NCBI GenBank assembly: GCA_019429185.1
Contig: JAHYJH010000005.1
Location: 2,928-66,927, forward strand
Direction of reading: 5' to 3'
Length of the DNA: 64,000 nucleotides
Source: Vicingaceae bacterium
GTDB lineage: Bacteria > Bacteroidota > Bacteroidia > Flavobacteriales_E > Vicingaceae
Below are positions 1 to 64,000 of this stretch, one piece after another (within the stretch, counting starts at the first letter, position 1; each line of letters opens with the position of its first letter). The position numbers were made by a program, and so were the translations under genes. The notes beneath the pieces were generated by a model. That model was given only the letters and a program-made list of their open reading frames with translations, made no database searches and was not told where the DNA came from.

Positions 1-760
1 CTTTTTATTTCCGCCTTTTAACGGGTTAAATGAAATTTTATATTTTGACAACACAAATGGCGTTTTAACCCATAAAATAAACTTGCCATCACAAGCTGTA
101 TGGGGTTCATTCTCTCCTGATAATTCTAAATTTTATATTACTGATAGTGGAAATAGTTTATTTGTATATGATTTATGTGAGAATGACTCTATTTCAATTA
201 TCGAGTCAATAGACACATTAACTTATGGGGTTTTAAATAGCTCTGATTTAGCAGGATTGCAAATTGGTCTTGATTTAAAAATATATAGCTCCTGTTTCTG
301 TGATAGTATTAGTGTAATTTCTAACCCTAACAAGGGTAGTGGCTTTAATGCGAAATCTATTTCACTAAATGGAAAATTAGGAGCTAATGGAACTCCTAAT
401 TTTATAGATTATTATTTCAATCAAACTAATCCGTGTTCTGACACTATAATTGACAAAATTATATTAACAGAACTGATAGTTCCCAATATTTTTACTCCCA
501 ACAACGATGGTATTAATGATGTGTTCAGTATTGAAATAAATGGCTATGAAAATATAGCATGGAAAATATACAACCGATGGGGGCAGTCAGTTAAAAGTGG
601 AAAGTTAAAAGTAGAAAGTGATGGTGCTGTTGAATTATGGGACGGTAGAACCCATCCAGGAACTAAGGCACGAGATGGCACCTATTATTACATTATTAAC
701 CTAACAAAAAAAGGAGGTAACCATGAAACAAAAAAAGGATTTGTTCAAATCCTCAACTAA
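1..760 (+). CDS. T9SS type B (CHU_C / gliding-motility-associated C-terminal domain) cargo protein, 5'-partial
   Basis: The frame of the listed ORF is open back to base 2, so the gene starts upstream of the window. C-terminus has the IFTPNNDGINDVF...YNRWGQ...WDG motif typical of type B sorting domains. Confidence 0.75.
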   Translation, partial: FLFPPFNGLNEILYFDNTNGVLTHKINLPSQAVWGSFSPDNSKFYITDSGNSLFVYDLCENDSISIIESIDTLTYGVLNSSDLAGLQIGLDLKIYSSCFCDSISVISNPNKGSGFNAKSISLNGKLGANGTPNFIDYYFNQTNPCSDTIIDKIILTELIVPNIFTPNNDGINDVFSIEINGYENIAWKIYNRWGQSVKSGKLKVESDGAVELWDGRTHPGTKARDGTYYYIINLTKKGGNHETKKGFVQILN

Positions 761-793
761 CCCAATTTACTAACCATTTAAACGAAAAAAATT

Positions 794-3700
794 ATGAAAC
801 AAATTAAAAAAATCATCATCGGAAGCTTATTAAGTTTACCGATGATAAGTAATGCACAGTTCATCCCACTACCTGGTGCAGGAAGAACACAACCAGCGAT
901 TCAAAAAATAGGGATGGGTTTTTTTCCTAATACTGGAAGTATTAACGCCAAACTGCATGTTAGCCAGTTTTTATTGGCAAACAACCCTGCAACAGATGGT
1001 TTTCTATTCCGCACCGATGGCAGCAGCACCGTAGCCAACAGTTGGCAGCTATTTACAGGAGTAGCCACAGGCAGCGTAACCGAAAAGTTTAAGCTGTTTG
1101 TGTCTGCCAATAGCAATGATGCCACCTTGCAAACCACCCAAAACGGAATAATGCGGTTTAATACTAATGGCATCAACCGGATGACCGTTTTCGGAAATGG
1201 AATACTAAATACCGATGGAAGAATCGCTATGGGAAATGACCTACCTCTTGGTTTCACACCAACAGCTCGCTTACATTTGCATCATACAGAACCAACATTA
1301 GGGTTGGTTAATACTACAACAAAATACACCGACCTTTCAACAGGTTTTGGAAATAATGATGGGTTTGAAGTAGGCTACTCTTCCAGTTCCACTATTGCGT
1401 TTTCTAACTTCGCTCAACTACGCAACAGAGAAAATACCCCCATGAAATTTTTTACTACAAACAGAGAACGTATCCATGTTAATGCTGATCGAACTGTTAC
1501 ACTTGATGGATATAATGTGCCAACAAACGGTTTTGTAGGTATTGGAAATCCCTCCCAAGGAGGTATTCTGCCAGGTCTTTGGGATCAAAGAGGTCCTTTC
1601 TCTTTGTTACACTTAAACGGTAGAACTGGTTTAAATTCTTTTGTATTTGCAGGAGGTTATCGTCCGTGGATGCGAACAGGGATAACTTTTAGCGACCAAA
1701 TAGATTTGGGTTATGTTGGGCTACGCTCAGTTTTTCCGCCTGGAAACATCAATGAAATGGTTATTAACATGAGCAATGATCCTGCACCAGGTTTTGGACC
1801 AGATGATATTGTTTTTCGTTTTTCAGTTGCTGGAAATGGAAACACAACTATTGACGATGATTTTGATGCTTATAACGACTTAGATGGTCGTCATCTTGCT
1901 CGGTTTACTGGTTCAGGAGATTTTGGCTTAGGACCTGTGTTTGGTGTAGTTCAGTCCAACGCTAACTATGTAAGACCAGCTTCTTTACAACATCTTAGTT
2001 TAATGAAATTACGTTCTGTTTATACCCAATACACCAATAGAGATGATTTAATAAACACAGGGACAGGAGAAACAGCAGCAGATGGGCTACGCATCGGTAT
2101 TCATGGTAACAATAATATCAATATGAACGGAAATGCCTTGATTTACAATCAGGAAACTAGACATTTGTTATTTTCTACAGGAGTTAATACTAATGCCGTA
2201 AATATAAACAACGGAATTACTTTTGAGCGTATGCGAATCACTTCTGTTGGTGCTCCAACAAACTTAGCAAATGGAGGTTACGGCACAAACAATCCAGGTA
2301 ATATAAATAGCAATTTTACACGTGTTGCTATAAGTCAAAACCCTGCACAGCCTATTACTCGTCCACTTAGTTTGTTGCATTTGGGTTTTAATACTGGAGC
2401 AGTAGGCGGAGGTACAACAGATGGTTGGAGAAACTGGATGGATATAGGAACTTTTACCAGCAATAGCACTGATAATATGTATGTGGGGTTAAAAAGAGAA
2501 GCAGGTGGCGTTCCTGGAATCGATCGTTTTGATGCCGTAATCAACTGGGGCGACAACAGTGGTGTTAATCCATTAAATGGACCAGATAATTTGCGATTTA
2601 TTTTTACAGAAACTACCACAGGAACTATCCCAGGCAATGCACCAGCAACAAGTAATGAAGGGTTAGAAGTAGCTCGTTTCGACCCTAGAAGAGCTTCAAC
2701 GCTTACAGGCGTAAACTTTGGCATGATGGGCATAGGTGATTTCTCTCCTACAGGACCTAACACTGCAGTTCTTGATGTAGTGGATGCAAAATTGGATATT
2801 GATGGTGATTTGAGGATTAGAGAAGTAACAGAAGATACTACCTTATTGCAAGTATTGGTTATTGATAGTAATGACCATAACCGGGTACATTGGAGGTCTA
2901 TTAGTAATTTTGGTGGAACATGTAATTCTTCATCTGTTATTCCTTTGGCATCTAGTTGGGAAATAAAATTAGGTGGAAATACTTACAATTTTAGTGATAA
3001 AGGTGCTGTAAATATCACTCATTTTACTACTTGTAATCAGCTATCAAAACTCCTTGTTGATGATGACCTATTTGGTGTAACTTCTATTGTAAGAAACAGC
3101 ACAAACACGCCAGGTAATATAGCTGGAATGTTTATTGGTTCATCTGCAAGTAAAGTTCATGCTCTTGTTGTTCCTTTTGATGGCGGAAACGTAGGTTTTG
3201 GAACAATTTCACCAAATCCAACTTATCGTTTAGAAGTTTTTGGTGGCTCTAATTTTAATGGAAGCATCTTTCATAATGGGAATTTTATACTCTCTGATCA
3301 ACAATTTAAAACCAATGTTGAAGATATTAAAAGTGCAACAGCCATTTTAAAAAAACTAAAACCACATACCTATAAAATGGACACTGTTAATTTTCCTCAA
3401 TTTAATTTTGAAGAAAGATTGCAATATGGTTTTATCGCTCAAGAAGTTGAAGGTGTTTTACCCAACTTGGTTCATGAGTCTTACATGACCGATAAATTGG
3501 ATAGTTTAGGAAATATTATTTATCCTGCTGTTAATTATAAATCATTAAACTACAATGCATTAATTCCTATTACTGTTCAGGCTGTGAATGAAATTAATGC
3601 AAAAATTGATAAATCTACGTTATCCGACCAAACGGTAAAAACCAACGTGCAAACATTAAATGGTTCGTTGGCAAAAGTAAAACAAATGCGTGGCGTTTCT

Positions 3701-4309
3701 TACGCTTGGAGTACTTCTGCTCAAAACAACATGGAGTTGGATAGTTTAGAACACATTGGTTTTATTGCTCAGGAAGTTGCTGCCGTAGAACCTTTGTTAA
3801 CTTTTGTTGATGATTCTAGTTTAGTACACGTAAATTATGATCGTGTTGCTCCTCTTTTAGTGGAAAGTGTGAAAGAATTGGATGAAAAAATTATAGCAAA
3901 AGATTCTATTATCAATGATCTTGAAGCTCGGTTGGCTTATTTAGAAGCTTGTATTGAAAGTGCAAACATTTGTGCTGGAAACAATAGAACAACGAATAAC
4001 GAACCAACTAATTACAGAGCAACCCAAAGCGTTAAATTAGAAAATCTCAACGCAATAATTTTAGATCAAAATTTGCCCAATCCGTTTGCAGAAAGCACTC
4101 AAATTAACTATGTGCTACCTGATGATGTGATGAATGCTAAAATGTTGTTCTATGATATGAATGGGCGTATCATCAATGAAGTGAACATCAACGAGCGTGG
4201 TAACGGAACACTTACTGTGTATGGTGAAAACCTTGAAAAAGGGATTTATACTTATTCGCTTATTGCTGATGGCAAACTCATTGCTACCAAAAAAATGGTG
4301 AAAAAGTAA
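794..4309 (+). CDS. Large secreted protein with two tail-fiber / peptidase S74-like intramolecular chaperone domains and a T9SS type A C-terminal sorting domain
   Basis: N-terminal signal peptide (LLSLPMISNAQ). Two S74-like segments: LSDQQFKTNVEDI...YGFIAQEVEGVLPNLV and LSDQTVKTNVQTL...IGFIAQEVAAVEPLL. C-terminus LPNPFAESTQINYVLP...GIYTYSL matches the Por secretion tail. Confidence 0.8.
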   Translation: MKQIKKIIIGSLLSLPMISNAQFIPLPGAGRTQPAIQKIGMGFFPNTGSINAKLHVSQFLLANNPATDGFLFRTDGSSTVANSWQLFTGVATGSVTEKFKLFVSANSNDATLQTTQNGIMRFNTNGINRMTVFGNGILNTDGRIAMGNDLPLGFTPTARLHLHHTEPTLGLVNTTTKYTDLSTGFGNNDGFEVGYSSSSTIAFSNFAQLRNRENTPMKFFTTNRERIHVNADRTVTLDGYNVPTNGFVGIGNPSQGGILPGLWDQRGPFSLLHLNGRTGLNSFVFAGGYRPWMRTGITFSDQIDLGYVGLRSVFPPGNINEMVINMSNDPAPGFGPDDIVFRFSVAGNGNTTIDDDFDAYNDLDGRHLARFTGSGDFGLGPVFGVVQSNANYVRPASLQHLSLMKLRSVYTQYTNRDDLINTGTGETAADGLRIGIHGNNNINMNGNALIYNQETRHLLFSTGVNTNAVNINNGITFERMRITSVGAPTNLANGGYGTNNPGNINSNFTRVAISQNPAQPITRPLSLLHLGFNTGAVGGGTTDGWRNWMDIGTFTSNSTDNMYVGLKREAGGVPGIDRFDAVINWGDNSGVNPLNGPDNLRFIFTETTTGTIPGNAPATSNEGLEVARFDPRRASTLTGVNFGMMGIGDFSPTGPNTAVLDVVDAKLDIDGDLRIREVTEDTTLLQVLVIDSNDHNRVHWRSISNFGGTCNSSSVIPLASSWEIKLGGNTYNFSDKGAVNITHFTTCNQLSKLLVDDDLFGVTSIVRNSTNTPGNIAGMFIGSSASKVHALVVPFDGGNVGFGTISPNPTYRLEVFGGSNFNGSIFHNGNFILSDQQFKTNVEDIKSATAILKKLKPHTYKMDTVNFPQFNFEERLQYGFIAQEVEGVLPNLVHESYMTDKLDSLGNIIYPAVNYKSLNYNALIPITVQAVNEINAKIDKSTLSDQTVKTNVQTLNGSLAKVKQMRGVSYAWSTSAQNNMELDSLEHIGFIAQEVAAVEPLLTFVDDSSLVHVNYDRVAPLLVESVKELDEKIIAKDSIINDLEARLAYLEACIESANICAGNNRTTNNEPTNYRATQSVKLENLNAIILDQNLPNPFAESTQINYVLPDDVMNAKMLFYDMNGRIINEVNINERGNGTLTVYGENLEKGIYTYSLIADGKLIATKKMVKK

Positions 4310-4328
4310 GAAACAAATTTTATTCTTT

Positions 4329-4367
4329 AAAGCATTTCTGAATATATACTCAGAAATGCTTTTTTTA
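4329..4367. terminator. Bidirectional rho-independent terminator between convergent genes
   Basis: aaagcatttctga / tcagaaatgcttt 13-bp stem followed by a T-run. It overlaps the stop codon of the minus-strand radical SAM gene. Confidence 0.6.
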
Positions 4368-5390
4368 TCCTTCAAAAACTTTAGTTCCTTCGGTGCAGTT
4401 TTTACAAATATCAATGCTTTGCCTGTTAATCAATATGTTTTTTCTAAATTTTTGATACGCTTCAGATTTCCATAGTTGGTTGAAATTTGATGTTGACAAA
4501 TCACCCAATTGATGTGTGGCATCCTTATCGAAACAGCAAGGAACAACTTTGCCATCCCAAGTAATTACACATGAACTCCACATACGCCAACATTCATTGA
4601 GCAACTTATTTTTTAGTGCATATTTGCCATTCGCTTGTTTTTTATATCTCGAATATTTTTCAATGGTTGGCAAAAGTGGGTTTCCGTTTTCATAAGCATA
4701 CACTTGAGCTGTTTTAAAACGAATTTCATCCACGCCAAGTTCTTGTGCCAACTTTTTTGCATCCTCAATTTGATGTTCGTTGGGTTTTACCACCAAAAAT
4801 TGAAAAATAACATAAGGCGTGTTGGATTGTAATTCTTTTTTCCATTTTAAGATGTTTTTTGTTCCAGCCAATACCTTGTCTAATTTTCCGTGAACTCTAT
4901 AATTTTCATACACTTCTTGCGTAATCCCATCTATGGAAATAATTAACCTGTCCAACCCCGATTGAATGGTTTTTTTTGCCACTTCATCCGTTAAAAAATG
5001 AGCATTGGTAGAGGTTGCTGTATATATTTTTTTGGAGTTGGCATAAGCCACCATATCCAAAAAGTTAGGATTAATGAAAGGCTCTCCTTGAAAATAAAAA
5101 TTGAGATAAAATACGTGTTTTTCAACTTGATTTATAATGGATTCATACAATGGTTTTTTGAGATTTCCTTCGGGACGAGAAAATTTTTTCAACCCACTTG
5201 GACATTCGGGGCAACCTAAATTACAAGCAGTAGTAGGTTCAATGGTAAGGCTAATAGGCAATCCTTTTATATTCCCTTTTTTAGTGATTTTTTCTATCCA
5301 AAAACTTAAATATACCTTACAAGCATTATAGATACGAGCAAAAGTCATCTTACTTGCTAAATTAAATGTATCGGAACTAAAAGGAAGCAT
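4365..5390 (-). CDS. Radical SAM / SPASM-domain protein
   Basis: CNLGCPECPSG (CxxxCxxC) cluster motif near the N-terminus. Cys-rich C-terminal part (CCFDKD...CKNC) resembles a SPASM domain. True start may be the internal Met at 5348. Confidence 0.8.
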   Translation of the reverse strand: MLPFSSDTFNLASKMTFARIYNACKVYLSFWIEKITKKGNIKGLPISLTIEPTTACNLGCPECPSGLKKFSRPEGNLKKPLYESIINQVEKHVFYLNFYFQGEPFINPNFLDMVAYANSKKIYTATSTNAHFLTDEVAKKTIQSGLDRLIISIDGITQEVYENYRVHGKLDKVLAGTKNILKWKKELQSNTPYVIFQFLVVKPNEHQIEDAKKLAQELGVDEIRFKTAQVYAYENGNPLLPTIEKYSRYKKQANGKYALKNKLLNECWRMWSSCVITWDGKVVPCCFDKDATHQLGDLSTSNFNQLWKSEAYQKFRKNILINRQSIDICKNCTEGTKVFEG

Positions 5391-5561
5391 TTGTCAAATT
5401 TACATAATCGGTTTAAAAATTAATGAATTACCATTAGTTAAACCATAAATTCTAGTAATTTTAATTTTTCATCTGTTTATAATTATTTGTTTTTTATCGG
5501 GAGGGGAATCCAACACACAAAGCCTATAATAACGACAAAACCTTGCCTTTACTTTATAGGC

Positions 5562-6536
5562 TTAATACTCCCTCTGCATCAATCTTTTAGCGAACTGCTC
5601 AAAAACCAGTTTTTTCTCAGTAGGAACTTCGATGCTATCCAAATGAGTAATGGCAGTATTATAAAAATGATTCATTTCATTCATAGTTAGTTCTTTAATT
5701 TTTAACTGACTATAAATGGCTTTCACTCGATTTACTTTGGTGGCAGGGGCTAATGTTTTGGAGGAAAGACAAAATTCTAGTTCTTTTTTTAGCTCATTTT
5801 TTGCTAATTCCTGAGTTTTTAAAAGCAGGTAGGTTTTTTTATTAGAAATAATATCTCCACCCACTTGTTTTCCAACTTTTTCGGGGTTGCCATACACATC
5901 TAGCAAATCGTCCATCAATTGAAACGCAATACCTATGTTTTGACCAAAAGCGTAAATATGATTAACATCTGCAACAGATGCATTGGCTATCAATGCTCCA
6001 ATTCTTAGACTTGCACCTAACAAAACTGCTGTTTTTAGCTCTATCATTTTCAAATAATCATCAATAGTGATATTTTGTTGTGTTTCAAAATTCATATCAT
6101 ATTGCTGCCCTTCGCACACTTCTGCTGCCATTTTGTTGAAAGTTTTTAATACTTCAGGCAAAATAACATTGTTGCAAGTGCTGATGAGTTTATAGGCTTC
6201 TACTAACATCACATCTCCAGAAAGGATGGCTGTATTTACATTCCATTTTTTAAAAACGGTTGGATGCCCTCTCCTAATTGGTGCATTATCCATAATATCA
6301 TCATGAATCAATGTGAAATTATGAAAGATTTCTATGGCTATTGCAGCATCAATGGCTAATGCTTGTTTTCCTCCAAACAAATCATTTGCTAATAAAAGCA
6401 AAGCGGGTCGGATACGTTTTCCTCCTAAACCAAGTGTGTAATTTAATGGCTGATAGAGTTGTTGAGGCTCTTTATTAAACGGTCTTTTTTTAATTTCATC
6501 ATCAATTACATGAATGAAATGAGTTAATTTATCCAT
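5562..6536 (-). CDS. Polyprenyl diphosphate synthase (trans-isoprenyl diphosphate synthase family)
   Basis: Both Asp-rich motifs are present: LIHDDIMD and QLMDDLLD. Confidence 0.9.
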   Translation of the reverse strand: MDKLTHFIHVIDDEIKKRPFNKEPQQLYQPLNYTLGLGGKRIRPALLLLANDLFGGKQALAIDAAIAIEIFHNFTLIHDDIMDNAPIRRGHPTVFKKWNVNTAILSGDVMLVEAYKLISTCNNVILPEVLKTFNKMAAEVCEGQQYDMNFETQQNITIDDYLKMIELKTAVLLGASLRIGALIANASVADVNHIYAFGQNIGIAFQLMDDLLDVYGNPEKVGKQVGGDIISNKKTYLLLKTQELAKNELKKELEFCLSSKTLAPATKVNRVKAIYSQLKIKELTMNEMNHFYNTAITHLDSIEVPTEKKLVFEQFAKRLMQREY

Positions 6537-6586
6537 TCTAACTTTTTAGCGTTTAAAGTAGGGTGAAACATAATGTAATTTTGGTA

Positions 6587-7531
6587 TTATACAATAAAAG
6601 AAGTGTCTTGAAGTACCATTTTCAACCCTTCTTCTAGTGGTATCAATTCTTGACTAAGAATACTTTTCATTTTAGAAATATCGGGTTTTCTTCTAGTCAT
6701 ATCACCTTCTTCAAGAGGTGGAAGATGCACAATTTTTGAAGATGAATGGGTAAGTTTAATAATTAAATTGGCTAAATCTAGAATGGTTGTTTCAACGTCA
6801 TTTCCAATGTTAATCGTTTGGTTTTTAAAAGTATTACTGAAGGCTGCTTTTATTGTGGCATCAATATTATTTTTTATAAAACAAAATGTGCGTGTTTGTT
6901 GTCCTTCTCCATAAATAGTAATATCTTCATTTAAAAGTGCTGCATTGATAAATTTAGAGATAACAAAATCTTTACTTTGTTTTGGTCCATAGGTATTAAA
7001 GAATCTGAAAATGGTATAATCCAACCCAAATTCTTGTTTATAAGATTTCAAAAAAGCTTCTCCAACATTTTTTACTATTGCATAAGGTAGTCTGGAATTT
7101 AATGGTGTTGTTTCCTCATTTTGTGGGTATTCAACGGGTTCTCCATATACTTCTGAGGAAGAAGAATACATAATTCTTTTTACTCCCGTATTTTTTGAAA
7201 GGTTCAATATATTTTCAATTCCACTAATATCTCGGAGTACTTTGGTTGGATTTTCTAATGTACGCTTAACGCCTACCAATGCGGCATAATGAAAAACATA
7301 ATCAAAAGAAAAGGTATGAAAAATGCTTCTTATTTCATGTTCTTTATTCACATCACATTGAATAAATTTTAGGTTATCAAAAGGAGCTGTTGGTATTTTA
7401 TTTCTGTTGCCTGTTTTCAAATTATCTACAACGACAACAAAATTGGTTGGGTTTTTTATTAGTTCTTCTACCACAGAACTACCAATAAATCCAGCTCCAC
7501 CAGTAACTAATATTATTGTTTGATTATTCAT
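6587..7531 (-). CDS. NAD-dependent epimerase/dehydratase (extended SDR, UDP-glucuronate decarboxylase-like)
   Basis: GGAGFIGS Rossmann motif, YAIVK (YxxxK) catalytic motif, and a C-terminal RRKPDISK segment. Confidence 0.85.
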
Positions 7532-8387
7532 TAACGATGTCCATTAAATAGTTTCCATAACCACTTTTAACTAAAGGTTCTGCTAATTTTAACAATTGTG
7601 TTTTTGTAATAAAACCTTTTCTGTATGCAATTTCTTCTAAACAACCTATTTTTAATCCTTGTCGTTCTTCAATTACCTGAACAAACTGTGAGGCTTGCAT
7701 TAGAGATTGATGTGTTCCTGTATCTAACCAAGCTGTTCCTCTGTCTAAAATACCAACTTCTAAATCTCCTTGTTGTAAGTAAATTTTATTAATATCGGTA
7801 ATTTCATATTCTCCTCTGCTACTAGGTTGCAGTGTTTTTGCCATTTCAACTACTTCATTATTGTAAAAATAAAGACCTGGCACTGCAAAGTGTGATTTGG
7901 GTTTAGTTGGTTTTTCTTCTATAGAAATTGCTTTGTTGTTTTCATCAAACTCAACCACTCCATATCGTTCTGGGTCGGAAACATGGTAGGCGAACACAAT
8001 CCCTCCTTTAGGTTCGGCATATTGCAACAAAAGTTGTTCTAATCCTGTTCCATAAAAAATATTATCCCCCAAAATTAATGCAACAGTATCATTTCCAATA
8101 AATTTTTCACCAATCACAAAAGCTTGGGCTAATCCGTTAGGAATTTCTTGAATAGCGTATTCAAACCTACAACCAAATTGGGAACCATCACCTAAAAGGG
8201 TTTTAAAACTTGGATTGTCATGAGGTGTGGTTATAATTAAAATTTCTTTTATTCCGGCACTCATTAAGATGGAGATGGGATAATAAATCATAGGTTTATC
8301 ATAAATGGGCATCAATTGCTTGCTAACAGCAAGTGTTAAGGGGTGCAACCTGGTTCCTGAGCCTCCTGCTAAAACAATTCCTTTCAT
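7524..8387 (-). CDS. rfbA: Glucose-1-phosphate thymidylyltransferase
   Basis: [19 protein letters not shown]-terminus and overall RmlA-like sequence. It overlaps the downstream epimerase gene by 8 nt. Confidence 0.9.
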
Positions 8388-8437
8388 TTTTTTAATTTTT
8401 AATTTTTTATAACTGCAAAATACAACAAATTTTATAA

Positions 8438-10897
8438 TTACTCTAACTTAATTTCTATTTCATCGTCTTGCTTATTTTTTTTTACTTTAAGTTGTTTTAA
8501 ATCAACATCTTCATCTTCGTCATATACATTGATAAGTGGTTCTCGTTTAAATGCTTTTGTGGTTAATGCTTTATCTAACGACAATAAGAAAGAGGGTAAT
8601 AAAATTAAGTCAGCAAATACGGCAAATAATAGTGTTAATGAAACAAGAACGCCTAAAGCAACAGTGCCTCCAAAGCTTGATGCGGTAAAAACACCAAAAC
8701 CAAAAAACAAAATGGTTGAGGTGTATATCATACTCACGCCTGTTTCTCTCAACGCTAAAATTGCGGCTTTTTTTATTCCTAGGCGATGTGCTTTAAGTTC
8801 TTGCCTATATTTTGATAGAAAATGTATGGTATCGTCAACAGAAATGCCAAAAGCGATACTAAAAATTAAAATCGTAGAAGGTTTTATTGGTATTCCAAAA
8901 TATCCCATAATTGCAGCTGTAGTAAGTAAAGGCAATAAATTAGGAATTAAGGAAACCACAACCATTCTTATAGAAGAAAACAGAAAAGACATAAGCGTTG
9001 CAATAAGCAATATAGCTAATGACAAGCTCATAAGGAGATTGGAAATTAAATAATCTGTCCCTTTGAGAAAAGTAACACTTGTTCCTGTGAGATATACATT
9101 ATATTCTTCTTTAGGAAAAATACTATCCACTTTTTGTCGTAATTCATTTAGCAAAACATCCATTTCTTTTGTGCCAATGTCAGCCATCTGAAAACTAACA
9201 CGCGTATATTGATTTGTGGAATCAATAAAAGAGGAAAAATTTTCTGTTTGTTTGTCGTTGTCAATATGTTTTTTAAGTTTGTTTAACTCGGATGCAGGAG
9301 GTAAAATAAAAAACTTAGGGTTGCCCTTTTTATGTGCTTGATAAGCAAATTTTATGGCTTCTACAATAGAAATTGGTTTAGAAAATTCATCATAATCAGC
9401 AAATTCTTTTTGTAGTTTTTGAATTTTATAGAGTGTTTTTCCGTTATCTGCAAAAACGCCATTTTTTTGCTTTGTATCTATCATAATTTCAAATGGCATC
9501 ACTCCATTAAATCCTTTTTCAAAAAACATTAAATCTTCAACAATTGGGTCGTGTTTGGGTAAATCGTCAATAATATTTCCAGATGTAGTCATTTTACTAA
9601 TTCCGAAAAGACTAAGAATTAATATGAGTGACGCTACCACATAAACTTTTTTTCTATGGTTTAACACAATAATTTCTATCCAACCAACCATTTTTTTCAT
9701 TATTTTGTTTTCCAAGTGCTTCGTGTGTCTTGCTTTCGGTGGTTTAAAAAAACTAAATATGATAGGAATCAAAAATATAGACAACAGAAACACAATAAAA
9801 ATATCTATGGCGGCAACGATACCAAACTCTACTAATATTGCACTTTTAGTAAAAATAAATGTTGCAAAACCCAAAGCGGTGGTAGTATTGGTTAAAAAAA
9901 TAGCATTACCTGTTTTTTCAATTACCCTGCTCAATGCTTTTATTTGATTATTGTGATTTTTATATTCTCTGTGATATTTATTAAGTAAAAAAATACAGTT
10001 TGGAATTCCAATGACAATAATTAATGGGGGGATTAACCCTGTAAGTAGGGTTATTTCAAAATTAAAAAGAGATAAAACGCCTAAAGACCAAACTACACCA
10101 ATGCTTACTACTAACATTGAATATATCGTTACTTTGAAAGATCTAAAAAACAGATATAAAATAAAAGAAGTAATTAATATCGAAAGAAATAGAAAGAGTT
10201 TTACCTCTGAAGCCACTTTTGTTGTAGAATTAGCTCTAATATAAGGAAGACCTGATTTATGTGCTTTTATACCTGTTTTATGTTCAAATAAGGCAACTTC
10301 TTCGTCAATTTTTTCAAACAATGCATTTCTGTATTTTGAATCTAATACTTCTCTGTCTAAAGTAACAACAATTAATGAGGCACCACTTTCTTTATTGAAC
10401 AAAAATCCATCATAGAAAGGTTGGCTATGAATAAGATTTTTAATACTGTCCAATTCATATTGAGAAGATGGTTTCTTCTTTACTATTTGATTAAAATCAA
10501 ATTTTTGTGTGCTATTATTTACTTTTAATGTATAAGCATTTGCAACAGAGAGTGCTTCTGTTACTGCTTTTATTTTAATGAGCTTATTATTTTTTTTTAA
10601 ATCTACCTCTATGCTTTTAAGCTGTTGTGTTAAATCATACCACGCATTAAATGTTGTTAGCTCATAGAGTTTTTCGCTATTTATTCCAACCACAACCACA
10701 CTGCCATCTTTGCCAAAGATTTTTTTAAAACTTTGATATTCTTGAAAATTTCTGTCAGATTTTGGAAGTATTTGAGCCATTTCATAGCTCATCTTAGCAA
10801 ATTGTGCTTGATAAGCCATAAAAATTGTTGATATTCCTATGAGAATAAGAATCAACAATCGGTTTCGTAATATTATTCTAGAAAAATTAAACCACAT
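8438..10897 (-). CDS. RND/MMPL-type (sterol-sensing-domain-like) membrane transporter
   Basis: 819 aa with two blocks of multiple TM helices separated by large soluble loops, the typical MMPL/HpnN-like layout. Confidence 0.75.
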
Positions 10898-10968
10898 AGA
10901 AATAAATTGTCTAAGAAAAACTCGGCAAATATCACGATTATTAACGAAAGCGAAAGAATGTTTTTAGA

Positions 10969-11400
10969 TTAATTTCTAATAGGTAGCTTATCAAAAATAT
11001 ATTGCGTCTTTTCATCATCAACTCTAACTTGTAAATAAGTGTCTGAAGAAATGATTGTATTACTTATCTCTCCTTCTCTTATCAACATAGATCCTTCGTA
11101 ACTAATATAACGAGTAATTCCTGCTCCAACAAGAATAATGATAAAAGCGACATGAAACACCAATGTTGCGGCTTTCTCCCATCGATATAGTTTGTATTTA
11201 AAAATGTTGCCCAATAAATTAATGGTTAACAATATCAATATCAATTCAAACCATTTGGTATTAAAAACCAACGCCTTTGAAGCTGTTGTTCCATAGTCGT
11301 TTTCGATAAAAGTTGCAGTACCAATTGATATGGCAAAAACCAACAATAAAATGGCTGTTAGCTTGGTAGAAAAGATACTATTTTTAATGAAATTGAGCAT
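10969..11400 (-). pseudogene. N-terminal fragment of cytochrome c biogenesis protein ResB/CcsBA (truncated after about 140 aa)
   Basis: FIENDYGT...WFE...ITRY...REGE matches the N-terminus of Bacteroidota ResB/CcsBA proteins as I recall them (usually about 1000 aa). The ORF stops at 143 aa, and the next gene starts 70 bp later. Confidence 0.5.
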
Positions 11401-11469
11401 AAGATATTTTTTAACAAAAATAACTATTACTAACAGGTTTGTTTAACGTCTCTCAATTAAAGTTTCTAA

Positions 11470-12431
11470 TCATCTAATTTACATGTTCGCTTACTATCGG
11501 ATTCGGTGGCAGTAGGGAACTTTTTCACCTTTGATTTCTTTTGTGTAAGCCATATCATAAACTAACTCCATGACTTTTATATGCTGTTCCAATGCCAATA
11601 CAAGCCCTATTGCTTTAATGCTTGAGCATGGCTTTTTTTTATGACGTTCGATACCTGATTGATGGTTTTTATAAACAAGGTAAGTTGATTAAGGAACAGG
11701 TCTTTGCGCTTATCGCCTTTTGTGTTGTTTATTTTGAAATAGGTTTTTTTTGCTTGCACCGTATAATCTCTGTAGCTGATTCCTTCAACTTCTTCTTTTA
11801 AGTGTCCAAGTAATCGATAGGCCTCTTTTATACAGTCCCAAAGCAATGCATTGTTGGTAGGGTGATGGATATTGGTCTCCACTACGGTACTGTCCTGTCT
11901 TATGCTTTGTAAATCTTCTATACCTGCTTCTATGGCAATCTTGTTCAATTCAACCATTAGCTTCTGTAAATTTTCTATGGTTATCTTCGAAATGTAGTTC
12001 TGGTACATTTGAAAACTATACGGACGAAGTTCATCTATCTTAACAAATAAAGCACATATTCTTGAATCTGTCTGATGATACTCTAATTTCCTGTAATCAA
12101 GACCCTTTAGTTCTTTGTATATTGCTGCACGCACTATTTGTTCAACACTGGGAGTGTCCTTCCTCCCAAATACACTTGGTTTTTGTCCACGAGTAATATC
12201 TTCTGACAAAAGTGCTATAAGATGAGGATGTAGTTCAAGTATAGTATCTATTAATCCTAACTCAGGATCCCTTGCCCAGTCGGGCTTTTCAAACTTTAAT
12301 CGTAGGTCGTTGAATAATTTCATAATGATTTTTTTTGTAAATCTATACCCCAAAGCTACAATAATTTTCTCTAAAAAAACAACATAAGTTACTAACAATC
12401 AGATGTTTATAAATTTATGGACAGACACTAA
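11470..12431 (-). mobile_element. Decayed IS element (one terminus retained, transposase 3' part missing)
   Basis: Terminal sequence tttatggacagacact (12414-12429) is shared with MITE termini at 33604-33620 and 31933-31948. The transposase ORF is interrupted and lacks the C-terminal catalytic half. Confidence 0.55.
11607..12323 (-). pseudogene. IS4/IS5-superfamily DDE transposase, N-terminal part only
   Basis: DSTVVETNIHHPTNNALLWD resembles the first catalytic-Asp block of IS4/IS5-type transposases. A stop falls at 11604-11606. A short out-of-frame continuation (LALEQHIKVMELVYDMAYTKEIKGEKVPY) ends by about 11490. Confidence 0.55.
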
Positions 12432-12516
12432 TTAGATTACATATTCAACAAAAATTCTTAAAATTATTTTATAGAATACTTTGTATTAGCTGAATTATTA
12501 TTTATCTATAAAACGG

Positions 12517-12945
12517 TTACTGCTTAAATCCAACAAGCAATACGGCACAACCAGAAGCAGCAACATTAGGATCAAGGTTGGCTTCAATAATGCAATCTAA
12601 TGTGTTTGTTATTTTAAAATCCCAATAAGGTGAATTACTATATTCTTTGTTTGTAAACAGCAGGTTTCTTTCTTTATCATAAACAGAGAAAATTAAATTT
12701 CCATCAGAAAAACCGCTGCATGCTGCAAAACGATAAGTACTACCTCCATATAAAACCATATTAAACTCAGCAATTTCATCGTCTAACAATAAGGCTCTAT
12801 AATCTTGTCCATCAGAAATGAAAGCACTAGTGATATTTTTTTCACATAACGTAGCACTAGAATCACATGGAGATTGTGCATAAATTCTATTAAAAGAGAT
12901 TAAACTTATCGCTATTACTACTATTTTAAAGCCTATTTTTTTCAT
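12517..12945 (-). CDS. Secreted hypothetical protein
   Basis: Clean ORF with signal peptide (IAISLISFNRIYAQ). No recognisable domain. Confidence 0.55.
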   Translation of the reverse strand: MKKIGFKIVVIAISLISFNRIYAQSPCDSSATLCEKNITSAFISDGQDYRALLLDDEIAEFNMVLYGGSTYRFAACSGFSDGNLIFSVYDKERNLLFTNKEYSNSPYWDFKITNTLDCIIEANLDPNVAASGCAVLLVGFKQ

Positions 12946-12990
12946 TTGTGTGTGTGTTTTGTGTTTAATTTCAAATTATGAATATATCTG

Positions 12991-13899
12991 TTAATTGATT
13001 GCTTCAGCTCTTATTTTTGCTATTTTCTCTGTAATTTGACCTAATAATTCATTAGATATTACAACAGTTGTAGTGCTGTTTATCGTTGTTGTTTTCTTAG
13101 CTACATCAACCGTTGGTTTAATATAAGTATAAGTTACTTCTACTTTTTCAAACAACTCATTTAACTCCATTAAGTTATCAACTAAAGTAGAAAATTCGGG
13201 TTTATTATAATAAGGAGTTAGTAGTTGAACAAGGTTATAAACCGTGTTCTTCTGTTCTCCTACTCTATTAATAATTTCTTTATTTGATGTTAGCTTAGCA
13301 CTATTGGTTGTAAAATATAAACTTTCAATCCAACCTCCTGCTAAAATTAAAGCACTTATGTCATTTTGATCGTTACTTTTTAAATACCTATCGCTTGATT
13401 TGTATGCTTCTGATACTAATGACAAAATAGAATCTTGATTACCTATGTTTTTTTCAAAACGCTCAACCAATTCCATATCAAAAGCATTACTCACGCCTAA
13501 ATCATCTCCCAATGTTTTTACTGCAGTTAAAAAAGAAATAGCATCTTGTGTTTGATCGTATAACGTAACGTACCCTAAGTCAGCTCCATAAATTCCTAAA
13601 TTGACAGCTTTCTTAAAATTTGTTGAATAACTCGTAACCTTCGATGGGACATTTAAAACATCTTTATTGTAAGTCATTCCTGAGTTTTTAATTAAAAAAG
13701 CAGTTTGTATTGGTGATGGAATGCTAAAGACCTTACCGTCTAACTCAAGTAATTGATTTTTATTAGGATTTTTTTGTTCTACCACAATGTTATCTGATTT
13801 ATCATTTTCTGTTGCATCATCTCCGCAACTGATAGCTACCAATGCCATAAATGAAAAAAGTAATGCTTGATTTTTTAGATTAAAATAAGTTGTTGTCAT
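12991..13899 (-). CDS. Hypothetical lipoprotein
   Basis: Signal peptide with lipobox-like VAISCGDD. No recognisable domain. Confidence 0.55.
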   Translation of the reverse strand: MTTTYFNLKNQALLFSFMALVAISCGDDATENDKSDNIVVEQKNPNKNQLLELDGKVFSIPSPIQTAFLIKNSGMTYNKDVLNVPSKVTSYSTNFKKAVNLGIYGADLGYVTLYDQTQDAISFLTAVKTLGDDLGVSNAFDMELVERFEKNIGNQDSILSLVSEAYKSSDRYLKSNDQNDISALILAGGWIESLYFTTNSAKLTSNKEIINRVGEQKNTVYNLVQLLTPYYNKPEFSTLVDNLMELNELFEKVEVTYTYIKPTVDVAKKTTTINSTTTVVISNELLGQITEKIAKIRAEAIN

Positions 13900-13995
13900 T
13901 TTATAAGTTTTATATTTTTTTTCTTTAGATGCAAAGAAACAAAAAATCTTTTACAGTAAAAAATAAATATTTCGATATATGAATAAAAAATACAG

Positions 13996-15792
13996 TTAAT
14001 TTTTAAAAATCTTACTACGAAGCATAAAATACCTTAACACAAAAACACTTATTAAGGCAATAATAAGGTTAATTATTGCTTCATTATATTCCTGAAAAAT
14101 AAGTTTTCCAATAAAAAAAAGTGTTGAATAGGTTAATGAAACAGCACTTATCCAGCAAATTAATAATGTTGGTATTTGCGACTTTAATTTTGGTAATCTC
14201 AATTTTTCTCTAATAGAATTCCAAGCTCCTTGTGGTTCAACTTGTGTGTAAAACTTTTTTAATGTTTCTTCTTTTTCTGGTGGAGTAAAAATAGTTACTG
14301 TTATCCAACTTATAGTTGTGAAAAATGCAGTAAATAATAAAATTCCTTCATTATCTATAAATGGGTTTTCTGCATCATCAGGTCTTTCAAAAAAAGGAAC
14401 TAAAGCAAATTTACTGATACAATAACCAATTATTGGAGCTATTGTGGCACTAATTTCACTCCAAATGTTAATTCTGCTCCAATACCACCTTAAAATTAAA
14501 ACAGCTCCCAATCCTGCCGATGAAGCTATTAAAAACCGAGCTGCTCCATCAATGGTTTCAATAAAAGTTGTAATTACGAGTGCTATCAACATAATAATTA
14601 CGGTAAAAATTCTTCCTGCTTTCACCATTTTTAGTTGATTAATTTCTTGGTTCTTTTTTTCTAATTGTCTTTTATATAAATCATTGGTTAAATAACTTGC
14701 TCCCCAATTGAGTTGGGTAGAAATGGTACTCATATAAGCTCCTAAGAAAGCAGTAAAAATTAATCCTCTTAATCCTGTGGGCATAAAATCGCGCATAGCC
14801 ATCACAAAGCCTTCTCCTGCGTTTGCTTGCGTTAATTCTGGATAAACTACTAAGGCACAAAGCCCTACAATTATCCATGGCCAAGGTCGAAGTGCATAAT
14901 GTGCTACTTGAAAAAATAGTGTTGCTAATACTGCATTTTTTTCGTCTTTTGCACTCATCATGCGTTGTGAAATATATCCCCCTCCTCCTGGCTCGTTCCC
15001 TGGATACCAACTTGCCCACCATTGTACAGCAACAAACGAAAAAAATGCTCCTATGGTTAATCCAAAAGTTCCTACGGTGCTTGTGTTATTGTTTCCTATT
15101 GTTGGAAAAAAATCGAAACGCCAAGCAGGTAATTTTTCTTTTAAGCCTTCTACACCTCCAACTTGTTCGGAATTTAACATTATTATTGCTAAAATAATAC
15201 AACCTCCCATTGCTAACACAAACTGAACAGCATCGGTAATAGCAACGCCTAACAACCCTGATAGTGAAGAATAGATAGCAACCAACACCAATAAAAAAGC
15301 AATGACAATAAATGCCGTTTGGTAATCAATATTCAAAAAAAGCATTAAAATTTTAAGCATTGCTGCATTTACCCATCCTATAATGATGCAATTAAAAAAA
15401 ACACCTAAATAAATGGATTTGAAGTTTCTAAAAAAATGTGCTGCTTTGCCGGAATAACGTAATTCAATAAACTCTAATTCGGTAAGTACATTTGCTTTTC
15501 GCCACATCTTGGCAAAGAAAAAAGTGGTAAGCATCCCTCCTATTAGCATATTCCACCACAACCAATTGCCAGAAATACCATTTTTTTTGATTACTTCGGC
15601 AACCCAAAGTGGTGTATCGGCTGCAAAAGTGGTTGCAACCATCGAAATTCCTGCAATGTACCAAGGCAAATTTCTTCCTGCTAAAAAAAAATCGACCAAC
15701 GAACCGCTCGATTTATTTTTAAATTTTAAGCCTATATACAGACTAATTCCTAAAAAGACAATTACTATTATCCAATCTATAGGTGCTAACAT
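13996..15792 (-). CDS. Sodium:solute symporter family (SSF) transporter
   Basis: 598 aa with about 13-14 TM segments and an SSF-like N-terminal region (FFLAGRNLPWYIAGISMVATTFAADTP). Confidence 0.85.
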   Translation of the reverse strand: MLAPIDWIIVIVFLGISLYIGLKFKNKSSGSLVDFFLAGRNLPWYIAGISMVATTFAADTPLWVAEVIKKNGISGNWLWWNMLIGGMLTTFFFAKMWRKANVLTELEFIELRYSGKAAHFFRNFKSIYLGVFFNCIIIGWVNAAMLKILMLFLNIDYQTAFIVIAFLLVLVAIYSSLSGLLGVAITDAVQFVLAMGGCIILAIIMLNSEQVGGVEGLKEKLPAWRFDFFPTIGNNNTSTVGTFGLTIGAFFSFVAVQWWASWYPGNEPGGGGYISQRMMSAKDEKNAVLATLFFQVAHYALRPWPWIIVGLCALVVYPELTQANAGEGFVMAMRDFMPTGLRGLIFTAFLGAYMSTISTQLNWGASYLTNDLYKRQLEKKNQEINQLKMVKAGRIFTVIIMLIALVITTFIETIDGAARFLIASSAGLGAVLILRWYWSRINIWSEISATIAPIIGYCISKFALVPFFERPDDAENPFIDNEGILLFTAFFTTISWITVTIFTPPEKEETLKKFYTQVEPQGAWNSIREKLRLPKLKSQIPTLLICWISAVSLTYSTLFFIGKLIFQEYNEAIINLIIALISVFVLRYFMLRSKIFKN

Positions 15793-15874
15793 TGGAGTTT
15801 AAATTTTTAGTAAAAAAAGGATTATTTTACTAAAAATTATACAACATATTAGTTTTGTTATGAACAATTCTATT

Positions 15875-16984
15875 TTAAAAAAAACGCGCTTGAGATTTTC
15901 TGGTACCAAATGGATTAGGAGAAACATACCTAATACTGATTTCATAACCACCCTGCCCATTAGAGGAAGTTGATAATCCCGAAAGGTTAAAATCATAACT
16001 TACACCAACAGCAAATGAACCCATTTCGAGTAATAAGGATGGAATAAACGCATCACCAAAACGATAATGTACTCCAAAACTCATAGCTGCTCCATTAGAA
16101 AATTGAGAATATTTTGATTTTTCTTTTAAATTATACCTAAAATAAGAACCCAACACCACATCCATCGCTTTTTGCTGATACGCAATAAATCCTGAGGGTT
16201 GTACTGCCATATTTGTTCCCCCAACCCCAAACGAAGTGTTGGTATGTAACACATATCTAAAATCTAAGTTATCTTTATTTTCATTTAAAAACGAAAAATT
16301 AGGACTGGCAACGTGATGAATAGCAGCACCCACATTTACTTTTTTGCCTCCAAACCCTCCGTTATTAATAACCTGATTGGTAGTGTTATCTCCATACGTA
16401 TAAGAAACACCCACTGCAAAATCGGGTTCAAAAAAAGAAGTGTTGTTAAAATTTTCGCCCGAAGCAAAGTTATCATTATGCCCCGAACCATCAAATTGGT
16501 TATCGGAACGAATTTTATCTATGGACAAACTGCTTTGTAAAAAACCAGCTTGCACTCCTGCTGATAAATAGCTCGATTGATCTAATTTAATATGATAAGC
16601 AACTGTTAAATTAACTACTGTTGTTCCTAAACTAAGGTTACCTGCTTTATCGGAATATGCCGTAATTCCCCCACCAAAAAAATTATCCTTTTTAGCATTT
16701 TTATTAAAGTGCATATCAAACGATGCTCCATACGTTCTAAAAGGATTAGAAGTAACGCTGCTCCATTGGTCTCGGTAGTTAATGATGGCTCTCGAATCAC
16801 CGCCAAATTTTCCCGCTTGCGATGGGTCTAACTGTAAAGGAACCATAGTAAATTGTGAAAAGTGCATGTCTTGGGCAGAAGCCCACCCCGACCCTCCCGA
16901 AGGGAGGGAGAGCCAACACACAAGGCTGATGCAGAGTATTCTGATTAGATTTTTCATAGAAATTGATTTTTTAAATAAGTTCAT
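15875..16984 (-). CDS. PorP/SprF-family type IX secretion system membrane protein
   Basis: AQDMHFSQF...PLQLDPSQAG N-terminal signature and beta-barrel-like composition. It lies directly downstream of a type B cargo gene. Likely true start is the Met at 16957 (MKNLIRIL). Confidence 0.85.
   Translation of the reverse strand: MNLFKKSISMKNLIRILCISLVCWLSLPSGGSGWASAQDMHFSQFTMVPLQLDPSQAGKFGGDSRAIINYRDQWSSVTSNPFRTYGASFDMHFNKNAKKDNFFGGGITAYSDKAGNLSLGTTVVNLTVAYHIKLDQSSYLSAGVQAGFLQSSLSIDKIRSDNQFDGSGHNDNFASGENFNNTSFFEPDFAVGVSYTYGDNTTNQVINNGGFGGKKVNVGAAIHHVASPNFSFLNENKDNLDFRYVLHTNTSFGVGGTNMAVQPSGFIAYQQKAMDVVLGSYFRYNLKEKSKYSQFSNGAAMSFGVHYRFGDAFIPSLLLEMGSFAVGVSYDFNLSGLSTSSNGQGGYEISIRYVSPNPFGTRKSQARFF
16881..16930 (-). 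repeat. GC-rich hairpin repeat, copy inside the PorP/SprF signal-peptide coding region
   Basis: gcccaccccgaccctcccgaagggagggagagccaacacacaaggctgat. Stem ccctccc/gggaggg at 16892-16908. Confidence 0.85.
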
Positions 16985-17156
16985 AATTTATTGTTTTTAA
17001 TTATTTATATTAAAAATGGATACGTTGTTTTTATACTATCGTTTTTGCCATCACTACCTCTAACGCTACCCCTGTAAAAAATCCCAAATCTGCCTCGCAG
17101 ATTTTCCTCTTAATCTCAAACCCCTAAAGGGGAGAGCCTTCTCTGTCATCGCTGCC

Positions 17157-17279
17157 CATCGCTACCCCCGACCCCTAAAGGGGCGTGCCTACACTACTGC
17201 TTGCGTAGGATCCCTTTAGGGAGTAAGGGTGTGCGAGGGCTTTTAAGTTTTATTTATTTTTCATTCAGCACGTCATTGG
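17157..17279 (+). repeat. R-repeat copy 1 (structured intergenic repeat with CCCCTAAAGGGG / TCCCTTTAGGGA arms)
   Basis: Aligns by eye with 22500-22680 and 23542-23692. Shared core: ccctttaggga..aagggtgtgcgagggctttt.ag.tttat. Confidence 0.75.
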
Positions 17280-17309
17280 ATTTTATACACCTTCGCTCCT
17301 CTACGTAAG

Positions 17310-17336
17310 CCCTCCCTTCGGGAGGGTTGGGTGGGC
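17310..17336 (+). repeat. GC-rich hairpin repeat, inverted copy abutting the stop codon of the type B cargo gene
   Basis: ccctcccttcgggagggttgggtgggc is the reverse complement of 16881-16908, apart from one indel and one mismatch. Confidence 0.85.
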
Positions 17337-17338
17337 TT

Positions 17339-19816
17339 CTACCTTATCAAACTCACATCGCCACTTTCAGTAACTGTTTTTCCGTTTAAAAAAGTAGCTT
17401 CCAACACATACACAAAAACGGCTGTATTTTGATTTGCTCCTTTGTATGTTCCATCCCAGCCTTGATTTACATCATTTATTTCAAATACTTTGTTGCCCCA
17501 ACGGTTATAAATTTTTACCGATAAGGTTGCTATGCCTTTGCCTCGCACAAAAAACACATCATTTTCTCCGTCTCCATTGGGTGAAAACATATTGGGGGTG
17601 TAAACAAAGAAATCGCAAGCTATGTTTGTTTCGTTTATTATGGCTTCTCCGGTAGTTGTACACCCTGCATTATCCTGAACAATCAACGTATATGTTCCTG
17701 CTGCTAAATTGTTTATTATCGAATCGCTTGAACCATTGCTCCAGTTATACACAATAGGTGTATTTAATGTAGTTACCTCTGCTTCAATACTTCCGTTATT
17801 TTCTCCGCAATTATCATCGGCTTTTATTAATGTTAGTTGTGGTGCAGGATTAATGGTTAAATCAGTTATAATCGTATCGCAGTTATTGATAATATCGGTA
17901 AATACTCCTGTGGTGGTGTAAGTATTTGTTCCTACTGTTACACTAAATCCATCACATTCCACTATAACAGTAGTGGTTTTATTGGGTATAGTCAGGGTTA
18001 AATTAAGTGTGATTATACTGTCGCAACCATTTGCTGCTCCTCCAATAAAGGTAACTGTTGGTGTATTTGTATTTGCTGAATAGTTAATGCCGTCTATCCA
18101 AGTAAAGGAATTACCACAAATGGTTTGAATATCTGTAAATGTAGCTGCTGAATTGATAGTTAAATTTAAGGTAACTATACTATCACAACCTTGAACACTT
18201 CCGCCTACTATTGTAAATGTAGGTGTTGTTGTACTTGTGGAGTAAGTTATTCCGTCTATCCAAGTGATAGATGTACATGAAGTAATTACATCTGTGCCTG
18301 TGGTTGCTGAATTGATAGTTAAATTTAAGGTAACTATACTATCACAACCTTGAACACTTCCGCCTACTATAGTAAATGTTGGAGTTGTTGTACTTGTGGA
18401 GTAAGTTATTCCGTCTATCCAAGTGATAGGTGTACATGAAGTAATTACATCTGTGCCTGTGGTTGCTGAATTGATAGTTAAATTTAAGGTAACTATACTA
18501 TCACAACCTTGAACACTTCCGCCTACTATTGTAAATGTTGGAGTTGTTGTACTTGTGGAGTAAGTTATTCCGTCTATCCAAGTAAAAGTATTACAGGCAG
18601 TTTGTATATCTGTACTCGTAGCTGTTGGGTTTATGGTTAGATTTAAAGTTACTATGCTATCACAACCTGATACTGATCCACCAACAAAAGTAAAGGTTGG
18701 AGTGTTAGTACTTGTAGTGTAAACAATATTATCTAGCCAAGTAAAAGTATTACAGGCAGTTTGTATGTCTGTACCTGAAGCAAAAGGATTAATGGTTAAA
18801 TTGAGTGTTACTATACTATCGCAGCCGTTGGCTGCTCCTCCTGTTAAAGTAAAAGTGGGGGTAGTAGTACTGGCTGAATAGGTTATTCCATCTATCCATG
18901 TTAAACTATCGCAAGCGGTTTGAACATCTGTGCTTGTGGCTGTTGGGTTGACAGTTAAATTGGTGGTTATAATGCTATCGCAGCCCAATATATTGGTTAG
19001 CGTATCTATAAATGTTCCTGTTGTGGTATAGGTGTTTGTTCCTACTGTAATGCTTGATCCCTGACAAATAACAGGATTTTGGGTTAAGGTATCTGTGGTG
19101 CAGGTGGTAATTAATACCCAAGGTGAAAAGGTATTTTGTCCGTTAAATACACCTGCTGTACCTATTCCTATGGTAACTCCTGCCGTACCAGGTCCAACCG
19201 GAGTATCCCAAGTAGTACCGTTCCAATGTTGTGCTTGTACTAAATTAGTTGGATTAGTTGTTGTGTTTTCTATTCCTCTATATGAAAATGTTAAATCGGC
19301 TGTAGCACCTGGTGCTTGTATGTCCCAAAAACGGTCTATGGCATAAACCACAGAATCTGTTATTCCAGCCATATTGGTAACTGGACCTACATTCGTGGCT
19401 GCCGGTTTAGGAAAGTTTTGTGGATTGGTAAACCAAGTGGAGATACTTACATTATTATTTCCTGCTGTTTTATTAAAGGTAAACGGAATGTAATCGGTTG
19501 CATTTCCTCCTACGCCAAAAGGAAACAAATAACTTCCTGTTGATGCTGCTGTAAGCCAAGTTATAAAATTATATTGATTTTCGGAGTGGATATGTCCTCC
19601 GGCAGGTAAACGAACAATACCTAATGGATTGGGTTGATCTACAACTATGTGTATGCTGTTGGCTGCGGTGCCTCCGTCTAATACTATATAGGCTCCATCT
19701 AATACTAAAGAGTTGTTTTGACAGCCCCCCTCAATCCCCCCGAAGGGGGGAAACAAACCACACGCAAGGCTAAGAAAAAATATTTTAGTTAGGGTTATTG
19801 ATGTTGTAGCTTTCAT
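17339..19816 (-). CDS. T9SS type B (CHU_C) cargo protein with tandem 53-aa repeats
   Basis: C-terminus FSPNGDGENDVFFVRG...IYNRWGNKVFE...WDGTY. Six core 53-aa repeats (TD.QTAC..FTWIDGITYS.STTTPTFT..GG...GCDSIVTLNLTIN). Confidence 0.85.
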   Translation of the reverse strand: MKATTSITLTKIFFLSLACGLFPPFGGIEGGCQNNSLVLDGAYIVLDGGTAANSIHIVVDQPNPLGIVRLPAGGHIHSENQYNFITWLTAASTGSYLFPFGVGGNATDYIPFTFNKTAGNNNVSISTWFTNPQNFPKPAATNVGPVTNMAGITDSVVYAIDRFWDIQAPGATADLTFSYRGIENTTTNPTNLVQAQHWNGTTWDTPVGPGTAGVTIGIGTAGVFNGQNTFSPWVLITTCTTDTLTQNPVICQGSSITVGTNTYTTTGTFIDTLTNILGCDSIITTNLTVNPTATSTDVQTACDSLTWIDGITYSASTTTPTFTLTGGAANGCDSIVTLNLTINPFASGTDIQTACNTFTWLDNIVYTTSTNTPTFTFVGGSVSGCDSIVTLNLTINPTATSTDIQTACNTFTWIDGITYSTSTTTPTFTIVGGSVQGCDSIVTLNLTINSATTGTDVITSCTPITWIDGITYSTSTTTPTFTIVGGSVQGCDSIVTLNLTINSATTGTDVITSCTSITWIDGITYSTSTTTPTFTIVGGSVQGCDSIVTLNLTINSAATFTDIQTICGNSFTWIDGINYSANTNTPTVTFIGGAANGCDSIITLNLTLTIPNKTTTVIVECDGFSVTVGTNTYTTTGVFTDIINNCDTIITDLTINPAPQLTLIKADDNCGENNGSIEAEVTTLNTPIVYNWSNGSSDSIINNLAAGTYTLIVQDNAGCTTTGEAIINETNIACDFFVYTPNMFSPNGDGENDVFFVRGKGIATLSVKIYNRWGNKVFEINDVNQGWDGTYKGANQNTAVFVYVLEATFLNGKTVTESGDVSLIR
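17990..18950 (-). repeat. 159-bp tandem coding repeat array (6 core units, three of them near-identical)
   Basis: aattgatagt recurs at 18151, 18310 and 18469, an exact 159-bp period. The protein repeat period is 53 aa. Confidence 0.85.
19724..19773 (-). repeat. GC-rich hairpin repeat, copy inside the signal-peptide coding region
   Basis: gcccccctcaatccccccgaaggggggaaacaaaccacacgcaaggctaag. Stem cccccc/gggggg at 19735-19750. Confidence 0.85.
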
Positions 19817-19822
19817 AATTTC

Positions 19823-21220
19823 TTAATTTAATGTTTTTAAATTATAATTTACCCATGTTTCTATATGTTCTATAGAGCTAGGACGCAATACTATTTTTCG
19901 ATTAGTGTCTAATAAAAATAAGCTAGGTGTAGCAAATACATGATAATCTTTAGCTGCTTTAGTTTCCCATTTTTTAAAATCACAAGTAGCTATAAATAGA
20001 AAATCTTTTATAAACAATTCATAGTTACCTTTGTCTGTATCTAAAGCGATAAAAACAACTTCTAAACCGTAATCTTTCCATTTGGGGTAATAATTGATAA
20101 TTTTTGGTATTTCTTCGGCACATTGTGGACACCAACTTGACCCAAATACAAGTAATGTGTATTCACTTTTTAGTTCACTTAGTTTAGTTACCTTATTATT
20201 GAGTAGAGGCTTGTTTATATGTAAATCAATATCGGGAGCTGTATTTCCTATTTTCATGGCTCGATAAATTTCTAATTGGTTCGTGATGTTATCATTTAAT
20301 TTACAACTGCTTTGTGTAAGTAATTTTAATGCTAAATATTCAGATGCTTTAAAAACACTTCGTTTTTCCAATAAATTAAATAAAAAATCAGCTACATCGT
20401 TCAATAAAACTTCATTTTTTTCAAGGTTTTTGATTAAATAGTCAGTGGAAGTATTCATTTGCAAGTACATACTATCCATAGTCATGCCGCTGTTTTCTAA
20501 CAACCAATAATGACTTTCTATTAAGTCATCCATAATTCCACTGTGATAAAGTCTATTATCATTAAAATTGATAGTACGAAAATCGGCTATGTGTTGAGGA
20601 ATACGCTCTGTATATCGTTGGGCAGATAAAGGTATGTCATCTAACAGTTTTCGTTTTGGTAAAAAATAAGATACATAAGTATGTGTATCCATTTTAACTA
20701 AAAAGTCATTATCTTGTTTTTCTATGCGATTTATTTCATTTTTGATAAGCGTATAAATTTCTTTTTGTTGTTTTAGTGGTAATATCTCTTCATATTGTGG
20801 TAGCAAATATTTCCAACCTGCTAAAGCTTTCTCTCGTTGGTTGTGTTCGATAGCGTATTGATTAAAAAGTACATTTTCATTACTTTTTTCAAATTTTATG
20901 CTGTTAGGTTCTTTCAGGTAATTTCCATGAATAATTATATTGGGTTCGTTAAGTAAAACAAAAAGCTGGCTTTTGTCTGTCGTTTCTAAATACCCCATTC
21001 CCTTATAATTAGTATCATAAATTAATTTAAAAAATCCTTTTTCATCGACACTTGTTTTTGCCAACGCTATGGACTTAAAACCATTGTATCCAATTAACTT
21101 AATTTCTTGGTTTATGTGATACATTAAATTACCTGACAGATGTTGAGAAAATCCAATAAAAAAATTCCCTACAATTAAATAGTAAATTAATAATATTGAT
21201 TTTAGATTAACTCTTTTCAT
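19823..21220 (-). CDS. TlpA-like thiol:disulfide oxidoreductase (thioredoxin fold) with N-terminal extension
   Basis: FGSSWCPQCAEEIP CxxC motif in the C-terminal domain. N-terminal signal/anchor sequence. Confidence 0.8.
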   Translation of the reverse strand: MKRVNLKSILLIYYLIVGNFFIGFSQHLSGNLMYHINQEIKLIGYNGFKSIALAKTSVDEKGFFKLIYDTNYKGMGYLETTDKSQLFVLLNEPNIIIHGNYLKEPNSIKFEKSNENVLFNQYAIEHNQREKALAGWKYLLPQYEEILPLKQQKEIYTLIKNEINRIEKQDNDFLVKMDTHTYVSYFLPKRKLLDDIPLSAQRYTERIPQHIADFRTINFNDNRLYHSGIMDDLIESHYWLLENSGMTMDSMYLQMNTSTDYLIKNLEKNEVLLNDVADFLFNLLEKRSVFKASEYLALKLLTQSSCKLNDNITNQLEIYRAMKIGNTAPDIDLHINKPLLNNKVTKLSELKSEYTLLVFGSSWCPQCAEEIPKIINYYPKWKDYGLEVVFIALDTDKGNYELFIKDFLFIATCDFKKWETKAAKDYHVFATPSLFLLDTNRKIVLRPSSIEHIETWVNYNLKTLN

Positions 21221-21259
21221 TGGTTTCAGTCTGTTATTTGCTAATTCATACTTAGTTTC

Positions 21260-21299
21260 AAAAAAAAATCCGACCGCTTCGCGGTATTTAAAAAAAAAT
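21260..21299. terminator. Rho-independent terminator with A/T runs on both sides
   Basis: aaaaaaaaatccg-accgc-ttc-gcggt-atttaaaaaaaaa. It lies directly downstream of the FISUMP-type gene. Confidence 0.6.
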
Positions 21300-21326
21300 A
21301 AATCAAATTGTCAAATTGTCAAATAA

Positions 21327-22381
21327 TCAGTCCTTAACGCACCTACAGCTAAAGCCGAACGCCTTACTACCGTTAGTGCGGCCCACCTGAGCACTATTAT
21401 AGCCCAGGGCGCGGTACCACGCACCGGTAGCACTACTCTCGGTAGCACTCCACCAGTAGCCGTTGTTACCAACATTGCTGAACGCGCCGCCCGTACTGCG
21501 GTTGCCACCCGGAAGAGCCGTGAACCCGCTGCTGTTGGTAGCTCCTGTGTTAGGAGTTGTCCAAAGCGTTGTACCGGTTTGTTTAAGGTTGCCACCTGTA
21601 TTTGTTCCACGCCATCCTGTTAAACTGCATCCCGGATCAGTACCAGCTTCTACTGCATTTTCCATAATACACCATTCTGCATCGGAGGGTAGGTGCCAAC
21701 CGGCAGGGCAAACCCCTTGTACTCCACTGGGATTGGAACTACTGCTTGCTGCTCCATTCATAGCTGCTGTCCAGTTATACAAAACGCCATAAGTGGTGTA
21801 GTTTGCTGTTGCTTGGGCGGTGGCTACATTGGTGCCATTGTAACCGTAAACATAATAATAAGGAACGGTTTCGCTGCCTGTTGCAGGTCCTACCACACTC
21901 GGAAGATAAGCGAGGTTTTCTGCCATCCAACACTGAGAACCTATTTGCACGGTATTGTAAACATTGCCATCACGGGCATCGGTAAAAGGGCTGCCACAGG
22001 TTAATGGTGGTGGTGTACCACTTCCCACACAACCAAAACTTACCCATTGTGTGCCTATATATCCCTGATAACAAGAATCGGTAGTGTTGTAAATTAACAA
22101 ACTTTGTGCAGGAGCTACAATAGCATTACGTTCTGTGGTGGAAAGGCGGGGAGTAATAAGCCTTTGTTGTTTGTAGGAGCAGCGTTTACATCTAACAATG
22201 CCGAGGGGTCGGGTGCTGTGCCAGTGGAGTTGATGCCAATATTTTGAGCGGAAGCCCCTCCCAATCCAGCGAGGATGAAAAAACACACCCCTACCCCTCT
22301 CAAGAGGGGAAGCCCACACGCAAGGCTAAGGCAGAAGATTTTAATTAAATTTTTCATAGTTTTATTGTTTTTTGAGTTCAT
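21327..22381 (-). pseudogene. Secreted FISUMP (Fibrobacter succinogenes major paralogous) domain protein, disrupted by a 1-nt frameshift
   Basis: The N-terminal part is in the frame of ORF 22115..22381 (signal peptide, NIGINSTGTAPDPSALLDV...NNKGLLLP). The rest is in the frame of ORF 21327..22319 (RLSTTERNAIVAPAQSLLIYNTTD...DGNVYNTVQIGSQCWMAENL). The switch is at the G4 run 22148-22151. Confidence 0.7.
22284..22331 (-). repeat. GC-rich hairpin repeat, copy inside the signal-peptide coding region
   Basis: cacacccctacccctctcaagaggggaagcccacacgcaaggctaagg. Confidence 0.8.
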
Positions 22382-22499
22382 AGTTTATTGATTTTAGTTG
22401 TTTATAGTTAGTTGGTTTTTCCCCGATAGCCATCGGAGTTGTTTATTGCTTTTTACTTTATATACTTTTTTTTTAATCTTTTATTATTGTCTTTGCTGC

Positions 22500-22743
22500 C
22501 TCCGCTACCCCCTACCCCTAAAGGGGAGAGCCTACGCTACCATGCGTGGGTGGATTCCCTTTAGGGATTAGTTAGGGATTAGGGTGTGCGAGGGCTTTTC
22601 AGCTTTATGTTTTTTAGTGTTGGTTATTAATTTTTCATTCAATGACGGTTTTTATTTAAAATTTAACACTTAAAATTTAACCTTTCCATAACAAAGACGT
22701 AACAATTTTTAAAGGGTTGGGTAAAAAAGTTAAAAAAGTTTAT
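22500..22743 (+). repeat. R-repeat copy 2 plus cassette-boundary repeat A
   Basis: Near-identical by eye to 23542-23756. Ends with ccataacaaagacgtaacaatttttaaagggttgggtaaaaaagttaaaaaagtttat. Confidence 0.85.
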
Positions 22744-22832
22744 GAGGTTGCGTTTTTATGGTGTTTTTTTCAAATTATTTTTTGTATTTTTGTAGTTTAT
22801 TTGTATAAATAAAAAAAGAAATAAAGAGAATC

Positions 22833-23105
22833 ATGGAAACGGTTATTGTTAAAATAGATACTCCTGCTCGTGCAAAGGCACTGGTAAAATATTTCCAAAC
22901 CCTCATTGGTGTTAAGGCTGTTGAATTAAATACATCAAAGAAATCACTTACCGATGCTGATTGGGTTCGCCCTGGCAGACCTGCTACGAAGGAAGAATTG
23001 GAACAGCTTGCCGATGACATGGATGCTGATAAAGGAGCATATACTCCTGAAGAAGTCCTAAATTTTGTAAATGAAGAACTGGCGAAATACCGAAAGAAAA
23101 AATGA
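22833..23105 (+). CDS. Putative antitoxin of a ParE/RelE-type toxin-antitoxin pair
   Basis: 90-aa acidic protein whose stop overlaps the toxin start (ATGA). Assigned by position and size only. Confidence 0.55.
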   Translation: METVIVKIDTPARAKALVKYFQTLIGVKAVELNTSKKSLTDADWVRPGRPATKEELEQLADDMDADKGAYTPEEVLNFVNEELAKYRKKK

Positions 23106-23389
23106 AGGTTATTTTCAGAGAAGCGGCAAAATGTTCTGTTCGTAATATTGTCTTTTACATTGAGGAACAGGGTTATCCCAACAGGGCGGAGAAATATAGT
23201 CGAAAACTTGTAGATTTTGGTTATTCTCTTGTCGATTTCCCCGATAAATACCCGATTTGCCGATTTGATCAATTTGCAAAAAAAGACTTCCGCTGTGCTA
23301 CATTTGACCGCACGTACATTTTTATTTACAAAATTGTAAAAAACCACCTTATTATTTATCACATTATTCATACTAAAAGATTAAATTAA
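23102..23389 (+). CDS. ParE/RelE-family (plasmid stabilisation) type II toxin
   Basis: 95 aa with the typical ParE-like layout (MKVIF...EAAK.....I..YI.......A.K....L......L..FP..YP), coupled to an upstream small ORF. Confidence 0.7.
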   Translation: MKVIFREAAKCSVRNIVFYIEEQGYPNRAEKYSRKLVDFGYSLVDFPDKYPICRFDQFAKKDFRCATFDRTYIFIYKIVKNHLIIYHIIHTKRLN

Positions 23390-23471
23390 TCCCTTTCTTA
23401 TTTTTTTTGACTGCTTACTCTCCTCTCTGTCCGTTTGAAGCCAAGCTTTTTGTGTAATGGCAACTACGTGT

Positions 23472-23527
23472 CCCTAGCAAAGACGACACAATTTTTAAAT
23501 GGTTAGGTAAAAAAATTGCTTATTTAT
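23472..23527 (+). repeat. Cassette-boundary repeat B (diverged copy)
   Basis: ccctagcaaagacgacacaatttttaaatggttaggtaaaaaaattgc aligns with copies A, C and D. Confidence 0.7.
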
Positions 23528-23541
23528 ATATTGTTATTTAC

Positions 23542-23808
23542 CTTCGCTACCCCTAACGCTACCACGCATGGACGGATTCCCTTTAGGGATTAAGGGTGTG
23601 CGAGGGCTTTTCAGCTTTATATTTTTTAGTGTTGGTTATTAATTTTTCATTCAATGACGGTTTTTATTTAAAATTTAACACTTAAAATTTAACCTTTCCA
23701 TAACAAAGATGTAACAATTTTTAAATGGTTGGGTAAAAAAGTTAAAAAAAGTTTATCCCACCCCAACCCTCCCAAAGGGAGGGAGAAAGTTTAAGGGTTA
23801 AGGGTTGA
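23542..23808 (+). repeat. R-repeat copy 3 plus boundary repeat C plus GC-rich hairpin copy
   Basis: 23542-23692 is the R-repeat, 23693-23756 is boundary repeat C, and 23756-23808 is tcccaccccaaccctcccaaagggagggagaaagtttaagggttaagggttg. Confidence 0.85.
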
Positions 23809-23867
23809 AAATATTAGTTTAATCATTTTGTATTTATAGGAATAATTTGTAACTTCGTAAAAAATTA

Positions 23868-24116
23868 TTGTTTATGGAACAATTATTAATAAATATCAGT
23901 TCACGCAACGAAGCTATGTTTTTAATACGTTTATTAAAATCGTTAAACTTTGTAAGCAATGTAAGGAAAATCAACAATAGAGAAAAAATAAAAGTACTTC
24001 CTGTAACTAATTTTACCACGAAAGAGGATTTTTGGGAAACATTTGGAATAGGAAAAACAACAACGATCAGCATTAAAAAAATAAAAGAAAATGCATGGCG
24101 AAAAACACAATTGTAA
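23868..24116 (+). CDS. Putative antitoxin of a VapC-type pair
   Basis: Small ORF that overlaps the start of the PIN-domain reading frame by 22 nt. No recognisable DNA-binding motif. Assigned by context. Confidence 0.45.
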   Translation: MFMEQLLINISSRNEAMFLIRLLKSLNFVSNVRKINNREKIKVLPVTNFTTKEDFWETFGIGKTTTISIKKIKENAWRKTQL

Positions 24117-24481
24117 TACTTGATACCAACATTATAATAGAATTGTATAAGGGAAATCAAAAAATTCGACATATCTGTGAAAAGATTGGCGAATAAAACC
24201 TTTATATCAGTGAAATTTCGGTTGCTGAGTTTTATTTTGGAGCGTTGAATAAAAAAGAAATTCCGCTCATTAAAAAACATTTGGATAAATTCCCATGGAT
24301 ACCTGTAAATGAAGAAATATCCAGCATTTTTACCAAATTTATGATTGAATACAGCCTTAGCCATAAGCCGTATATTGGGGATATGTTGATTGTAGCAACT
24401 GCTATTTATTATGATATTTATGTCCTTACTTTAAATACTAAAGATTTTAGGTTTATAAAAGGAATCAAGATTTATTCTTAA
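24095..24481 (+). pseudogene. PIN-domain (VapC-like) toxin gene with an in-frame TAA at codon 34
   Basis: ATG at 24095 gives MAKNTIVILDTNIIIELYKG (the PIN first-Asp motif), then TAA at 24194-24196. The same frame continues as NLYISEISVAEFYFGA...IGDMLIVATAIYYDIYVLTLNTKDF to 24481. Confidence 0.7.
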
Positions 24482-24506
24482 TTTAACAACTTGTCCCGAT
24501 TGCTTT

Positions 24507-24621
24507 GGATTTCAATAACAAAGATGTAACAATTTTTAAAGGGTTGGGTAAAAAAGTTTAAAAAAGTTTATCCCACCCCAACCCTCCCAAAGGGAGGGAG
24601 AAAGTTTAAGGGTTAAGGGTT
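24507..24621 (+). repeat. Boundary repeat D plus GC-rich hairpin copy
   Basis: 24507-24570 aligns with boundary repeats A and C. 24571-24621 is identical in its core to 23756-23808. Confidence 0.85.
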
Positions 24622-24952
24622 GAAAATATTGTTTTAATTATTTTTCATTTTCCCTTCATCTTTTCTGTCTGTCGTGCGTTTGGGTGGGTAAGCTCTTTTG
24701 CAGGTTTTGGTTTTAGGGTTGCCTGACGAGACCTACAAATGTACTTGACTATGAAGTATTTGAACTCATTAATACCTCTTGCTCAATCGTTTTCCAATAT
24801 TTATTAATCATATTTGCCAAGTCCCATATAAACAAGGTTTCATTCTTTTTCTTACGAAATGGAGCGTAGCGAAATGAAGTAAAAAAAAAGAATGAAAATA
24901 GGGAACAACGCAGTGAAACTAATCAAATAAAGAACAAAAATAATAGAATTAT

Positions 24953-24993
24953 GCTAAAAAAAATCCCTTAAAACTGAATAGTAATAAGGGATT
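24953..24993 (-). terminator. Terminator downstream of tRNA-Ser
   Basis: aaatccctta / taagggattt 10-bp stem, followed on the minus strand by a T-run. Confidence 0.55.
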
Positions 24994-25004
24994 TGATTGT
25001 TTAG

Positions 25005-25092
25005 TGGCGGAGAAAGAGGGATTCGAACCCCCGGTACCTTGCGGTACAACAGTTTTCAAGACTGCCGCATTCGACCGCTCTGCCATTTCTCC
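25005..25092 (-). tRNA. tRNA-Ser (anticodon TGA), CCA encoded
   Basis: Folded by hand. Acceptor GGAGAAA/TTTCTCC, anticodon loop CTTGAAA, long variable arm GTACC..GGTAC, T-arm GGGGG-TTCGAAT-CCCTC, then GCCA. Confidence 0.9.
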
Positions 25093-25297
25093 GCTGCAAA
25101 AGTAACAATTGATTTTAAATATGAAATAGTTTTCTACTTTTTTTGAAAAAATAAATTTAAACTCCTTAGCATCATATTATTAATTATTTTTGCAACCTAG
25201 TATTGATTTTTCAATTATTATAAATCAACCTCTAATTAGAAAAATGGTATAATTTTTATTACTTTTCTAACCTGATTTTTATTAACTTTGAATTTAA

Positions 25298-26749
25298 ATG
25301 AAAAAAATTAGCTCTTTACTTCTATTACTTTTTGTAATAACCTCAAGTTCTTATGCACAAAATTTAAAAGCATATTTTACGCATTGTACATTCTATTCTC
25401 CATCAAGTGGACCTTACATTGAAACCTATTTATCAATTGTAGGAAACTCTATCAATTACGTTAAAAATGAAAACAATGCTTTCCAAGGAAGTATTGAAAT
25501 CACTTACCTTTTTAAACAAGGCGAAGAAATTAAACAATTTAAAAAATATAACCTACTTAGCCCTGAACTGGCAGACACTTCATCTGAAAAAGTAAATTTT
25601 ATTGACCAACAACGTATTTCTTTGCCTGCTGGAAGTTATGAATTTGAAATTTTAATGAAAGATTTAAATTCCTCTCACCCTCCATTTAAAAACAATCAAA
25701 TAATCAATATCAATTATAATGATAAAAAAATGGCTATCTCCGACATTGAATTAATTGAATCATTGAGTAAAACAACTTCAAAATCTATTATTTCTAAAAA
25801 CGGGTATGATATCATTCCTTATACTTCCGATTTTTTTCCTGAAGATTATGAAAAAATTGCTTTTTATGCTGAAATTTATAATGCCAATAATTTAATTGGA
25901 AAAGATGAAAGTTATTTAATTACTTATGCGATAGAATCTTATGAAACTAAAGAAGTAATTGGAAATTTAAAAGGTTTCAGTAAGGAAAAAACAAAAGCGG
26001 TTTCTATCATCTTAAAATCTTTTTCTATTGTTGATTTACCCTCAGGCAATTACAATATAAACATCGAAGCTCGAGATAAAAATAATGAACTCCTATTACA
26101 AAAAAAGATATTTTTTCAACGCAGCAATCCAAAAGCAATATCAACACTTTCTCCAACAGATATTACATCCTCTTTTGTAGTAGAAATGAGTAATAATGAA
26201 TTAACTGATTACATAAAAAGTGTAGAGCCTATTTCTTCTGCTATAGAACTCAATTATGCTAGAAACCAATTGAAAGGAAACAATACAGAATTGATGCAAA
26301 AATATTTTTATAACTTTTGGTTTACACGAAACCCTGAAAGTCCAGAAGAAGCATGGAAAGCCTACAAAAAAGAAGTTGATATTGTAAATAAAGAGTTTAA
26401 CACGGCTATAAAAAAAGGATATGAAACAGACAGAGGAAGAGTTTATCTTAAACATGGTAAGCCCAACACCATTGTTCAGAGATACAGTGAACCAAGTGCC
26501 TATCCTTATGAAATTTGGCACTACTACAAAGTAACTAATTTTAGTAATATTCGATTTGTATTTTACAATCCAGATTTAGTAAGCAATGATTTCCCTTTGC
26601 TTCACTCCAATTTGCCTGGCGAATTAAATAACCCTCAATGGAAAGTTCAATTACACAAAAGAACCAATCAACCTATTGATATGGAAGAAAAAAACAATAA
26701 TGAACATTGGGGAGGACAATCTGATGATTTTTTTAATAATCCACGATAA
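25298..26749 (+). CDS. GWxTD-domain protein
   Basis: Signal peptide. C-terminal KGYETDRGRVYLKHGKPN matches the GWxTD motif with W replaced by Y. Confidence 0.7.
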   Translation: MKKISSLLLLLFVITSSSYAQNLKAYFTHCTFYSPSSGPYIETYLSIVGNSINYVKNENNAFQGSIEITYLFKQGEEIKQFKKYNLLSPELADTSSEKVNFIDQQRISLPAGSYEFEILMKDLNSSHPPFKNNQIININYNDKKMAISDIELIESLSKTTSKSIISKNGYDIIPYTSDFFPEDYEKIAFYAEIYNANNLIGKDESYLITYAIESYETKEVIGNLKGFSKEKTKAVSIILKSFSIVDLPSGNYNINIEARDKNNELLLQKKIFFQRSNPKAISTLSPTDITSSFVVEMSNNELTDYIKSVEPISSAIELNYARNQLKGNNTELMQKYFYNFWFTRNPESPEEAWKAYKKEVDIVNKEFNTAIKKGYETDRGRVYLKHGKPNTIVQRYSEPSAYPYEIWHYYKVTNFSNIRFVFYNPDLVSNDFPLLHSNLPGELNNPQWKVQLHKRTNQPIDMEEKNNNEHWGGQSDDFFNNPR

Positions 26750-26758
26750 TTTCTAAAC

Positions 26759-27760
26759 GTGAATAAAATAGCCATTGTAATTCTTAATTGGAATGGAAAA
26801 GACTTTCTTGAAAAGTTTCTTCCATCGGTGGTAAAGTATAGTAAAGATGCCACAATTATTATTGCCGATAATTGTTCTACTGACAATTCCATCGATTTTT
26901 TGATAGCAAACTACCCTGAAATTCATATTATTAAATTAAAAGAAAACTACGGATTTGCAAAAGGATATAATGAAGCATTAAAAGAAGTTAATGCTACGTA
27001 CTTTGTTTTATTAAATTCAGATGTGGAAGTAACCGAAAATTGGTTAAATCCATGCATTAAATTACTTGAAAGTAATACTAAAATTGGTGCTTGTCAGCCA
27101 AAAATTAAAGCCTTTCACAATAAAGCATATTTTGAATATGCTGGAGCAGCAGGTGGTTTTATAGATAAATACGGATATCCATTTTGCCGAGGAAGAATTT
27201 TTGATACCATAGAAAAAGATATAAACCAATATGATAATGAAACAGAAGTTTTTTGGGCATCAGGAGCTTGTTTATTTGTCAAATCATCCGTTTTTAACCA
27301 ATTAGGTGGTTTTGATGCTACATTCTTTGCCCACATGGAAGAAATAGATTTTTGTTGGCGAATGCAACATTTGGGCTACAAAGTGATGTTTACACACCTA
27401 TCAACTGTTTACCATGTTGGTGGCGGAACATTAAACAAAACAAATCCAAGAAAAACTTTCCTTAATTTCAGAAATAATTTATTGATGCTCTATAAAAATT
27501 TACCCAAGCAAAAACGATTCTCAATTATTATGACCCGATTATTTTTGGATGGCATTGCTGGAATTAAATTTTTGATTGAAGGAAAACCAAAACACACGTT
27601 AGCAATAATTAAAGCTCATTTTGCATTTTATAAATTACGCCACGCTTACCCAAGTAAAAAAATCCCCTATCTAAATCTAACAGGATATTATAACAAAAAT
27701 ATCCTTGTTTTTTATTATTTAAAAAAGCAACGACTATTTTCGAAAATAGGGTTCTGTTAA
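26759..27760 (+). CDS. Family 2 glycosyltransferase
   Basis: IVILNWNGKDFLEKFLPSV...DNCSTDNS...LNSD N-terminal GT-A signature. GTG start. Confidence 0.85.
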   Translation: MNKIAIVILNWNGKDFLEKFLPSVVKYSKDATIIIADNCSTDNSIDFLIANYPEIHIIKLKENYGFAKGYNEALKEVNATYFVLLNSDVEVTENWLNPCIKLLESNTKIGACQPKIKAFHNKAYFEYAGAAGGFIDKYGYPFCRGRIFDTIEKDINQYDNETEVFWASGACLFVKSSVFNQLGGFDATFFAHMEEIDFCWRMQHLGYKVMFTHLSTVYHVGGGTLNKTNPRKTFLNFRNNLLMLYKNLPKQKRFSIIMTRLFLDGIAGIKFLIEGKPKHTLAIIKAHFAFYKLRHAYPSKKIPYLNLTGYYNKNILVFYYLKKQRLFSKIGFC

Positions 27761-27854
27761 ATAATGTTAAATAAAATAGTTTTTTACTTGTTTTTTAATA
27801 AAAAAAGTCTAATTTAGAATATTGTAATTTTAATATTAAACTTAATTAAACGAA

Positions 27855-28052
27855 ATGGGCAGACCAGCAACAAAACCAACCAAATTAAAAGACGGATTTT
27901 ATTTAGAAATAAGAAACAAAGGTGCTAAATCTGGCATCAAAATAAGGAGAGATTCCAAAGAAGCTATGTTATCAGCTATTAAAGAATATGAAAGAGTGAA
28001 AGATGTAGTCGTTCTTGGCGAATCAAAAAATGGCAAAATAAAAGCAGTATAA
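27855..28052 (+). CDS. Small basic hypothetical protein
   Basis: 65-aa ORF with its own terminator. No recognisable domain. Confidence 0.45.
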   Translation: MGRPATKPTKLKDGFYLEIRNKGAKSGIKIRRDSKEAMLSAIKEYERVKDVVVLGESKNGKIKAV

Positions 28053-28060
28053 TCTATAAA

Positions 28061-28084
28061 CAAGGGGTCATGCCCCCTTGTTTA
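28061..28084. terminator. Hairpin terminator between convergent genes
   Basis: caagggg-tcatgc-ccccttg followed by ttt. Confidence 0.5.
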
Positions 28085-29536
28085 ATTGCTTTCAGCTATT
28101 TGAATCATTATTTTTTCTAACTTAATTTTCATCGCAGCTGCAGAACAATTGTAGTTATTAACTATTATAGCAAATGCAATTGTTCTACCGCTCTTTGTTT
28201 TAGCATATCCAGCATAGCTTCTCACTCGGTTCATGTAGCCACTTTTGGCATATATATTTCCTTGTGCAACTGTGTTTTTACCGATGTTAATTAATGTTCC
28301 TGATTTCCCAGCAACACTAAGCGTGTTGTAAAAATCTGTTTTATTCTTGCTTTTTTTATGCATATAAATCAGCACCTCAACCAATTGCTTTGAGGTTAAT
28401 GTATTAAACCTCGACAAACCACTTCCATCAAAAACACTCATACCATCTACATCAATTCCATTTTTATTCCAAAAAGAAAGCATTGCTTCTGTTCCTGAAA
28501 TTGTTGAACCCACTCCACTTTGCTTTAACCCTATGTGGTTAATTAAGTGTTCGGCATATAAATTTATACTATGTAGATTTGTTAACTTAACAAGCTCAAA
28601 AAGCGTTGGCGATTCTGTATAAGTTATTTCTTTAGTTTTTTTGACGTTATACAAACTATCTTCCGTGTTAGTTGATAAAAGTTGGTTTTTTGTTTTTACA
28701 CCTGTTTCATTTAATTTGCTATTCAACAGAAATGCTGTAAGTGATTCTGGGTTAGGAATAGAGCCTTTTATATTAAATTCATTTTTGTTTTTAGGAATAC
28801 TTCCTGACATAAAACGATTGAATTGGTTTGGACCGCCATAGATGTAGGCTAAATCTTTCCCCACATTATTACTAACTAAATTGTTAGTTAAAAACAAGTT
28901 GGGTATTAAGGGTATAACAGATTGAATTTCAACCTTACCTCCTACTTCGCCAGGTGATTTTAGTGAAAGGGTATAGAAATTTTCATAAATACTAAGACCA
29001 TTTGCTCCAGCCCCATAATAGTTACCAATATCACCCCAAATCCATGTTGAGGGAAGCTGATTATTAAAAATTGTTGCATCGGTAATTATAGCTCCGTTAA
29101 TTGAATCTATGCCTAAGTTTTTAACTGCTGTTGCCCATTTTTGAAAAATAGCTCCATAGTGATTTTGAAAACGATGCGAACCCAATGCAGGATCTCCACC
29201 TCCTTTAATAATTATATTACCATTAAGCACTTTGTTAATGGTATCAATTTCCCCTTGATATAAAATTGATGTTTTAAAACGAGTTTCTTTACCTAAAATT
29301 TCGAAGGCGGTAGCTGTTGTAAGTAGTTTTAGGGTTGAAGCTGGAATCAACGCTCTGTTTTCATCATAGAAAGCCAATGGCAAATTGTTTTCTATGTCAA
29401 AAGCATAAAAACTAATGGAAGCATTTTTTAAATCAACATCAGTAACTAATGCTTTTAGTTCATTTTGCAATGGTGTTTGTTGTCCTACTAAGCCAAATGG
29501 AAGTATGATAAAAATAAATTTTAATGCTTTAATCAT
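28082..29536 (-). CDS. dacB: D-alanyl-D-alanine carboxypeptidase/endopeptidase (PBP4, peptidase S13)
   Basis: ASTLK (SxxK), DGSGLSRFN (SxN) and KSG motifs in the expected order. Confidence 0.85.
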   Translation of the reverse strand: MIKALKFIFIILPFGLVGQQTPLQNELKALVTDVDLKNASISFYAFDIENNLPLAFYDENRALIPASTLKLLTTATAFEILGKETRFKTSILYQGEIDTINKVLNGNIIIKGGGDPALGSHRFQNHYGAIFQKWATAVKNLGIDSINGAIITDATIFNNQLPSTWIWGDIGNYYGAGANGLSIYENFYTLSLKSPGEVGGKVEIQSVIPLIPNLFLTNNLVSNNVGKDLAYIYGGPNQFNRFMSGSIPKNKNEFNIKGSIPNPESLTAFLLNSKLNETGVKTKNQLLSTNTEDSLYNVKKTKEITYTESPTLFELVKLTNLHSINLYAEHLINHIGLKQSGVGSTISGTEAMLSFWNKNGIDVDGMSVFDGSGLSRFNTLTSKQLVEVLIYMHKKSKNKTDFYNTLSVAGKSGTLINIGKNTVAQGNIYAKSGYMNRVRSYAGYAKTKSGRTIAFAIIVNNYNCSAAAMKIKLEKIMIQIAESN

Positions 29537-30021
29537 TAGTTTTTAACTTGTTTTATAGAAAGATTATAAGCGAGTTCAAGTTTTTTATATCGTTCTGCTG
29601 AGATAATACTACAACCACTATTAATTAGATTAAACACTTCTGTTTCTCTGGTTTTGATATAAGGTTTTGAGGTTTTAAAAATAGATAAATGTTGATTTTG
29701 TATATCTGAAGGTTCTTTGACTAAAGTAAAATCGAATTGTTTATTTTCTGAACAAATACCTATTCGTTCTATTTCGTTTTCTTTACAATGAAAAGCGTTT
29801 ATTCCGTTGTTGGTAGTTAGTTCTAAAAAAGTAACTTTTTTGAGTGCTTTTTCGATAACTAAATTGCTAAAAAGAACAATTAGCTCTTTTACTTTTTCGC
29901 TTTTTTGTTGGTTCAACAACTTCCATTCATCATCGTAAATTTGATTAATTATAAGGAAATGCTTAAACTCTTCCTCTAGTTCATGAAGCTCTTCGTTAGT
30001 TAATAAACGATATTTTAACAT
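29536..30021 (-). CDS. Hypothetical cytoplasmic protein
   Basis: Clean 161-aa ORF. Its stop overlaps the dacB start (TAATG). No recognisable domain. Confidence 0.55.
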   Translation of the reverse strand: MLKYRLLTNEELHELEEEFKHFLIINQIYDDEWKLLNQQKSEKVKELIVLFSNLVIEKALKKVTFLELTTNNGINAFHCKENEIERIGICSENKQFDFTLVKEPSDIQNQHLSIFKTSKPYIKTRETEVFNLINSGCSIISAERYKKLELAYNLSIKQVKN

Positions 30022-30040
30022 TTCATCTGTTTATATTTAA

Positions 30041-30163
30041 GCCCCCCACTTTCACACTTGCTCGCTCCAAAGTCCACTGGACTTTGTCCGCCCCCGAAGG
30101 GGGAGGATTTCCACCACACAAAGCCAATAATAATCAGCCTGTGTGTTAAACTTTTTAGCATGG
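30041..30163 (-). repeat. GC-rich hairpin repeat, long 5'-leader copy
   Basis: gccccccact...ccgcccccgaagggggaggatttccaccacacaaagccaataataatcagcctgtgtgttaaactttttagcatgg. It carries an extra inner hairpin, caaagtcc-act-ggactttg. Confidence 0.85.
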
Positions 30164-30244
30164 CTCGTTTCATCTTAAAATAAAAAAGGATGCTTCAAAA
30201 TATAAAGCTATCCCTTTTAATAATAAATACCAAAACAATAAGAT

Positions 30245-30724
30245 TTAATTTAATTCATTGTTTTTCAAATCATTTTGATTTACATTTTCATCTAAAAATG
30301 GGTCATTTGGATATTTATTTAGCATTTCTTTATTTAATTCAACATCATCAATTCCTTCGCCAAATAATTTTTGTTCTTCATCAGTAAAATTCCAATCTGA
30401 ATTGATAATTCCTTTGTTATATCTAATAGCTTTAAAAGCATAAATTCTAGCCAATCGAGAATGATGTAAGGCTCTAAAATAATTATTTTCAGTTAAAAGT
30501 TGCTTTGCAATTTGTTGGTGTTTCACTGCTTTAGACAAACTTTCTGTATAAACTTTGCTTTTTTGTGTTTGTTCATACGCATAGAAAACAACATTATTAG
30601 TTTTTTCTAAGGTATTCGTTATTGTTGCGTTTTCAGTGCTGTTTTTTGCAATTGTTACTTGTCCGAAAGAAAAATTGCTGCTAAAAATTAGTGCTAGAAG
30701 AATAGTAGTTGTAAGTGTTTTCAT
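30245..30724 (-). CDS. Secreted hypothetical protein
   Basis: Best start is MKTLTTTILLALIFSSNFSFGQ at 30724. The longer ORF to 30790 runs through the repeat element in an implausible frame. Confidence 0.55.
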   Translation of the reverse strand: MKTLTTTILLALIFSSNFSFGQVTIAKNSTENATITNTLEKTNNVVFYAYEQTQKSKVYTESLSKAVKHQQIAKQLLTENNYFRALHHSRLARIYAFKAIRYNKGIINSDWNFTDEEQKLFGEGIDDVELNKEMLNKYPNDPFLDENVNQNDLKNNELN

Positions 30725-30740
30725 ATGTAGATATTTATTA

Positions 30741-30826
30741 GCCCCCACTAACTCCCCCGAAGGGGGAGGATTTCCACCACACAAAGCCAATAATCATCAG
30801 CCTGTGTGTTAAATTATTTAGCATGG
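30741..30826 (-). repeat. GC-rich hairpin repeat, 5'-leader copy
   Basis: gcccccactaactcccccgaagggggaggatttccaccacacaaagccaataatcatcagcctgtgtgttaaattatttagcatgg. Confidence 0.85.
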
Positions 30827-30970
30827 ACGTTTCATGTGTTTATATTTATTGAATGTTAATACTATTGTAAATCAAATGTAATTTCAAAAATAACAATTAA
30901 ATTTTGGTTAATTCTTAAATTCATTATTTATTTAAACAAAACAATCATTTCAGTATATTTTGGGTAATCT

Positions 30971-30988
30971 ATACGTATATATACGTAT
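30971..30988. promoter_or_regulatory. Perfect 18-bp palindrome with 7-2-7 layout upstream of the NarL-type regulator gene
   Basis: atacgtatatatacgtat, read as TACGTAT-AT-ATACGTA. Its centre is about 59 bp upstream of the ATG at 31039. Confidence 0.4.
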
Positions 30989-31038
30989 TAAAATTGCAGT
31001 TTAATTCTTTATATTTGCTAGAAATATAATTTGATATT

Positions 31039-31692
31039 ATGGAACATATAAATGTATTTATTGTTGATGACCATGCTCTAATCAGGGAAGGTTATAAATT
31101 GATTTTAAAAAAATATAAAAGTGAAATTAACCTTGTAGGTGAAGCATCTAATGGTATAGAAGCGTTAGAATTTCTTGAAACCAACAACAATGTTGATGTT
31201 GTTTTATTAGACATTACTATGCCAGATATGGATGGCTTTGAACTATCAAAAATAATAATTGAGAAATACCCGTTAATTAAAATTTTAGTTCTAACCATGC
31301 ACAATGACGAACCTTATATTTTTAAAATGATTTCTTTAGGTATTCATGGCTATATTTTGAAAGACACCACACATACCGAACTTTTTATAGCAATAAAAAC
31401 AATTCATGAAGGAAAAAAATTCTATAGTAATGAGGTTTCTAGCATGATGCTTAATAGGTTGTTGCGTAAAAACGAAACTACAAAAAAAGAGGAAATATTA
31501 GAACTCACTTCAAAAGAGGTTGAAATTTTAACTTTAGTTGTTCAAGGGCTAACAAGTACTGAAATAGCTGAAAAATTACAAACAAGTAATAGAACGATTG
31601 AAGCCCACCGAAGAAGTGTTATGAAAAAAATTGATGTTAGGAATACTGCAGAGCTTGTGAGTTATGCCCTAAAAAATAATTTAGTAGCTTAA
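31039..31692 (+). CDS. NarL/FixJ-family response regulator (REC + LuxR-type HTH)
   Basis: IVDDH...LLDITMPDMDG receiver motifs. C-terminal LTSKEVEILTLVVQGLTSTEIAEKLQTSNRTIEAHRRSVMKKI. Confidence 0.9.
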   Translation: MEHINVFIVDDHALIREGYKLILKKYKSEINLVGEASNGIEALEFLETNNNVDVVLLDITMPDMDGFELSKIIIEKYPLIKILVLTMHNDEPYIFKMISLGIHGYILKDTTHTELFIAIKTIHEGKKFYSNEVSSMMLNRLLRKNETTKKEEILELTSKEVEILTLVVQGLTSTEIAEKLQTSNRTIEAHRRSVMKKIDVRNTAELVSYALKNNLVA

Positions 31693-31948
31693 AGTCTGTC
31701 TGTAAAGTCGGAAATCCGATGAAGAACGTCATTGCGAAGCCCAAGCGTTTGGATTGAGTGTTGGAGCTGAAGCAATCTGTCTAATCGAAAGACAGATTGC
31801 TTCGTGCCTCGCAATGACGGTAGCGATGGGCATGGGTGTGTCTTTATCTTCAGTTAGCAAAAGCTGCTGCAAAGTGTTGTTTTTTGCCAACTGTTGACTG
31901 AAGATTGAAAACTTAATTGTAAAAAGTAATACATTATGGACAAACACT
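31693..31948. mobile_element. MITE-like element with nested internal hairpins
   Basis: Ends agtctgtctgtaaagtc (31693-) and attatggacaaacact (-31948) match the termini of the 33480-33620 MITE and the IS remnant at 12414-12429. A solo terminus-like acctgtctgtaaagcc follows at 31956-31971. Confidence 0.45.
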
Positions 31949-31998
31949 AATCAGGACCTGTCTGTAAAGCCAAACTATCGCAATAGCTGGTTCAAACA

Positions 31999-33399
31999 CT
32001 AATTTAACTCTTTCTCTTCATCTAGTTTAAAAGGAAAAACAATATCAAAATTGGTATGTTTTCTTGGAATGCTTTCCATTGTTAGTTTCCCATCAAAAGA
32101 TTCTACCCGAGTTCTGATATTATTTAATCCATGTCCTTTTTGAAGATAAAGTGAATTTACTTCAAAACCAACACGATTATCTTTGAGTTTAAGTGTAACG
32201 GTTTCTTCATTATAAATTAAGTCAATGTTAATTTCTGACAAATTTCCTCCATGTTTAATGGAGTTAGCAACAAACTCTTGAATAATTCTAAAAATAGCTA
32301 TTTCTAACGATTTTGTAAGTGCTGGAAAATGATTTGAATACCTAAATTTAACGTCTAATGTGGCAGTTCTTGTTTTTTTAGTTAAATCATCAATAGCTTT
32401 TATCAACCCATTATCAAATAAAACTAATGGGAGCGTGTTATAGCATATCTTTCTCAAATCCTTAATCGTACCTGAAAGTATAGACGAAATTTTTGCTAAA
32501 TCAGAATCATCTTTTGTTGTTGATTCGGTAAACACATCTAAATGCATTCGAAGGGCAGCTAATTGCTGACCTAATCCATCATGTAAATCCCTAGAAATTC
32601 GCTCTCGTTCTTTTTCTTGAGCTTCTATGGTTGTTTTCAACAGAAGTTGATTGAGTTTGTTTCGTTCTGTGAAATCTTTAATAATCGCCTGAAAACTGAT
32701 AATCTTTCCATAATTATCTCGAATAGCATTAATAGTTATTAAACAATCTTTAGTTGTATTATTTTTACCTAAAACTTGACATTGAAAATCTTTAATAGAG
32801 TCATTACTTTCTAATTTTTGAATGATGTAATTTGTGCTTGACTTATATTTCAAAAGCGAATTAAAACTTCTGTGGTGTAAATTATTTTCTTTATTTGTTT
32901 TTACAAAATCTAGCGTTGCCTTGTTGTAATCAATAATTCTTCCTTTTAAATCAAATGTTAGAATTGGGTCTGATGATTCTGTAAAAATTCGTTGATATTT
33001 CAAATTCAACTTATTGTTTTGTTCTTTTAACAAATAAAGTTGATAGGCATTTTCTATGGTTAATTTCAGATCAAAATCATGCCATGGTTTAGTGATGTAT
33101 CTATAAACCTGACCTTTATTGATAGCATCAATTACTGAATTAATATCGGAATAAGCGGTAACTAAAATTCGAATTGGATTGGGATGAGTTTCTAGTATAG
33201 ACTCAAAGAAATCAACACCACTTGCCTCTGGCATACGTTGGTCTGACAAAATAACTTCAATTTCATGTTGATTTAAAATTTGCTTTGCTTCGGCTGCTGT
33301 TCTGGCTATATAAATATTAAATATTCTTCGAAAAGAAGCCTGAAAAGCTTTTAAATTCAGTATTTGATCATCTATATAGAGTACATTTATTTTTTCCAT
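31999..33399 (-). CDS. Hybrid REC-PAS-histidine kinase (HisKA_3 / NarX-DegS type)
   Basis: N-terminal receiver (ILSDQRMP, LVTAY, ITKPW), a central PAS-like region, H-box RISRDLHDGLGQQL, and a C-terminal ATPase (HGLNNIRTRVESFDGKL). Confidence 0.85.
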   Translation of the reverse strand: MEKINVLYIDDQILNLKAFQASFRRIFNIYIARTAAEAKQILNQHEIEVILSDQRMPEASGVDFFESILETHPNPIRILVTAYSDINSVIDAINKGQVYRYITKPWHDFDLKLTIENAYQLYLLKEQNNKLNLKYQRIFTESSDPILTFDLKGRIIDYNKATLDFVKTNKENNLHHRSFNSLLKYKSSTNYIIQKLESNDSIKDFQCQVLGKNNTTKDCLITINAIRDNYGKIISFQAIIKDFTERNKLNQLLLKTTIEAQEKERERISRDLHDGLGQQLAALRMHLDVFTESTTKDDSDLAKISSILSGTIKDLRKICYNTLPLVLFDNGLIKAIDDLTKKTRTATLDVKFRYSNHFPALTKSLEIAIFRIIQEFVANSIKHGGNLSEINIDLIYNEETVTLKLKDNRVGFEVNSLYLQKGHGLNNIRTRVESFDGKLTMESIPRKHTNFDIVFPFKLDEEKELN

Positions 33400-33427
33400 A
33401 ATAAAGAGGTTTTACAATTTGTTATTA

Positions 33428-33479
33428 GCCCCCTAAATCCCCCGAAGGGGGACTTTGCTATCGCACAGAGCCTATTTAG
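33428..33479 (-). repeat. GC-rich hairpin repeat, 5'-leader copy (interrupted by a MITE at its distal end)
   Basis: gccccctaaatcccccgaagggggactttgctatcgcacagagcctatttag is collinear with 39271-39321. Confidence 0.85.
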
Positions 33480-33620
33480 AGTCTGTCTGTAAAGTCCAAC
33501 TTCTTCGTTATTCTCGTTTTAAAAACCAGTCATTTACAAAAGTAAACTCCTGATTTTCAAAACTTCGAAAGCCTCGAATTTGAACTTTACAGTTCAGCCT
33601 CTCGACTTTATGGACAGACT
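33480..33620. mobile_element. 141-bp MITE with 17-19 bp terminal inverted repeats and an 8-bp flanking duplication
   Basis: Left TIR agtctgtctgtaaagtc, right TIR gactttatggacagact. Flanked by ctatttag (33472-33479) and ctatttag (33621-33628). The paralogous empty site at 39312-39325 has a single ctatttag. Confidence 0.7.
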
Positions 33621-33635
33621 CTATTTAGTTAATGG

Positions 33636-33690
33636 TTATTTGTTTTTTGTTTTTTGTTATTTGTTTTTTGTTATTTGTTTTTTGTTATTA
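33636..33690. repeat. (TTDTTTG) heptamer tract, about 7.8 copies
   Basis: ttatttg ttttttg ttttttg ttatttg ttttttg ttatttg ttttttg. It overlaps the last 11 codons of the 7TMR-DISM kinase gene. Confidence 0.9.
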
Positions 33691-35786
33691 ATAGGTAAAC
33701 TTATTTTAAATTCCGTTCCTATGCCAAGTTCACTAGATATTTCAATAGTTGCATTATGTTTTTTAATTATTCCAAAAACTATCGAAAGCCCTAGTCCTGT
33801 TCCCTCTCCTACATCTTTGGTTGTAAAAAATGGGTCATACATTTTTTGTTTAGTTTGTTCATTCATACCAACGCCATTGTCTTTTATAGTTAGTACAACT
33901 TCATTTTCTTTGGCAACTGTTTTAACTTCAATTTCTCCTTCTGTTAATGGGATTCCTTTTTTCTTGATAGCAAAAATGGCATTATCAACAATGTTTAAAA
34001 CCAGTTGGTTAATTTTTCCAGGGTAACATTCTATTTGAGGTAAATTTTCTAATTTTTTAGTCAATTTGATGTCTCCTATTTTACTTTTTAGTAAAAGTAA
34101 GGTTGAATTAATTCCTTCATTTACATCAGCCAATTTCAAGTCGCTTTCATCTAAGCGTGAAAAATTACGTAAACCACTCACAATTTCAGCAGTACGTTTT
34201 GCTCCATCTTCAATTCCATGAATAATTCCATCCAATTCTTTTAACAGGTAATCGTATTGAAGTTCTTCTTTTAATTGTTCTATTTCCTCCAATTTTTCGG
34301 TTAGATTAGAACTGGTATTTATTTCTGCATATTTATTTAAGATTGCTTTAATATCCTTAATATCTTCGCGTAATGGATAAATATTTGAAGTAATAAAATT
34401 AATAGGATTGTTCACTTCATGAGCTATTCCTGCGGTTAGCTGACCCAATGAAGCCATTTTTTCGGCTTCCACCAATTGCGTTTGGGTTTGTTTAAGATTA
34501 TGCAATGTTTCATTAAGTGACTTAGTACGTTCAACTACTTGTTGTTCTAACATAATGTTTTGTTCTCTAACCAAACGCTCCTTTTCTTCTATTGCTTCTA
34601 ATCGTTCTTTTTTATAGATGTTGATTCTGGCTGCTAATGCAAAGGAAAGGAGTACGGTTTCTGTTGCTGCACCTATTTGCATAAAGTTATTTGTTAAATT
34701 GTTATAAGGAAGAACTCCTATGTCTTTTAATACCCATAAAAATATACCTATCAAAAATACTGACCATGCAATTAAAAAATATTTTGCGGGAGGATAACCT
34801 TTTTTACTTATCAAAAATGCAAATACTAACATTAGGAGAGCAACAACCATTGCATTAATTTCCATTATTATATAACTTACTTTATATACACCAATTATAG
34901 AAAGGGTGATAACTATTAGATAAATAACTATTATTGGTTTAAATATCTTTCTTGCTAAGGGTAAAAACTCTTTTGTTTTCAAAAAATTATTAAAAAAAAT
35001 TATCCCTGAAATTCCAACTAAAGAAGGTAATAAAAACATTGAATGTATTGCTAACCATGAAGAATTTGGCCAAAAATACTGAAAGGTAAATCCTTTAGGA
35101 CAAAGCTGAGTGAGCATCAAAATAAATATATATATCACATAATAAATATAACTCGTATCCTTTGTTGAAACAAATACAAAGAAATTATAAAAAATCATCA
35201 CCATCATGACTCCAAAAAAAATTGAAGAATAAAATGTAAAATCAATTGAACGTTCAGATATGGATAATAAACTACCAACAAAAATTGGTACTTGAATTTG
35301 TTCCGTACTTTTAATTTTTAAGAAATAAGTTTTTGTTTCTTTTGGTTCTATATTTAAGTCAAATATATAGTTGGTAAACAAATATTTTCTATTATAAAAA
35401 GGCACCGATTCCCCTATCTTAACAACACTATTAATTTTATAATCGTAAAACTCTACTTCATCCATTATTGGATGTGCAAGTTCTAACAATAGTTTTTTTT
35501 CGCTCTCGTTTTTAATTATTATTTTCAGCCAAAAAGCAGAATTAGTTATACCAAAATTTGGAACATCTTTTTGTGATAACTTAAAATCATTAGATTGAAT
35601 GACTTCTTCAATCTCTAAATTATTAGTTTTATCTTCTAGATAATGAATTTTTTTTCCAATTAATTTATTATAACTTAACCCATCTACCTCAAGTATTACA
35701 TTATTTGAAGAATAAATTATTGTTGGGTAAATTCCTAAAAAAATTACCATCAACAAATAACAATATTTAGTGTGCTTGAATAACAT
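33657..35786 (-). CDS. 7TMR-DISM sensor histidine kinase
   Basis: Signal peptide, an extracellular DISMED2-like domain, seven TM helices, a coiled coil, H-box AGIAHEVNNPINF, and the ATPase G-box GTGLGLSIV. Confidence 0.85.
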   Translation of the reverse strand: MLFKHTKYCYLLMVIFLGIYPTIIYSSNNVILEVDGLSYNKLIGKKIHYLEDKTNNLEIEEVIQSNDFKLSQKDVPNFGITNSAFWLKIIIKNESEKKLLLELAHPIMDEVEFYDYKINSVVKIGESVPFYNRKYLFTNYIFDLNIEPKETKTYFLKIKSTEQIQVPIFVGSLLSISERSIDFTFYSSIFFGVMMVMIFYNFFVFVSTKDTSYIYYVIYIFILMLTQLCPKGFTFQYFWPNSSWLAIHSMFLLPSLVGISGIIFFNNFLKTKEFLPLARKIFKPIIVIYLIVITLSIIGVYKVSYIIMEINAMVVALLMLVFAFLISKKGYPPAKYFLIAWSVFLIGIFLWVLKDIGVLPYNNLTNNFMQIGAATETVLLSFALAARINIYKKERLEAIEEKERLVREQNIMLEQQVVERTKSLNETLHNLKQTQTQLVEAEKMASLGQLTAGIAHEVNNPINFITSNIYPLREDIKDIKAILNKYAEINTSSNLTEKLEEIEQLKEELQYDYLLKELDGIIHGIEDGAKRTAEIVSGLRNFSRLDESDLKLADVNEGINSTLLLLKSKIGDIKLTKKLENLPQIECYPGKINQLVLNIVDNAIFAIKKKGIPLTEGEIEVKTVAKENEVVLTIKDNGVGMNEQTKQKMYDPFFTTKDVGEGTGLGLSIVFGIIKKHNATIEISSELGIGTEFKISLPINNKKQITKNK

Positions 35787-36489
35787 TATTATTTTTTGTA
35801 ATATTTAATTCTAAATTATAATTAACTGTAAATAATCCTTTTTTACCTATTTCTTCTCTTTGTTGAATAAGATTATTTCTAAGACCTAACATTCTTTCTT
35901 TGTCATAAGGTTGAGCTGTTTCTAGTGTATAAGCATTCATAATTCCTAATACTCTTGTAATATATTCATCGGTAGGATATGGAAACTCCCCATTATTGCC
36001 TAAAGATTTATCTATAACAAACCCAACATTAGTAAACATTTTTAAAGAATACTCCGCACAAATACCCATTAAAGTTTTAAATTCTAGTTGATTAACAATC
36101 GAAATTGCCGTTCGAGTCAGAATAAAACTAATACCCACTCCTGCAATTTCTTTTGAGTTCCATAATCCACATAATTCCCCAACACCCTCATCAAAATATT
36201 TCTTAACCATATCATGAATACCCTTATCCATAGAACTTATAGCATCCTCAACAGGTAATGGTATTTTTCCATCTGCTATTTGTAATCTTATACCTCCAAC
36301 CATTTTTATATTTTCCTCTAACTCAGCAACAACACAATAAACATTAGGGTTATATTGCCAACTAGGTTTACTTGATGTAACCATTGGAACGCCATAATCT
36401 TTCAATACCTTTGTATGACCCTCAATATATTCCTCACAAGAAATAGGATCTTCAATAGCTCTAAATACTCTTACTTTATACATAATCAA
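35767..36489 (-). CDS. Conserved-looking 240-aa protein, tentatively GNAT-fold acyltransferase-like
   Basis: Clean ORF that overlaps the kinase start by 20 nt. The segment GELCGLWNSKEIAGVGISFILTR resembles a GNAT motif A region. The assignment is weak. Confidence 0.6.
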   Translation of the reverse strand: MIMYKVRVFRAIEDPISCEEYIEGHTKVLKDYGVPMVTSSKPSWQYNPNVYCVVAELEENIKMVGGIRLQIADGKIPLPVEDAISSMDKGIHDMVKKYFDEGVGELCGLWNSKEIAGVGISFILTRTAISIVNQLEFKTLMGICAEYSLKMFTNVGFVIDKSLGNNGEFPYPTDEYITRVLGIMNAYTLETAQPYDKERMLGLRNNLIQQREEIGKKGLFTVNYNLELNITKNNNVIQAH

Positions 36490-36523
36490 GTTATTCCATT
36501 CTAAAATCTATAACATTTTACAT

Positions 36524-37642
36524 TTAATATATAATTTTCTCTAAATCAATAAAAAATCGACCTGAACTCATTGATTTATTTAATAATAATCTTCTACAAA
36601 CATTACATACAATTGCCCCCCCCATTACCACGCAAGAACCTAATTGAGGCCATGTAGTAATAGTTTTTGATATTTCCACCATTGATATTTTTAATTCATC
36701 AGACATAGTTTCTTTACCAATAATTGCTTCTACAATTGGTGCTTTTTCTTTATTTGTATGTAAATCATTAATCTTTTCAATATTGATGTCATTTATTAAT
36801 CCATGAAAAATAGCTCTATTATTTTCTTTATCAAATCTCTCTATGTCATTCATACCTCTATCACTCGTTGTCATCACCACAGGAATTCCAAGTTGCTTTG
36901 CTTTTTGCCGTGCTTCAATTTTGGTGGTTAACCCATCGCAAACTTCTATGCAAATGTCTAATTTCCCATCTTTGGTAAAAAAATCAGTTATGTTTTCATC
37001 TGTGAGTCCATCATGATAGCATGTAACTTTAAGGTAAGGGTCAATTTCGGCAATTTCTCGGGCTACAACTACGGTTTTTTTCACATTGAAATGATGAACG
37101 CCTGTTTGTATTCTATTCAAATTTGAAAGTTCAATCACATCAAAATCGGCTAAGACTAATTCTCCACAAATACGTTCTAAAGCAATTGTCATTGCAATGG
37201 CTTTTCCAACAGAAAGTCCAATAATTCCAATTTTTTTTGTGCTTAGTGTAATTTCTTCTTCGGGCGTAATTTTATATTGATTTCTATTCGTTCTAACTTC
37301 TACAAATTCGGCTTCATCTAACAAATGTACTAACGTATTTTTCCATGGATAATATACCCAAACCCCATATTCTTCTAAGGGTTGATTATTTAGATATGCT
37401 GAAATTTTACGTTCTAATTCATCGGAAGAAAATTTAATTTTTGGGTAACGTAATTTTATTAATTCCTGAAGTTGACTTTGAATTTCATCCAAAATGCAGA
37501 TTTGCGGTTGATTGTCAATTAATTCTTCTAATTTTTGCCTTTCAAGTGAATTTGATAATTTAAAAAAAATGGGTTTAACAACTGCATTAATTAAGTGATT
37601 ATCAGTTACTTTAAGTTTTTTAATTTGTTCTGTAAAATGCAT
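36524..37642 (-). CDS. ThiF/MoeB/E1-like adenylyltransferase-family protein with N-terminal extension
   Basis: IGIIGLSVGKAIAMTIA nucleotide-binding loop followed by ADFDVIELSNLNRIQ (the ThiF-family DxD..SNLNR motif). Confidence 0.8.
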   Translation of the reverse strand: MHFTEQIKKLKVTDNHLINAVVKPIFFKLSNSLERQKLEELIDNQPQICILDEIQSQLQELIKLRYPKIKFSSDELERKISAYLNNQPLEEYGVWVYYPWKNTLVHLLDEAEFVEVRTNRNQYKITPEEEITLSTKKIGIIGLSVGKAIAMTIALERICGELVLADFDVIELSNLNRIQTGVHHFNVKKTVVVAREIAEIDPYLKVTCYHDGLTDENITDFFTKDGKLDICIEVCDGLTTKIEARQKAKQLGIPVVMTTSDRGMNDIERFDKENNRAIFHGLINDINIEKINDLHTNKEKAPIVEAIIGKETMSDELKISMVEISKTITTWPQLGSCVVMGGAIVCNVCRRLLLNKSMSSGRFFIDLEKIIY

Positions 37643-37731
37643 AATTAAATCAATAAAAATTTATATAGTTTTAGCATTTAATATTACAAATTTAACTAAC
37701 ATCATTTTATAGGTAAAGTTTGTAAATTATA

Positions 37732-37747
37732 TAGGTAAAATTACCTA
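37732..37747. promoter_or_regulatory. 7-2-7 inverted repeat in the divergent promoter region
   Basis: TAGGTAA-AA-TTACCTA. A direct repeat of tataggtaaa sits at 37708-37717 and 37730-37739. Confidence 0.4.
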
Positions 37748-37795
37748 CGCTTTTAATCTAAATTAAATTTACTAATTTTATAAAAAAAAAATAAA

Positions 37796-38281
37796 ATGAA
37801 AACTTCTGATAAAATTCAAAATTCAAAAATAAACATACTCTATATTGATGATGAAGAAGAAAATCTAGCTTCATTCAAGGCTACTTTCAGACGATTTTTC
37901 ACAATTCACACAGCAAATTCAGCAAAAAAAGGTGAAAAAATTTTAGCTAAAAACGATATTGCAATTATCCTTACGGATCAACGTATGCCCGAAAAAACAG
38001 GTGTGGAATTTTTAGAATCAATTATTGAAAAATATCCCGATTCTATACGGATTTTGGTTACAGGTTATTCTGATATTGACGCTGTTGTTGATGCTGTTAA
38101 TAAAGGACAAATTTATAAATACATTCAAAAACCATGGGAAACTGAGTATATGAAAAATCTTTTAAATAAAGCCTATGAAGTATATTGTTTACGTAAAGAA
38201 AATAAAGAATTATTGTATCATATTAGAAACGTAAATGCACAATTGGAATTTATGCTGCGACAAAAACTAAGTTCGTTATAA
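37796..38281 (+). CDS. Stand-alone response-regulator receiver protein
   Basis: Paralogous to the REC domain of 31999..33399 (ILTDQRMPEKTG, LVTGYSD, IQKPW). No output domain. Confidence 0.85.
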   Translation: MKTSDKIQNSKINILYIDDEEENLASFKATFRRFFTIHTANSAKKGEKILAKNDIAIILTDQRMPEKTGVEFLESIIEKYPDSIRILVTGYSDIDAVVDAVNKGQIYKYIQKPWETEYMKNLLNKAYEVYCLRKENKELLYHIRNVNAQLEFMLRQKLSSL

Positions 38282-38351
38282 AAAAAATGGTCACTTCAAG
38301 TAGCCCGAAGCATGAGGGAGTATCGAGAAGTTGATAGTTTTAAAAAGCGTT

Positions 38352-39257
38352 TTACTTAATGTGTCTTTCTTTTTTTTCGGGATAAATATCTTCTACAATC
38401 ACCAAAATCCCTGTTTCTTCCACACCTCCAAAATCAGGATTTAAAGCTGTTCCAAAAGATTTCATGGTGTCAGAAATTTTCATGTAGGTATTAATTAATG
38501 GAGGAACTGATTCTCCATAGGTTTTCAAGTATTGGTAAAGAGCTTTTAATCCATCATCAAAATTTTTATCTCTAATTAGTTTTTTAATTTCTTTCAAATC
38601 TGATTTTATTTCAATGGGGTGAATTGGAGTTACCAAATTCTCTAAATCGGGAAAATAAGAATTCATAAAATACAGCAGTGCATTTCTTGCTTGTTTGTTG
38701 TAGCTTGAATACATGGTTACTTTTCCAAAAAAATATTTCATGTGTGGATATCGAAGAATAATAGAGCCTAATCCATCCCAAAGGTTATCTAAGGCAAAAA
38801 TTCCTTTTCTAGCTCCATCACCACCAGCCTGATATTTAGGCTGCACCCATGAGCGACCTAATTCTATGGTGTAAGGCAAATATTCTTTAATAAATTTCTT
38901 CGAGAAATTAAAATAATGGTGCGTTGACAATTGAATTTCACCATCAGGTGAAATTGCTTTAGCACAATCAATAAAACGGTAACCACTTACAATTTCTTGC
39001 TCTTCTCTGTCATAAACAATGAGTTGTTCGTAGCAATTTTCCGAAACATCAAACTCATCTAAATCAACATCCTGTCCTGTTCCTCCTCCTGCCATTGAAA
39101 AAGATAGTTCTCGCAATCGACCTATTTCTTGGAGTACATTTGGAGCATTATGACAATTAATAATATAAATATCATTATCGCCCTTGTTCGTTTTTTTTAC
39201 AAAGCGTTCAGAGGCAAGTTCTTGCTCTATTAATTTTCTATCTACAGGTGCTAACAT
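38352..39257 (-). CDS. Hemolysin-like GNAT N-acyltransferase (OlsB/GlsB type, N-acyl amino acid lipid synthesis)
   Basis: LRELSFSMAGGGTGQDVDLDEFD segment and overall size fit the OlsB/GlsB family. It is adjacent to a PlsC-type acyltransferase gene. Confidence 0.7.
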   Translation of the reverse strand: MLAPVDRKLIEQELASERFVKKTNKGDNDIYIINCHNAPNVLQEIGRLRELSFSMAGGGTGQDVDLDEFDVSENCYEQLIVYDREEQEIVSGYRFIDCAKAISPDGEIQLSTHHYFNFSKKFIKEYLPYTIELGRSWVQPKYQAGGDGARKGIFALDNLWDGLGSIILRYPHMKYFFGKVTMYSSYNKQARNALLYFMNSYFPDLENLVTPIHPIEIKSDLKEIKKLIRDKNFDDGLKALYQYLKTYGESVPPLINTYMKISDTMKSFGTALNPDFGGVEETGILVIVEDIYPEKKERHIK

Positions 39258-39270
39258 AGTTTTTTGTTTT

Positions 39271-39321
39271 GCCCCCTAATCCCCCGAAGGGGGGCTTTGC
39301 CATCACTCAAAGCCTATTTAG
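39271..39321 (-). repeat. GC-rich hairpin repeat, 5'-leader copy (uninterrupted reference copy)
   Basis: gccccctaatcccccgaaggggggctttgccatcactcaaagcctatttag. Confidence 0.85.
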
Positions 39322-39327
39322 TTAAGG

Positions 39328-39382
39328 TTATTGTTATTTGTTATTTGTTTTTTTGTTTTTTGTTTTTTGTTTTTTGTTTTTT
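39328..39382. repeat. (TTDTTTG) heptamer tract
   Basis: ttattg ttatttg ttatttg tttttttg ttttttg ttttttg ttttttg. It ends at the stop codon of 39381..40196. Confidence 0.9.
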
Positions 39383-40196
39383 AATCCTTCAGTTCATATA
39401 CTTTATCTTTTACCCATTCTGCCCATTCTTTATCATTTTTTGTTTTATCAAAAGTTTGATATGGAATTGGTTTTCCATAAATAATTTTTATTGTTTTATT
39501 TTGTTGCTTGAATGTTTCTTTTGCCAAAAATAACATTTCTATGTTAACTTTAATTCCTAAAAACTTTCTCATGGCAGCTAATCTATAAAAAAAAGGTGAT
39601 AAATTCCCATCAACTCTTAAAGGAACAATATCTTTTTGGTGTTTTTTTGCTTGAGTAATAAAAGTTTTTTTCCACTCTAAATCCCTCACTTTTCCTTTTG
39701 ATTTTCGGCTTACCAATCCTGCTGGAAAAACAAAAACTGCTCTGTTTGATGAAAAAAGTTCATTTACACTATTTAATGAATCTTTTGAATTACTACCGTG
39801 TTTATTAACGCCAATAAACAATCCATTAAGGTTTTTTAAATGGAGTAAAATATCATTGACAACAAATTTCAAATCTCTTCTATAATCTTTTAATGAAGAT
39901 ACTATTGCCAACGCATCAATACCTCCAAGCGGATGATTTGATGCCAATATACATCCTCCTGATTTAGGTACGTTTTCTATTCCTATAGTTTTAATTTTAA
40001 TATGAAATCGTTCAATAATATCGTGTGCAAAATCGTAATCAAATTTATTTTTATTTTCAATTAAAATAGTGTTAATGTCAACTTGATGAATGGTTTTTTT
40101 TAAATAGTTAATAATAAATGCAGGCAACCATTTTAAGATTTTTGGGTTTTTACTTGCAATGATTTGCTCTACATCAATTAATTTTTGTTCTGACAT
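39381..40196 (-). CDS. Lysophospholipid (PlsC-family) acyltransferase, GlsA/OlsA-like
   Basis: NHPLGGIDA (HX4D) motif and FPAG block. Confidence 0.75.
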   Translation of the reverse strand: MSEQKLIDVEQIIASKNPKILKWLPAFIINYLKKTIHQVDINTILIENKNKFDYDFAHDIIERFHIKIKTIGIENVPKSGGCILASNHPLGGIDALAIVSSLKDYRRDLKFVVNDILLHLKNLNGLFIGVNKHGSNSKDSLNSVNELFSSNRAVFVFPAGLVSRKSKGKVRDLEWKKTFITQAKKHQKDIVPLRVDGNLSPFFYRLAAMRKFLGIKVNIEMLFLAKETFKQQNKTIKIIYGKPIPYQTFDKTKNDKEWAEWVKDKVYELKD

Positions 40197-40255
40197 TATT
40201 TTACTAAATTTGGTGTGCTAAGATAGAAAAAATAAACTAATCCGAAAATAATATT

Positions 40256-40292
40256 AAAAAACCTTCAACGTAATCTATTTGAAGGTTTTTTT
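40256..40292. terminator. Hairpin terminator downstream of the CDGSH gene
   Basis: aaaaaccttcaa / ttgaaggttttt stem flanked by A/T runs. Confidence 0.55.
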
Positions 40293-40306
40293 AAACACTT
40301 TTTTTT

Positions 40307-40543
40307 TTAAAGCTTTGAATGAGTTCCATCACAAAAAGCTCCTTTTGATGAATTTTTACATCCACACCAAGCAACTTTTTTATCTTCATCAAGTACTTCT
40401 ATTTTAGGTGTAAATGACGTTCCCTTGTGAGAACCATCACAATAAGGTTGGTTGGCACTTTTTCCGCAGGCACACCATGCATATTTACCTGATTTTTCAT
40501 CTTTTACATAAGGTGATTTTTGAGCAATTGTTGGTTTATCCAT
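40307..40543 (-). CDS. CDGSH iron-sulfur domain protein (two CDGSH motifs)
   Basis: CACGKSANQPYCDGSH and CGCKNSSKGAFCDGTH. Confidence 0.85.
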   Translation of the reverse strand: MDKPTIAQKSPYVKDEKSGKYAWCACGKSANQPYCDGSHKGTSFTPKIEVLDEDKKVAWCGCKNSSKGAFCDGTHSKL

Positions 40544-40611
40544 AATTATTAGTTTTTATAAGTTTATTAAAAGTCTAAATTAAGCATTTTTTCAGACAAA
40601 CTATTTTTTTT

Positions 40612-41607
40612 TCAAAAAACAGGATGCTCAGGTTTGTTATTCAACGCTTTTTCAATTTCTGCCATTACTTCTGGTGTTAACTTTGATTTTGCTTCAATGG
40701 CTTTAAAGTTTTCTTCTAGCTGACTTAACTTGCTTGCTCCTAACATTACCGTACTTACATTTTCATTTTTTAAACACCATGTAATTGCCAATACAGGAAT
40801 ACTTAATCCCAATTTTTTAGCAATTTTTTCCAATTGAGCTACTTTATTCAAATTTTCTTTAGTTACAACTGAATCTTTTAACCAATCCATACCTTCCATT
40901 ACCAAACGAGTGTCTTTTGGTTGCGATTTTTGATTGTATTTACCTGTCAATACACCTGATGCTAATGGCGACCATATAGTTGTTCCCAAGCCAACTGTTT
41001 TGTAGATTTGATTATATTCTACCTCTATTTTATCTCTGTGCAACATATTATATTGTGGTTGCTCCATAGTTGGTCCAATTAAATTGTACTGTTTTGCCAC
41101 CATGTGAGCTTCCATAATTTCCTGAGCACTCCATTCAGATGTTCCCCAATATAAAATCTTACCTTGCGTAATTAAATTGTGCATCGCCCAAACAGTTTCT
41201 TCAATAGGTGTATTTTTATCGGGACGATGACAGAAAAATAAATCTAAATAATCTAATTGAAATCTTTCTAACGCCTGATGACAAGCCTCAAAAACGTGCT
41301 TTCTGCTCAATCCGTTTTGGTTTGGCTTAGTATTTACAGAACCTCTATATCCAAAAAAAACTTTACTGGAAACCACATAAGAATCTCTATCCCATTTCAT
41401 TTTTTTGAGGGTTTTTCCCATTACTATTTCAGATTCGCCACGAGCATAAATTTCTGCATTATCAAAAAAGTTTACGCCATTATCGTAAGCCAATTTCATT
41501 AAATTTTCGGCAATGTTATTTTCAATTTGCTTTCCAAATGTGAGCCAACTGCCTAAAGAGAGTTCACTTAATTGCAATCCTGATTTTCCTAATCTTCTGT
41601 ATTCCAT
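40612..41607 (-). CDS. Aldo/keto reductase (Kv-beta-like subfamily)
   Basis: MEYRRLGKSGLQLSELSLGSW...FFDNAEIYA...HRPD... is the typical AKR order of motifs. Confidence 0.9.
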   Translation of the reverse strand: MEYRRLGKSGLQLSELSLGSWLTFGKQIENNIAENLMKLAYDNGVNFFDNAEIYARGESEIVMGKTLKKMKWDRDSYVVSSKVFFGYRGSVNTKPNQNGLSRKHVFEACHQALERFQLDYLDLFFCHRPDKNTPIEETVWAMHNLITQGKILYWGTSEWSAQEIMEAHMVAKQYNLIGPTMEQPQYNMLHRDKIEVEYNQIYKTVGLGTTIWSPLASGVLTGKYNQKSQPKDTRLVMEGMDWLKDSVVTKENLNKVAQLEKIAKKLGLSIPVLAITWCLKNENVSTVMLGASKLSQLEENFKAIEAKSKLTPEVMAEIEKALNNKPEHPVF

Positions 41608-41611
41608 AATT

Positions 41612-42874
41612 TTATTGATTTATTTTATAATATGTTGCAAAATCTTTCATCAAAGCCGAAAACATTAAATCTCCCATTAACTTATAGCCTTCGGTAGTTA
41701 AGTGAATTTTGTCTGATTTTGCTAAATTGTATTTCTGCCACGTTTTTATTGAACCCAAACCGCCCATAACATTAAACATATCCCAAAGTCCCGCATCGTT
41801 TTTGGTTGCTAAATTAATCATTACTTCTTTAGCAATTTCAGCTCTTTTGTTGGGATATTTTTTTTTATAATAACTATCGTTGTTTGTTACAAATAAAAAA
41901 TTAACTTTTGGATTTACACGTTTTATCCAAGTAACAAGGGTGTCGTAATTATTTTCATAACATAATTTACAAAAACTAGGGTCGTAAGCATCATTAATTC
42001 CTATGCAAAAAATAACTAAATCGGGCGGAATGGATTGCAAATGTTGCTCAAACAAGGTGCATCTGAGGTAACTCGATGTACTTGATCCATTCACACCAAT
42101 TGCATTATAAACAATTCCTGGGTCGTTATTTTCTATGCTTAATCCATACAAATCAAATTGAGTTTTTGATGAATCTGTTTTATAAATTAAAAATTCCAGT
42201 TTATCGGAATAGTTCGCCAATTCAAAAACCGTATAACCTATTTCATAATTGGTGCAAATGGAAACCACCGAGTCAGAAATTAATTGTATGCAGTAACTTG
42301 AGGCTGAATCTATATTATGAAAAATTTTGATGCGTTTAAAATCGTAATAAGGTGTATTATCGCCTCTAAAATTTATTTTAAACGAAGCAACACTATCGGT
42401 TGTTGAGGCTGTTATACCCGAGACTCCCCAAACAGCTTGATGTTTACTTACCGAGTTTCTAAACCCTTGCCATTCGCCTGTATAACTAACATCATAATAA
42501 TAAGGGTTATTTGTTTTGGCTAATTTGTAAGGAAATAAAAAACCTCTTCCTCCATTAAGGTTGGGTGAAAGTTGCTGAAAATTTTTCCGTAATTGATCTG
42601 ACCAAACATCTGCTTGAATGTGCGAACCACCAATTTGCATGATGTTTATTTTACCTCTCCCTTCAGAAATTAAGGTATCTAACTTGCTATAAAAAGTATT
42701 GAAATTTGCACTATCGTTATAAAAATGAACATAATTTGAATCATACTGCACAACATCATATTGAGGCAGTATATGCGGATTTGATTGGGCTTTCACTAAT
42801 TGTGAATGAATTAGAAAGATTAAAAATGTTATTCTTATTAAATTGTTACTCATAATGTTTTTTTTATTTTGCAT
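41612..42874 (-). CDS. SGNH/GDSL-like hydrolase-family protein (block I reads GGSH)
   Basis: IMQIGGSHIQAD (block I, Ser retained, Asp replaced by Gly) and DKIHLT (block V DxxH). Signal peptide present. Confidence 0.65.
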   Translation of the reverse strand: MQNKKNIMSNNLIRITFLIFLIHSQLVKAQSNPHILPQYDVVQYDSNYVHFYNDSANFNTFYSKLDTLISEGRGKINIMQIGGSHIQADVWSDQLRKNFQQLSPNLNGGRGFLFPYKLAKTNNPYYYDVSYTGEWQGFRNSVSKHQAVWGVSGITASTTDSVASFKINFRGDNTPYYDFKRIKIFHNIDSASSYCIQLISDSVVSICTNYEIGYTVFELANYSDKLEFLIYKTDSSKTQFDLYGLSIENNDPGIVYNAIGVNGSSTSSYLRCTLFEQHLQSIPPDLVIFCIGINDAYDPSFCKLCYENNYDTLVTWIKRVNPKVNFLFVTNNDSYYKKKYPNKRAEIAKEVMINLATKNDAGLWDMFNVMGGLGSIKTWQKYNLAKSDKIHLTTEGYKLMGDLMFSALMKDFATYYKINQ

Positions 42875-42990
42875 AGTTCATAACTTTTGGAATAATCTCT
42901 ACATTCACAAATTGTTACACTTTCAAATTGATACATTCTCACATTTTTGTCACGCAGATAACGCAGATTTTCGCAGAAATAAACCCTTAT

Positions 42991-43165
42991 TCACTATTCA
43001 CCATTCACTATTCACCATTCACTATTCACCATTCACTATTCACCATTCACCATTCACTATTCACCATTCACTATTCACCATTCACCATTCACCATTCACC
43101 ATTCACCATTCACTATTCACCATTCACTATTCACTATTCACCATTCACCATTCACTATTCACATT
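42991..43165. repeat. Heptanucleotide microsatellite (TCACYAT) x24 plus one degenerate unit
   Basis: Counted unit by unit. There are 24 perfect 7-mers from 42991 to 43158, with only position 5 alternating C/T. Confidence 0.95.
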
Positions 43166-44594
43166 ATTCCAACTTATACTCCACATACATTTCTACTATT
43201 TTTTTATAAAATTCTTCAGCTATTTTTTTGGCTCCTTCGGGCGTAAAATGCGTGTAATCGGATGCTGCCAAAGCTGGCTCAGCATTTACCCAGTTGGGCA
43301 TCGAATTTTTCCCTCCCATTACTTCATACATATCCCAAAAAACGCAATCGGTGGTGAGTGCAGCTTCTTTTAGTGCATCTCGCACGTTTTCTAAAAAAGG
43401 ATACGTAACATAATCGGTTTTTTCTTTAATAGACATATCACTTGGACCTATCACAATAAACGCAGCGTTTGGATTCATTTTTTTAAGAAAATAAATTTGC
43501 GATTTAAACCAATTTCCGTAATCTAAACATTCTTTTTCTGATTTGATGTAGGGCATTACATTTCCTCCAAACTGCAAAATAATTAAATTAGGCGAAAGAT
43601 TGGCATAGGCATTTGCCATTAGCGTTTTATCTAACTTACTAAACACAGTACCCGATGAACCTCTGAGCGGAATGTTATCCATTACAACGCCTGTTTTCCC
43701 TTCTATGGAAATACCATAAACATCGGGACTATCTTTACCGCTAAATGTAATTTTAATTTCTTCGGGGGTTTTATCGAAAGTTGTTTTTAATTCAATAAAT
43801 GGTGAATTAGGTGGGATTATTCCTTCCTTAACAACTTCATTATCTGCTAAAATTTTATAAGAAACAGGTACAAGTGCGTTGCTTAGTAAAATACGCAACA
43901 TCGCATAATTTTTTGTTTGACTATAAGCTGCCCGAGGTTTTTTTATAGAAACCCACGCTTCAAAATTTGTGCTGTTTTCAGTAAATATAGTGGTGTTTGG
44001 TATTGGAGCAAACCTACTCATACTAATTAAAGGACCATAGTTATTATGTGTAACGGTTGAATCTTTGAGTCCAAAACCAGGGTAGCGTTTCCAATTATCT
44101 GAATAGGAAATATTTACGCTCATTTTTGGGGCGATATCAACCACAGGAAAAAGTCCTGCTCCGTTTCCTCCAAATTTTTTCTGCAATTCGTTTCTGATGT
44201 AGGACGTAATTCGATCTACTTCAATTTGCGAATCGCCATAGTGCATAATGCGTACTTTCTTTTTTTTAGCATTATCCAATGCATCAAAAAAACGATATAA
44301 GGCTGGTTTTGATTTATCAGAAACCTGAAAGTTTTTACGAAAATTATGCAACGAATCTAACCGATGTTGAATAAGAGCCGAATCTATAACACTTAATTGA
44401 GCTATTTCGGTGGAATCAAAAAGGTTGGCTATGTCTTTTTCATAATGTGCAATACTATCGTTATTAGTATCTATTCCAAAAAATGCTGTTGGTGCTGGAA
44501 ATTGGAGTTTATAGCTTCCTATTTGTATGCCTTTTTCAGGAAAAACAAACATCACAACCGCTAACAACAACATTGTTGCTAACAAAAAAAACAA
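43164..44594 (-). CDS. SGNH/GDSL hydrolase-family protein
   Basis: IMHYGDSQIE (block I GDS) and DYTHFT (block V DxxH). N-terminal membrane anchor. Confidence 0.7.
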   Translation of the reverse strand: MFFLLATMLLLAVVMFVFPEKGIQIGSYKLQFPAPTAFFGIDTNNDSIAHYEKDIANLFDSTEIAQLSVIDSALIQHRLDSLHNFRKNFQVSDKSKPALYRFFDALDNAKKKKVRIMHYGDSQIEVDRITSYIRNELQKKFGGNGAGLFPVVDIAPKMSVNISYSDNWKRYPGFGLKDSTVTHNNYGPLISMSRFAPIPNTTIFTENSTNFEAWVSIKKPRAAYSQTKNYAMLRILLSNALVPVSYKILADNEVVKEGIIPPNSPFIELKTTFDKTPEEIKITFSGKDSPDVYGISIEGKTGVVMDNIPLRGSSGTVFSKLDKTLMANAYANLSPNLIILQFGGNVMPYIKSEKECLDYGNWFKSQIYFLKKMNPNAAFIVIGPSDMSIKEKTDYVTYPFLENVRDALKEAALTTDCVFWDMYEVMGGKNSMPNWVNAEPALAASDYTHFTPEGAKKIAEEFYKKIVEMYVEYKLE

Positions 44595-44629
44595 GGTTAT
44601 TTTTGGAGAAACCTTCTTATTTAAGGGTG

Positions 44630-46084
44630 TTATTTGCTCGGTATTTTTAATTCTTGTCCTATTTTTAAGTTGGCATCAATTTTATTAAATTTCATAATGT
44701 CGTCTGCTGAAATTCCAGGATATTTTTTTGCAATTATCCACAAATTATCGCCCGATTTAACTGTATATATTGCAGAATATGAAGTAGAATTAACGGGTTG
44801 TTCTTTGGGCTTTTTTTCTTGTATGATAGCAGTAGAATCCTTTTCAACAACAGGTTCAGGTGCTGCATCTTGCTTAAATTCAGTTCCATAAATTTTTAAT
44901 TGTTGCCCAATCTCAATGCGTGTTCCCGATAAGTTATTCCAACTTTGAAGTTGCGTAACGGTTACCTTATGTTTTTCGGCAATTATTCCCAACACATCGC
45001 CCGATTTTATTTTATAAACAATAAATTCTCCTTCTTCAATTGTTGGTATAGTATCAATTTTTTCCTTTGGTGTTGGTTTATAAAGTATGGAATCTTGATA
45101 AAAATAAATACTGTCTTTTTGAGCTAAAAATTGTGTTTTTAGTTTAGTTGGAAATTTTACGACAGTGTTTTTAGGAATTAAATTTTGTAGAAGCTTCGGA
45201 TTTAAAAATTGTATTTCTTTGCTATCCGCTTTCAATACATCGTCTATTGCTTTTAAATCGAGTTTTTTAGCAATAAAAACAGTATCTGCATCAACAATAG
45301 GGTTTAGCTGAACAGCTTCAAAATCATCATAATTAGATAAAAGCAACATCGCCACAAAAGCATTCACAAAATCGTTGGTTTGTGTTGGAAGTAGCTCATA
45401 AATAGCTTTATAATCTTTTTTATTGGTTCGCTGCATTGCTTTGTTTACATTTACTACTCCGCAAGAATAGGCTGCTAATGTTAGTTCCCAATTGTTGTAT
45501 AACGTATGCAAGTCTTTTAAATAACGTGTTGCTGCTTGGGTAGCTTTGTTGAAATCTCTGCGTTCATCAATGTTTTCATTAACGGTTAAACCATATTTAA
45601 TTGCTTGTGGATAGTATAAATGCCAAAACCCCTCTCCTCCTATTCCATTACTCGAAAAAGGATTAAACGCTGAACAAACCAACGGAACAAGATTTAATTC
45701 TTTTGGTAAATTGTTATACGTTAAATTAGAATCGATAATGGATTGATAATAATGCAACAAACTCATTGCAGTTGGCATTTTGTAGGCTTTAGCCGAAAAA
45801 TAATAAGGCACATAATGATTTTCGGAAAATTGTGTTGGAAAACTGTGTGAAAAAGGCTTTTCTGCAAACAAAAAAGTAGTATCTATTGTAATCGGTTTGC
45901 CTTTATAATTAATGTGTTTGGGTGGTTTTTCTCCTGAAATTTCAATTAATCTTTTACTATAAGTGTTTTTTGTTATTTCCTCATATTCAATTTTATACAC
46001 ACTTTCTTTTGTTTTTTTTTGAGCCAACAAAAAAGTAGAAAAAAGAAATAAGATAATAAGGGTAAGCGTTATTTGTTTAATCAT
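44630..46084 (-). CDS. MltD-like protein: SLT (lytic transglycosylase) fold plus two C-terminal LysM domains
   Basis: SLT-like block VCSAFNPFSSNGIGGEGFWHL. LysM repeats YKIKSGDVLGIIAEKHKVTVTQLQSWNNL and YTVKSGDNLWIIAKKYPGISADDIMKFNKI. Start chosen at MIKQITLTLIILF (the ORF extends to 46141). Confidence 0.75.
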   Translation of the reverse strand: MIKQITLTLIILFLFSTFLLAQKKTKESVYKIEYEEITKNTYSKRLIEISGEKPPKHINYKGKPITIDTTFLFAEKPFSHSFPTQFSENHYVPYYFSAKAYKMPTAMSLLHYYQSIIDSNLTYNNLPKELNLVPLVCSAFNPFSSNGIGGEGFWHLYYPQAIKYGLTVNENIDERRDFNKATQAATRYLKDLHTLYNNWELTLAAYSCGVVNVNKAMQRTNKKDYKAIYELLPTQTNDFVNAFVAMLLLSNYDDFEAVQLNPIVDADTVFIAKKLDLKAIDDVLKADSKEIQFLNPKLLQNLIPKNTVVKFPTKLKTQFLAQKDSIYFYQDSILYKPTPKEKIDTIPTIEEGEFIVYKIKSGDVLGIIAEKHKVTVTQLQSWNNLSGTRIEIGQQLKIYGTEFKQDAAPEPVVEKDSTAIIQEKKPKEQPVNSTSYSAIYTVKSGDNLWIIAKKYPGISADDIMKFNKIDANLKIGQELKIPSK

Positions 46085-46247
46085 TTTTTGTTTATAAACT
46101 GTTTTTCTGTATGGGCAATGGCGGATTAAAAAGCACTTCACTTTCAGTTTGACAAAGACTTTTATTAAAAGCTCTGACTTTTGTCCCGATAGCTATCGGG
46201 ATAGCACTAAACCCACTATTTCTTATACACGATGTGCCCATAGTTTT

Positions 46248-46970
46248 CTATTTTTCGATTTCAAAATAGTTCATTAATTCCATATAATTATCTTGTGCAG
46301 ATAGACAAGTGTCAATCAAATAATCTTTTATTTTATGGTATTCAGTCAATCCTCTATAATAGAAAAACTTAAATTCATCCTCAATAATAAATGGGACAAT
46401 ATTATTCTTTAGGCATTCTTTAAACATTATGAGTCTTCCAACTCTCCCATTCCCGTCTTGAAATGGGTGAATTTTCTCAAATTCATAATGAAAATCAATA
46501 ATATCATAAATTTCAATATTTTTCTTTTTATGATAAGTCTCCAACAACTCATTAATGTGTTGTTCTACCTCATTTGGTTTAGATGTTTCAATTCCTCCAA
46601 CAACATTAGGCTTTGACTTATATGCCCCAACTTTAAACCATTCTTTTTTTGAGTCAGAAGTGTTTAACTTTAAAAGTTTATGAAATTTTTTAATGTGTTT
46701 TTCAGATAGCGGTTCGTTAGCTATTTTTAGCAAATAATCAAAACACTGAAAATGATTCACTGTTTCAATAATATCGTCAATATTTGCGGTATTTGTTCCT
46801 TCTTCAGTAAATAAGGTGTTGGTTTCGTAAATATATCTTGTTTGCTCTTCAGATAATTTACTGCCTTCAATTCTGTTGGTATTGTAAGTTAGTTTTATTT
46901 GAGTTTTATGATAAACCCCACCTTTTAGATTGCTTGATTTTTCTTCTTGTAATGTTTCTAAAAGTTTCAT
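46248..46970 (-). CDS. Fic-family protein
   Basis: HPFQDGNGRVGR Fic motif. N-terminal TNRIEG fits the (S/T)xxxE(G/N) inhibitory motif. Confidence 0.85.
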   Translation of the reverse strand: MKLLETLQEEKSSNLKGGVYHKTQIKLTYNTNRIEGSKLSEEQTRYIYETNTLFTEEGTNTANIDDIIETVNHFQCFDYLLKIANEPLSEKHIKKFHKLLKLNTSDSKKEWFKVGAYKSKPNVVGGIETSKPNEVEQHINELLETYHKKKNIEIYDIIDFHYEFEKIHPFQDGNGRVGRLIMFKECLKNNIVPFIIEDEFKFFYYRGLTEYHKIKDYLIDTCLSAQDNYMELMNYFEIEK

Positions 46971-47034
46971 TAATATAGATAAATTTAATTAGCGAAGATA
47001 CTTTTTCTTTTTGAAGTTTTTCTGTTTGTTGCTT

Positions 47035-47814
47035 TTAAATTATGGGCAAACTATTAGGCAGCATCAACAAAAAAGGAAGTGCTTTACTGTAGTTGAGTTC
47101 GGTATATTCCAATCCTAATTTTCTAAGGTTATTATAATAAATTTGATGCTGTTCATAATAATTGCGTTCGCTAGGAACAAACCAAGCTTTTTCTCCCAGT
47201 TTCTGCCCTAAAAACCATTTTTCAAAAAGCCTTCCACACCTGCCATTTCCATCATTAAACGGATGAATTTTAACAAATACTAAATGAATTATTGACGCAA
47301 AAAAGAACACTTCTTGTAGGGTTAGTTTTTGTTTTAAAAGCAATTCAATATTCCTATAAAAATTTTTCATTTCGGCTTCTACTTCTTGGGGTAAAGCAGC
47401 TACATACTCAATCTTTCCATCGGGCGAAGTAACATACATATTAGTTGTTCGCAACTTGCCTTGCCAGTGCTTTGCAACAAGGTGTTTGCTCAATAATTGA
47501 TGTGCTTTACTTATAGTTGTTTTATTCAACACATTGGTTTTTGCAAAAGTATAAGCATTATACAAATCATCAATTTTTTTAGTATAATCGGGTAAAAAGG
47601 AAATTCCGAATTTTTTATGTTTGATATAACTATCTATATCAATGTCTTCTCCTTCTATTTTACTTGAATATACGGAAGCTACCGAAGTGTAAAAGCTAAA
47701 TGTATCGGTAGAAATTTCTGCTTCTTCCAACGCATTAAAATTTTCTTGTAATTTGTTTGGAATTTCTTTTAGATAATCCGAAAATAATTCGTTTTTTATA
47801 TTGTTAAAATCCAT
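47035..47814 (-). CDS. Fic-family protein
   Basis: HPFNDGNGRCGR Fic motif. N-terminal SSKIEG inhibitory-type motif. Confidence 0.85.
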   Translation of the reverse strand: MDFNNIKNELFSDYLKEIPNKLQENFNALEEAEISTDTFSFYTSVASVYSSKIEGEDIDIDSYIKHKKFGISFLPDYTKKIDDLYNAYTFAKTNVLNKTTISKAHQLLSKHLVAKHWQGKLRTTNMYVTSPDGKIEYVAALPQEVEAEMKNFYRNIELLLKQKLTLQEVFFFASIIHLVFVKIHPFNDGNGRCGRLFEKWFLGQKLGEKAWFVPSERNYYEQHQIYYNNLRKLGLEYTELNYSKALPFLLMLPNSLPII

Positions 47815-47945
47815 TGATTATTTTTACAAATTGGTTATCAAACCGATAGTTGAATAGTTTTATTTTTTTTCATTAGAAAAAATAAGTTCTAGATACGCTA
47901 ATTTTACGCTTTCGCTCCAAATTAGCTACTCGAACTGACACTAAT

Positions 47946-48060
47946 AACTCCTAACTTTTAACTTCTAAGTACTCCTAACTTCTATGTACTTCTAAGTACT
48001 CCTAACTACTTCTAAGTACTCCTAACTACTTCTAAGTACTTCTAAGTACTCCTAACTTCT
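47946..48060. repeat. Decanucleotide array TACTYCTAAS (about 10 units)
   Basis: Alternating tactcctaac / tacttctaag units between the gldH stop and the Fic gene start. Confidence 0.9.
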
Positions 48061-48067
48061 ACCCCCC

Positions 48068-48532
48068 TCACTCCACCTTCACAATTTTTAACCCAATATC
48101 CGAAATACCTTTTAAGCCATCTTCTACCCGCATTGCTTGTTCGTAAGAAACAATATACTTTCCTTTTTTAGCAAATTTCACATTTCCTAAATAAGGTTGT
48201 TGGTAATCCCACAAATCGCCCCAACCTTTTCCTTTCCATTTACCTCTATCATCTGCCAACACACAATTTACGGTGTCTTTAGTGAAATTACCATTTGGTC
48301 CGTTTATGGTAACAAACAAATATAAGTTACTAAAAGGGTATTCTCCTTTGTTTCTAATGTTGATGTATAAATTATGAGGCGTTGTGGTGTCTTTAGCTTC
48401 AAACTCAAACGTAGCAATGTTTTCTTTTTTCCAATTTTCTTTTTCTATGGCAATGTATTCATCATAAATAACACCATTATTACAGGAAAATAATAAGGTA
48501 ACTATAAATAATGATACGATTAGCTTAGTCAT
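48068..48532 (-). CDS. gldH: Gliding motility lipoprotein GldH
   Basis: 154 aa with lipobox LLFSC. Sequence and size match GldH as I recall it. It lies downstream of a PSP1/RicT gene, as in other Flavobacteriia. Confidence 0.8.
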   Translation of the reverse strand: MTKLIVSLFIVTLLFSCNNGVIYDEYIAIEKENWKKENIATFEFEAKDTTTPHNLYINIRNKGEYPFSNLYLFVTINGPNGNFTKDTVNCVLADDRGKWKGKGWGDLWDYQQPYLGNVKFAKKGKYIVSYEQAMRVEDGLKGISDIGLKIVKVE

Positions 48533-48546
48533 TTTTGTAATTGATT

Positions 48547-48574
48547 ATTAGGTATTAGGCGTTAGGTGTTAGGC
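48547..48574. repeat. RTTAGGY heptamer x4
   Basis: attaggt attaggc gttaggt gttaggc. This is the reverse-complement core (CCTAAC) of the array on the other side of gldH. Confidence 0.7.
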
Positions 48575-48599
48575 AATAGTTAATGGTTTCATTTTCAAA

Positions 48600-49784
48600 T
48601 TAATTCGTTTTTGGTGGAAAGTTTTTTCGTTTTTTCTTTCTTTTGTTTCGATTGTTGTTACTTCCTTTTTGTTTATCAAAACGTGTGAGGCTATCTTGTC
48701 CTACTACATTTTCATAATTAGGTTGTTTAACAACAATTTTCTCTTCAACAAAAACAACTAAATCATCTGGTTTTTCATCTTTTTTATTGAGGGCAATAAT
48801 TTCGTTTACTCGTTCTAATTTAAGTTCTATGAAACGAACAGTATCGCTCTTATAAGAATACCATAGTGTTTTGCTAAAAATATCCATTTTTCTAAAAAAG
48901 GCTTCTCCAGTTTTAGTTTTTAAATTGATACTTGTATCTGGAAAATCTTTCAACGCATCGGTATAACTGTCTAATTCATAGTTTAAACAGCATTTTAATT
49001 TACCACATTGCCCTGCCAATTTTTCGGGATTTAACGAAAGTTGCTGGTAACGAGCTGCCGAAGTGGAAACCGAACGAAAATCGGTTAGCCAAGTAGAACA
49101 ACAAAGTTCTCTTCCACAAGAGCCTATTCCGCCTAATTTACTGGCTTCTTGCCGAACGCCAATTTGCTTCATTTCTATCCTTACTTTAAACTCTTCGGCA
49201 AGGCGTTTTATAAGTTCTCTAAAATCAACACGAGCATCGGCAGTATAATAAAAAATAGCTTTAGTGTTATCGCCTTGATATTCTACATCGCTTATTTTCA
49301 TTTGCAAACCAAGTGCAATGGCTATGGTTCGGGCTTTATACATGGTGTCCACCTCACGTTCTTGAGCTACCAACCATTTTTCTACATCTGCTTTGGTGGC
49401 TTTTCGGTTAATTTTAAGGATTTCTTCCGAATCGAAAGCTACTTTGTGTTTACGCATTTGCTTTTTAACCAACTCTCCTGTTAAGGAAATTGTACCTACA
49501 TCAAATCCAGGTAATGCCTGAACAACAACAACAACAACAACATCGCCTACGCTTAAACTTAATTTTTCTGTGTTTCTATAAAATTCTTTTCTATTGTTTT
49601 TAAATCGAATTTCAACACAATCAAATTCTTCTTGCCCAGCAGGCAATGCAATATCTTTAAGCCAATCGGTTACGTTTAGTTTGTAGCTGCTACATGAGCC
49701 GCTTTTACTACATCCACCTTCTTTTGACGAACTACATCCTCCTGAACTACAACCTCTTCCGGTTGAACAACTGCTACATCCCAT
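48600..49784 (-). CDS. PSP1-domain protein (RicT/YaaT homolog) with Cys/Ser/Gly-rich N-terminus
   Basis: PSP1-like core (IGSCGRELCCSTWL...CGKLKCCLNYE) and basic C-terminal tail. Confidence 0.85.
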   Translation of the reverse strand: MGCSSCSTGRGCSSGGCSSSKEGGCSKSGSCSSYKLNVTDWLKDIALPAGQEEFDCVEIRFKNNRKEFYRNTEKLSLSVGDVVVVVVVQALPGFDVGTISLTGELVKKQMRKHKVAFDSEEILKINRKATKADVEKWLVAQEREVDTMYKARTIAIALGLQMKISDVEYQGDNTKAIFYYTADARVDFRELIKRLAEEFKVRIEMKQIGVRQEASKLGGIGSCGRELCCSTWLTDFRSVSTSAARYQQLSLNPEKLAGQCGKLKCCLNYELDSYTDALKDFPDTSINLKTKTGEAFFRKMDIFSKTLWYSYKSDTVRFIELKLERVNEIIALNKKDEKPDDLVVFVEEKIVVKQPNYENVVGQDSLTRFDKQKGSNNNRNKRKKKRKNFPPKTN

Positions 49785-49908
49785 AATTATATATCAATTT
49801 TGTTGAGTCTAAATTTTTAATGAACAAAGATACAATTCTTAATCATAAAAATAGTGAACGAAATTTAAAAATATAATGGATTATTGATTAGCCTTGAAGA
49901 GTAAGTTT

Positions 49909-51063
49909 TCACTTTCTTCTTTCCAATTCTTTTAATATCAATTGTAACTCTCTTCCAGTTTGCCCAGCAATAGAAGTGTTTTCTTCTGCTCTTCGTATTA
50001 AATAAGGGGTTACGTCTTTTACTGGTCCATAAGGAACGTATTTAGCTACATTAAAATTAGCTTTTGCTAAATTTATGCTAATGTGGTTGCTCATACCTAA
50101 GAGTTGTGCGAAGTATATTCTTGAGTCATCAATAGCTAACTGATGTTGCTTCATTAAATCAATTAAATATTGAGAACTTTCTTCATTGTGCGTACCACAA
50201 CAAAACGAAATACGATTAATGTTTTCTACGCAAAATTTTAGTGCTAAATTAAAATCTTTGTCTGTATCCTCTTTTTTTTTTTGGATAGGATCTTTGTAAT
50301 TCATTTTAATAGCTCTCTCTCGTTCTTTTTCGACATAAGCTCCTCTAACCAATTTCATTCCTATAAAAAAGTTTTCTTTTTCAGCTATTTCCAACAAATG
50401 CTTAAAAAAAGCAAGTCTATCCCAACGATAGAGTTGTATGGTATTGTAAACTATTGCTTTTTGTTTGTTGTATTTTTGCATCATTTCCAACGCAAGCATA
50501 TCAATAGGGTCTTGAATCCATGTTTCCTCTGCATCAATAAACAAAGGAATGTCTGAATTAAAAGCAGCTTCGCATAAAGTGTTTACTCTATTTTTCACTT
50601 TCTCAAATTCTGCTATTTCTTTTTCCGATAATTGTTTTTTATCATTCATTTTTTGAAGCAATTCAAACCGGGCAAACCCTGTAAGTTTTATCACTGAAAA
50701 AGGAATAAATGGATGTTGTTTTGCTTTTTGAATTGTTCTTAATGCTTCTTGCAAATTTTCCTCAAAAACTTCTTCTTCTTGTTTTCCTTCAACCGAATAA
50801 TCTAAAATTGTTTTAACATTTTTATTAGCTAATTCTGCAATTGTTGTTTCACAATCCTCTATACTTTCTCCTCCGCAAAATTGCTTAAAAATGGTTGCTT
50901 TGATAATTGGAATTGGGAAATAAAAAGGCATGAAAATTTTCAACACTGTTGGTCCTATTTTTATTAACCAACTCCACCCAATTATTTTAAAAAGCCAATA
51001 GCTTCTTTTTAAGTCTGCATTGGTTTTATCAGCAAAAGCTATTTCAGTATTATTGAAGTCCAT
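49909..51063 (-). CDS. Proline dehydrogenase family protein
   Basis: C-terminal QLLGM...PYGP...YLIRRAEENTS signature of PRODH. Confidence 0.85.
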   Translation of the reverse strand: MDFNNTEIAFADKTNADLKRSYWLFKIIGWSWLIKIGPTVLKIFMPFYFPIPIIKATIFKQFCGGESIEDCETTIAELANKNVKTILDYSVEGKQEEEVFEENLQEALRTIQKAKQHPFIPFSVIKLTGFARFELLQKMNDKKQLSEKEIAEFEKVKNRVNTLCEAAFNSDIPLFIDAEETWIQDPIDMLALEMMQKYNKQKAIVYNTIQLYRWDRLAFFKHLLEIAEKENFFIGMKLVRGAYVEKERERAIKMNYKDPIQKKKEDTDKDFNLALKFCVENINRISFCCGTHNEESSQYLIDLMKQHQLAIDDSRIYFAQLLGMSNHISINLAKANFNVAKYVPYGPVKDVTPYLIRRAEENTSIAGQTGRELQLILKELERRK

Positions 51064-51164
51064 ACTATAAAAAAATTTGTGTCAAATTTACGTTGCGAAA
51101 TTAACTGAAATTATGATTACGATTAGCTTTTTAGTTTGTTATTTGGTCGTTTTTTTCAACAAAA

Positions 51165-51338
51165 AAACCTCCAAGGTTTTTGAAATCTTGAAGGTTTGAT
51201 ATGTTTATTAGAAACCTCCAAGGTTTTTGAAATCTTGAAGGTTTGATATGTTTATTAGAAACCTCCAAGGTTTTTGAAATCTTGAAGGTTTGATATGTTT
51301 ATTAGAAACCTCCAAGGTTTTGGAAACCTTGGAGGTTT
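51165..51338. repeat. 47-bp tandem repeat x3 plus a terminal perfect 33-bp palindrome
   Basis: The unit aaacctccaaggtttttgaaatcttgaaggtttgatatgtttattag starts at 51165, 51212 and 51259. A fourth unit at 51306 reads aaacctccaaggttttggaaaccttggaggttt. Confidence 0.95.
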
Positions 51339-51341
51339 AAT

Positions 51342-52340
51342 TTACTTGCTTTCCAAAAACGCATTCAATTCATCAACACTTCCGCTAAAAGTGAAGGCAT
51401 CACCCACTTGATAATAGTTTTTCTTGTCAACACAATAATCATAAGCAAATTTTGCATATTCTAATTTTCCATCTTCAAAGCTGAATAAACCTATTACATT
51501 TTTAATTTGAGCAACTGACAAGCAGTTGTTTTTGGTAAATGTTTTAGCTACTTTCAGTTTTGTATCTGCAAAAGATTGTTTTTCTACTGAAGCTTTTCCT
51601 GCATTAAAATCTGATGAAGGAATTGCTTGGTAACAACCACTTGGAGTAGCTTCAACAGGGATGGCTTCATGCACTGGATTTGTTGTCATTCCATCATTAT
51701 AAGACCCTGTTGAAGTAGATGTTACTGTTGTTGTTGTAACTGTTTGAGAAGTTGTTGTTTGAACATTAGTTCCTGTGTTCATGCCACCATCATTAATGTT
51801 TACATTTACATTCATACCAACACCCCCCATATTTACGCCCATAGCAACATTTTCTTGATTGCCAGTTGTTCCGCTTGTTGTAGTTGTTGTGGTTGTTTCT
51901 GTAATATTCACGTTTGTAGTTGCTGCGGGAGCCGAAACTATTGTTGGTGGTGGAGTTGTTGAATACACAACTACTGATTGAGATGGAGTTGTTGGTGCTT
52001 GTGCAATAGCAACCATTCCCGATGGACGAAGTACATATACTCCTTTTTTGTTTTTCATAACTTCAAAAGAATACTCTGTATTGTTATCCATCATATAAAT
52101 AGATTTTGTAATGGATGCATGTGTAGCATCTTCAAAATTGATGGTAACTTTATAACTTCCTTCAAATTTTAAATCCGTTACTTTCACATTTGTTTCATAA
52201 TTAATGTTTTGAAGTATCCCATTCAAAACCACATGAAAGCGTGTTCCATCCTGATTAAAAAATACTGCATTGCAATTTTGAGCATTCAACGTAATTGACA
52301 TGGTCGATATTACTGTAATTAAGAGTAAAAGTTTTTTCAT
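51342..52340 (-). CDS. DUF4476-domain secreted protein with Thr-rich linker
   Basis: Signal peptide, a T/S/N-rich low-complexity middle, and a C-terminal SFADTKLKVAK...FSFEDGKLEYAKFAY segment typical of DUF4476. Confidence 0.7.
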   Translation of the reverse strand: MKKLLLLITVISTMSITLNAQNCNAVFFNQDGTRFHVVLNGILQNINYETNVKVTDLKFEGSYKVTINFEDATHASITKSIYMMDNNTEYSFEVMKNKKGVYVLRPSGMVAIAQAPTTPSQSVVVYSTTPPPTIVSAPAATTNVNITETTTTTTTSGTTGNQENVAMGVNMGGVGMNVNVNINDGGMNTGTNVQTTTSQTVTTTTVTSTSTGSYNDGMTTNPVHEAIPVEATPSGCYQAIPSSDFNAGKASVEKQSFADTKLKVAKTFTKNNCLSVAQIKNVIGLFSFEDGKLEYAKFAYDYCVDKKNYYQVGDAFTFSGSVDELNAFLESK

Positions 52341-52387
52341 TTTTTATAAGTTAAAAGGTTTATATTTTTTATTTTTCGGTTATCAAT

Positions 52388-53212
52388 TTAAATGCCAAGA
52401 ACTAATTTTAATTCATCATACGAATTTTCATAGCTAAAATTAGGTTTCAAAAATAAGATATTATCTTGGTCAAAAACAAATGGATATAAAAATTTTATCA
52501 ATTCAATTTTTGTTTCATCCAAAAGAAATTCAGTCATTAAATCCTTGGTTTGTTCAATTGTAATACAAAAATCAAACGTGTTTTCTTGAAAATTTCTAGC
52601 CGTTTCTATCTTTCTATCGTCTAAATTTAATTTTTGAAGTTGAATTTTTAATTCTATTATTTTTTCATTTTTCAACGGCCAAGGACAACCTATCTTACCA
52701 TCATAATCAGGCATTTTATAATGATCTTCAAAAGGTACGGCAACTATAGAATCCATAGCTAACGAATCTATCTGTGTTTTCAATGTATCCTCGAACAAAA
52801 CAGGAACTCCAACGCCACTAAAAGGAACTATCCAATTTTTATCCCACTTTTCAAAGGAATATTTTCCTATCACCACTTTTTTTAGTATCACTTTGGTTGG
52901 TTCTATTTCATAAAATTGAGTTACATTTTCATCTACTACATAAATGGATTGTTTAATGATAGAAGTGTCATTTTTAAATGAAATAAGCAGCATATAATTT
53001 TGCTCTCCTTTGATATTGACCACAGATAGTTGTTGCACAAATTCAGTATGCTGAGCTATATTATTGATGGTTACTTTGAATTCAATATTCTGATTAGAAG
53101 TGAAAATTAAATTACTTTTCTGAGCCACTAGAAAAAAACAAGTAGAACTGAAATAAAAAAAAATTAGTAAGCGACAGATAACCATCAAAGTTATTTTAAC
53201 TAAATAATTCAT
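52388..53212 (-). CDS. DUF4476-like protein
   Basis: The C-terminal LDDRKIETARNF...LLDETKIELIKFLY segment resembles the DUF4476 repeat. The N-terminal domain is paralogous in layout to the neighbouring gene. Confidence 0.5.
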   Translation of the reverse strand: MNYLVKITLMVICRLLIFFYFSSTCFFLVAQKSNLIFTSNQNIEFKVTINNIAQHTEFVQQLSVVNIKGEQNYMLLISFKNDTSIIKQSIYVVDENVTQFYEIEPTKVILKKVVIGKYSFEKWDKNWIVPFSGVGVPVLFEDTLKTQIDSLAMDSIVAVPFEDHYKMPDYDGKIGCPWPLKNEKIIELKIQLQKLNLDDRKIETARNFQENTFDFCITIEQTKDLMTEFLLDETKIELIKFLYPFVFDQDNILFLKPNFSYENSYDELKLVLGI

Positions 53213-54062
53213 TAAACTTAAAGGTATCTTTTAGTTTCACACCTCTTTCTGTGTGCTGCACAGTGCAGCACTCGTTCATAGCATCATGTTCAAAAAACAA
53301 AATATATTCATTGTCGGCAGCTTCATTCAAAAATATTTCTTTTTCTTCTAATGTGAGTAATGGTCGAGTATCATAACCCATCACATAAGGCAATGGAATA
53401 TGTCCCACCGAAGGTAATAAGTCGGCCATGAAAACCACCTTTTTTCCTTGATAATTGATGTGAGGCAACATCATCGCATCGGTATGTCCATTAACTAATA
53501 AAATATCAAAATAATTAAATCCATCTATATCAATAAATTTCAACTGACCAAATTCTTGCATAGGAAATATGTTTTCTTTCAGAAATGAAGCTTTTTCACG
53601 TTGATTAGGCACTGTTGCCCATTGCCAATGCTGACTATTACTCCAATAAATAGCATTTTTAAAAGTAGGTTCATAGTTGGTTCTATCAACATTCCATTTT
53701 ACTCCACCACCACAATGATCAAAATGCAAATGTGTAAGAAATACATCCGTTACATCATCAGGATGAAAGCCTAATTTTTTAAGGTTACCTTCTAAGGAAT
53801 CGTTTCCAAACAAATAATAATATCCAAAAAACTTATCATCTTGCTTGTTACCCATTCCATTATCAATAATCATCAATCTATCGCCATCTTCAATAAGCAT
53901 ACAACGCATACTCCAGCTACACATATTATTTTCATCTGCAGGATTGGTTCTTTGCCACAATGATTTAGGAACAACACCAAACATTGCTCCGCCATCTAAC
54001 TTAAAATTACCTGTGTTTAAAGGATATATCTTCATCATTTTTAACTGTTTTAAAATGTCCAA
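53196..54062 (-). CDS. MBL-fold metallo-hydrolase
   Basis: THLHFDHCGG (HxHxDH) motif. Confidence 0.85.
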   Translation of the reverse strand: MDILKQLKMMKIYPLNTGNFKLDGGAMFGVVPKSLWQRTNPADENNMCSWSMRCMLIEDGDRLMIIDNGMGNKQDDKFFGYYYLFGNDSLEGNLKKLGFHPDDVTDVFLTHLHFDHCGGGVKWNVDRTNYEPTFKNAIYWSNSQHWQWATVPNQREKASFLKENIFPMQEFGQLKFIDIDGFNYFDILLVNGHTDAMMLPHINYQGKKVVFMADLLPSVGHIPLPYVMGYDTRPLLTLEEKEIFLNEAADNEYILFFEHDAMNECCTVQHTERGVKLKDTFKFNELFS

Positions 54063-54196
54063 ATTACGCTTTTTGTTGCAAACAAATTAACGTAAAAACA
54101 CAAATTTAGAACTGAAAATTTTAAAAAAAATAGGTAAAACTTGCGTTAAAAATGTACGTATTTTTATATCGAATATTTTTATATTTATTTATAATT

Positions 54197-57100
54197 ATGA
54201 AAAAGATAGTTTCATTATTAATTAGCATTTTATTCTGCCATTTTATTTTTGCGGATATCTTATTAAATGAATCTTTCACAGCGGGAGTGCTTCCTGCTGG
54301 ATGGACAAATACTGCTCAACAAGGCACAGCCATTTGGACAATTAGAAATGCTCCTGCTTTTTCATCACCTTCGGGTGGTAATTATATCGTTTTTGATGAT
54401 TTAGGATTAGGCTCAGCGGTAACCCCTAACGAAGCAACACTCCGTACACCAACCGTCAATTTTTCCAACAGAAATACAGCTTTTCTTAAAATTTCGCACC
54501 ACTGGTTTGGTGTTGAATTTACTCACGGATATATAGAAATTAGTAATAATGGTGGCGTTTCTTGGACTCAATTAATAGATTATGAAAAGCTTACACGAGG
54601 CTCTTTAGCGGCTCCACAGGATACTATTTTTGATATTACAGCCATTGCTGCTAATCAGGCAAACGTGCAAGTTCGTTTTCGATATACCGATGGTGGTCAA
54701 GCAGGAAGGTATTGGTATTTAGATGACATTGTACTTTATTCCAATCCTGATGTAGGTGTTTCTAAATTAGTGTTGCCTCCTTATTTAGGTTGTGCACAAA
54801 CTTATGGTGCAGCTCAAACTGTTACGGTTGAAATAAGAAATTTTAGTTTTGAGCCTGTAACTAATATACCGGTAACCTGCCAAGTTACAGGAGGAACAAC
54901 TGCAACGCTAACAGGAACTTATAGCGGACCGCTAATTCCGGGAGGTGGAACAGCCAACTTTACTTTTGCAACTACTATCAATATGACTGCTGATGCTATT
55001 TACCATTTTTTAAGTTACACTACCTTAACGAATGATTCATACAATTTAAATGATACTCTTTTTGATGGCAGACAACAACTTGTAGCAACTTATCCTTATA
55101 CTGCTAATTTCAACATCTCCAATTCGGGGTGGTTAGCTACAGGACAAGCACCTCCACTAAACAATGGTAGAAATTTTATTCATGGCAATGTGCCTTACCT
55201 CAACGGCTCTCAAGGACAAGGAAAAAGTTGGTACATTGAATCTACTGCTCCTTATTATACAGGCACTCAAATTTGGGTGGAAAGTCCTGTGTTTGACTTT
55301 ACTGGATTAATAAGTCCACAGTTAAGTATGGATATTAAACACAGCTTACATTCTTCTGATTGGGTAAAAGTAGAATACAGCACGAATGGTGGCACTTCTT
55401 GGACACAATTAGGCAACAGTTCTTCTCCAAATTGGTACAACCAAACGAATTATTGGGCTAATTCTCAAGCTGCTCCTGTAGATGCTTGGACTCAAGTACA
55501 ACATAACCTTTGTATGCTTGCAGGACAGGCTTGTGTGAAGTTTAGAGTACTCGCTCGTCCGTATTATGGTAATCCGAATTACCCTACTTGGTACAACTTT
55601 GCTTTTGATAATTTTACTGTCAGAGAAGGAATAGATGTTGGAGTATTAACCTATATAGACCCTGTAGATGTGGGCTGCTTATTCAATACTACGCAACAAG
55701 TAACGGTTACTGTTTATAATGGAGGTTGTAACCCAATTACCAATGTTCCTATTCAATGCGACATTACCGGACAGATTACCACCACGTTAACAGGAACTGT
55801 TCCAGGTCCCATTCCTGTGGGAGGAACAGTGAGCTATACTTTTCCAACTACTTTTAATATGGTTGCTGTTGGAACTTATAATTTCAATACTTATACCCAG
55901 TTAGTAGGCGATATCAATTCTAATAATGATACACTCGCCACTTCTATAAATGTTACCAATCTTAAAGTAACTACTTATCCTTATTTCGAAGATTTTAACA
56001 GTGGTGCAGGTTTTTGGAATGCTTCTGGACAAAATCCTCCTGGAAATGGTGGGCGTAATTGGGTCTTGGGCAATGTACCTTATTTAGGTGGTCCACAAGG
56101 TAATGGGGATAGTTGGTACATTGAAACTGTGGCTCCTTATTATGATGGCACTCAAATTTGGGTAGAAAGCCCTGTGTTTGATTTTACGAATCTTACCAAT
56201 CCTAAATTAAGTTTTGATATTAAACACAGCCTTCATTCTTCCGATTGGGTAAAAGTAGAATACAGCACCAATGGTGGTACTACTTGGGTTCAACTAGGTA
56301 ATGGTCCTAATGCTACTTGGTACAACCAAACCAATTATTGGGCAAATTCTCAAGCTGCACCCGTGGCAACTTGGACAAACGTGGAGCAAGAACTTTGTGC
56401 ACTTTCTGGGGAACCTTGTGTTAAATTTAGAATATTGGCTCGTCCGTATTATGGTAACCCAAATTATCCAAATTGGTACAATTTTGCTTTTGACAATTTT
56501 GAGATTGATGCAGGACATCCTGATGATATGCAACCGCTCGAAATCATTTTAAGTGATTCCAGAAAATGTGCTTCTTTTGGAACTGCTGAAACCATCCGTG
56601 TTGTTGTAGCTAACAACACTTGCCGTCCGTTGTATAATGTGCCTATTTCTTTACAACTAAATGGTGGTCCTATCATTACTGAAACCATGCCTGGTCCTGT
56701 GCCTAGTTTTGGTAATTACATTTATACGTTTACCAATACACTTGATTTAAGTCCTGCTATTACGCACAATATTTCTGTTACTACTTTATTAGCAACCGAC
56801 AGTTTTCCTGCTAATGACAATTTGGTAGAAACACGAATTAATACTATTTTAAATACCTTCCCTTATTTAGCTGACTTCAATACGAATAATGATGGATGGG
56901 TTTCCAGAATAAACAGCACTACAAATGCTTCTCGGTTATTTATTAATGATACTATCCCCTACCTCAACGGCTCTCAAGGACAAGGAAAAAGTTGGTACAT
57001 TGAATCTACTGCTCCTTATTATACAGGCACTCAAATTTGGGTGGAAAGTCCTGTGTTTAATTTCAGTGCGTTAACCAGTCCACAATTAAGTTTTGATATT

Positions 57101-59602
57101 AAACACAGCTTACACTCCTCTGATTGGGTAAAAGTGGAATACAGCATTAATGGTGGTACTTCTTGGACACAATTAGGCAACAGTTCTTCGCCTAATTGGT
57201 ATAACCAAACGAATTATTGGGCAAATTCTCAAGCTAACCCTGTGGATGCTTGGACTCAAGTGCAACACAACCTTTGTATGCTTGTCGGACAGGCTTGTGT
57301 AAAATTCAGAGTGTTGGCTCGTCCGTATTATGGAAATCCAAACTACCCCAATTGGTACAACTTTGCTTTTGATAATTTTTACATTCGTGAAGGAGGAGAT
57401 GTTGGTGTGGTAGCCTATATTGAGCCTTTAAGCAGCGGATGTCTTTATGACACTGCACAACAAGTTACAGTAAGAGTATTTAATGGAAGTTGCAATCCTA
57501 TTAGCAATGTTCCTATTCAATGTGACATTACTGGAATTTTAGCGACAACTTTAACAGATACCGTTCCTGGTCCTATTCCTGTGGGTGGTTTTGTTAATTA
57601 TACTTTTCCTACAACTATCAACATGACTCCAATTGGAACTTATAATTTTAATACATTCACATTACTTCCTGGCGATATTAATCCTAACAACGATACTTTA
57701 GCAACTTCCATAAATGTTAGTCAAATAACTATTTCCACCTTTCCTTATTATGAGGATTTTAATAGCGGAAATGGATATTGGTTAGCCTCAGGACAAGCTC
57801 CTCCAGTAAATGGTGGGCGTAATTGGGTTTTGGGTAACGTACCTTATTTAGGTGGTTCGCAAGGAAATGGAGATAGTTGGTACATTGAAACTACTGCTCC
57901 TTATTATGATGGAACTCAAATTTGGGTAGAAAGTCCTGTGTTTGATTTTACGAATCTTTTAAATCCACAACTTAGTTTTGATATTAAACACAGTTTACAT
58001 TCTTCCGATTGGGTGCGTATTCAATATAGTACAAATGGAGGGACAACTTGGACTACTCTTGGAAGTGGACCAAATGCTACTTGGTACAATCAAACTACTG
58101 GTTGGTGGAATTCTCAAGGTAGCCCAGTAGATACATGGACAAGAATGGAAAGAGATTTATGTACTTTAGTTGGACAGAGCTGTGTGAAATTTAGAATATT
58201 GGCTCGTCCGTATTACGGTAATCCAAATTATCCAAATTGGTACAATTTTGCTTTCGACAACTTTCATATTACCGATACACCTTTAGATGCCGCACTCACT
58301 TTAGTTGCCAGCTGTTGGGGAAGTCAGTATGAAATTGAAGCTACCGTTACTAACAATGCTTTGCCTTGCACGGCTACACCTATCCTTAGCAGTTTCGATA
58401 TTACGTATAGTGTTGACGGTGGAACACCAGTTACTGTACAATTTACAGGACAAAACATTGCTGGAGGAACATCAGAAACAGTAATTTTAACCAACACAAC
58501 AGTTCCTAACAATAATAGTACTGTAGTAGCATGGATTAATTTTCCAAATACATTTAATGACCAGATTTTTCAAAATGATACTGCTTATGGTTACGCTGTA
58601 AGCTGGCCCAACTGTAATGACCATTGTAGCAACGCCATTGATTTAGGATTAGGAACAACAACAGCCACACAAACCAGTAATGCTACTGTTAATTTGAGTG
58701 AAGAACCTGCCTTTAGCGGATGTGGTGGTATCACACTTGAAAATACCGTATGGTATCAATTTACAACAAATAGTAGTGGAGATAGTGTTACCATTGTTTT
58801 TGATAACCAAGTTTGTTCTCCTTCTCAAAATGGAATACAAGTTTCTATAGTACAAGCTACAGTGAGTTGCGACCCGATGACTTACACAGAAATTTTCTGC
58901 TCTGCCAGTAATGATACTACTGCTTTTCAGTTTGGACCAACTCTACTTCCTCCAAATACAACTTATTACATTGCGGTTGATGGATTTGCTGGAAGTGATT
59001 GTGATTTCGACATTACAATTACAGGAGCTGTAAACCCTCCTTTACCTATAGAATTAATATCTTTTGATGCAGCGTGTGCCCCAACAAATGGTGCGGTAGA
59101 TTTAAAATGGTTGTCGGCAACAGAGATAAACAACGATTTTTACACCATTGAAAGAAGCTCAGATGCAATTAATTTTGAAGTGGTTGCAACTATAAAAGGT
59201 GCTGGAAATAGCAATAATGTTAACTCTTATTTCTTTAGAGATGTAAATCCAATAAATGGCACTTCTTATTATCGTTTAAAACAAACCGATTTTAATGGAA
59301 ATTTTGAATATTTCAATGTTGTAGTTGTAAATTGTACAAGTAAAAATGAGATTTCACTTTATCCCAACCCTGCCAACAATGAATTCACTGTACAATTAGA
59401 AGGTAAAAAAGGAGATGAAGTTAATATTGAAATATACAATAGTATTGGTCAACAAGTGATGAACAGAACCTTCATTTTACAACATAAATTCTTTTCTGAG
59501 CAAATTGACGTTAACGAATTTGATCAAGGTATTTATTTTGTGAACATCAAAATGGGAAATCTGTTAATACCTAAAAAGCTAATCATAGACAGAAAACGGT
59601 AA
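54197..59602 (+). CDS. Giant T9SS cargo (about 1800 aa) with five jelly-roll (MAM-like, tentative) modules alternating with Ig-like linkers and a type A sorting domain
   Basis: Signal peptide MKKIVSLLISILFCHFIFA. Five repeats of the block ...GQGKSWYIE..APYY.GTQIWVESPVFDF...P.LSFDIKHSLHSSDWV.VEYS.NGG..W... C-terminus SLYPNPANNEFTVQLEG...GIYFVNI. Confidence 0.85.
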   Translation: MKKIVSLLISILFCHFIFADILLNESFTAGVLPAGWTNTAQQGTAIWTIRNAPAFSSPSGGNYIVFDDLGLGSAVTPNEATLRTPTVNFSNRNTAFLKISHHWFGVEFTHGYIEISNNGGVSWTQLIDYEKLTRGSLAAPQDTIFDITAIAANQANVQVRFRYTDGGQAGRYWYLDDIVLYSNPDVGVSKLVLPPYLGCAQTYGAAQTVTVEIRNFSFEPVTNIPVTCQVTGGTTATLTGTYSGPLIPGGGTANFTFATTINMTADAIYHFLSYTTLTNDSYNLNDTLFDGRQQLVATYPYTANFNISNSGWLATGQAPPLNNGRNFIHGNVPYLNGSQGQGKSWYIESTAPYYTGTQIWVESPVFDFTGLISPQLSMDIKHSLHSSDWVKVEYSTNGGTSWTQLGNSSSPNWYNQTNYWANSQAAPVDAWTQVQHNLCMLAGQACVKFRVLARPYYGNPNYPTWYNFAFDNFTVREGIDVGVLTYIDPVDVGCLFNTTQQVTVTVYNGGCNPITNVPIQCDITGQITTTLTGTVPGPIPVGGTVSYTFPTTFNMVAVGTYNFNTYTQLVGDINSNNDTLATSINVTNLKVTTYPYFEDFNSGAGFWNASGQNPPGNGGRNWVLGNVPYLGGPQGNGDSWYIETVAPYYDGTQIWVESPVFDFTNLTNPKLSFDIKHSLHSSDWVKVEYSTNGGTTWVQLGNGPNATWYNQTNYWANSQAAPVATWTNVEQELCALSGEPCVKFRILARPYYGNPNYPNWYNFAFDNFEIDAGHPDDMQPLEIILSDSRKCASFGTAETIRVVVANNTCRPLYNVPISLQLNGGPIITETMPGPVPSFGNYIYTFTNTLDLSPAITHNISVTTLLATDSFPANDNLVETRINTILNTFPYLADFNTNNDGWVSRINSTTNASRLFINDTIPYLNGSQGQGKSWYIESTAPYYTGTQIWVESPVFNFSALTSPQLSFDIKHSLHSSDWVKVEYSINGGTSWTQLGNSSSPNWYNQTNYWANSQANPVDAWTQVQHNLCMLVGQACVKFRVLARPYYGNPNYPNWYNFAFDNFYIREGGDVGVVAYIEPLSSGCLYDTAQQVTVRVFNGSCNPISNVPIQCDITGILATTLTDTVPGPIPVGGFVNYTFPTTINMTPIGTYNFNTFTLLPGDINPNNDTLATSINVSQITISTFPYYEDFNSGNGYWLASGQAPPVNGGRNWVLGNVPYLGGSQGNGDSWYIETTAPYYDGTQIWVESPVFDFTNLLNPQLSFDIKHSLHSSDWVRIQYSTNGGTTWTTLGSGPNATWYNQTTGWWNSQGSPVDTWTRMERDLCTLVGQSCVKFRILARPYYGNPNYPNWYNFAFDNFHITDTPLDAALTLVASCWGSQYEIEATVTNNALPCTATPILSSFDITYSVDGGTPVTVQFTGQNIAGGTSETVILTNTTVPNNNSTVVAWINFPNTFNDQIFQNDTAYGYAVSWPNCNDHCSNAIDLGLGTTTATQTSNATVNLSEEPAFSGCGGITLENTVWYQFTTNSSGDSVTIVFDNQVCSPSQNGIQVSIVQATVSCDPMTYTEIFCSASNDTTAFQFGPTLLPPNTTYYIAVDGFAGSDCDFDITITGAVNPPLPIELISFDAACAPTNGAVDLKWLSATEINNDFYTIERSSDAINFEVVATIKGAGNSNNVNSYFFRDVNPINGTSYYRLKQTDFNGNFEYFNVVVVNCTSKNEISLYPNPANNEFTVQLEGKKGDEVNIEIYNSIGQQVMNRTFILQHKFFSEQIDVNEFDQGIYFVNIKMGNLLIPKKLIIDRKR

Positions 59603-59634
59603 AATCTTGAAAAGATAGTTAGTTTCGGTATATA

Positions 59635-60426
59635 CTACAATTTTGAAATTATTTCATCAGCTATTAGCTTCGCTTTTTCAATATCATTATCAAGACCTTC
59701 TCCTGTATGTATAATAACTCCAAACTGAATTGTTCCATAAAGTACATCTAATCTACCTGCAAGAAAATCCCAAGAAGCAGTTGTTCCAATTCCTTCAACA
59801 GTTTGAAATTTAAGATTGCTTTGAATTCCTCCTGCTAATTTTTTTCCTTTATCAACATCTTCATTTGATAATTTTTTATCTGCTGCTTGTTTTTCAATCT
59901 CTTCATCTAATTTTTCCATATCGGCATCTGAAGGAACTGTGTGTGATTGCTTAAATGATTTTAATGCCTTTTCGTCTGTTTTATATAGTTTAATATTCGT
60001 AATTCCTAAACTAAATTCTGCTTTTTCCATAGTTGTAGCCATTTTCATAGCTGATTCGACTCCATTATTTTTATTAGCCATCATTTTTTTTGTGTTCGCT
60101 ATCATTAAATCTGTATTTCTCTTTTTAATTTCATCATAATTAGGTTTTTTCCAACGATAAGTACAGTAGTCTAACCAACTTATTTTCTCACTATTTACAC
60201 GTTCATCTTTTTCTAAATCACTTTCGCTAACGTCAAAATATTTTGTTATAAGTTCTACAGAAATTAAGTTACAGGGATTTTTTCCTAAATTTTCAAATAC
60301 TTCATTTTTTTTATCTAAAGTATTTTCAATTTGTTCTATAATATCACTTGTTGTTTTTTCAGTATTTGAACTGCAAGAAAAGAATATTAAAGAAATTGTT
60401 AATGTAAAATATAAAGGATGTTTCAT
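59635..60426 (-). CDS. Hypothetical lipoprotein
   Basis: Lipobox LIFFSCSSN. No recognisable domain. Confidence 0.55.
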   Translation of the reverse strand: MKHPLYFTLTISLIFFSCSSNTEKTTSDIIEQIENTLDKKNEVFENLGKNPCNLISVELITKYFDVSESDLEKDERVNSEKISWLDYCTYRWKKPNYDEIKKRNTDLMIANTKKMMANKNNGVESAMKMATTMEKAEFSLGITNIKLYKTDEKALKSFKQSHTVPSDADMEKLDEEIEKQAADKKLSNEDVDKGKKLAGGIQSNLKFQTVEGIGTTASWDFLAGRLDVLYGTIQFGVIIHTGEGLDNDIEKAKLIADEIISKL

Positions 60427-60447
60427 AAATTAAGATTTTTTTTAACA

Positions 60448-63033
60448 CTAATGAGTTACAGACAGTTTTCTTAAAAACACATTATTTCCAATGTTCAACT
60501 GAACAAAGTAGATTCTGTTTGAGAGAAAGTCTATGTTTATTTTTTGATTTACGAACTGATTATAAGAACCCGTTTCTGTTACCAATCTATTTCCAAGTAA
60601 ATCAACTATCATAAATTGAATTGTTTCATTAATAGAAACATTAGAATTGATTGTAAAATAATTATTAGCTGGATTTGGAAAAAGAACAATTTCTTTTTCT
60701 AACTGAGAATAAATATCTTCTTCTATTCCATTTGTTAAAAATACTTTTATGAAAGAGGTTGCTGTATCATTACAATTTCCATTAGTTGTTATTAAACTAA
60801 CTGGGAAATATCCTGGTGTTGTATAAGTATAAATTGGATTTGGTTGTGAGGATACTCCTCCATCTCCAAATATCCAACTAAAAGATAGTGCATTTGTTGT
60901 TCCGACAGAAAAAAACTGAATATCTCCCCCGTTTGGTAAGTTAAGATACAACGTATCATTAGCACTTGAATTGCTCATTACTGAATTTGGACTTATACTA
61001 ATAAAGACAGAAAGTGTGTCTGTTTTTTTACAGCCATTAGCATCTTCACCAATTACCCAAAATTGTGTTTGAGTGGTTGGGTTAATAATAGGATTCGCAA
61101 TTGTAGAATCTGATAAATTGGTTTGTGTATTCCAAAGATAACTAACCGCCCCTGTGGCTGATAACTGAACAGATGCTCCATTGCAAAGATTTATATCACT
61201 TCCTGCGTTCACATTAGGAAGAGGTAAAGCTGTAATTGTTTGTTGAGATGAAGCTACACATCCATTAGTATCGGTTGTTGTTAGCGAAAAAGTTCCTGAA
61301 TTAGCTACAGATATGGATTGAGTTGTTTGTGAAGTACTCCAAGCATAGATAGCTAATGTATCGTCAGCGGTTAAAAGTACTGAATCTCCCATGCAAAAAG
61401 AGGTTGGTCCATTTGCCGAAAATGTTCCTTGTGGTAAATTATTTACAACAACTGTAATTGTATCAAAATCTACACAACCTAAAGCATTGGTAGAAGAAAC
61501 ATAGTAAGTAGTTGTAACTACTGGATTTGCAATAGGGTTTGCAATGTTATTATCGCTCAGTCCAGCTGAAGGTGTCCATGAAAATCCAAAACCTCCTGCC
61601 GATGAAGTTGCATTTAGTTGAACACTACTACCCAAACATATTGCAACATCGCTGCCAGCATCAGTAGAAAGTTGACACCATTTTATGGTTGAAAAATCTT
61701 GAAAACTTGTTGGGTCAAAGCTTGTTCCTGTAACATAAACACTTTCATTAGCGTCAATTTCCATAGAAAATGCTTGGTCATTGTTGGATGCTGGTCCATC
61801 AAATCGAGCTTCCCACAATATATTTCCGTTAACGGTGTCATATTTTAGTGTTAAGTAATCGTTGTTTGTTCCAATTCCTTCACTAAAACCTGTAACATAT
61901 AATGCTCCTGAAGAACCTAACCGCATTTCTCTGGCTTCATCAAAACCACTAATTGGACCATCGTAACTATTAAGCCAAACAACATTTCCTCCAGCATCAT
62001 ATTTTATAGTAACAATATTTTCAGCACTTCCTCCTGCTCCTACGCTTCTTCCTGTAACGTAAACATTTTGGTTTTGATCTACAACAACATCAAAAGCTTT
62101 GTCTTCCTCACTAGGAGGTCCATCATATTTAACAGCCCATTGCTGAACGCCTGTAAGATTATATTTTATTGTAACAAAATCATTGTCTGTTAAAATCCCT
62201 CCGTAACTACTTCCTGCAACATACACATTTTGTGCATTATCTACAAAAAGAGCTGCTGGAATATCGAAAGAATTTTGTGTTCCATTATACCGAGAAACAA
62301 ATAGTTGTGTTCCTGCATTATCATACTTAATGGTTGCAATGTCTAAATCTGTTCCACTACCAAAACTATGACCACTAACATAAACATTACCCATATTATC
62401 AAGCACTAATTGCGTTGCTGCATCAATACTATTTCCTGGTCCATTGTACCCTCTTATCCATTGTTGAACTCCAGAAGTATTGTATTTAATTGTCATAAAA
62501 TTACTTCCTTGAGAGGAAACATCACTTCCTCCTGTAACATAAACATTTCCTGCTGCATCAACTTCAAGAGCATAAGCTTCATCAAAACCATTGGCAGAAC
62601 CATTGTAAGATACTGCCCACAATTGCGTTCCTGCTGCATTATATTTTAAAGTTATGTAATCAAAATTAGAAGTTGTAGTTGCAGTAAAACCTGTTACATA
62701 AACATTACCAGCATTATCCACTTTAATATCTCTGGCTTCATCAAGTCCATTACCAGCTCCATTAAAAATTGCAATCCATTGTTGAACTCCAAGTGAATTG
62801 TATTTTATAGTTACAATATCAAATCCATTGGTAGCATTTTTATAAGATGTTCCTGTAACGTAAACATTACCAGCTACATCAATAGTTAGTTTTTTTGCTA
62901 TATCGGAATTCTGACCTGAACTTGTAAATCTACTTTCCCACAGTACATTTATTTGGGAAGAGAGTGATGTGCTTATAAGTAAAAACTGCACAGTAAATAG
63001 AGTAAATAAAATACCTTTAGATAAATTGTTCAT
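60448..63033 (-). CDS. T9SS cargo with SBBP-type beta-propeller repeats, Ig/PKD-like domains and a type A sorting domain
   Basis: About nine repeats of the GNVYVTG...D..T.KY...G.Q.W pattern. C-terminus VLFPNPANNYFTINSN...IYFVQLN. Confidence 0.8.
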   Translation of the reverse strand: MNNLSKGILFTLFTVQFLLISTSLSSQINVLWESRFTSSGQNSDIAKKLTIDVAGNVYVTGTSYKNATNGFDIVTIKYNSLGVQQWIAIFNGAGNGLDEARDIKVDNAGNVYVTGFTATTTSNFDYITLKYNAAGTQLWAVSYNGSANGFDEAYALEVDAAGNVYVTGGSDVSSQGSNFMTIKYNTSGVQQWIRGYNGPGNSIDAATQLVLDNMGNVYVSGHSFGSGTDLDIATIKYDNAGTQLFVSRYNGTQNSFDIPAALFVDNAQNVYVAGSSYGGILTDNDFVTIKYNLTGVQQWAVKYDGPPSEEDKAFDVVVDQNQNVYVTGRSVGAGGSAENIVTIKYDAGGNVVWLNSYDGPISGFDEAREMRLGSSGALYVTGFSEGIGTNNDYLTLKYDTVNGNILWEARFDGPASNNDQAFSMEIDANESVYVTGTSFDPTSFQDFSTIKWCQLSTDAGSDVAICLGSSVQLNATSSAGGFGFSWTPSAGLSDNNIANPIANPVVTTTYYVSSTNALGCVDFDTITVVVNNLPQGTFSANGPTSFCMGDSVLLTADDTLAIYAWSTSQTTQSISVANSGTFSLTTTDTNGCVASSQQTITALPLPNVNAGSDINLCNGASVQLSATGAVSYLWNTQTNLSDSTIANPIINPTTQTQFWVIGEDANGCKKTDTLSVFISISPNSVMSNSSANDTLYLNLPNGGDIQFFSVGTTNALSFSWIFGDGGVSSQPNPIYTYTTPGYFPVSLITTNGNCNDTATSFIKVFLTNGIEEDIYSQLEKEIVLFPNPANNYFTINSNVSINETIQFMIVDLLGNRLVTETGSYNQFVNQKINIDFLSNRIYFVQLNIGNNVFLRKLSVTH

Positions 63034-63200
63034 GTATATTTATATTTATTAAGCAACAAATATATTATAATTATAATACTTGCAAAAGATTAATAGGTAA
63101 TAATTATCGATAAACTACATATTTGAGTATATAAATTGGTTTTCCTAATATTTTTTTATATTTTTGGCGACTTAATACTAATTAACCTAACTCAGTTTTA

Positions 63201-64000
63201 ATGAAAACAATAAAACTAATTCTACTTACCATTATTCTTGTTTTTTCTGCTTTATATGTAAAAGCAACCCATGTTATTGGTGGTTCTATAACTTATGAGC
63301 ATTTGGGTGGTTCAACCTACCGTGTTACTTTTAAAATGTATAGAGATTGTAGTCCATCAAGTGCCAATTTCCCTGCTTCCATTACCATTCAAGTTCGACA
63401 ACCCAATGGAGCTAATTTTTCACCAAGTAAAAATATTTTAATTCCTATCTCTCAAACAGTTATCTTAAATCCTGTTATTGACCCTTGTGCCTTTAATCCC
63501 GGGGTTTGTGTTGAAGAAGCAATCTATTCAAAAATAGTAAATAACCTTCCTCCAAATCCAGGTGGATACCATTTATTTTATGGTTTATGTTGTAGAAATG
63601 GAAGCATAGTAAATTTAAACAATCCTTTATCTACCACATCGGGGTTTTACACTCAAATACCCGATAATAATGTTTGGCTAACCAACTCAAGCCCTCAATG
63701 GAAAAATTTTCCTCCTGTTTTTATCTGTCAAGGTCAAATGCTAAATTTCGATCATGGAGCAACCGATAAAGATGGAGATTCGTTGGCTTATTCTTTTTAT
63801 CACCCCTTTACAAGTAATGCACCGACTTTTCCTGGTAATGTTGCTACTTTTACTCCTGTTAACTATAATGCAGGATTTAATGCCAACGATCCCCTTGGAG
63901 GGGCAAGCTTAACAGTTAATCCTACTACTGGAGTAATTTCTGGAATACCCCCTATGCTTGGACAATATGTTGTAGGTGTTAAAGTTGAAGAATTCCGAAA
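63201..64000 (+). CDS. Secreted protein, 3'-partial (N-terminal region typical of large gliding-motility-associated / type B cargo proteins)
   Basis: ATG at 63201 and signal peptide LVFSALYVKA, followed by THVIGGSITYEHLGGSTYRVTFKMYRDC. I translated the frame by hand and it stays open to the window end. Confidence 0.7.
   Translation, partial: MKTIKLILLTIILVFSALYVKATHVIGGSITYEHLGGSTYRVTFKMYRDCSPSSANFPASITIQVRQPNGANFSPSKNILIPISQTVILNPVIDPCAFNPGVCVEEAIYSKIVNNLPPNPGGYHLFYGLCCRNGSIVNLNNPLSTTSGFYTQIPDNNVWLTNSSPQWKNFPPVFICQGQMLNFDHGATDKDGDSLAYSFYHPFTSNAPTFPGNVATFTPVNYNAGFNANDPLGGASLTVNPTTGVISGIPPMLGQYVVGVKVEEFR

Follow-up and report, generated by a model that had tools for sequence, protein, structure and literature searches.

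Three neighboring genes for secreted or outer-membrane proteins carry the same short, GC-rich hairpin module within the DNA that encodes their signal peptides. This locus, which was analyzed as part of a 64-kb stretch of DNA (hereafter, the window), raises the question of what the module is and how it came to be read as protein. With a probability of roughly three in four, we consider it to belong to a REP/RPE-like Bacteroidota repeat family that has been incorporated into, and is tolerated in, cleaved signal peptides, where it turns over as DNA cassettes.

Results

The module lies in frame in three signal peptides

The host genes are as follows.

15875-16984 (-), PorP/SprF gene, matching PF11751/TIGR03519; the mature protein starts at the conserved AQD[IM]HFSQF
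17339-19816 (-), T9SS type-B cargo gene with a CHU_C/TIGR04131 C-terminus; the mature protein starts at the conserved QNNS[IL]VL
21327-22381 (-), FISUMP-domain gene, matching PF09603, which a 1-nt frameshift within a run of four Cs (C4, 22148-22151) divides into two ORFs; the mature protein starts at QN[IV]GIN

The module consists of a box (AGCCTTGYGTGTKG), a C-run/TTC/G-run hairpin, and a second G-run. A first-pass annotation had described it as in frame in these minus-strand genes, and this is borne out: it falls within approximately the first 20-45 codons (PorP, codons 20-36; cargo, 16-32; FISUMP, 19-33) and is translated as SLVCWLSLPSGGSGWAS, SLACGLFPPFGGIEGG, and SLACGLPLLRGVGV, respectively. 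Each gene contains the exact box once (16914-16927, 19758-19771, and 22314-22327; minus strand), and the window has no other. The coding copies, with their matches to a covariance model of the element (R1), are listed below.

16879-16927 (-), copy g1, PorP/SprF signal peptide; box AGCCTTGTGTGTTG, hairpin CCCTCCC/TTC/GGGAGGG, G-runs TCGGGGTGGG; R1 match 16879-16914, 46.0 bits
19722-19771 (-), copy g2, type-B cargo signal peptide; box, hairpin CCCCCC/TTC/GGGGGG, spacer ATTGA, run GGGGGGC; R1 match 19722-19757, 40.2 bits
22245-22327 (-), copy g3, FISUMP signal peptide; box and hairpin CCCCTC/TTGA/GAGGGG with TAGGGGTG (22281-22327), then a second hydrophobic stretch ending in GGGAGGGGCTTCCGCTCAA (G-G-A-S-A|Q); R1 match 22281-22315(-), E = 0.012, not used as a seed

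A segment identical to g3 is present in a FISUMP paralog at locus L130. The module had been placed after the hydrophobic core of the signal peptide; this position needs to be corrected, as the box encodes part of the core itself. The frame of the hairpin varies among the copies (PSGG, PPFGG, PLLRG). Of the sense frames, only the one that each coding copy uses is both free of stop codons and limited to a single charged residue at most; the module core is stop-free in all six frames. All three copies that lie wholly within a coding sequence fall in the first 45 codons (rough p = 7e-4, if position is taken as uniform within those genes). When the 30-nt hairpin part is removed computationally, a canonical MKNLIRILCISLVCWASA|QD remains. 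The alignment of orthologs suggests that cleavage occurs at A|Q; for the cargo and FISUMP copies, SLAC|G might conceivably serve as a lipobox instead.

Further copies lie outside genes

With the structure model, at least 10 copies are detected across the 64 kb, and the pattern CCCTTYGGGN{3,10}GGGG matches seven distinct sites as compared to 0.00 in 100 shuffles. The R1 matches at 23754-23789, 24569-24604, 30739-30774, 33424-33459, and 39266-39301 (all -) and at 17304-17339(+) each have E ≤ 2e-7, values that pertain to the seed sequences of the model; the best in the window reach 3e-12. The copies and related clusters outside the signal peptides are given below.

17105-17260 (-), cluster of CCCCTTTAGGGG-type hairpin/G-run units in a REPIN-like layout, upstream of PorP; repeat families D14 and D20; missing from relative L001
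17304-17339 (+), reverse-orientation copy beginning at, and overlapping, the cargo stop codon TAG (17339-17341); R1 37.9 bits
22498-22615 (-), second cluster of the 17105-17260 type, upstream of the FISUMP gene; families D14 and D20
23754-23789 (-), non-coding copy of the g1 type with loop TTT, in a 141-nt repeat adjoining a ParE toxin-antitoxin cassette; R1 46.1 bits; families D11/D12
24569-24604 (-), non-coding copy identical to 23754-23789, 3' of a PIN-domain gene
30041-30127 (-), interrupted copy in which a 42-nt nested hairpin (CAAAGTCCAGTGGACTTTG...) separates the hairpin from the second G-run; truncated R1 match 30091-30103(-); family D17
30739-30790 (-), non-coding copy with box GGCTTTGTGTGGTGG, ending 15 nt upstream of the ATG at 30724
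33424-33478 (-), non-coding copy 25 nt upstream of a response-regulator/histidine-kinase ATG, with a heptamer array upstream of the copy
39266-39320 (-), non-coding copy 9 nt upstream of a GNAT-family gene ATG, with an (ACAAAAA)n heptamer array upstream of the copy

Weak R1 relatives are also found at 17159-17189 and 22502-22532. All seven non-coding positions named in the first-pass annotation (30041, 30741, 33428, 39271, 23756, 24571, and 17310) are real copies, but their boxes (GGCTTTGTGTGGTGG, GGCTYTGWGYGATRG) are related to that of the coding copies and not identical to it. Stop codons interrupt the signal-peptide frame in the non-coding copies. In this small sample of copies, the G-rich strand is the sense strand in nine of ten, and four non-coding copies end 9-25 nt upstream of a start codon. 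The similarity had been proposed to reside in DNA and not in peptide, and the differing frames, the copies outside genes, the occurrence of both orientations, and the compensatory changes in the stem (below) all agree with this.

Stem covariation and G-quadruplex potential

The family holds together on alignment. In an alignment that was fitted to the model, and in which many copies from relatives are orthologous and hence not independent samples, 98.6% of stem cells are paired, four of the seven pairs have changes on both sides, and 0/500 shuffles match the covariation score. Seven distinct, perfectly complementary stems are present among the loci. RNA folding yields z-scores that do not stand out (-0.6 to -2.2). 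The loop on the sense strand is of the C(UUCG)G type, and no terminator-type T-run is present at the element. Within the conserved core, the 3' half (17 nt, GGGAGGGTTGGGGTGGG) is identical to a G-quadruplex-forming oligonucleotide from VEGFA with a Tm of 61 C (PMC4856995). Because the first two G-runs double as the 3' arm of the 7-bp hairpin, the two folds would compete; ViennaRNA with a G-quadruplex model predicts them to be about equal (quadruplex, -22.8; hairpin, -20.1 kcal/mol). The g2 subtype has no four-run G-quadruplex motif.

Orthologs differ over the whole signal peptide

The module is missing in orthologs of all three genes from related genomes, in line with what the first-pass annotation had expected of an acquired element. 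Only a subset of PorP orthologs carry it; cargo orthologs at 70-80% identity do not, and P0127, at 83%, does. The syntenic locus L138 has zero GC modules in 21 kb. The same annotation had also anticipated a clean in-frame insertion of 24-33 nt, which the comparison does not show. The divergence of orthologs covers the entire signal peptide and ends at the conserved A|Q site, and in well-supported sister orthologs homology ends at the stop codon of the upstream gene and restarts at the A-Q-D cleavage site, such that the complete signal peptide and leader have been replaced; the sole alignable indel is 40 nt, which is not a multiple of 3. Since the difference spans the whole signal peptide, the origin of the module there looks like cassette turnover rather than a clean 30-nt insertion.

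On a tree of mature PorP sequences, GC-type signal peptides are polyphyletic, with monophyly in 0/100 bootstraps; GC-type P0004 pairs with AT-type P0016 in 98/100, and GC-type P0005 groups with P0009 and P0007 in 90/100. Relative L001 lacks the ~230-nt cluster upstream of PorP, and its PorP signal peptide has two tandem modules, the second of a different subtype; this ~75-nt double-module N-terminus is nearly identical in the L130 FISUMP paralog. The ortholog of the 17304-17339 copy in L139 and L001 has the compensatory stem CCCCTCC/GGAGGGG between flanks that are 97% identical. Over 519 nt, the window shares 97% identity with L139, yet clustered compensatory changes set apart the copy that follows the cargo stop codon (CCCTCCC/GGGAGGG versus CCCCTCC/GGAGGGG). 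The three coding copies share an n/h-region, MKNLI[KR]I[FL]C.SL[AV]C, and are more alike mutually than to the non-coding copies. We found neither a transposase nor a target-site duplication nor a clean empty site for the module, so its mobility is deduced solely from presence/absence and replacement.

The family is spread across Bacteroidota

The PorP-type core, CTCCCTCCCTTYGGGAGGGYYGGGGTGGG, is present as an exact 24-mer in at least 120 loci or genome stretches, all of them from Bacteroidota among the matches listed. The hosts include Prevotella/Segatella, Prolixibacteraceae, several Flavobacteriales, Pedobacter, Chitinophagales, and Saprospirales. The 723 kb surrounding these sites contain 238 model matches. 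The GC-rich module had been regarded as conspicuous for so AT-rich a genome, but the family is not peculiar to such genomes, being common also in Prevotella genomes with a GC content of 50-60%. In that genus the core abounds without signal-peptide context, and in-frame copies lie within a Radical_SAM domain (MiaB-like), between MatE repeats, and between SpoU domains; another fuses DUF559 to IspF. Other organisms carry the box-hairpin-G-run unit in non-coding DNA (L036, L090, L115, L129, L135, and L137). No orientation or position rule emerges over 160 phylum-wide copies, and viral contigs nearly lack the element (4 matches). We found no Rfam family for it and, in literature searches, no paper describing it; the repeat family is apparently undescribed. 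A selfish repeat would not usually keep the same 24-29 nt over several orders, which may point to a host function or to a conserved host factor that recognizes the sequence.

Discussion

In the reading that we prefer, the module is a member of a Bacteroidota-wide family of short GC-rich DNA repeats, in whose unit a pyrimidine arm on the 5' side and a purine arm on the 3' side enclose a TTY loop and are accompanied by one or two more G-runs; one subfamily carries a TTGTGTG-type box ahead of the hairpin. The family acts like a REP or MITE, in that it is multi-copy, located mostly beside gene starts and ends in both orientations and sometimes as inverted dimers, and its copies are gained, lost, and overwritten between close relatives. 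In the Vicingaceae lineage, copies have been incorporated into the cleavable Sec signal peptides of the three neighboring genes, and their frame is the one in which the box encodes hydrophobic residues (SL[AV]C[WG]L) and the hairpin then Pro/Gly turns (PSGG and PPFGG), which would suit the h- and c-regions. The entire module lies upstream of the conserved A|Q site and would thus be gone from the mature protein; this removal, together with the compatible frame, probably explains its persistence. Signal-peptide segments would afterwards have been exchanged as DNA cassettes between genes and lineages. Because the coding copies share the exact box and upstream similarity, both missing in the non-coding copies, the three may descend from one cassette rather than three insertions; given that they are closer to each other than to the non-coding copies, we rate cassette spread as likely as three independent insertions. 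The implication would be that signal peptides can be built or replaced out of repeat DNA.

An account that we entertain tentatively is that one signal-peptide-coding segment, which already included a hairpin unit, was passed by recombination or gene conversion from the 5' end of one secreted-protein gene to that of another, such that the coding copies are not independent insertions and some boxed non-coding copies are decayed 5' gene fragments. This would accommodate the confinement of the exact box to coding copies, the ~79% identity of g1 and g3 from the ATG onward, and the match of g2 and g3 at 26/30 nt upstream of the box. It also fits CISLVCWLSLPSGGSGWASAQ, which is common to the window PorP and the L139 FISUMP gene (~61/66 nt identical), the double-module N-terminus of L001 PorP and L130 FISUMP, and the copies at 30760 and 30097, which are readable as ATG-started mini-ORFs in the same frame. 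At L138, the signal peptides of the unrelated FISUMP and PorP genes share an exact 20-mer without the GC element, so cassette sharing happens even without it. However, the three coding copies carry differing hairpin subtypes, non-coding copies lie 3' of stop codons, reversed, as inverted dimers, or upstream of cytoplasmic-protein genes, and the Prevotella copies abound without any signal peptide. Copying of this kind accounts for spread among signal peptides, not for the origin of the repeat.

It seems unlikely that the module is a functional nucleic-acid element kept by the host (a hairpin/G-quadruplex switch, an mRNA-end stabilizer, or a site bound by a conserved Bacteroidota protein) with a 5'-end placement that reflects function. 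The 24-29 nt unchanged over several orders, in Bacteroidota only among the matches listed, the sense-strand bias, the four copies just before start codons, the UUCG-type loop, the VEGFA match, and the near-equal predicted folds would suit it, but the phylum-wide copies follow no positional rule, copies are freely lost between close relatives, g2 lacks the quadruplex motif, and the element has neither an Rfam family, a terminator-type T-run, nor striking fold z-scores. Protein-level selection on a lineage-specific sorting or lipoprotein signal (a SLAC|G lipobox with a Pro/Gly tether) is very improbable. SLACG does recur in the cargo, FISUMP, P0127, and L130 sequences, and Bacteroidota lipoboxes are loose; PorP, of an outer-membrane barrel family, nonetheless has SLVC|W with V at -1, and at that position of the alignment orthologs have A|Q sites of the SPase-I type. 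The variable hairpin frame and the stop codons in non-coding copies also count against a conserved peptide, which the non-coding and reverse-oriented copies contradict. Chance low-complexity G/C runs in an AT-rich genome have practically no standing: short C/G runs pair trivially and the z-scores are modest, but this is refuted by the seven sites against none expected, model E-values to 3e-12, the covariation, and the exact 24-mer in at least 120 loci of other genomes.

Comparison with known systems

The preferred reading invites comparison with Rickettsia palindromic elements (RPEs), to which the module had been likened. The likeness stands as behavior, given the in-frame Prevotella copies in MiaB-like, MatE, SpoU, and fused genes, and fails as to clean insertion. 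Both are palindromic repeats found between genes and in frame within intact protein-coding genes, where the added peptide occupies tolerated regions. RPEs are ~100-150 bp and AT-rich and are, to our knowledge, restricted to Rickettsia, whereas the module has a GC-rich unit of 36-55 nt with G-runs, is phylum-wide, and has no sequence relationship to them; its coding copies in the window lie only in cleaved signal peptides, with the whole signal peptide replaced. The mobile GC clusters of yeast mitochondria, which are GC-rich palindromic units in AT-rich DNA and can sit in frame in a coding gene, offer an analogy only, as host and sequences are unrelated. The identity to the VEGFA promoter quadruplex is likewise coincidental, with no evolutionary relationship; in the module, the G-runs concerned also serve the hairpin.

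Small non-autonomous repeats enriched in Bacteroidota are also represented by MITEs (census, PMC11602168), such as BrickBuilt of Porphyromonas gingivalis (PMC4596501). Inverted pairs of our unit flank 20-400 nt spacers in Prevotella in a MITE-like manner, but single 36-nt units predominate, no terminal inverted repeat with target-site duplication is definable, and viral contigs hold almost none. Like the module, REPs and REPINs, mobilized by RAYT/TnpA_REP, are short imperfect GC-rich hairpins that are multi-copy, lie for the most part outside genes, and form inverted dimers in some genomes (for the module, L020, L036, L090, and L115); in-frame insertions into genes are on record for REPs as well. 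A Bacteroidetes-specific RAYT subclass, 2.6, has "atypical" REPs (PMC6006769); those in the supplement are other, species-specific sequences unlike the module. The module has no GT[AG]G or CGTC head, and 1.0 Mb of sequence flanking copies showed no RAYT-like ORF. Its sequence is conserved over orders rather than co-evolving lineage by lineage.

Module copies in the window

The Vicingaceae belong to the Flavobacteriales, and the GC content of the window is ∼30-38%. Gene calls and domain assignments agree with the first-pass annotation, which had described PorP/SprF, type B cargo, and FISUMP genes as neighbors on the minus strand.

Genes that carry the module in frame
15875-16984, minus strand: PorP/SprF gene
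17339-19816, minus strand: T9SS type B cargo gene with a CHU_C end
21327-22381, minus strand: FISUMP-domain gene, called as two ORFs that are split at the C-run 22148-22151

On the minus strand, each of the three genes contains the box AGCCTTG(T/C)GTGT(T/G)G, followed after 3-7 nt by a hairpin with a C-rich arm, a TTC or TTGA loop, and a G-rich arm, and 2-5 nt later by a second G-run. Box, hairpin, and second G-run are together referred to as the module. The FISUMP frameshift amounts to 1 nt in the C4 run 22148-22151, where a fifth C would restore ...NNKGLLLPRLSTTERNAI...; it may stem from a sequencing error or slippage, or mark a pseudogene.

A covariance model, R1, was built from window copies, describes the 7-bp hairpin and G-run over 36 positions, and was run with filters off. 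R1 returned eight copies in the window at E ≤ 2e-7, every one of which is a seed, and found the FISUMP copy at E = 0.012 though it is not a seed. Further matches were one truncated copy and two weak relatives. By R1, the 64 kb hold at least 10 copies, six of them fully non-coding, and all seven non-coding positions proposed earlier are real copies. The pattern CCCTTYGGGN{3,10}GGGG has seven distinct sites in the window and none in 100 shuffles. The first-pass annotation had allowed that the family might fall apart when aligned, and it does not. In the R1-fitted alignment, whose fitting to the model biases it in favor of structure, 98.6% of stem cells are paired and both sides are changed in four of the seven pairs. 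The observed covariation score was reached in none of 500 shuffles, and sliding the 3' partner destroyed the signal.

Long repeats of 141-157 nt (22581-22737 with 23593-23749, and 23695-23835 with 24510-24650) each hold a GC module and a promoter-like 52-nt unit present in four copies. They flank small toxin-antitoxin-type genes (ParE, 23102-23389; PIN, 24245-24481), and the arrangement resembles a cassette array.

The similarity lies in the DNA

The hairpin is translated as PSGG in PorP, PPFGG in the cargo protein, and PLLRG in the FISUMP protein, and the corresponding frames of the non-coding copies contain stop codons. The copy at 17304-17339 (plus strand) is inverted and starts at the stop codon of the cargo gene. 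Complete box, hairpin, and G-runs also occur in clearly non-coding settings of other organisms: the right half of an inverted dimer is a complete unit in three loci from Bacteroidia MAGs (L036, L090, and L115), and a complete unit is present on three soil-metagenome contigs (L129, L135, and L137). A metagenome scan for box plus hairpin gave 10 stretches, about half of which are chance matches in GC-rich DNA; the informative ones are L129, L130, L133, L135, and L137. A 51-residue chimera of two module peptides, used as a protein query, returned no candidates. Given the differing frames and the inverted and non-coding copies with stops, the view that this is a DNA repeat without a conserved peptide is right.

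Predicted structure of the module

The module RNA is predicted to fold into the expected 7-bp hairpin. Whole segments of 51-86 nt, flanks included, have folding energies of -19.7 to -32.1 kcal/mol with unremarkable z-scores. Copies with the PorP hairpin subtype (g1; 16879-16914, 23754-23789, 24569-24604, and 17304-17339) carry GGGAGGGTYGGGGTGGG, which matches the canonical G-quadruplex motif of four runs of at least three G with loops of 1-7 nt. In the g1-type core, the 3' half is GGGAGGGTTGGGGTGGG, exactly the sequence of the VEGFA quadruplex oligonucleotide, which has a Tm of 61 °C (PMC4856995). With the quadruplex model of ViennaRNA, the g1-type quadruplex is predicted at -22.8 kcal/mol, about equal to the hairpin. 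Copies with the cargo subtype (g2) have two long G-runs only and do not contain four.

Two familiar roles for such hairpins were considered and rejected. The modules are not intrinsic (Rho-independent) terminators, since TTGGGG or AG, and no T-run, follows the hairpin; a terminator scan of 16000-35900, which covers all copies but 39266-39301, flagged only the copy at 33438, weakly and on the opposite strand. The modules also lie too far downstream for a START-type element, in which a structure 12-20 nt after the AUG aids initiation: their hairpins begin 46-67 nt past the start codon. Separate from the GC modules, the stretch between the cargo and PorP genes has a canonical terminator-like hairpin and T-run (AAATCTGCGAGGCAGATTT GGGATTTTTT) at 17086-17104 (minus strand). 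An Rfam search of the window gave a tRNA as the sole match above gathering score, and at E ≤ 10 only generic chance matches of the long-hairpin miRNA type.

Coding copies within signal peptides

Every coding copy lies upstream of a conserved A|Q junction, so the module residues should be removed along with the signal peptide, which would let these genes tolerate the repeat. The box encodes SL[AV]C[WG]L, part of the hydrophobic core (best nine-residue window ILCISLVCW, mean Kyte-Doolittle hydropathy 2.68), and the hairpin encodes Pro/Gly-rich turn residues that are typical of c-regions. Sec/SPase I features were read by inspection and hydropathy, and the cleavage position was taken from the orthologue alignment. 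On this basis, the PorP signal peptide is MKNLIR / ILCISLVCWLSL / PSGGSGWASA|QD; the other cleavage regions, by inspection, are ...ASA|QN in FISUMP and GGC|QN in the cargo protein. When the 30-nt hairpin part is removed in silico, MKNLIRILCISLVCWASA|QD remains. The frame used by each coding copy is the only sense frame without a stop and with at most one charged residue, and R, E, and K abound in the antisense frames. All six frames of the g1-type core are free of stops. All three copies that are fully inside a CDS fall in the first 45 codons, for which the rough probability under uniform position within those genes is 7e-4.

Replacement of signal peptides among orthologues

Among 120 PorP homologues, the mature protein always starts with AQD[IM]HFSQF. 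The module is present in P0002-P0005 only, and P0011 has a decayed version that is 12 nt shorter; in the remaining homologues the signal peptide is unrelated, for example LTLNFELQTLNC or ICQSAICNLQL. For the N-terminal domain of the cargo protein, the orthologue P0127 (83% identity) reads LSLACGLLPPFGGMEGGC|QNN, and in more than 20 orthologues with 67-80% identity, the signal peptides are ordinary or AT-type and end in A|QNN. The FISUMP ORF matched only giant multi-domain proteins among representative proteins, with no usable orthologues, and the syntenic locus L138 was used instead. L138 contains four FISUMP genes, a thioredoxin-like gene, a Por_Secre_tail-domain gene, the cargo gene, and PorP, and the GC module is absent from its 21 kb. 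The expectation that orthologues of the three genes would lack the module is thus borne out in most PorP and cargo orthologues and in L138. The opposite outcome named by the first-pass annotation, that distant orthologues would carry the same peptide segment, was not found in these comparisons.

The same annotation had pictured a simple in-frame insertion, and this part did not stand. In a neighbor-joining tree of mature PorP regions (100 bootstraps), the module-bearing (GC-type) signal peptides were monophyletic in none of the 100 replicates. GC-type P0004 and AT-type P0016 were sisters in 98 of 100, and GC-type P0005 grouped with AT-type P0009 and ICQ-type P0007 in 90 of 100. DNA homology of these pairs runs through the upstream cargo gene up to its stop codon and restarts at TTGC(C/T)CAAGAC, which encodes the A-Q-D cleavage site; the leader and the entire signal peptide in between are unalignable. 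The sole gap placed in the pairwise DNA alignment is 40 nt. No target-site duplication was identified; the filled and empty sites differ by replaced, unalignable sequence and do not give clean junctions. The in-frame insertion picture should give way to one of repeat-derived signal-peptide cassettes with turnover.

Variation among close relatives bears on how such turnover may proceed. In L001 (mature PorP 91% identical to that of the window), two modules stand in tandem, the second with a different stem subtype, CTCCCCC/GGGGGAG. Within 519 nt that are 97% identical between the window and L139, the copy after the cargo stop differs by a 2-nt indel and paired changes (CCCTCCC/GGGAGGG to CCCCTCC/GGAGGGG). 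Nearly identical module-bearing N-termini occur on unrelated genes, namely the window PorP and an L139 FISUMP gene, and the L001 PorP and an L130 FISUMP paralogue. The tandem modules, the stem change, and the common N-termini point to overwriting by other family members. From these sequence comparisons, we read the overwriting and the N-termini on unrelated genes as cassette-like turnover of signal-peptide DNA.

A wider family in Bacteroidota

An exact search for TCCCTTYGGGAGGGYYGGGGTGGG against one genome per GTDB species gave at least 120 matches, and every match listed is from Bacteroidota. Most of those listed are from Prevotella/Segatella genomes of 44-61% GC. Other hosts are Prolixibacteraceae; Polaribacter, Gelidibacter, Hyunsoonleella, and Autumnicola; Pedobacter; Chitinophagales; Saprospirales; and a MAG labelled Flavobacterium psychrophilum. 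Among the matches listed, hosts of this 24-mer span the Bacteroidales, Flavobacteriales, Sphingobacteriales, Chitinophagales, and Saprospirales. The five bases that precede it, CTCCC, were outside the query yet are also conserved. In the 723 kb surrounding these sites R1 found 238 copies, and alternative stems with perfect pairing occur. The finding is real and larger than first reported.

No single rule of position or orientation relative to the flanking ORFs was seen. Copies often overlap ORF ends, giving C-terminal tails such as ...AHPNPPEGRE*. Some copies are in frame within genes. In Prevotella, an inverted unit pair lies inside the Radical_SAM domain of a MiaB-like protein, and single units separate the two MatE repeats of an efflux protein and the two domains of a SpoU methylase. 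DUF559 and IspF are joined by one unit, and CoxS-like and CoxL-like ORFs by others. Only four matches were found in 2.9 million viral contigs, and phage carriage was thus rejected as a major route.

Other repeats nearby and in relatives

Several further repeat types were observed, some of which are located as follows.

Repeat features in the window and in loci from other genomes or metagenomes
L138, 1504-1570, 8180-8300, and 10001-10090: heptamer-coded signal peptides
L145, 309-390: heptamer-coded signal peptide
L146, 954-1040: heptamer-coded signal peptide
Window, 30048-30090: second hairpin element
L130, minus strand, just after the hairpin of signal-peptide copy 2208-2239: second hairpin element
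Window, 17105-17260, 22498-22615, and 23578-23627: inverted-dimer repeat

In relatives without the GC module, tandem heptamers code for the signal peptides of these gene families, for example TTTAACT/CTTYRAA read as LTFNLLLLTFNC or TLNFELQTLNC, with the strongest periodicity at 7. An exact 20-mer is common to unrelated FISUMP and PorP genes of these relatives. A degenerate pattern for the AT-rich signal-peptide module, probably badly designed, had no match in the loci scanned. AT-type heptamer-like sequence, such as CATGAACTTTAAACTTTTAAACTAA, is also found in the 5' leaders of GC-type PorP genes (L002, 7190-7241; L140, 1400-1447) and may be a remnant of a displaced older signal peptide. The window itself contains long heptamer arrays of the (ACAAAAA)n type and of ATTCAC[CT] (33606-33703, 39318-39402, and 42947-43204), and in two cases a GC module and a start codon follow directly. 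Similar heptamer direct repeats have been reported ahead of start codons in some Bacteroidetes, Beggiatoaceae, and Cyanobacteria (PMC4679880).

The second hairpin element (CAAAGTCCAGTGGACTTTG or CAAACATCCAGTGGATGTTTG) sits within two different GC modules at the same point, between the hairpin and the second G-run, which suggests that it targets the module. The inverted-dimer repeat, GCCCTCGCACACCCTTA-CTCCCTAAAGGGA ... CCCCTTTAGGGGT(C/A)GGGGGTAGCG, is related but distinct and is absent upstream of PorP in L001. A 47-nt unit, itself palindromic (AAACCTCCAAGGTTTTTGAAATCTTGAAGGTTT), is repeated three times in tandem at 51165-51341, and a tandem 10-mer array (ACTTCTAAGT/ACTCCTAACT) lies at 47951-48067.

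A tentative joint proposal and its significance

A more speculative proposal goes beyond a further REP-like repeat and joins two ideas: that the core CTCCCTCCCTTYGGGAGGGYYGGGGTGGG is a Bacteroidota-specific functional element, and that signal peptides in Vicingaceae and relatives are recurrently made from repeat DNA. We give the two together a probability of about 0.25. The 29-nt core would be kept unchanged across orders by being read by a conserved host factor; candidate roles are a hairpin/G-quadruplex switch and a site for a recombinase or a Pif1-type helicase. Secreted proteins would repeatedly have their signal peptides created or replaced from repeat DNA beside the 5' end of the gene; some lineages would draw on GC hairpin modules, and others on arrays of tandem heptamers (for example, TTTAACT read as LTFNLLLLTFN).

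If true, non-coding repeats would regularly become coding by way of signal peptides. The repeat itself would give Bacteroidota a phylum-wide, apparently undescribed family of small repeats. In Prevotella, a major gut genus of this phylum, elements of this kind affect assembly, annotation, and strain typing. The window offers a concrete case of repeat DNA that supplies part of what is probably a working signal peptide. Orthologous proteins are also seen to exchange entire signal peptides, with vertical evolution of the mature protein. Both points matter for the origin of secretion signals and for the weight that signal-peptide sequence deserves as a sign of homology. The predicted competition between hairpin and G-quadruplex, in a sequence identical to that of a well-studied quadruplex former, offers a natural switch in bacteria that can be tested directly. 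It should also be noted that gene callers extend or truncate ORFs at these elements, and nearby start and stop calls call for caution.

Comparison with known repeat systems

Full-text literature searches by sequence and topic returned no description of the module repeat and no account of repeats inside Bacteroidota signal peptides, in line with the first-pass annotation, which knew of no such description for Bacteroidota signal peptides. MITEs have terminal inverted repeats and a flanking target-site duplication. No duplication was identified for the module in the comparisons of filled with empty sites, where the sequence is replaced and unalignable.

REP/REPIN elements are short (20-40 nt) imperfect palindromes with many, mainly extragenic copies, and the module agrees with this description. 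Inverted unit pairs of the REPIN kind are present in Prevotella and Bacteroidia MAGs (L020, L031, L036, L090, and L115); in the window, an inverted pair occurs only in the related cluster at 17160-17260. The cognate HUH/Y1 RAYT genes are single-copy and flanked by the repeats, and a regex for the HUH...Y(I/V)xxNP motif found no RAYT-like ORF in 1.0 Mb of partial-genome sequence. REPs are lineage-specific and co-evolve with the RAYT transposase, whereas the module's 24-mer is phylum-wide across orders. REP hairpins have a conserved GT[AG]G (or CGTC) tetranucleotide at the foot (PMC3733652, PMC6006769), whereas the module foot is C/T-rich (CTCCCTCCC...) and GTAG occurs only near weak CCCCTTTAGGGG-type units. 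The Bacteroidetes-specific RAYT subclass 2.6 has "atypical" REPs, which were rejected as a match because the published sequences are different and species-specific (PMC6006769).

The resemblance to Rickettsia palindromic elements (RPEs) proposed in the first-pass annotation holds at the level of behavior, as the repeat is found both in frame within intact ORFs and in intergenic DNA; the ORFs concerned are those of the three signal-peptide copies in the window and of the Prevotella Radical_SAM, MatE, SpoU, and DUF559-IspF copies. RPEs are ∼100-150 bp and form families in Rickettsia, whereas the module is 36-55 nt, GC-rich, and from Bacteroidota, and sequence similarity was neither expected nor seen. 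We classify the module as a small palindromic repeat that is able to be coding, for which RPEs and REP/REPIN elements are the closest known systems in behavior.

Follow-up and report, generated by a model that had tools for sequence, protein, structure and literature searches.

The window analysed here, the whole stretch of 64,000 nt from a Vicingaceae bacterium, derives from a 67-kb metagenome contig and carries copies of a short G/C-rich motif (TM), as listed in Table 1. Exact matches to CCCCCTTCGGGGG were found at five positions (19737, 30091, 30754, 33439 and 39281), none of them on the plus strand, while shuffled sequences gave an expectation of zero. Four copies of the repeat, in which the final GGGGGC ends on the minus strand at 30041, 30741, 33428 and 39271, precede the start codons at 30021, 30724, 33399 and 39257, and the spacings of 19, 16, 28 and 13 nt reported in an earlier note on this DNA were reproduced when recomputed. 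The two short ORFs described there, 30738..30824 and 30015..30173, are both present in the ORF list, and the stop codon of the latter, which encodes 52 aa, does overlap the main start, as seen in ATGAAATGTTAA. The two copies at 30 kb share 96% identity over 73 nt. Because ~83% of the genes in the window lie on the minus strand, the common strand of the copies and their downstream genes is not significant by itself.

Table 1. Copies of the motif (TM), composite units and upstream ORF (uORF) with their positions in the window.
Feature	Position	Strand	Remarks
Composite unit A, 152 nt	30022..30173	-	Missing in relatives; sits exactly at the ATG of the DUF6495 gene; ATG repeated at both junctions
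TM of unit A	30041..30103	-	Hairpin 30091-30103; third arm GGGGGGC 30041-30047
Composite unit B, 111 nt	30725..30835	-	Missing in relatives; ATGAAA repeated at both junctions (empty versus filled alignment)
28-aa uORF within unit B	30738..30824	-	MLNNLTHRLMIIGFVWWKSSPFGGVSGG
TM copy B	30741..30768	-	CTCCCCC-TTC-GGGGGAG-TTA-GTGGGGG-C (pyrimidine arm, purine arm, mirror third arm); ends 16 nt before ATG 30724
TM with left-arm hairpin	33428..33479	-	GGCTCTGTGCGATAGCAAAGT + CCCCC-TTCG-GGGGG-ATTTA-GGGGGC; ends 28 nt before ATG 33399
TM with left-arm hairpin	39271..39321	-	Ends 13 nt before ATG 39257
TM in frame in PorP/SprF signal peptide	16882..16908	-	..LSLPSGGSGWASAQD; CCCTCCC-TTC-GGGAGGG-TCG-GGGTGGG
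TM in frame in signal peptide of 825-aa protein	19725..19751	-	..FFLSLACGLFPPFGGIEGGC..
TM in frame in signal peptide of ORF 22115..22381	22286..22309	-	..LSLACGLPLLRGVGV..; CCCCTC-TTGA-GAGGGG-TA-GGGGTG
TM, reverse orientation	17310..17336	+	Minus-strand 825-aa gene has its stop codon (17339-17341) 2 nt from the third-arm end
Further TM copies, same class	23757..23783, 24572-24598, 22509-22526, 17166-17183	-	
Further TM copies, same class	17211-17229, 22556-22577, 23578-23596	+	
Example sequence of a TM copy			CTCCCCCTTCGGGGGAGTTAGTGGGGGC

Both copies at 30 kb belong to composite units. Unit B consists, in order, of ATGAAACG, a signal-peptide-like sequence, the left-arm box GGCTTTGTGTGGTGG, the TM and the tail TAATAAATATCTACAT, and its uORF is out of frame with the first ATG of the unit (30835) through a 1-nt deletion. 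Unit A holds the 52-aa uORF except for its last 7 nt, with ATGTTAA as the overlap between the uORF end and the main start, and a second small repeat of 43 nt (30048-30090), which is also found at L132:11893-11948, separates its hairpin from its third arm. Two junction pairs were resolved, and the repeated ATG of site A and ATGAAA of site B could represent a target-site duplication, microhomology or a part of the unit itself. The solo units do not carry the terminal inverted repeats of a MITE. It is somewhat improbable that both uORFs would be open across the entire insert by chance, and the open frames could mean that they are translated for a reason.

Three of the four leader sites are empty in relatives that are ~90% identical in DNA. 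The contigs of X2, X3 and X10 pass directly from 30021 to 30249 and from 30724 to 30869, skipping both unit sites, and the alignment with L149-L154 revealed exact unit junctions at the ATG. No motif was found in the orthologous ~7-10 kb of L149, L150 and L152, where the window has three, and at the 33428..33479 site the relatives have a (TAAATCG)n tract in place of the TM. The TM at 39271..39321 is kept in L145 (92% identical), in which the heptamer tract is shorter.

The architecture of the motif was assessed in a sample of 306 G/C-rich pyrimidine/purine hairpins from 0.95 Mb of fetched loci. Of the 306 hairpins, 264 had a perfect mirror arm on one side and not on the other, compared with 5.5 on average and at most 13 for shuffled tails. 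The third arm covaries with the stem, having G opposite G, while opposite A.T pairs A (101 cases) is commoner than T (33 cases). In all copies of the window the homopyrimidine 5' arm is complementary to the next homopurine arm, and examples of the mirror are GAGGGG-TA-GGGGTG and GGGGGAG-TTA-GTGGGGG. The first loops are 3-5 nt long and the second loops, within the 1-6 nt of the class, are mainly TTA, TTT, TT and TTG, with TTA being the most frequent. Stems of 5 nt prevail in the sample (153), followed by those of 6 nt (55), 7 nt (41) and 8 nt (16), and the arms in the window are 5-7 nt, mainly C5/G5. A mirror third arm with such covariation is, as a sequence pattern, the signature of the class II intrastrand triplex motifs (BoxC/PIT/TM_ECO), and the design of the 5-7-nt arms suggests that they would fold as triplexes.

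These data bear on the main idea of the earlier note, an attenuator with mutually exclusive hairpins in which the C-run pairs with the first or the second G-run under the control of uORF translation. In the G5 copies the C-run could in principle pair with either G-run, and an upstream ORF crosses the hairpin in two copies. However, among the 130 hairpins with asymmetric arms, the second G-run mirrors the first in 104 and gives the direct repeat needed for a Watson-Crick alternative in 14, 12 of which satisfy the mirror rule too, so that the alternative helix would contain C.A mismatches. The covariation analysis of the two pairings, which the note had proposed as a check, thus found a preserved mirror arm and not a second complement. 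In two of the four copies stop codons stand instead of a uORF, the hairpins of the window lack a U-run after them, and there is no conservation of the sites, which together make an attenuator exceedingly improbable. A terminator role was likewise set aside, as only 13-28 nt are left before the ATG and the window copies have no U-run after them.

The motif scan returned at least 119 stretches and, among the matches listed, nearly all of 80 record titles were Bacteroidota from many orders. The metagenome scan with the left-arm pattern gave 28 loci, the contig's own sample not being among them, and a literature search with the literal sequence returned no relevant match. With ORFs taken as the longest ATG ORFs, a crude calling, and in pooled loci that had been picked for holding one motif, a start codon was found within 30 nt of the G-run end in 36/65 cases and of the other end in 4/72 (Fisher p = 5.6e-11). 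In the 136 units outside the seed pattern, the third arm lay ≤30 nt from a start in 13/30 cases and ≤5 nt from a stop in 14/30, while the other end lay ≤30 nt from a start in 0/26. The fixed orientation next to start codons claimed in the earlier note therefore extends beyond this contig, and it is the wider sample alone that supports it because of the strand bias of the window. The third-arm end typically adjoins a start codon in sense copies and a stop codon in antisense ones, and antisense copies directly after stop codons are about as numerous as sense copies at starts; the TM-to-stop arrangement at the 825-aa gene recurs in the relative L158. Inverted dimers were also observed, with 60 tail-outward pairs within 150 nt.

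Sense orientation and close start-codon spacing across the phylum are what a selected cis-acting RNA leader would show, in which a hairpin with or without a uORF stabilises the mRNA 5' end or tunes translation and the repeat has spread through its usefulness. In Flavobacterium, four fetched loci (L081, L110, L116 and L118) have a copy 4-5 nt ahead of one and the same gene, which has the N-terminus MKTAYIVKAYRTAVGK and which we take by our own reading to be thiolase-like, and together with the 39-kb copy kept in L145 these sites could reflect selection for a leader function. A UUCG tetraloop on the sense strand, a start codon that is unpaired in the predicted RNA folds and the overlap of the uORF stop with the main start point in the same direction. 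An SD-like role of the G-run was set aside, given the equal numbers of antisense copies at stop codons and given that SD pairing is largely unused by Bacteroidota. The RNA leader as a whole is distinctly unlikely, since three of its four sites are empty in close relatives, a similar number of copies lie antisense after stops, and covariation keeps a mirror arm that has no role in an RNA hairpin. Rfam returned nothing relevant for the element at gathering and permissive thresholds, and folding gave nothing unusual besides the short hairpins. In addition, RNA reportedly does not form purine-motif triplexes, and in E. coli PIT elements acted neither as promoters nor as terminators (PMC4666352). 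A conserved leader or attenuator is not supported, given the empty sites, the lack of an Rfam match and the ordinary fold; the leader is probably not a dedicated regulatory RNA, because it is a strain-variable triplex-type DNA repeat that landed at or just before start codons.

The motif is also found within translated N-termini. The box (A/G)GC(C/T)TTG(T/C)GTG(T/G)(T/G)GG, the hairpin and the G-run are in frame in the N-termini of the ORFs 15875..16984, 17339..19816 and 22115..22381, the last of which is a frameshifted gene. The hydrophobic part of the uORFs, which had been called homologous in DNA to real signal peptides, indeed matches the motif-bearing signal peptides of these three window genes. 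The C-terminus of the 825-aa protein is presumably a T9SS sorting (CHU_C-type) domain, as read by eye without a domain scan. Among the PorP/SprF relatives, the mature N-terminus AQD(I/M)HFSQFTM is common to all, while the number of motifs in the signal peptide is 0, 1 or 2, and the signal peptides differ between close relatives. A relative of ORF 22115..22381 has two motifs in its signal peptide (L128), and in-frame copies close to the N-termini were found in TrpA, HemC, LeuA and others. P0046 was dropped as an "empty" positional orthologue of the PorP gene and is only a related locus, because its downstream neighbours are unlike those of the window. Both the signal-peptide comparison and the unit junctions make the third option offered in the earlier note, a mobile remnant of a gene 5' end, a good fit for the two 30-kb copies.

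Short, G/C-rich, palindromic sequences with frequent inverted dimers and in-frame intragenic copies would also be produced by a REP/REPIN-type element moved by a RAYT (Y1/HUH) transposase, and RAYT subclasses whose flanking structures are atypical exist in Bacteroidetes (PMC6006769). The motif is, however, absent among the REP sequences in the supplement of that paper, and the hairpin feet in the window are AAAGT, AAAGC or ATCCT, with no GTAG/GTGG (GT[AG]G) or CGTC tag. ACGTCA was seen upstream of the motif in some other loci and is not general. A single RAYT-like ORF was detected in 0.92 Mb (L060:1-553), whose visible 5' flank carries an ordinary terminator and not the motif and whose 3' flank lies beyond the locus end. 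RAYT mobilisation was set aside as very improbable on the missing tag and this lone ORF, whereas the same sample contains seven DUF559 genes (PF04480), all bracketed by motifs, with E values of 1e-33 to 1e-36 in the six segments scanned. A TM_ECO copy likewise lies downstream of ycjD in E. coli. On these gene neighbourhoods, the DUF559 nuclease is the best candidate for moving the repeat.

Transposition would not be needed if the motif were a fragile site, at which stalled replication or breaks are repaired from other copies and neighbouring sequence is spread through microhomology such as ATGAAA. The junctions within ATG/ATGAAA repeats, the variable length and composite content of the units, and the signal peptides swapped before a conserved mature N-terminus are consistent with this, as is the finding that TM_ECO loci are more rearranged among E. 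coli strains with no known transposase (PMC4666352). We nevertheless regard it as unlikely, since the recipient would need a prior copy and the empty sites show none, and since neither the phylum-wide polarity toward ORF boundaries nor the bracketing of DUF559 genes is explained by it alone.

The four leaders are therefore best read, with fair probability, as solo copies of a Bacteroidota-wide class of short G/C-rich repeats that are unstable or mobile and take gene 5' ends along with them, the uORFs being by-products. Such a repeat, with its pyrimidine arm, complementary purine arm and mirror-image G-rich third arm, follows the class II (purine-motif) intrastrand triplex design, is gained and lost among close relatives, and comes to lie at ORF boundaries, its third-arm end facing the ORF. 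A unit of 111 or 152 nt with its own ATG and signal-peptide-like codons would have been inserted exactly at the host start codon, so that a short ORF now starts at the native initiation site and the gene is left with a second ATG; the hydrophobic codons would stem from the left-arm box of the repeat, as in the real signal peptides of the window. The element may be co-transcribed with the downstream gene, because promoter-like boxes lie only upstream of the insert, and the gene would still be translated via the A/T-rich tail or by termination-reinitiation at the ATGTTAA overlap, with the uORFs acting as by-products and not as regulators. The putative mobiliser would be the DUF559 (Vsr-fold) nuclease that motifs bracket elsewhere. 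A tentative and rather unlikely extension is a homing element that targets ORF boundaries, has the triplex-type motifs as its ends and encodes the DUF559 nuclease in its autonomous form, with the 5' composites serving as portable cassettes of a start codon plus signal peptide. If so, the secretion signal of a gene could be exchanged (here those of PorP/SprF, of the 825-aa protein and of ORF 22115..22381), a non-secreted gene would receive a uORF instead, and Bacteroidota would have a mobile supply of new N-termini.

Knowledge of BoxC/PIT/TM repeats dates back to the 1990s, and BoxC/PIT were reportedly recognised as class II intrastrand triplex repeats by Hoyne and Maher in 2000 and 2002; to our knowledge, no function or mobilising enzyme has been found for them so far. 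The window provides base-exact filled and empty sites for a short-armed Bacteroidota version that lands at start codons, together with a triplex-type motif built into working signal peptides, and the wider sample adds a strong start- and stop-codon polarity that is not reported for E. coli. Since the mirror-arm rule survives within coding sequence, the old question of whether these repeats act as DNA structures is now testable. For the annotation of Bacteroidota, the motifs may underlie spurious small ORFs, N-terminal extensions and signal-peptide calls, and for protein evolution they offer a route to fast change of the N-terminus.

Among known systems, leader-peptide attenuators and uORF-controlled leaders resemble the 30-kb copies in having a short ORF through a stable hairpin upstream of a gene, with a stop near or overlapping the main start, but here there is no conserved alternative pairing, U-run, conservation at orthologous sites or pathway-linked codon bias. 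Rickettsia palindromic elements (RPE) are similarly selfish palindromic repeats that are tolerated in frame and add peptide segments, whereas their sequence, size (100-150 bp) and lineage are unrelated and they are not known to be concentrated at ORF ends or signal peptides (see also PMC3733652). REP/REPIN-RAYT systems share short G/C-rich palindromes, inverted dimers, positions just after stops and occasional in-frame insertion, although the window copies carry no GTAG/CGTC tag, no RAYT association was seen, and REPs have no mirror third arm. The closest likeness is to BoxC/PIT/TM_ECO, the class II purine-motif intrastrand triplex repeats (Holder et al. 2015, PMC4666352), which have the same pyrimidine arm, 3-6-nt loop, purine arm, ~3-nt loop (often TTA, as in TM_ECO type A; PMC4666352) and mirror third arm using G, A or T, and which are likewise dispersed in many copies, often as inverted pairs, at loci that differ among close strains and with no known transposase. 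The TM_ECO triplex was seen with single-stranded oligonucleotides and not in vivo (PMC4666352). The TM_ECO/BoxC consensus is CCCTCNCCC N3-6 GGGNGAGGG N3 GGGNGAGGG with 9-nt arms, unlike the arms here, which are 5-7 nt, mainly G5, and do not fit the CCCTCNCCC consensus, and the host phylum here, Bacteroidota, is not mentioned in PMC4666352. Finally, whereas TM_ECO is described as lying only between genes and at no favoured distance from ORFs (PMC4666352), the copies described here adjoin starts and stops and are often translated in frame.

Exact CCCCCTTCGGGGG occurs five times in the window, on the minus strand every time, against zero expected; the window, part of a 67-kb JGI metagenome contig with Vicingaceae and Flavobacteriales MAGs as its closest named relatives, has a G+C of 32.7%, and its minus strand holds about 83% of the genes. 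The motif, a triplex-type repeat, consists of a pyrimidine arm, a purine arm and a G-rich third arm. The four minus-strand copies that the earlier note had described as leaders end in GGGGGC at the claimed spacings from the next ATG, as listed in the table, with the two copies near 30 kb being 96% identical over 73 nt. The short upstream ORFs of 28 aa and 52 aa are both present, and the stop codon of the latter overlaps the main start within ATGAAATGTTAA. The 30.1-kb motif is split by a hairpin-containing repeat that separates its purine arm from its third arm; this repeat was found again, 95% identical, on a different metagenome contig (L132:11893-11948).

Motif copies and associated features in the window and in related loci
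Feature	Position	Strand	Detail
Motif copy	30041	-	next ATG 30021, spacing 19 nt
Motif copy	30741	-	next ATG 30724, spacing 16 nt
Motif copy	33428	-	next ATG 33399, spacing 28 nt
Motif copy	39271	-	next ATG 39257, spacing 13 nt
Motif copy, other arm sequence	17310-17336	+	third arm ends 2 nt from stop of 825-aa gene; likewise in the L158 counterpart
Further copies, other arm sequences (among others)	16882, 17166, 19725, 22286, 22509, 23757, 24572
Unit A, window	30022..30173	-	..TTTTAAGATG, insert AAACGAGCC...CAGATGAAATG, then TTAAAATATCG
Site A, relatives			..TTTTAAGTTAAGATG joined directly to TTAAAATATCG
Unit B, window	30725..30835	-	..AACACATGAAA, insert CGTCC...CTACATATGAAA, then ACACTTAC
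Site B, relatives			..CTAACTAAATGAAA joined directly to ACACTTAC
Hairpin-containing repeat	30048-30090		43 nt, CGGACAAAGTCCAGTGGACTTTGGAGCGAGCAAGTGTGAAAGT
MITE-like element	33480-33620
Termini like those of the MITE-like element	31694-31708, 31958-31972		GTCTGTCTGTAAAG
Heptamer tracts, window	33606-33700, 39322-39380		(AACAAAA/AACAAAT)n
Heptamer tract, L149-L153	2080-2160		(TAAATCG/TCAATAG)n
In-frame N-terminus, PorP/SprF			..LCISLVCWLSLPSGGSGWASAQD
In-frame N-terminus, 825-aa protein			..FFLSLACGLFPPFGGIEGGC
In-frame N-terminus, frameshifted gene	22115..22381		..LSLACGLPLLRGVGV..GGASAQN
Mirror example			GGGGGAG-TTG-GAGGGGG
Mirror example			GGAGAAGGGA-TTT-AGGGATGAGG
Mirror example, window			GAGGGG-TA-GGGGTG
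Mirror example, window			GGGGGAG-TTA-GTGGGGG

The third arm was analyzed in all G/C-rich hairpins whose 5′ arm is pyrimidine in the fetched loci and the window (0.95 Mb). A perfect mirror of the purine arm was found 1-7 nt downstream, on one strand exactly, in 264 of 306 hairpins; with shuffled tails the number averaged 5.5 and never exceeded 13. Mirror and direct repeats are distinguishable only for asymmetric arms (n = 130), among which 104 are mirrored and 14 direct, 12 of these 14 being ambiguous. The third-arm base facing an A.T pair is A in 101 cases and T in 33. The earlier note had the C-run pairing with either of two G-runs, but covariation keeps the mirror arm, and this model fails because a mirror arm cannot form Watson-Crick pairs with the pyrimidine arm. 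Judged by sequence, the arms are arranged as in class II purine-motif intrastrand triplexes (G*G.C, A*A.T, T*A.T). An Rfam search of the element returned zero matching families.

Contigs of related strains were aligned to window 29400-33600. Both 30-kb copies are present in the closest metagenome run (X1), whereas contigs of X2, X3 and X10 jump from 30021 to 30249, with 80 nt replacing 227, and those of X3 and X10 jump from 30724 to 30869, with 36 nt replacing 144; X2 harbors a different insert of 173 nt between 30739 and 30863. Exact junctions were obtained from the orthologous loci L149-L154 (protein identity 87-89%, DNA identity 88-94% over genes), and on these junctions units of 152 nt (A) and 111 nt (B) were inserted exactly at the start codon. 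Each unit opens with ATG AAA CG, and ATG or ATGAAA is repeated at both ends, with only two junction pairs resolved. The orthologous ~7-10 kb of L149, L150 and L152 contain zero motifs, against three in the window. At the 33.4-kb site the relatives have a (TAAATCG)n tract without the motif, with homology reaching back to 18 nt before the ATG, and the 39-kb copy is retained in L145 (92% identical).

Heptamer tracts with differing units occupy the same intergenic gaps in the window and in L149-L153, and the tract of L145 also differs in copy number. The MITE-like element reaches a very high summed depth in the relatives' metagenomes, up to ~51,000 (X2). X2 contigs jump from 31709 to 31846/31847, making region 31692-31975, where similar termini lie, another filled/empty site.

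The homology at the DNA level between the hydrophobic part of the short upstream ORFs and real signal peptides was borne out: the peptides of these ORFs (..GFVWWKSSPFGG..) share the left-arm box and frame that are translated, together with the motif, in three real N-termini of the window. One belongs to the 825-aa protein, the C-terminus of which we take, by eye, to be a putative T9SS sorting domain. PorP/SprF relatives have the mature N-terminus AQD(I/M)HFSQFTM in common and differ in their signal peptides, with motif-type signal peptides in P0041-P0045 (two motifs in P0042), a decayed one in P0051 and ordinary ones in others, including P0046 (89% identity). Between the stop of the upstream gene and the mature PorP codons, L156 has zero motifs, L158 three and the window at least four, and the L128 relative of ORF 22115..22381 carries two in its signal peptide. 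Since motif number varies in this way, signal-peptide DNA is a place where landing of the motif is tolerated. Even close relatives differ in their motif-bearing 5′ ends, and the 30-kb units look like such ends set before genes already having their own start.

Many ordinary PorP/SprF signal peptides (P0046-P0099) read ..LTLNFELQTLNC.. or ..IFNFQLLTFNC... Their coding DNA is an A/T-rich near-palindrome (TTAAACTTTGAGCTTCAAACCTTAAAG; L156:218-310), so a second hairpin-type repeat may be built into signal peptides of this lineage. Synteny with relatives stops just beyond the tRNA at 25008-25092: L149 matches 24928-25180 at 96% and continues into a DUF4403 gene, while a YgjP-like gene is next past the tRNA in L150. 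The motif-dense region of ~16000-25000, with the 825-aa gene, PorP/SprF and ORF 22115..22381, resembles a tRNA-adjacent island.

TAnnTTTG is the Bacteroidota-type promoter consensus. At site B such boxes occur only upstream of the insert, and relatives retain them, so the element should be co-transcribed with the gene. After insertion the short ORF would be driven by the native initiation site, and the main gene would still be reached via the A/T-rich tail or through termination-reinitiation where the two frames overlap (ATGTTAA). Predicted RNA folds have short hairpins, an open start region and weak z-scores (-0.9 to -2.5), and nothing indicates a regulatory switch. A leader or attenuator is unlikely, three of the four sites being empty in close relatives and the third arm a mirror instead of an alternative pairing partner; among the options of the earlier note, the mobile remnant of a gene 5′ end comes closest.

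A pattern scan with CCCCCTTCGGGGN{4,8}GGGGGCWWWW, one genome per species, matched at least 119 stretches; the 80 record titles among the matches listed were nearly all Bacteroidota, including Flavobacteriales, Chitinophagales, Cytophagales, Bacteroidales and other orders. Two placements dominate by crude ORF calling in a family-wide sample from public collections, namely sense copies with the third arm 4-30 nt upstream of a start codon and antisense copies in which 0-5 nt separate the third arm from a stop codon. Both placements recur among the 136 units outside the seed-pattern selection, which are free of WWWW bias: the third arm has a start within 30 nt in 13/30 and a stop no more than 5 nt away in 14/30, and the pyrimidine end has a start within 30 nt in 0/26. 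Pooled, a start lies within 30 nt of the third-arm end in 36/65 and of the other end in 4/72 (Fisher p = 5.6e-11). The fixed orientation proposed earlier is therefore real at the family level, but is only half of a broader ORF-boundary rule, the stop-codon half of which is also seen in the window in the plus-strand copy. In-frame copies also lie near the start of housekeeping proteins (first 10-30 codons), among them TrpA, HemC, LeuA, Mpl and SelD.

As to what moves the repeat, a RAYT link was not supported by the searches made. The fetched loci hold seven DUF559 (PF04480) segments (L031, L060, L066, L082, L111, L114 and L115, e.g. L111:6156-6616), with E of 1e-33 to 1e-36 in the six scanned, and motifs flank all seven on both sides. 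All seven are in frame with the gene that contains them, namely MetH (four), ValRS, LeuRS or a DegT-like aminotransferase gene, and look like non-spliced mobile inserts in housekeeping genes. The window contains zero DUF559 genes. The bracketing is an association, not a mechanism, and repair-driven copying at a fragile structure is a live alternative. In E. coli K-12 (NC_000913.3:1351040-1351840), the 3′ end of ycjD (DUF559) overlaps a decayed motif and is duplicated ~60 nt downstream; TM_ECO no. 9 comes after the duplicate, ~170 nt downstream of ycjD.

The repeat class is already known from E. coli BoxC, the PIT elements (Hoyne and Maher) and TM_ECO (Holder et al. 2015), exemplified by CCCTCGCCCC-TTT-GGGGAGAGGG-TTA-GGGTGAGGGG (PMC4666352). 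According to that account, from which Bacteroidetes are absent, TM_ECO ssDNA forms a triplex in vitro, with none detected in vivo, RNA forms no purine-motif triplex, and elements of this type lack promoter or terminator activity, are common as inverted pairs and mark loci that are more rearranged between strains (PMC4666352). Its motif finder requires arms of ≥6 nt, whereas most copies here have arms of 5 nt (PMC4666352). We place the element in this known class as a new Bacteroidota variant with short arms.

Follow-up and report, generated by a model that had tools for sequence, protein, structure and literature searches.

Why should a ThiF/E1-like adenylating enzyme and a GNAT-like protein be encoded together with a 7TMR-DISM sensor kinase? 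The locus that raises this question lies in a 64-kb window of a Vicingaceae genome (the whole stretch of DNA analyzed, 64,000 nucleotides). An earlier note had read it as a candidate module for both making and sensing a signal, and the coordinates, strands, and gene order that it gave were confirmed, as were the 34-nt gap between the ThiF and GNAT-like genes and the 20-nt overlap of the latter with the kinase gene (Table 1). We find that the locus represents a cassette spread across the Bacteroidota. The operon shared by biosynthetic enzymes and a membrane sensor kinase, here and in hundreds of Bacteroidota, suggests that the cells make a chemical signal and encode the receptor for it.

Table 1. 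Features of the locus (positions in the 64-kb window)
Feature	Position	Strand	Basis and remarks
NarL/LuxR-type response regulator (REC+GerE)	31039..31692	+	Pfam, NCBIfam; convergent with kinase gene
REC-PAS-HisKA_3-HATPase hybrid kinase	31999..33399	-	Pfam
7TMR-DISM sensor histidine kinase	33657..35786	-	709 aa; DISMED2, 7-TM, HisKA, HATPase_c
N-acyl amino acid synthase (NAS), FeeM/TyzA/OxzA-like GNAT fold	35767..36489	-	240 aa, TTG start; AF2 and Foldseek
ThiF-type ATP-dependent cyclase, Rv1355c/TrzS/OxzB clade, short form	36524..37642	-	372 aa; Pfam ThiF E 3e-17
Divergent promoter region, REC gene versus operon	37643..37795	.	Sequence
Orphan single-domain REC, C-terminal helix of ~40 aa	37796..38281	+	Pfam Response_reg E 6.5e-16

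[quoted passage not shown]

The 372-aa protein corresponds to the cyclase (ThiF-type) half of proteins in the Rv1355c/TrzS/OxzB family. It scored 468.5 bits against the NCBIfam model NF005901 (Rv1355c family; cutoff, 476) over model positions 8 to 339 of 722, falling slightly below the cutoff because half of the model is unmatched, whereas all other ThiF families gave 68 bits or less. Its D167, R176, and D236 align to D59, R70, and D127 of ThiF, and D236, invariant in the family, was tested as the equivalent of TrzS D217; the alignment strongly supports that the adenylation residues are intact. The AF2 model (pLDDT, 78.5) has ThiF-like enzymes as its best fold matches, and the best PDB profile match is the ThiF-like tRNA t6A cyclodehydratase TcdA. 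Relatives are mostly longer, with ~765 aa and both ThiF and Nitroreductase domains in 65 of 77 genome loci, and the Bacteroidota long forms are 32 to 36% identical to actinobacterial Rv1355c-family proteins over 86 to 96% of their length. The window protein lacks this C-terminal flavin-dependent oxidase (nitroreductase) domain, ending at residue 372 just before the NAS gene. By tblastn, the oxidase domain had no match in the 64-kb window (best E, 0.19) or in the 10 kb flanking each side of the short-form loci, and the oxidase-less short form is a recurrent, stable variant.

The 240-aa protein is a FeeM/TyzA-type NAS. The GNAT assignment of the earlier note holds at the level of the fold but found no support in sequence libraries (best Pfam E, 0.06). 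In Foldseek, the AF2 model (pLDDT, 89.2; pTM, 0.88) matched FeeM best (2g0b; E, 4e-8; target TM, 0.83), followed by the CoA-dependent AHL synthases MesI, RpaI, and BjaI; as no Pfam autoinducer-synthase model matches, the resemblance to AHL synthases is at the fold level only. FeeM and BjaI are also the closest structural relatives of TyzA (PMC10404671), so that TyzA and the window NAS share them among their nearest structures. A clearly unrelated fold or function of this protein had been named beforehand as grounds for dropping the idea, and the FeeM-like result leaves it standing. The family, which comprises 618 clusters at 50% identity, aligned by hhalign with the NAS-like neighbor of a Rhodococcus Rv1355c-family gene (87.5% probability; E, 3.6e-6). 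Its homologues start at MYK, two codons downstream of the TTG, which makes the ATG at 36483 the likelier start. The ThiF and NAS genes are neighbors in all loci and are fused in one natural protein (P0352, 50% identical to the ThiF protein and 33% to the NAS), which strongly supports functional coupling.

The combination of a NAS, a ThiF cyclase, and a nitroreductase-type oxidase constitutes the characterized N-acyl oxazolone pathway OxzAB/TyzACB/TrzAS (bioRxiv 10.1101/2020.06.11.147165, PMC10404671, PMC12856293). Since that pathway has both enzymes, the pair is not unprecedented and its substrate is a small N-acyl amino acid. The earlier view that no characterized system has this architecture thus fails for the enzyme pair and survives for the kinase coupling, which appears to be the only undescribed part: in the searchable literature, no paper describes the kinase linkage or Bacteroidota members of the pathway. 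TrzA acylates tryptophan, and the ThiF domain of TrzS cyclizes first, with ATP, the oxidase-dead R540A variant still giving the saturated ring (PMC12856293).

Two arrangements of this pathway can be compared with the window. TrzA/TrzS (Rv1356c/Rv1355c, Mycobacterium tuberculosis) and OxzA/OxzB (Pseudoalteromonas rubra) have the ThiF-oxidase fusion, as do most cassette relatives; in contrast, the window pair has no oxidase domain, shares its operon with a 7TMR-DISM kinase and with REC proteins, belongs to a phylum absent from those reported for the pathway, and has the reverse order to oxzAB/trzAS, with ThiF before NAS (the type II arrangement of metagenome loci puts NAS first). TyzA/TyzB/TyzC of M. 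tuberculosis and the NasY/ThiF/nitroreductase clusters of Stieleria, Thalassotalea, and Massilia resemble the window in their stand-alone ThiF cyclase and NAS, but they always have a separate nitroreductase-type oxidase next door. The window thus holds a NAS and an Rv1355c/OxzB-clade ThiF protein with adenylation residues, and no oxidase. An unsaturated oxazolone, such as the pathway's N-acyl 4-arylidene product derived from an aromatic amino acid, is not expected from it; if the genome has no oxidase gene elsewhere, the missing fused domain points to a saturated, more labile oxazolone. The product of the oxidase-less form may thus be a saturated azlactone or another compound.

This enzyme pair also bears on the suggestion of the earlier note that a peptide or protein C terminus, as well as a small acid, might be the substrate. 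We do not retain the peptide or protein C terminus, and a small N-acyl amino acid pathway needs no precursor ORF. In that alternative, the E1-like enzyme would adenylate a C terminus and the GNAT protein would acylate, as in MccB/PaaA-type or ubiquitin-like systems, possibly on the signaling proteins themselves. MccB, PaaA, and UBA5 are indeed among the ThiF fold matches, and PADLOC E1-E2 models match weakly (33 bits or less, at the Rossmann level), but the far higher score of the small-molecule cyclase family argues against it, and no ubiquitin-like gene, E2, JAB, or precursor-peptide ORF occurs in the locus or is conserved in the flanks. The earlier note had seen no obvious precursor-peptide ORF, and there is indeed no credible small ORF in 37643-37795 or in 33400-33656; the 34-nt gap is too short to hold one. 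We regard protein or peptide modification as very improbable.

A cassette conserved across the Bacteroidota

The neighborhood comparison had been set beforehand as a refutation test, and it found the ThiF/NAS pair conserved with the kinase in both search directions. Starting from the NAS, a 7TMR-DISM kinase was present in 76 of 80 genome loci, the remaining 4 stopping at a contig edge, and it follows the NAS gene in all 76 loci whose contig reaches far enough. Starting from the kinase sensor domain, a NAS lay at most two genes upstream in 69 of 73 metagenome loci (the other 4 have none). The arrangement was found again in every related locus extending far enough. The full cassette consists of a divergent REC gene and, in the opposite direction, genes for ThiF(-oxidase), NAS, kinase, REC-kinase, and REC; a complete chromosome with an independent gene call has the same order. 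Spacing between cassette genes is operon-like (NAS-to-kinase gap, median of -4 nt and 60 nt or less in 71 of 73 gaps), in line with the earlier proposal of a single operon, which is likely. Altogether, there is strong support that ThiF and NAS are inherited together, and in a common orientation, with the 7TMR-DISM kinase and the REC proteins.

The cassette is self-contained, its genomic surroundings vary between loci, and no other flanking gene is conserved in more than 12 of them. Since it occurs in only ~400 of the Bacteroidota species genomes scanned (at least 400 species), including cultured Pedobacter strains such as Pedobacter steynii DSM 19110, it is accessory. The tailoring enzyme is interchangeable, being a cyclase with oxidase, a cyclase alone, a SAM methyltransferase (loci L095, L120, L151, and L160), or replaced by a second NAS (L071), and NAS plus kinase form the invariant core around this variable chemistry. 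Whether by a cyclase or by a methyltransferase, the carboxylate would be masked, as it is in diffusible signals. These loci extend the pathway to a fourth phylum, and their near-obligate operon linkage of biosynthetic enzymes to a dedicated kinase renders the speculation on oxazolone signaling experimentally testable.

Sensor kinase and probable phosphorelay

The window kinase has the layout of a 7TMR-DISM receptor, with an N-terminal 7TMR-DISMED2 domain (PF07696; E, 4e-30; residues 44 to 170) followed by 7TMR-DISM_7TM (PF07695; E, 1e-49; residues 185 to 387), and its NCBIfam matches to LuxQ and similar kinases concern the generic kinase core only. RetS, LadS, and NicD of Pseudomonas likewise fuse a DISMED2 plus 7-TM sensor module to a signaling output, but they are not known to be encoded beside biosynthetic enzymes for a small molecule of their own; calcium, glutamate, and glycans are the cues reported for them. 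The 7-TM region is far more conserved than DISMED2, with 26 versus 4 invariant columns in the sensor alignment.

Beside the operon, Pfam and NCBIfam domains agree with the REC-PAS-HisKA_3 kinase and the opposing NarL-type regulator of the earlier note. The hybrid kinase is the second tier of the relay; its position is conserved in 64 of 81 sources, most relatives having there a REC-HisKA-HATPase protein of ~360 aa. In the window, a 257-nt gap containing the hairpin TCCCCCGAAGGGGGA (33438-33452) separates its gene from the 7TMR-DISM kinase gene, and the two may therefore be transcribed separately. HisKA_3 kinases are established partners of NarL-type regulators, and we infer such a pairing here. 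The regulator adjoins the cassette in 11 sources, mainly those with the HisKA_3 kinase variant, and is probably the transcriptional output in the lineage of the window. The orphan REC is paralogous to the REC of the hybrid kinase, as the earlier note had claimed (53% identical residues over 129 positions; E, 4e-50). Its gene belongs to the conserved cassette and is found, transcribed divergently, in 65 of 81 sources, sometimes in duplicate. Its best NCBIfam match is the REC plus linker of NosR-type REC/c-di-GMP phosphodiesterases (155 bits).

A proposed model of self-made signal and receptor

We tentatively propose, as our leading reading although with somewhat less than even confidence, that the cassette links the enzymes for an N-acyl amino acid derivative with a dedicated sensor kinase reading this product and with a multireceiver phosphorelay. 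By homology with the characterized enzymes, the NAS would acylate an amino acid from acyl-CoA or acyl-ACP, and the ThiF domain would adenylate the carboxylate, on which the amide oxygen would close a 5(4H)-oxazolone ring. The gene architecture suggests that this neutral, lipophilic product could be the cue read by the kinase, probably via the highly conserved 7-TM domain, and that the kinase could relay it, by way of the paralogous REC domains, to the HisKA_3 kinase and to the NarL-type regulator. Synthase and receptor would then form an autoinducer-like pair. The lack of a conserved transporter in the cassette also speaks for this reading. That the kinase senses the product of the enzymes of the locus is, taken by itself, plausible but short of an even chance. 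An extension that we put forward with slightly less confidence still is cell-to-cell or self-signaling throughout the Bacteroidota, in which a NAS product with its carboxylate masked by an interchangeable enzyme (a cyclase, with or without an oxidase, or a methyltransferase) would be the cognate ligand of the cotranscribed kinase. If true, this would give oxazolone lipids a first physiological role, add a class of lipid ligands for the 7-TM domain of 7TMR-DISM receptors, and equip the Bacteroidota with a synthase and receptor of their own, comparable to LuxM/LuxN or CqsA/CqsS.

Synthase and sensor kinase pairs are familiar from quorum sensing (LuxM/LuxN, CqsA/CqsS, PhcB/PhcS, and RpfF/RpfC/RpfG). 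The cassette resembles them in the adjacency or cotranscription of a synthase gene with that of a polytopic membrane histidine kinase feeding a phosphorelay, and their signal, a small lipophilic acyl derivative, can be likened to the predicted cassette product. Moreover, the NAS shares its fold with AHL synthases, the variant with a methyltransferase recalls the methyl-ester signals of PhcB, and the cassette REC domains resemble those of RpfG/NosR-type regulators. In contrast, neither the synthases nor the sensor domains of these systems are homologous in sequence to those of the cassette, whose sensor is of the 7TMR-DISM type. For oxazolones themselves, a signaling role has been speculated on, with c-di-GMP genes beside trzAS (PMC12856293), and their physiological role has been called a major unresolved question (PMC12856293, bioRxiv 10.1101/2020.06.11.147165). 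A Rhodococcus plasmid copy of the oxazolone genes also adjoins a GGDEF gene.

Cotranscription fits equally well a kinase merely controlling production. Moreover, a saturated oxazolone may be too labile for a signal.

The two-component proteins could instead be cluster-situated regulators, an external cue such as a DISMED2-bound glycan or envelope stress switching on or off production of a derivative whose role would be that of an effector (antimicrobial, surfactant, or stress lipid) and not that of a signal read by this kinase. DISMED2 is generally regarded as carbohydrate binding and therefore points to an external glycan cue; it is present and conserved as a domain, although its conservation is far below that of the 7-TM region. 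Antibiotics induce proteobacterial oxazolone production (bioRxiv 10.1101/2020.06.11.147165), N-acyl tyrosine derivatives are antimicrobial (PMC12856293, PMC12479983), and the enzyme pair functions without the kinase in other phyla (the actinobacterial and proteobacterial oxzAB/trzAS pairs) and in L164, the locus of the fusion protein. In place of a DNA-binding regulator, the canonical cassette has REC-only and REC-kinase proteins, which cuts both ways: a simple autoinduction loop is not evident, and a cluster-situated transcriptional switch of this kind would be unusual. Furthermore, 95% of the sensor-domain relatives retain the NAS despite tailoring swaps, a tighter association than that of typical regulators. 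We consider this regulatory alternative possible but less likely than the leading reading.

In another alternative, the derivative would be a membrane constituent, the 7-TM kinase monitoring the state of the bilayer with feedback on envelope composition and not cell-to-cell signaling. C12 tyrazolones were found in cell pellets and not in supernatants (PMC10404671), more tryptazolone is present inside cells than outside (PMC12856293), and the cassette includes no conserved exporter. The glycine-lipid genes glsB and glsA directly adjoin the cassette in the window, but such proximity is limited to the window and locus L001. Oxazolones, with a half-life of hours at pH 8 (bioRxiv 10.1101/2020.06.11.147165), would be poor structural lipids, and the accessory distribution of the cassette also argues against lipid homeostasis, which we judge improbable.

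Repeats in the divergent promoter region

Along with the palindrome GGTAAAATTACC, the promoter region between the orphan REC gene and the operon holds two exact copies of TATAGGTAAA (37708-37717 and 37730-37739), and the rest of the 64-kb window has just one more. This type of motif is not conserved beyond the window and L001, where repeats with a TACCT core occur in the equivalent promoter region; these repeats might conceivably have a regulatory role.

The acyltransferase and ThiF genes are inherited with a sensor kinase

Used as the seed of a forward search, the putative N-acyl amino acid synthase (NAS) of the window was found in 400 of 185,579 species-representative genomes, and the 80 loci that were retrieved belong to Flavobacteriales, Pedobacter, Chitinophagaceae, Cytophagaceae and Sporocytophaga. 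The gene of a 7TMR-DISM histidine kinase (DISMED2 plus 7-TM sensor) follows NAS in 76 of these 80 loci, and the other 4 stop at a contig edge. The reverse search, seeded with the kinase sensor domain alone, gave 80 metagenome loci, 73 of them with upstream sequence, and NAS lies at most two genes upstream of the kinase in 69 of the 73. The association drawn in an earlier note from the sequence of the window alone, i.e., a ThiF-like and a GNAT-like gene in one operon with this kinase, is therefore conserved in both directions of seeding.

Clustering of the flanking ORFs revealed a canonical cassette in which a REC gene is transcribed divergently from the series ThiF(-oxidase)>NAS>kinase>REC-HisKA-HATPase>REC. 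Its spacing is operon-like, with median distances of -4 nt from NAS to kinase (at most 60 nt in 71/73), 10 nt from kinase to REC-kinase (at most 60 nt in 49/54), and -8 nt from REC-kinase to REC (at most 60 nt in 39/39). No further neighbour is common to more than 12 loci, which argues for a self-contained cassette residing in variable contexts. As for the window itself, all six ORF positions reported earlier were confirmed, as were the 34-nt gap and the 20-nt overlap, the domain calls other than "GNAT" (by Pfam and NCBIfam), and the paralogy of the orphan REC with that of the hybrid kinase (53% identity over 129 residues). On a complete 3.4-Mb chromosome, genes called independently stand in the same order. 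Since NAS homologues begin at the third codon of the 240-aa ORF, the ATG at 36483 is the likelier NAS start.

Genes of the locus in the window
Gene	Position	Strand	Product
NarL-type regulator	31039-31692	+	217 aa
REC-PAS-HisKA_3 kinase	31999-33399	-	466 aa
7TMR-DISM kinase	33657-35786	-	709 aa
NAS	35767-36489	-	240 aa
ThiF-like protein	36524-37642	-	372 aa
Orphan REC	37796-38281	+	161 aa

The kinase-seeded loci include the ThiF(-oxidase)>NAS>kinase arrangement and 18 loci of a 269-aa NAS subfamily (alignment A3) with NAS>ThiF(-oxidase)>kinase, which is the oxzAB gene order. Four others (L095, L120, L151, and L160) carry NAS>SAM-methyltransferase>kinase and no ThiF, and in the genome locus L071 two tandem NAS genes precede the kinase, again with no ThiF. 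Given these variants, NAS and kinase make up the invariant pair, and the comparison of gene orders suggests that the carboxylate-masking step, hence the tailoring enzyme, is interchangeable.

The enzyme pair is of the kind that makes oxazolones in a known pathway

Searches of the 240-aa protein against Pfam and NCBIfam, and against PDB by phmmer and by profile, gave no significant match, and its assignment as a predicted FeeM-type acyltransferase comes from structure prediction only. FeeM is the top fold match of the AlphaFold2 model (pLDDT 89.2, pTM 0.88), and MesI, RpaI, and BjaI, acyl-homoserine-lactone synthases that depend on CoA, rank after it. The label "GNAT-like" thus holds at the level of the fold, with FeeM-type and acyl-homoserine-lactone synthases as matches, and finds no significant counterpart at the level of sequence. 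The same nearest structural relatives, FeeM and BjaI, have been described for TyzA (PMC10404671). The family is well conserved, with at least 200 clusters when its members are grouped at 90% identity; at 50% identity, a library of 1.84 billion proteins contains 618 representative clusters of it.

In the characterized pathway, TrzA acylates tryptophan in an acyl-CoA-dependent manner, the ThiF domain of TrzS cyclises the product to an oxazolone with ATP, and its oxidase then desaturates the ring, yielding N-acyl tryptazolones (PMC12856293); tyrazolones are the products of OxzAB and TyzACB (bioRxiv 10.1101/2020.06.11.147165, PMC10404671). At the sequence level, the NAS family aligned with the 259-aa neighbour of a Rhodococcus Rv1355c-family gene (hhalign probability 87.5%, E 3.6e-6), and in a natural fusion, P0352, the ThiF half has 50% identity with the window ThiF protein and the C-terminal half has 33% identity with the 240-aa protein. 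The pathway and this evidence together overturn, for the enzyme pair, the earlier remark that no characterised system of this architecture was known, NAS plus ThiF cyclase being that of TrzAS/OxzAB/TyzACB. They also bear on the peptide or protein C-termini formerly suggested as E1-like substrates: the known pathway acts on a small N-acyl amino acid and, by analogy, so does the window ThiF protein, making a precursor peptide unnecessary. The search for small ORFs in 37643-37795 and 33400-33656 gave no credible candidate, in agreement with the earlier failure to see one, and we regard modification of a protein or peptide by this locus as poorly supported and very improbable.

The Rhodococcus locus (L083:1863-5956, plasmid NZ_CP046101.1) consists of the Rv1355c-family gene and a divergent acyltransferase-like gene; the adjoining GGDEF-domain gene recalls the c-di-GMP genes beside trzAS of M. 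tuberculosis. P0352 (632 aa, without oxidase, L164:6001-7899) has no kinase alongside, its neighbours being an OmpA-family protein, a DUF7619 protein, and an aquaporin. A 616-aa Kitasatospora protein (L082:5230-8114, plasmid NZ_CP108248.1), also without oxidase, shares 40% identity with the window ThiF protein in its ThiF half and was rejected as a NAS-ThiF fusion, its weak GNAT-like N-terminus showing no detectable relation to the NAS family (hhalign probability 0.4%). Next comes a gene for a ketoacyl-ACP synthase III, a LuxR-type regulator is near, and this locus may represent a different acyl-amino-acid pathway. A Mycolicibacterium plasmid locus (H2) had no adjoining NAS and was of no use for comparison. 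Other members of the NAS family are fused to a TIR domain (P0343, matching defence-type TIR models in PADLOC), joined to leucine-rich repeats (P0330), or contain two stretches matching the NAS profile and a weak helix-turn-helix match (P0245, 479 aa). PADLOC assigned the window locus to no defence system.

Possible repeated loss of the oxidase

The window ThiF protein matched the NCBIfam model NF005901, "Rv1355c family protein," with 468.5 bits, over only positions 8-339 of 722, all other ThiF families scoring at most 68 bits. Its D167, R176, and D236 align with D59, R70, and D127 of E. coli ThiF, and D236 is invariant in 31 relatives; as judged from this alignment, the adenylation residues are intact. 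ThiF and Nitroreductase domains are joined in a product of ~765 aa in 65 of the 77 related genome loci, and the ThiF half stands alone (356 to 379 aa) in the window and 11 others. This short length is shared by over 100 clusters at 90% identity, which are 53 to 94% identical to the window ThiF protein, and the window NAS gene begins 34 nt past the ThiF stop codon; the short protein is therefore no artefact of truncation but a stable form. No stand-alone oxidase is present in the 64-kb window or in the 10-kb flanks of any short-form locus. Carriers of the oxidase-less cassette include CP012155.1 and OZ260100.1 besides the genome of the window. Short forms are spread over several clades of an unbootstrapped neighbour-joining tree, mixed among long forms, which suggests that the oxidase was lost repeatedly. 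A convergent change of NAS specificity in the oxidase-less lineages was rejected, the only candidates being two conservative positions that both follow phylogeny; the alignments lend no support to a substrate switch.

As a TrzS variant with a dead oxidase still yields the saturated cyclised intermediate (PMC12856293), the window product is likely a saturated 5(4H)-oxazolone, provided that the genome has no oxidase gene at another place. The top fold match of the window ThiF model is PDB 9egb (released 2025), "AclA from Tenacibaculum discolor in complex with substrate," a ThiF-like enzyme of another Bacteroidota organism; the searchable literature gave no account of its function.

A proposed model of signal synthesis and sensing

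The present study shows what the two enzymes are, that they are coupled to each other, and that they are inherited together with the kinase and REC proteins. We propose a model in which, as in its homologues, NAS would N-acylate an amino acid, ThiF would adenylate the N-acyl amino acid and close the ring, and the kinase, as its architecture suggests, would read the neutral lipophilic product; in the window, the signal would then pass through the paralogous RECs to the HisKA_3 kinase and the NarL-type regulator. Synthase/sensor-kinase pairs are known from quorum sensing (LuxM/LuxN, CqsA/CqsS, PhcB/PhcS, and RpfF/RpfC), and the pairing of NAS with a kinase resembles them, although sequence homology to them is confined to the generic kinase core, besides a common acyltransferase fold. 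The 7-TM region is by far the better conserved part of the kinase sensor, having 26 invariant alignment columns where DISMED2 has 4, and the cassette includes no conserved exporter.

This full signal-and-receptor model is possible, and we favour it tentatively. Against it, the enzyme pair can occur without the kinase, the canonical cassette lacks a DNA-binding output, and the lifetime of a saturated oxazolone may be very short. The main rival, in which the kinase responds to an external cue and does no more than control the production of an effector lipid, strikes us as rather unlikely, and a membrane-homeostasis loop as improbable.

The NAS and ThiF biosynthetic pair is already known, having been reported from Pseudomonadota, Actinomycetota, and Planctomycetota (PMC12479983). 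The oxazolone biosynthesis papers, in their main texts, and the ThiF review say nothing of histidine kinases or two-component systems; neither these sources, nor the PMC12856293 supplement, nor broader literature searches mention a kinase linkage or Bacteroidota members. Hence, the Bacteroidota cassette, its near-obligate coupling to the kinase, and the oxidase-less and methyltransferase variants appear undescribed. The interest of the finding is that the role of oxazolones is regarded as a major unresolved question in the very papers that defined their biosynthesis, and the kinase linkage makes it directly testable in cultured Pedobacter strains. Such carriers of the cassette are Pedobacter steynii DSM 19110 (L057), P. 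duraquae DSM 19034 (L066), and Pedobacter sp. V48 (L076).

Promoter, spacers, and flanks

The divergent REC/ThiF promoter contains TATAGGTAAA twice, 22 bp apart, and the palindrome GGTAAAATTACC (37708-37739). On the operon strand the core of the repeat is TACCTAT, which we take to resemble the E. coli NarL heptamer. Similar TACCT repeats occur in the same promoter of L001, the nearest relative of the window, and a conserved operator was rejected, the repeat not being conserved past L001. A sigma-70 promoter scan was of no value: matches were fewer than in shuffled sequence, and the promoters of Bacteroidota depart from that consensus. The 257 nt that separate the 7TMR-DISM and REC-PAS-HisKA_3 kinase genes contain a perfect GC-rich palindromic hairpin, TCCCCCGAAGGGGGA (33438-33452), which may be a terminator or attenuator dividing two transcripts. 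The glycine-lipid genes glsB (NF053696, 453 bits) and glsA (NF053697, 358 bits) adjoin the cassette (38352-40196, minus strand); they recur beside it only in L001, so their proximity probably reflects local synteny. An intergenic 7-bp tandem repeat, ATTCACC, of ~25 copies with 90% matches (42989-43162) gives rise to spurious repetitive ORFs.
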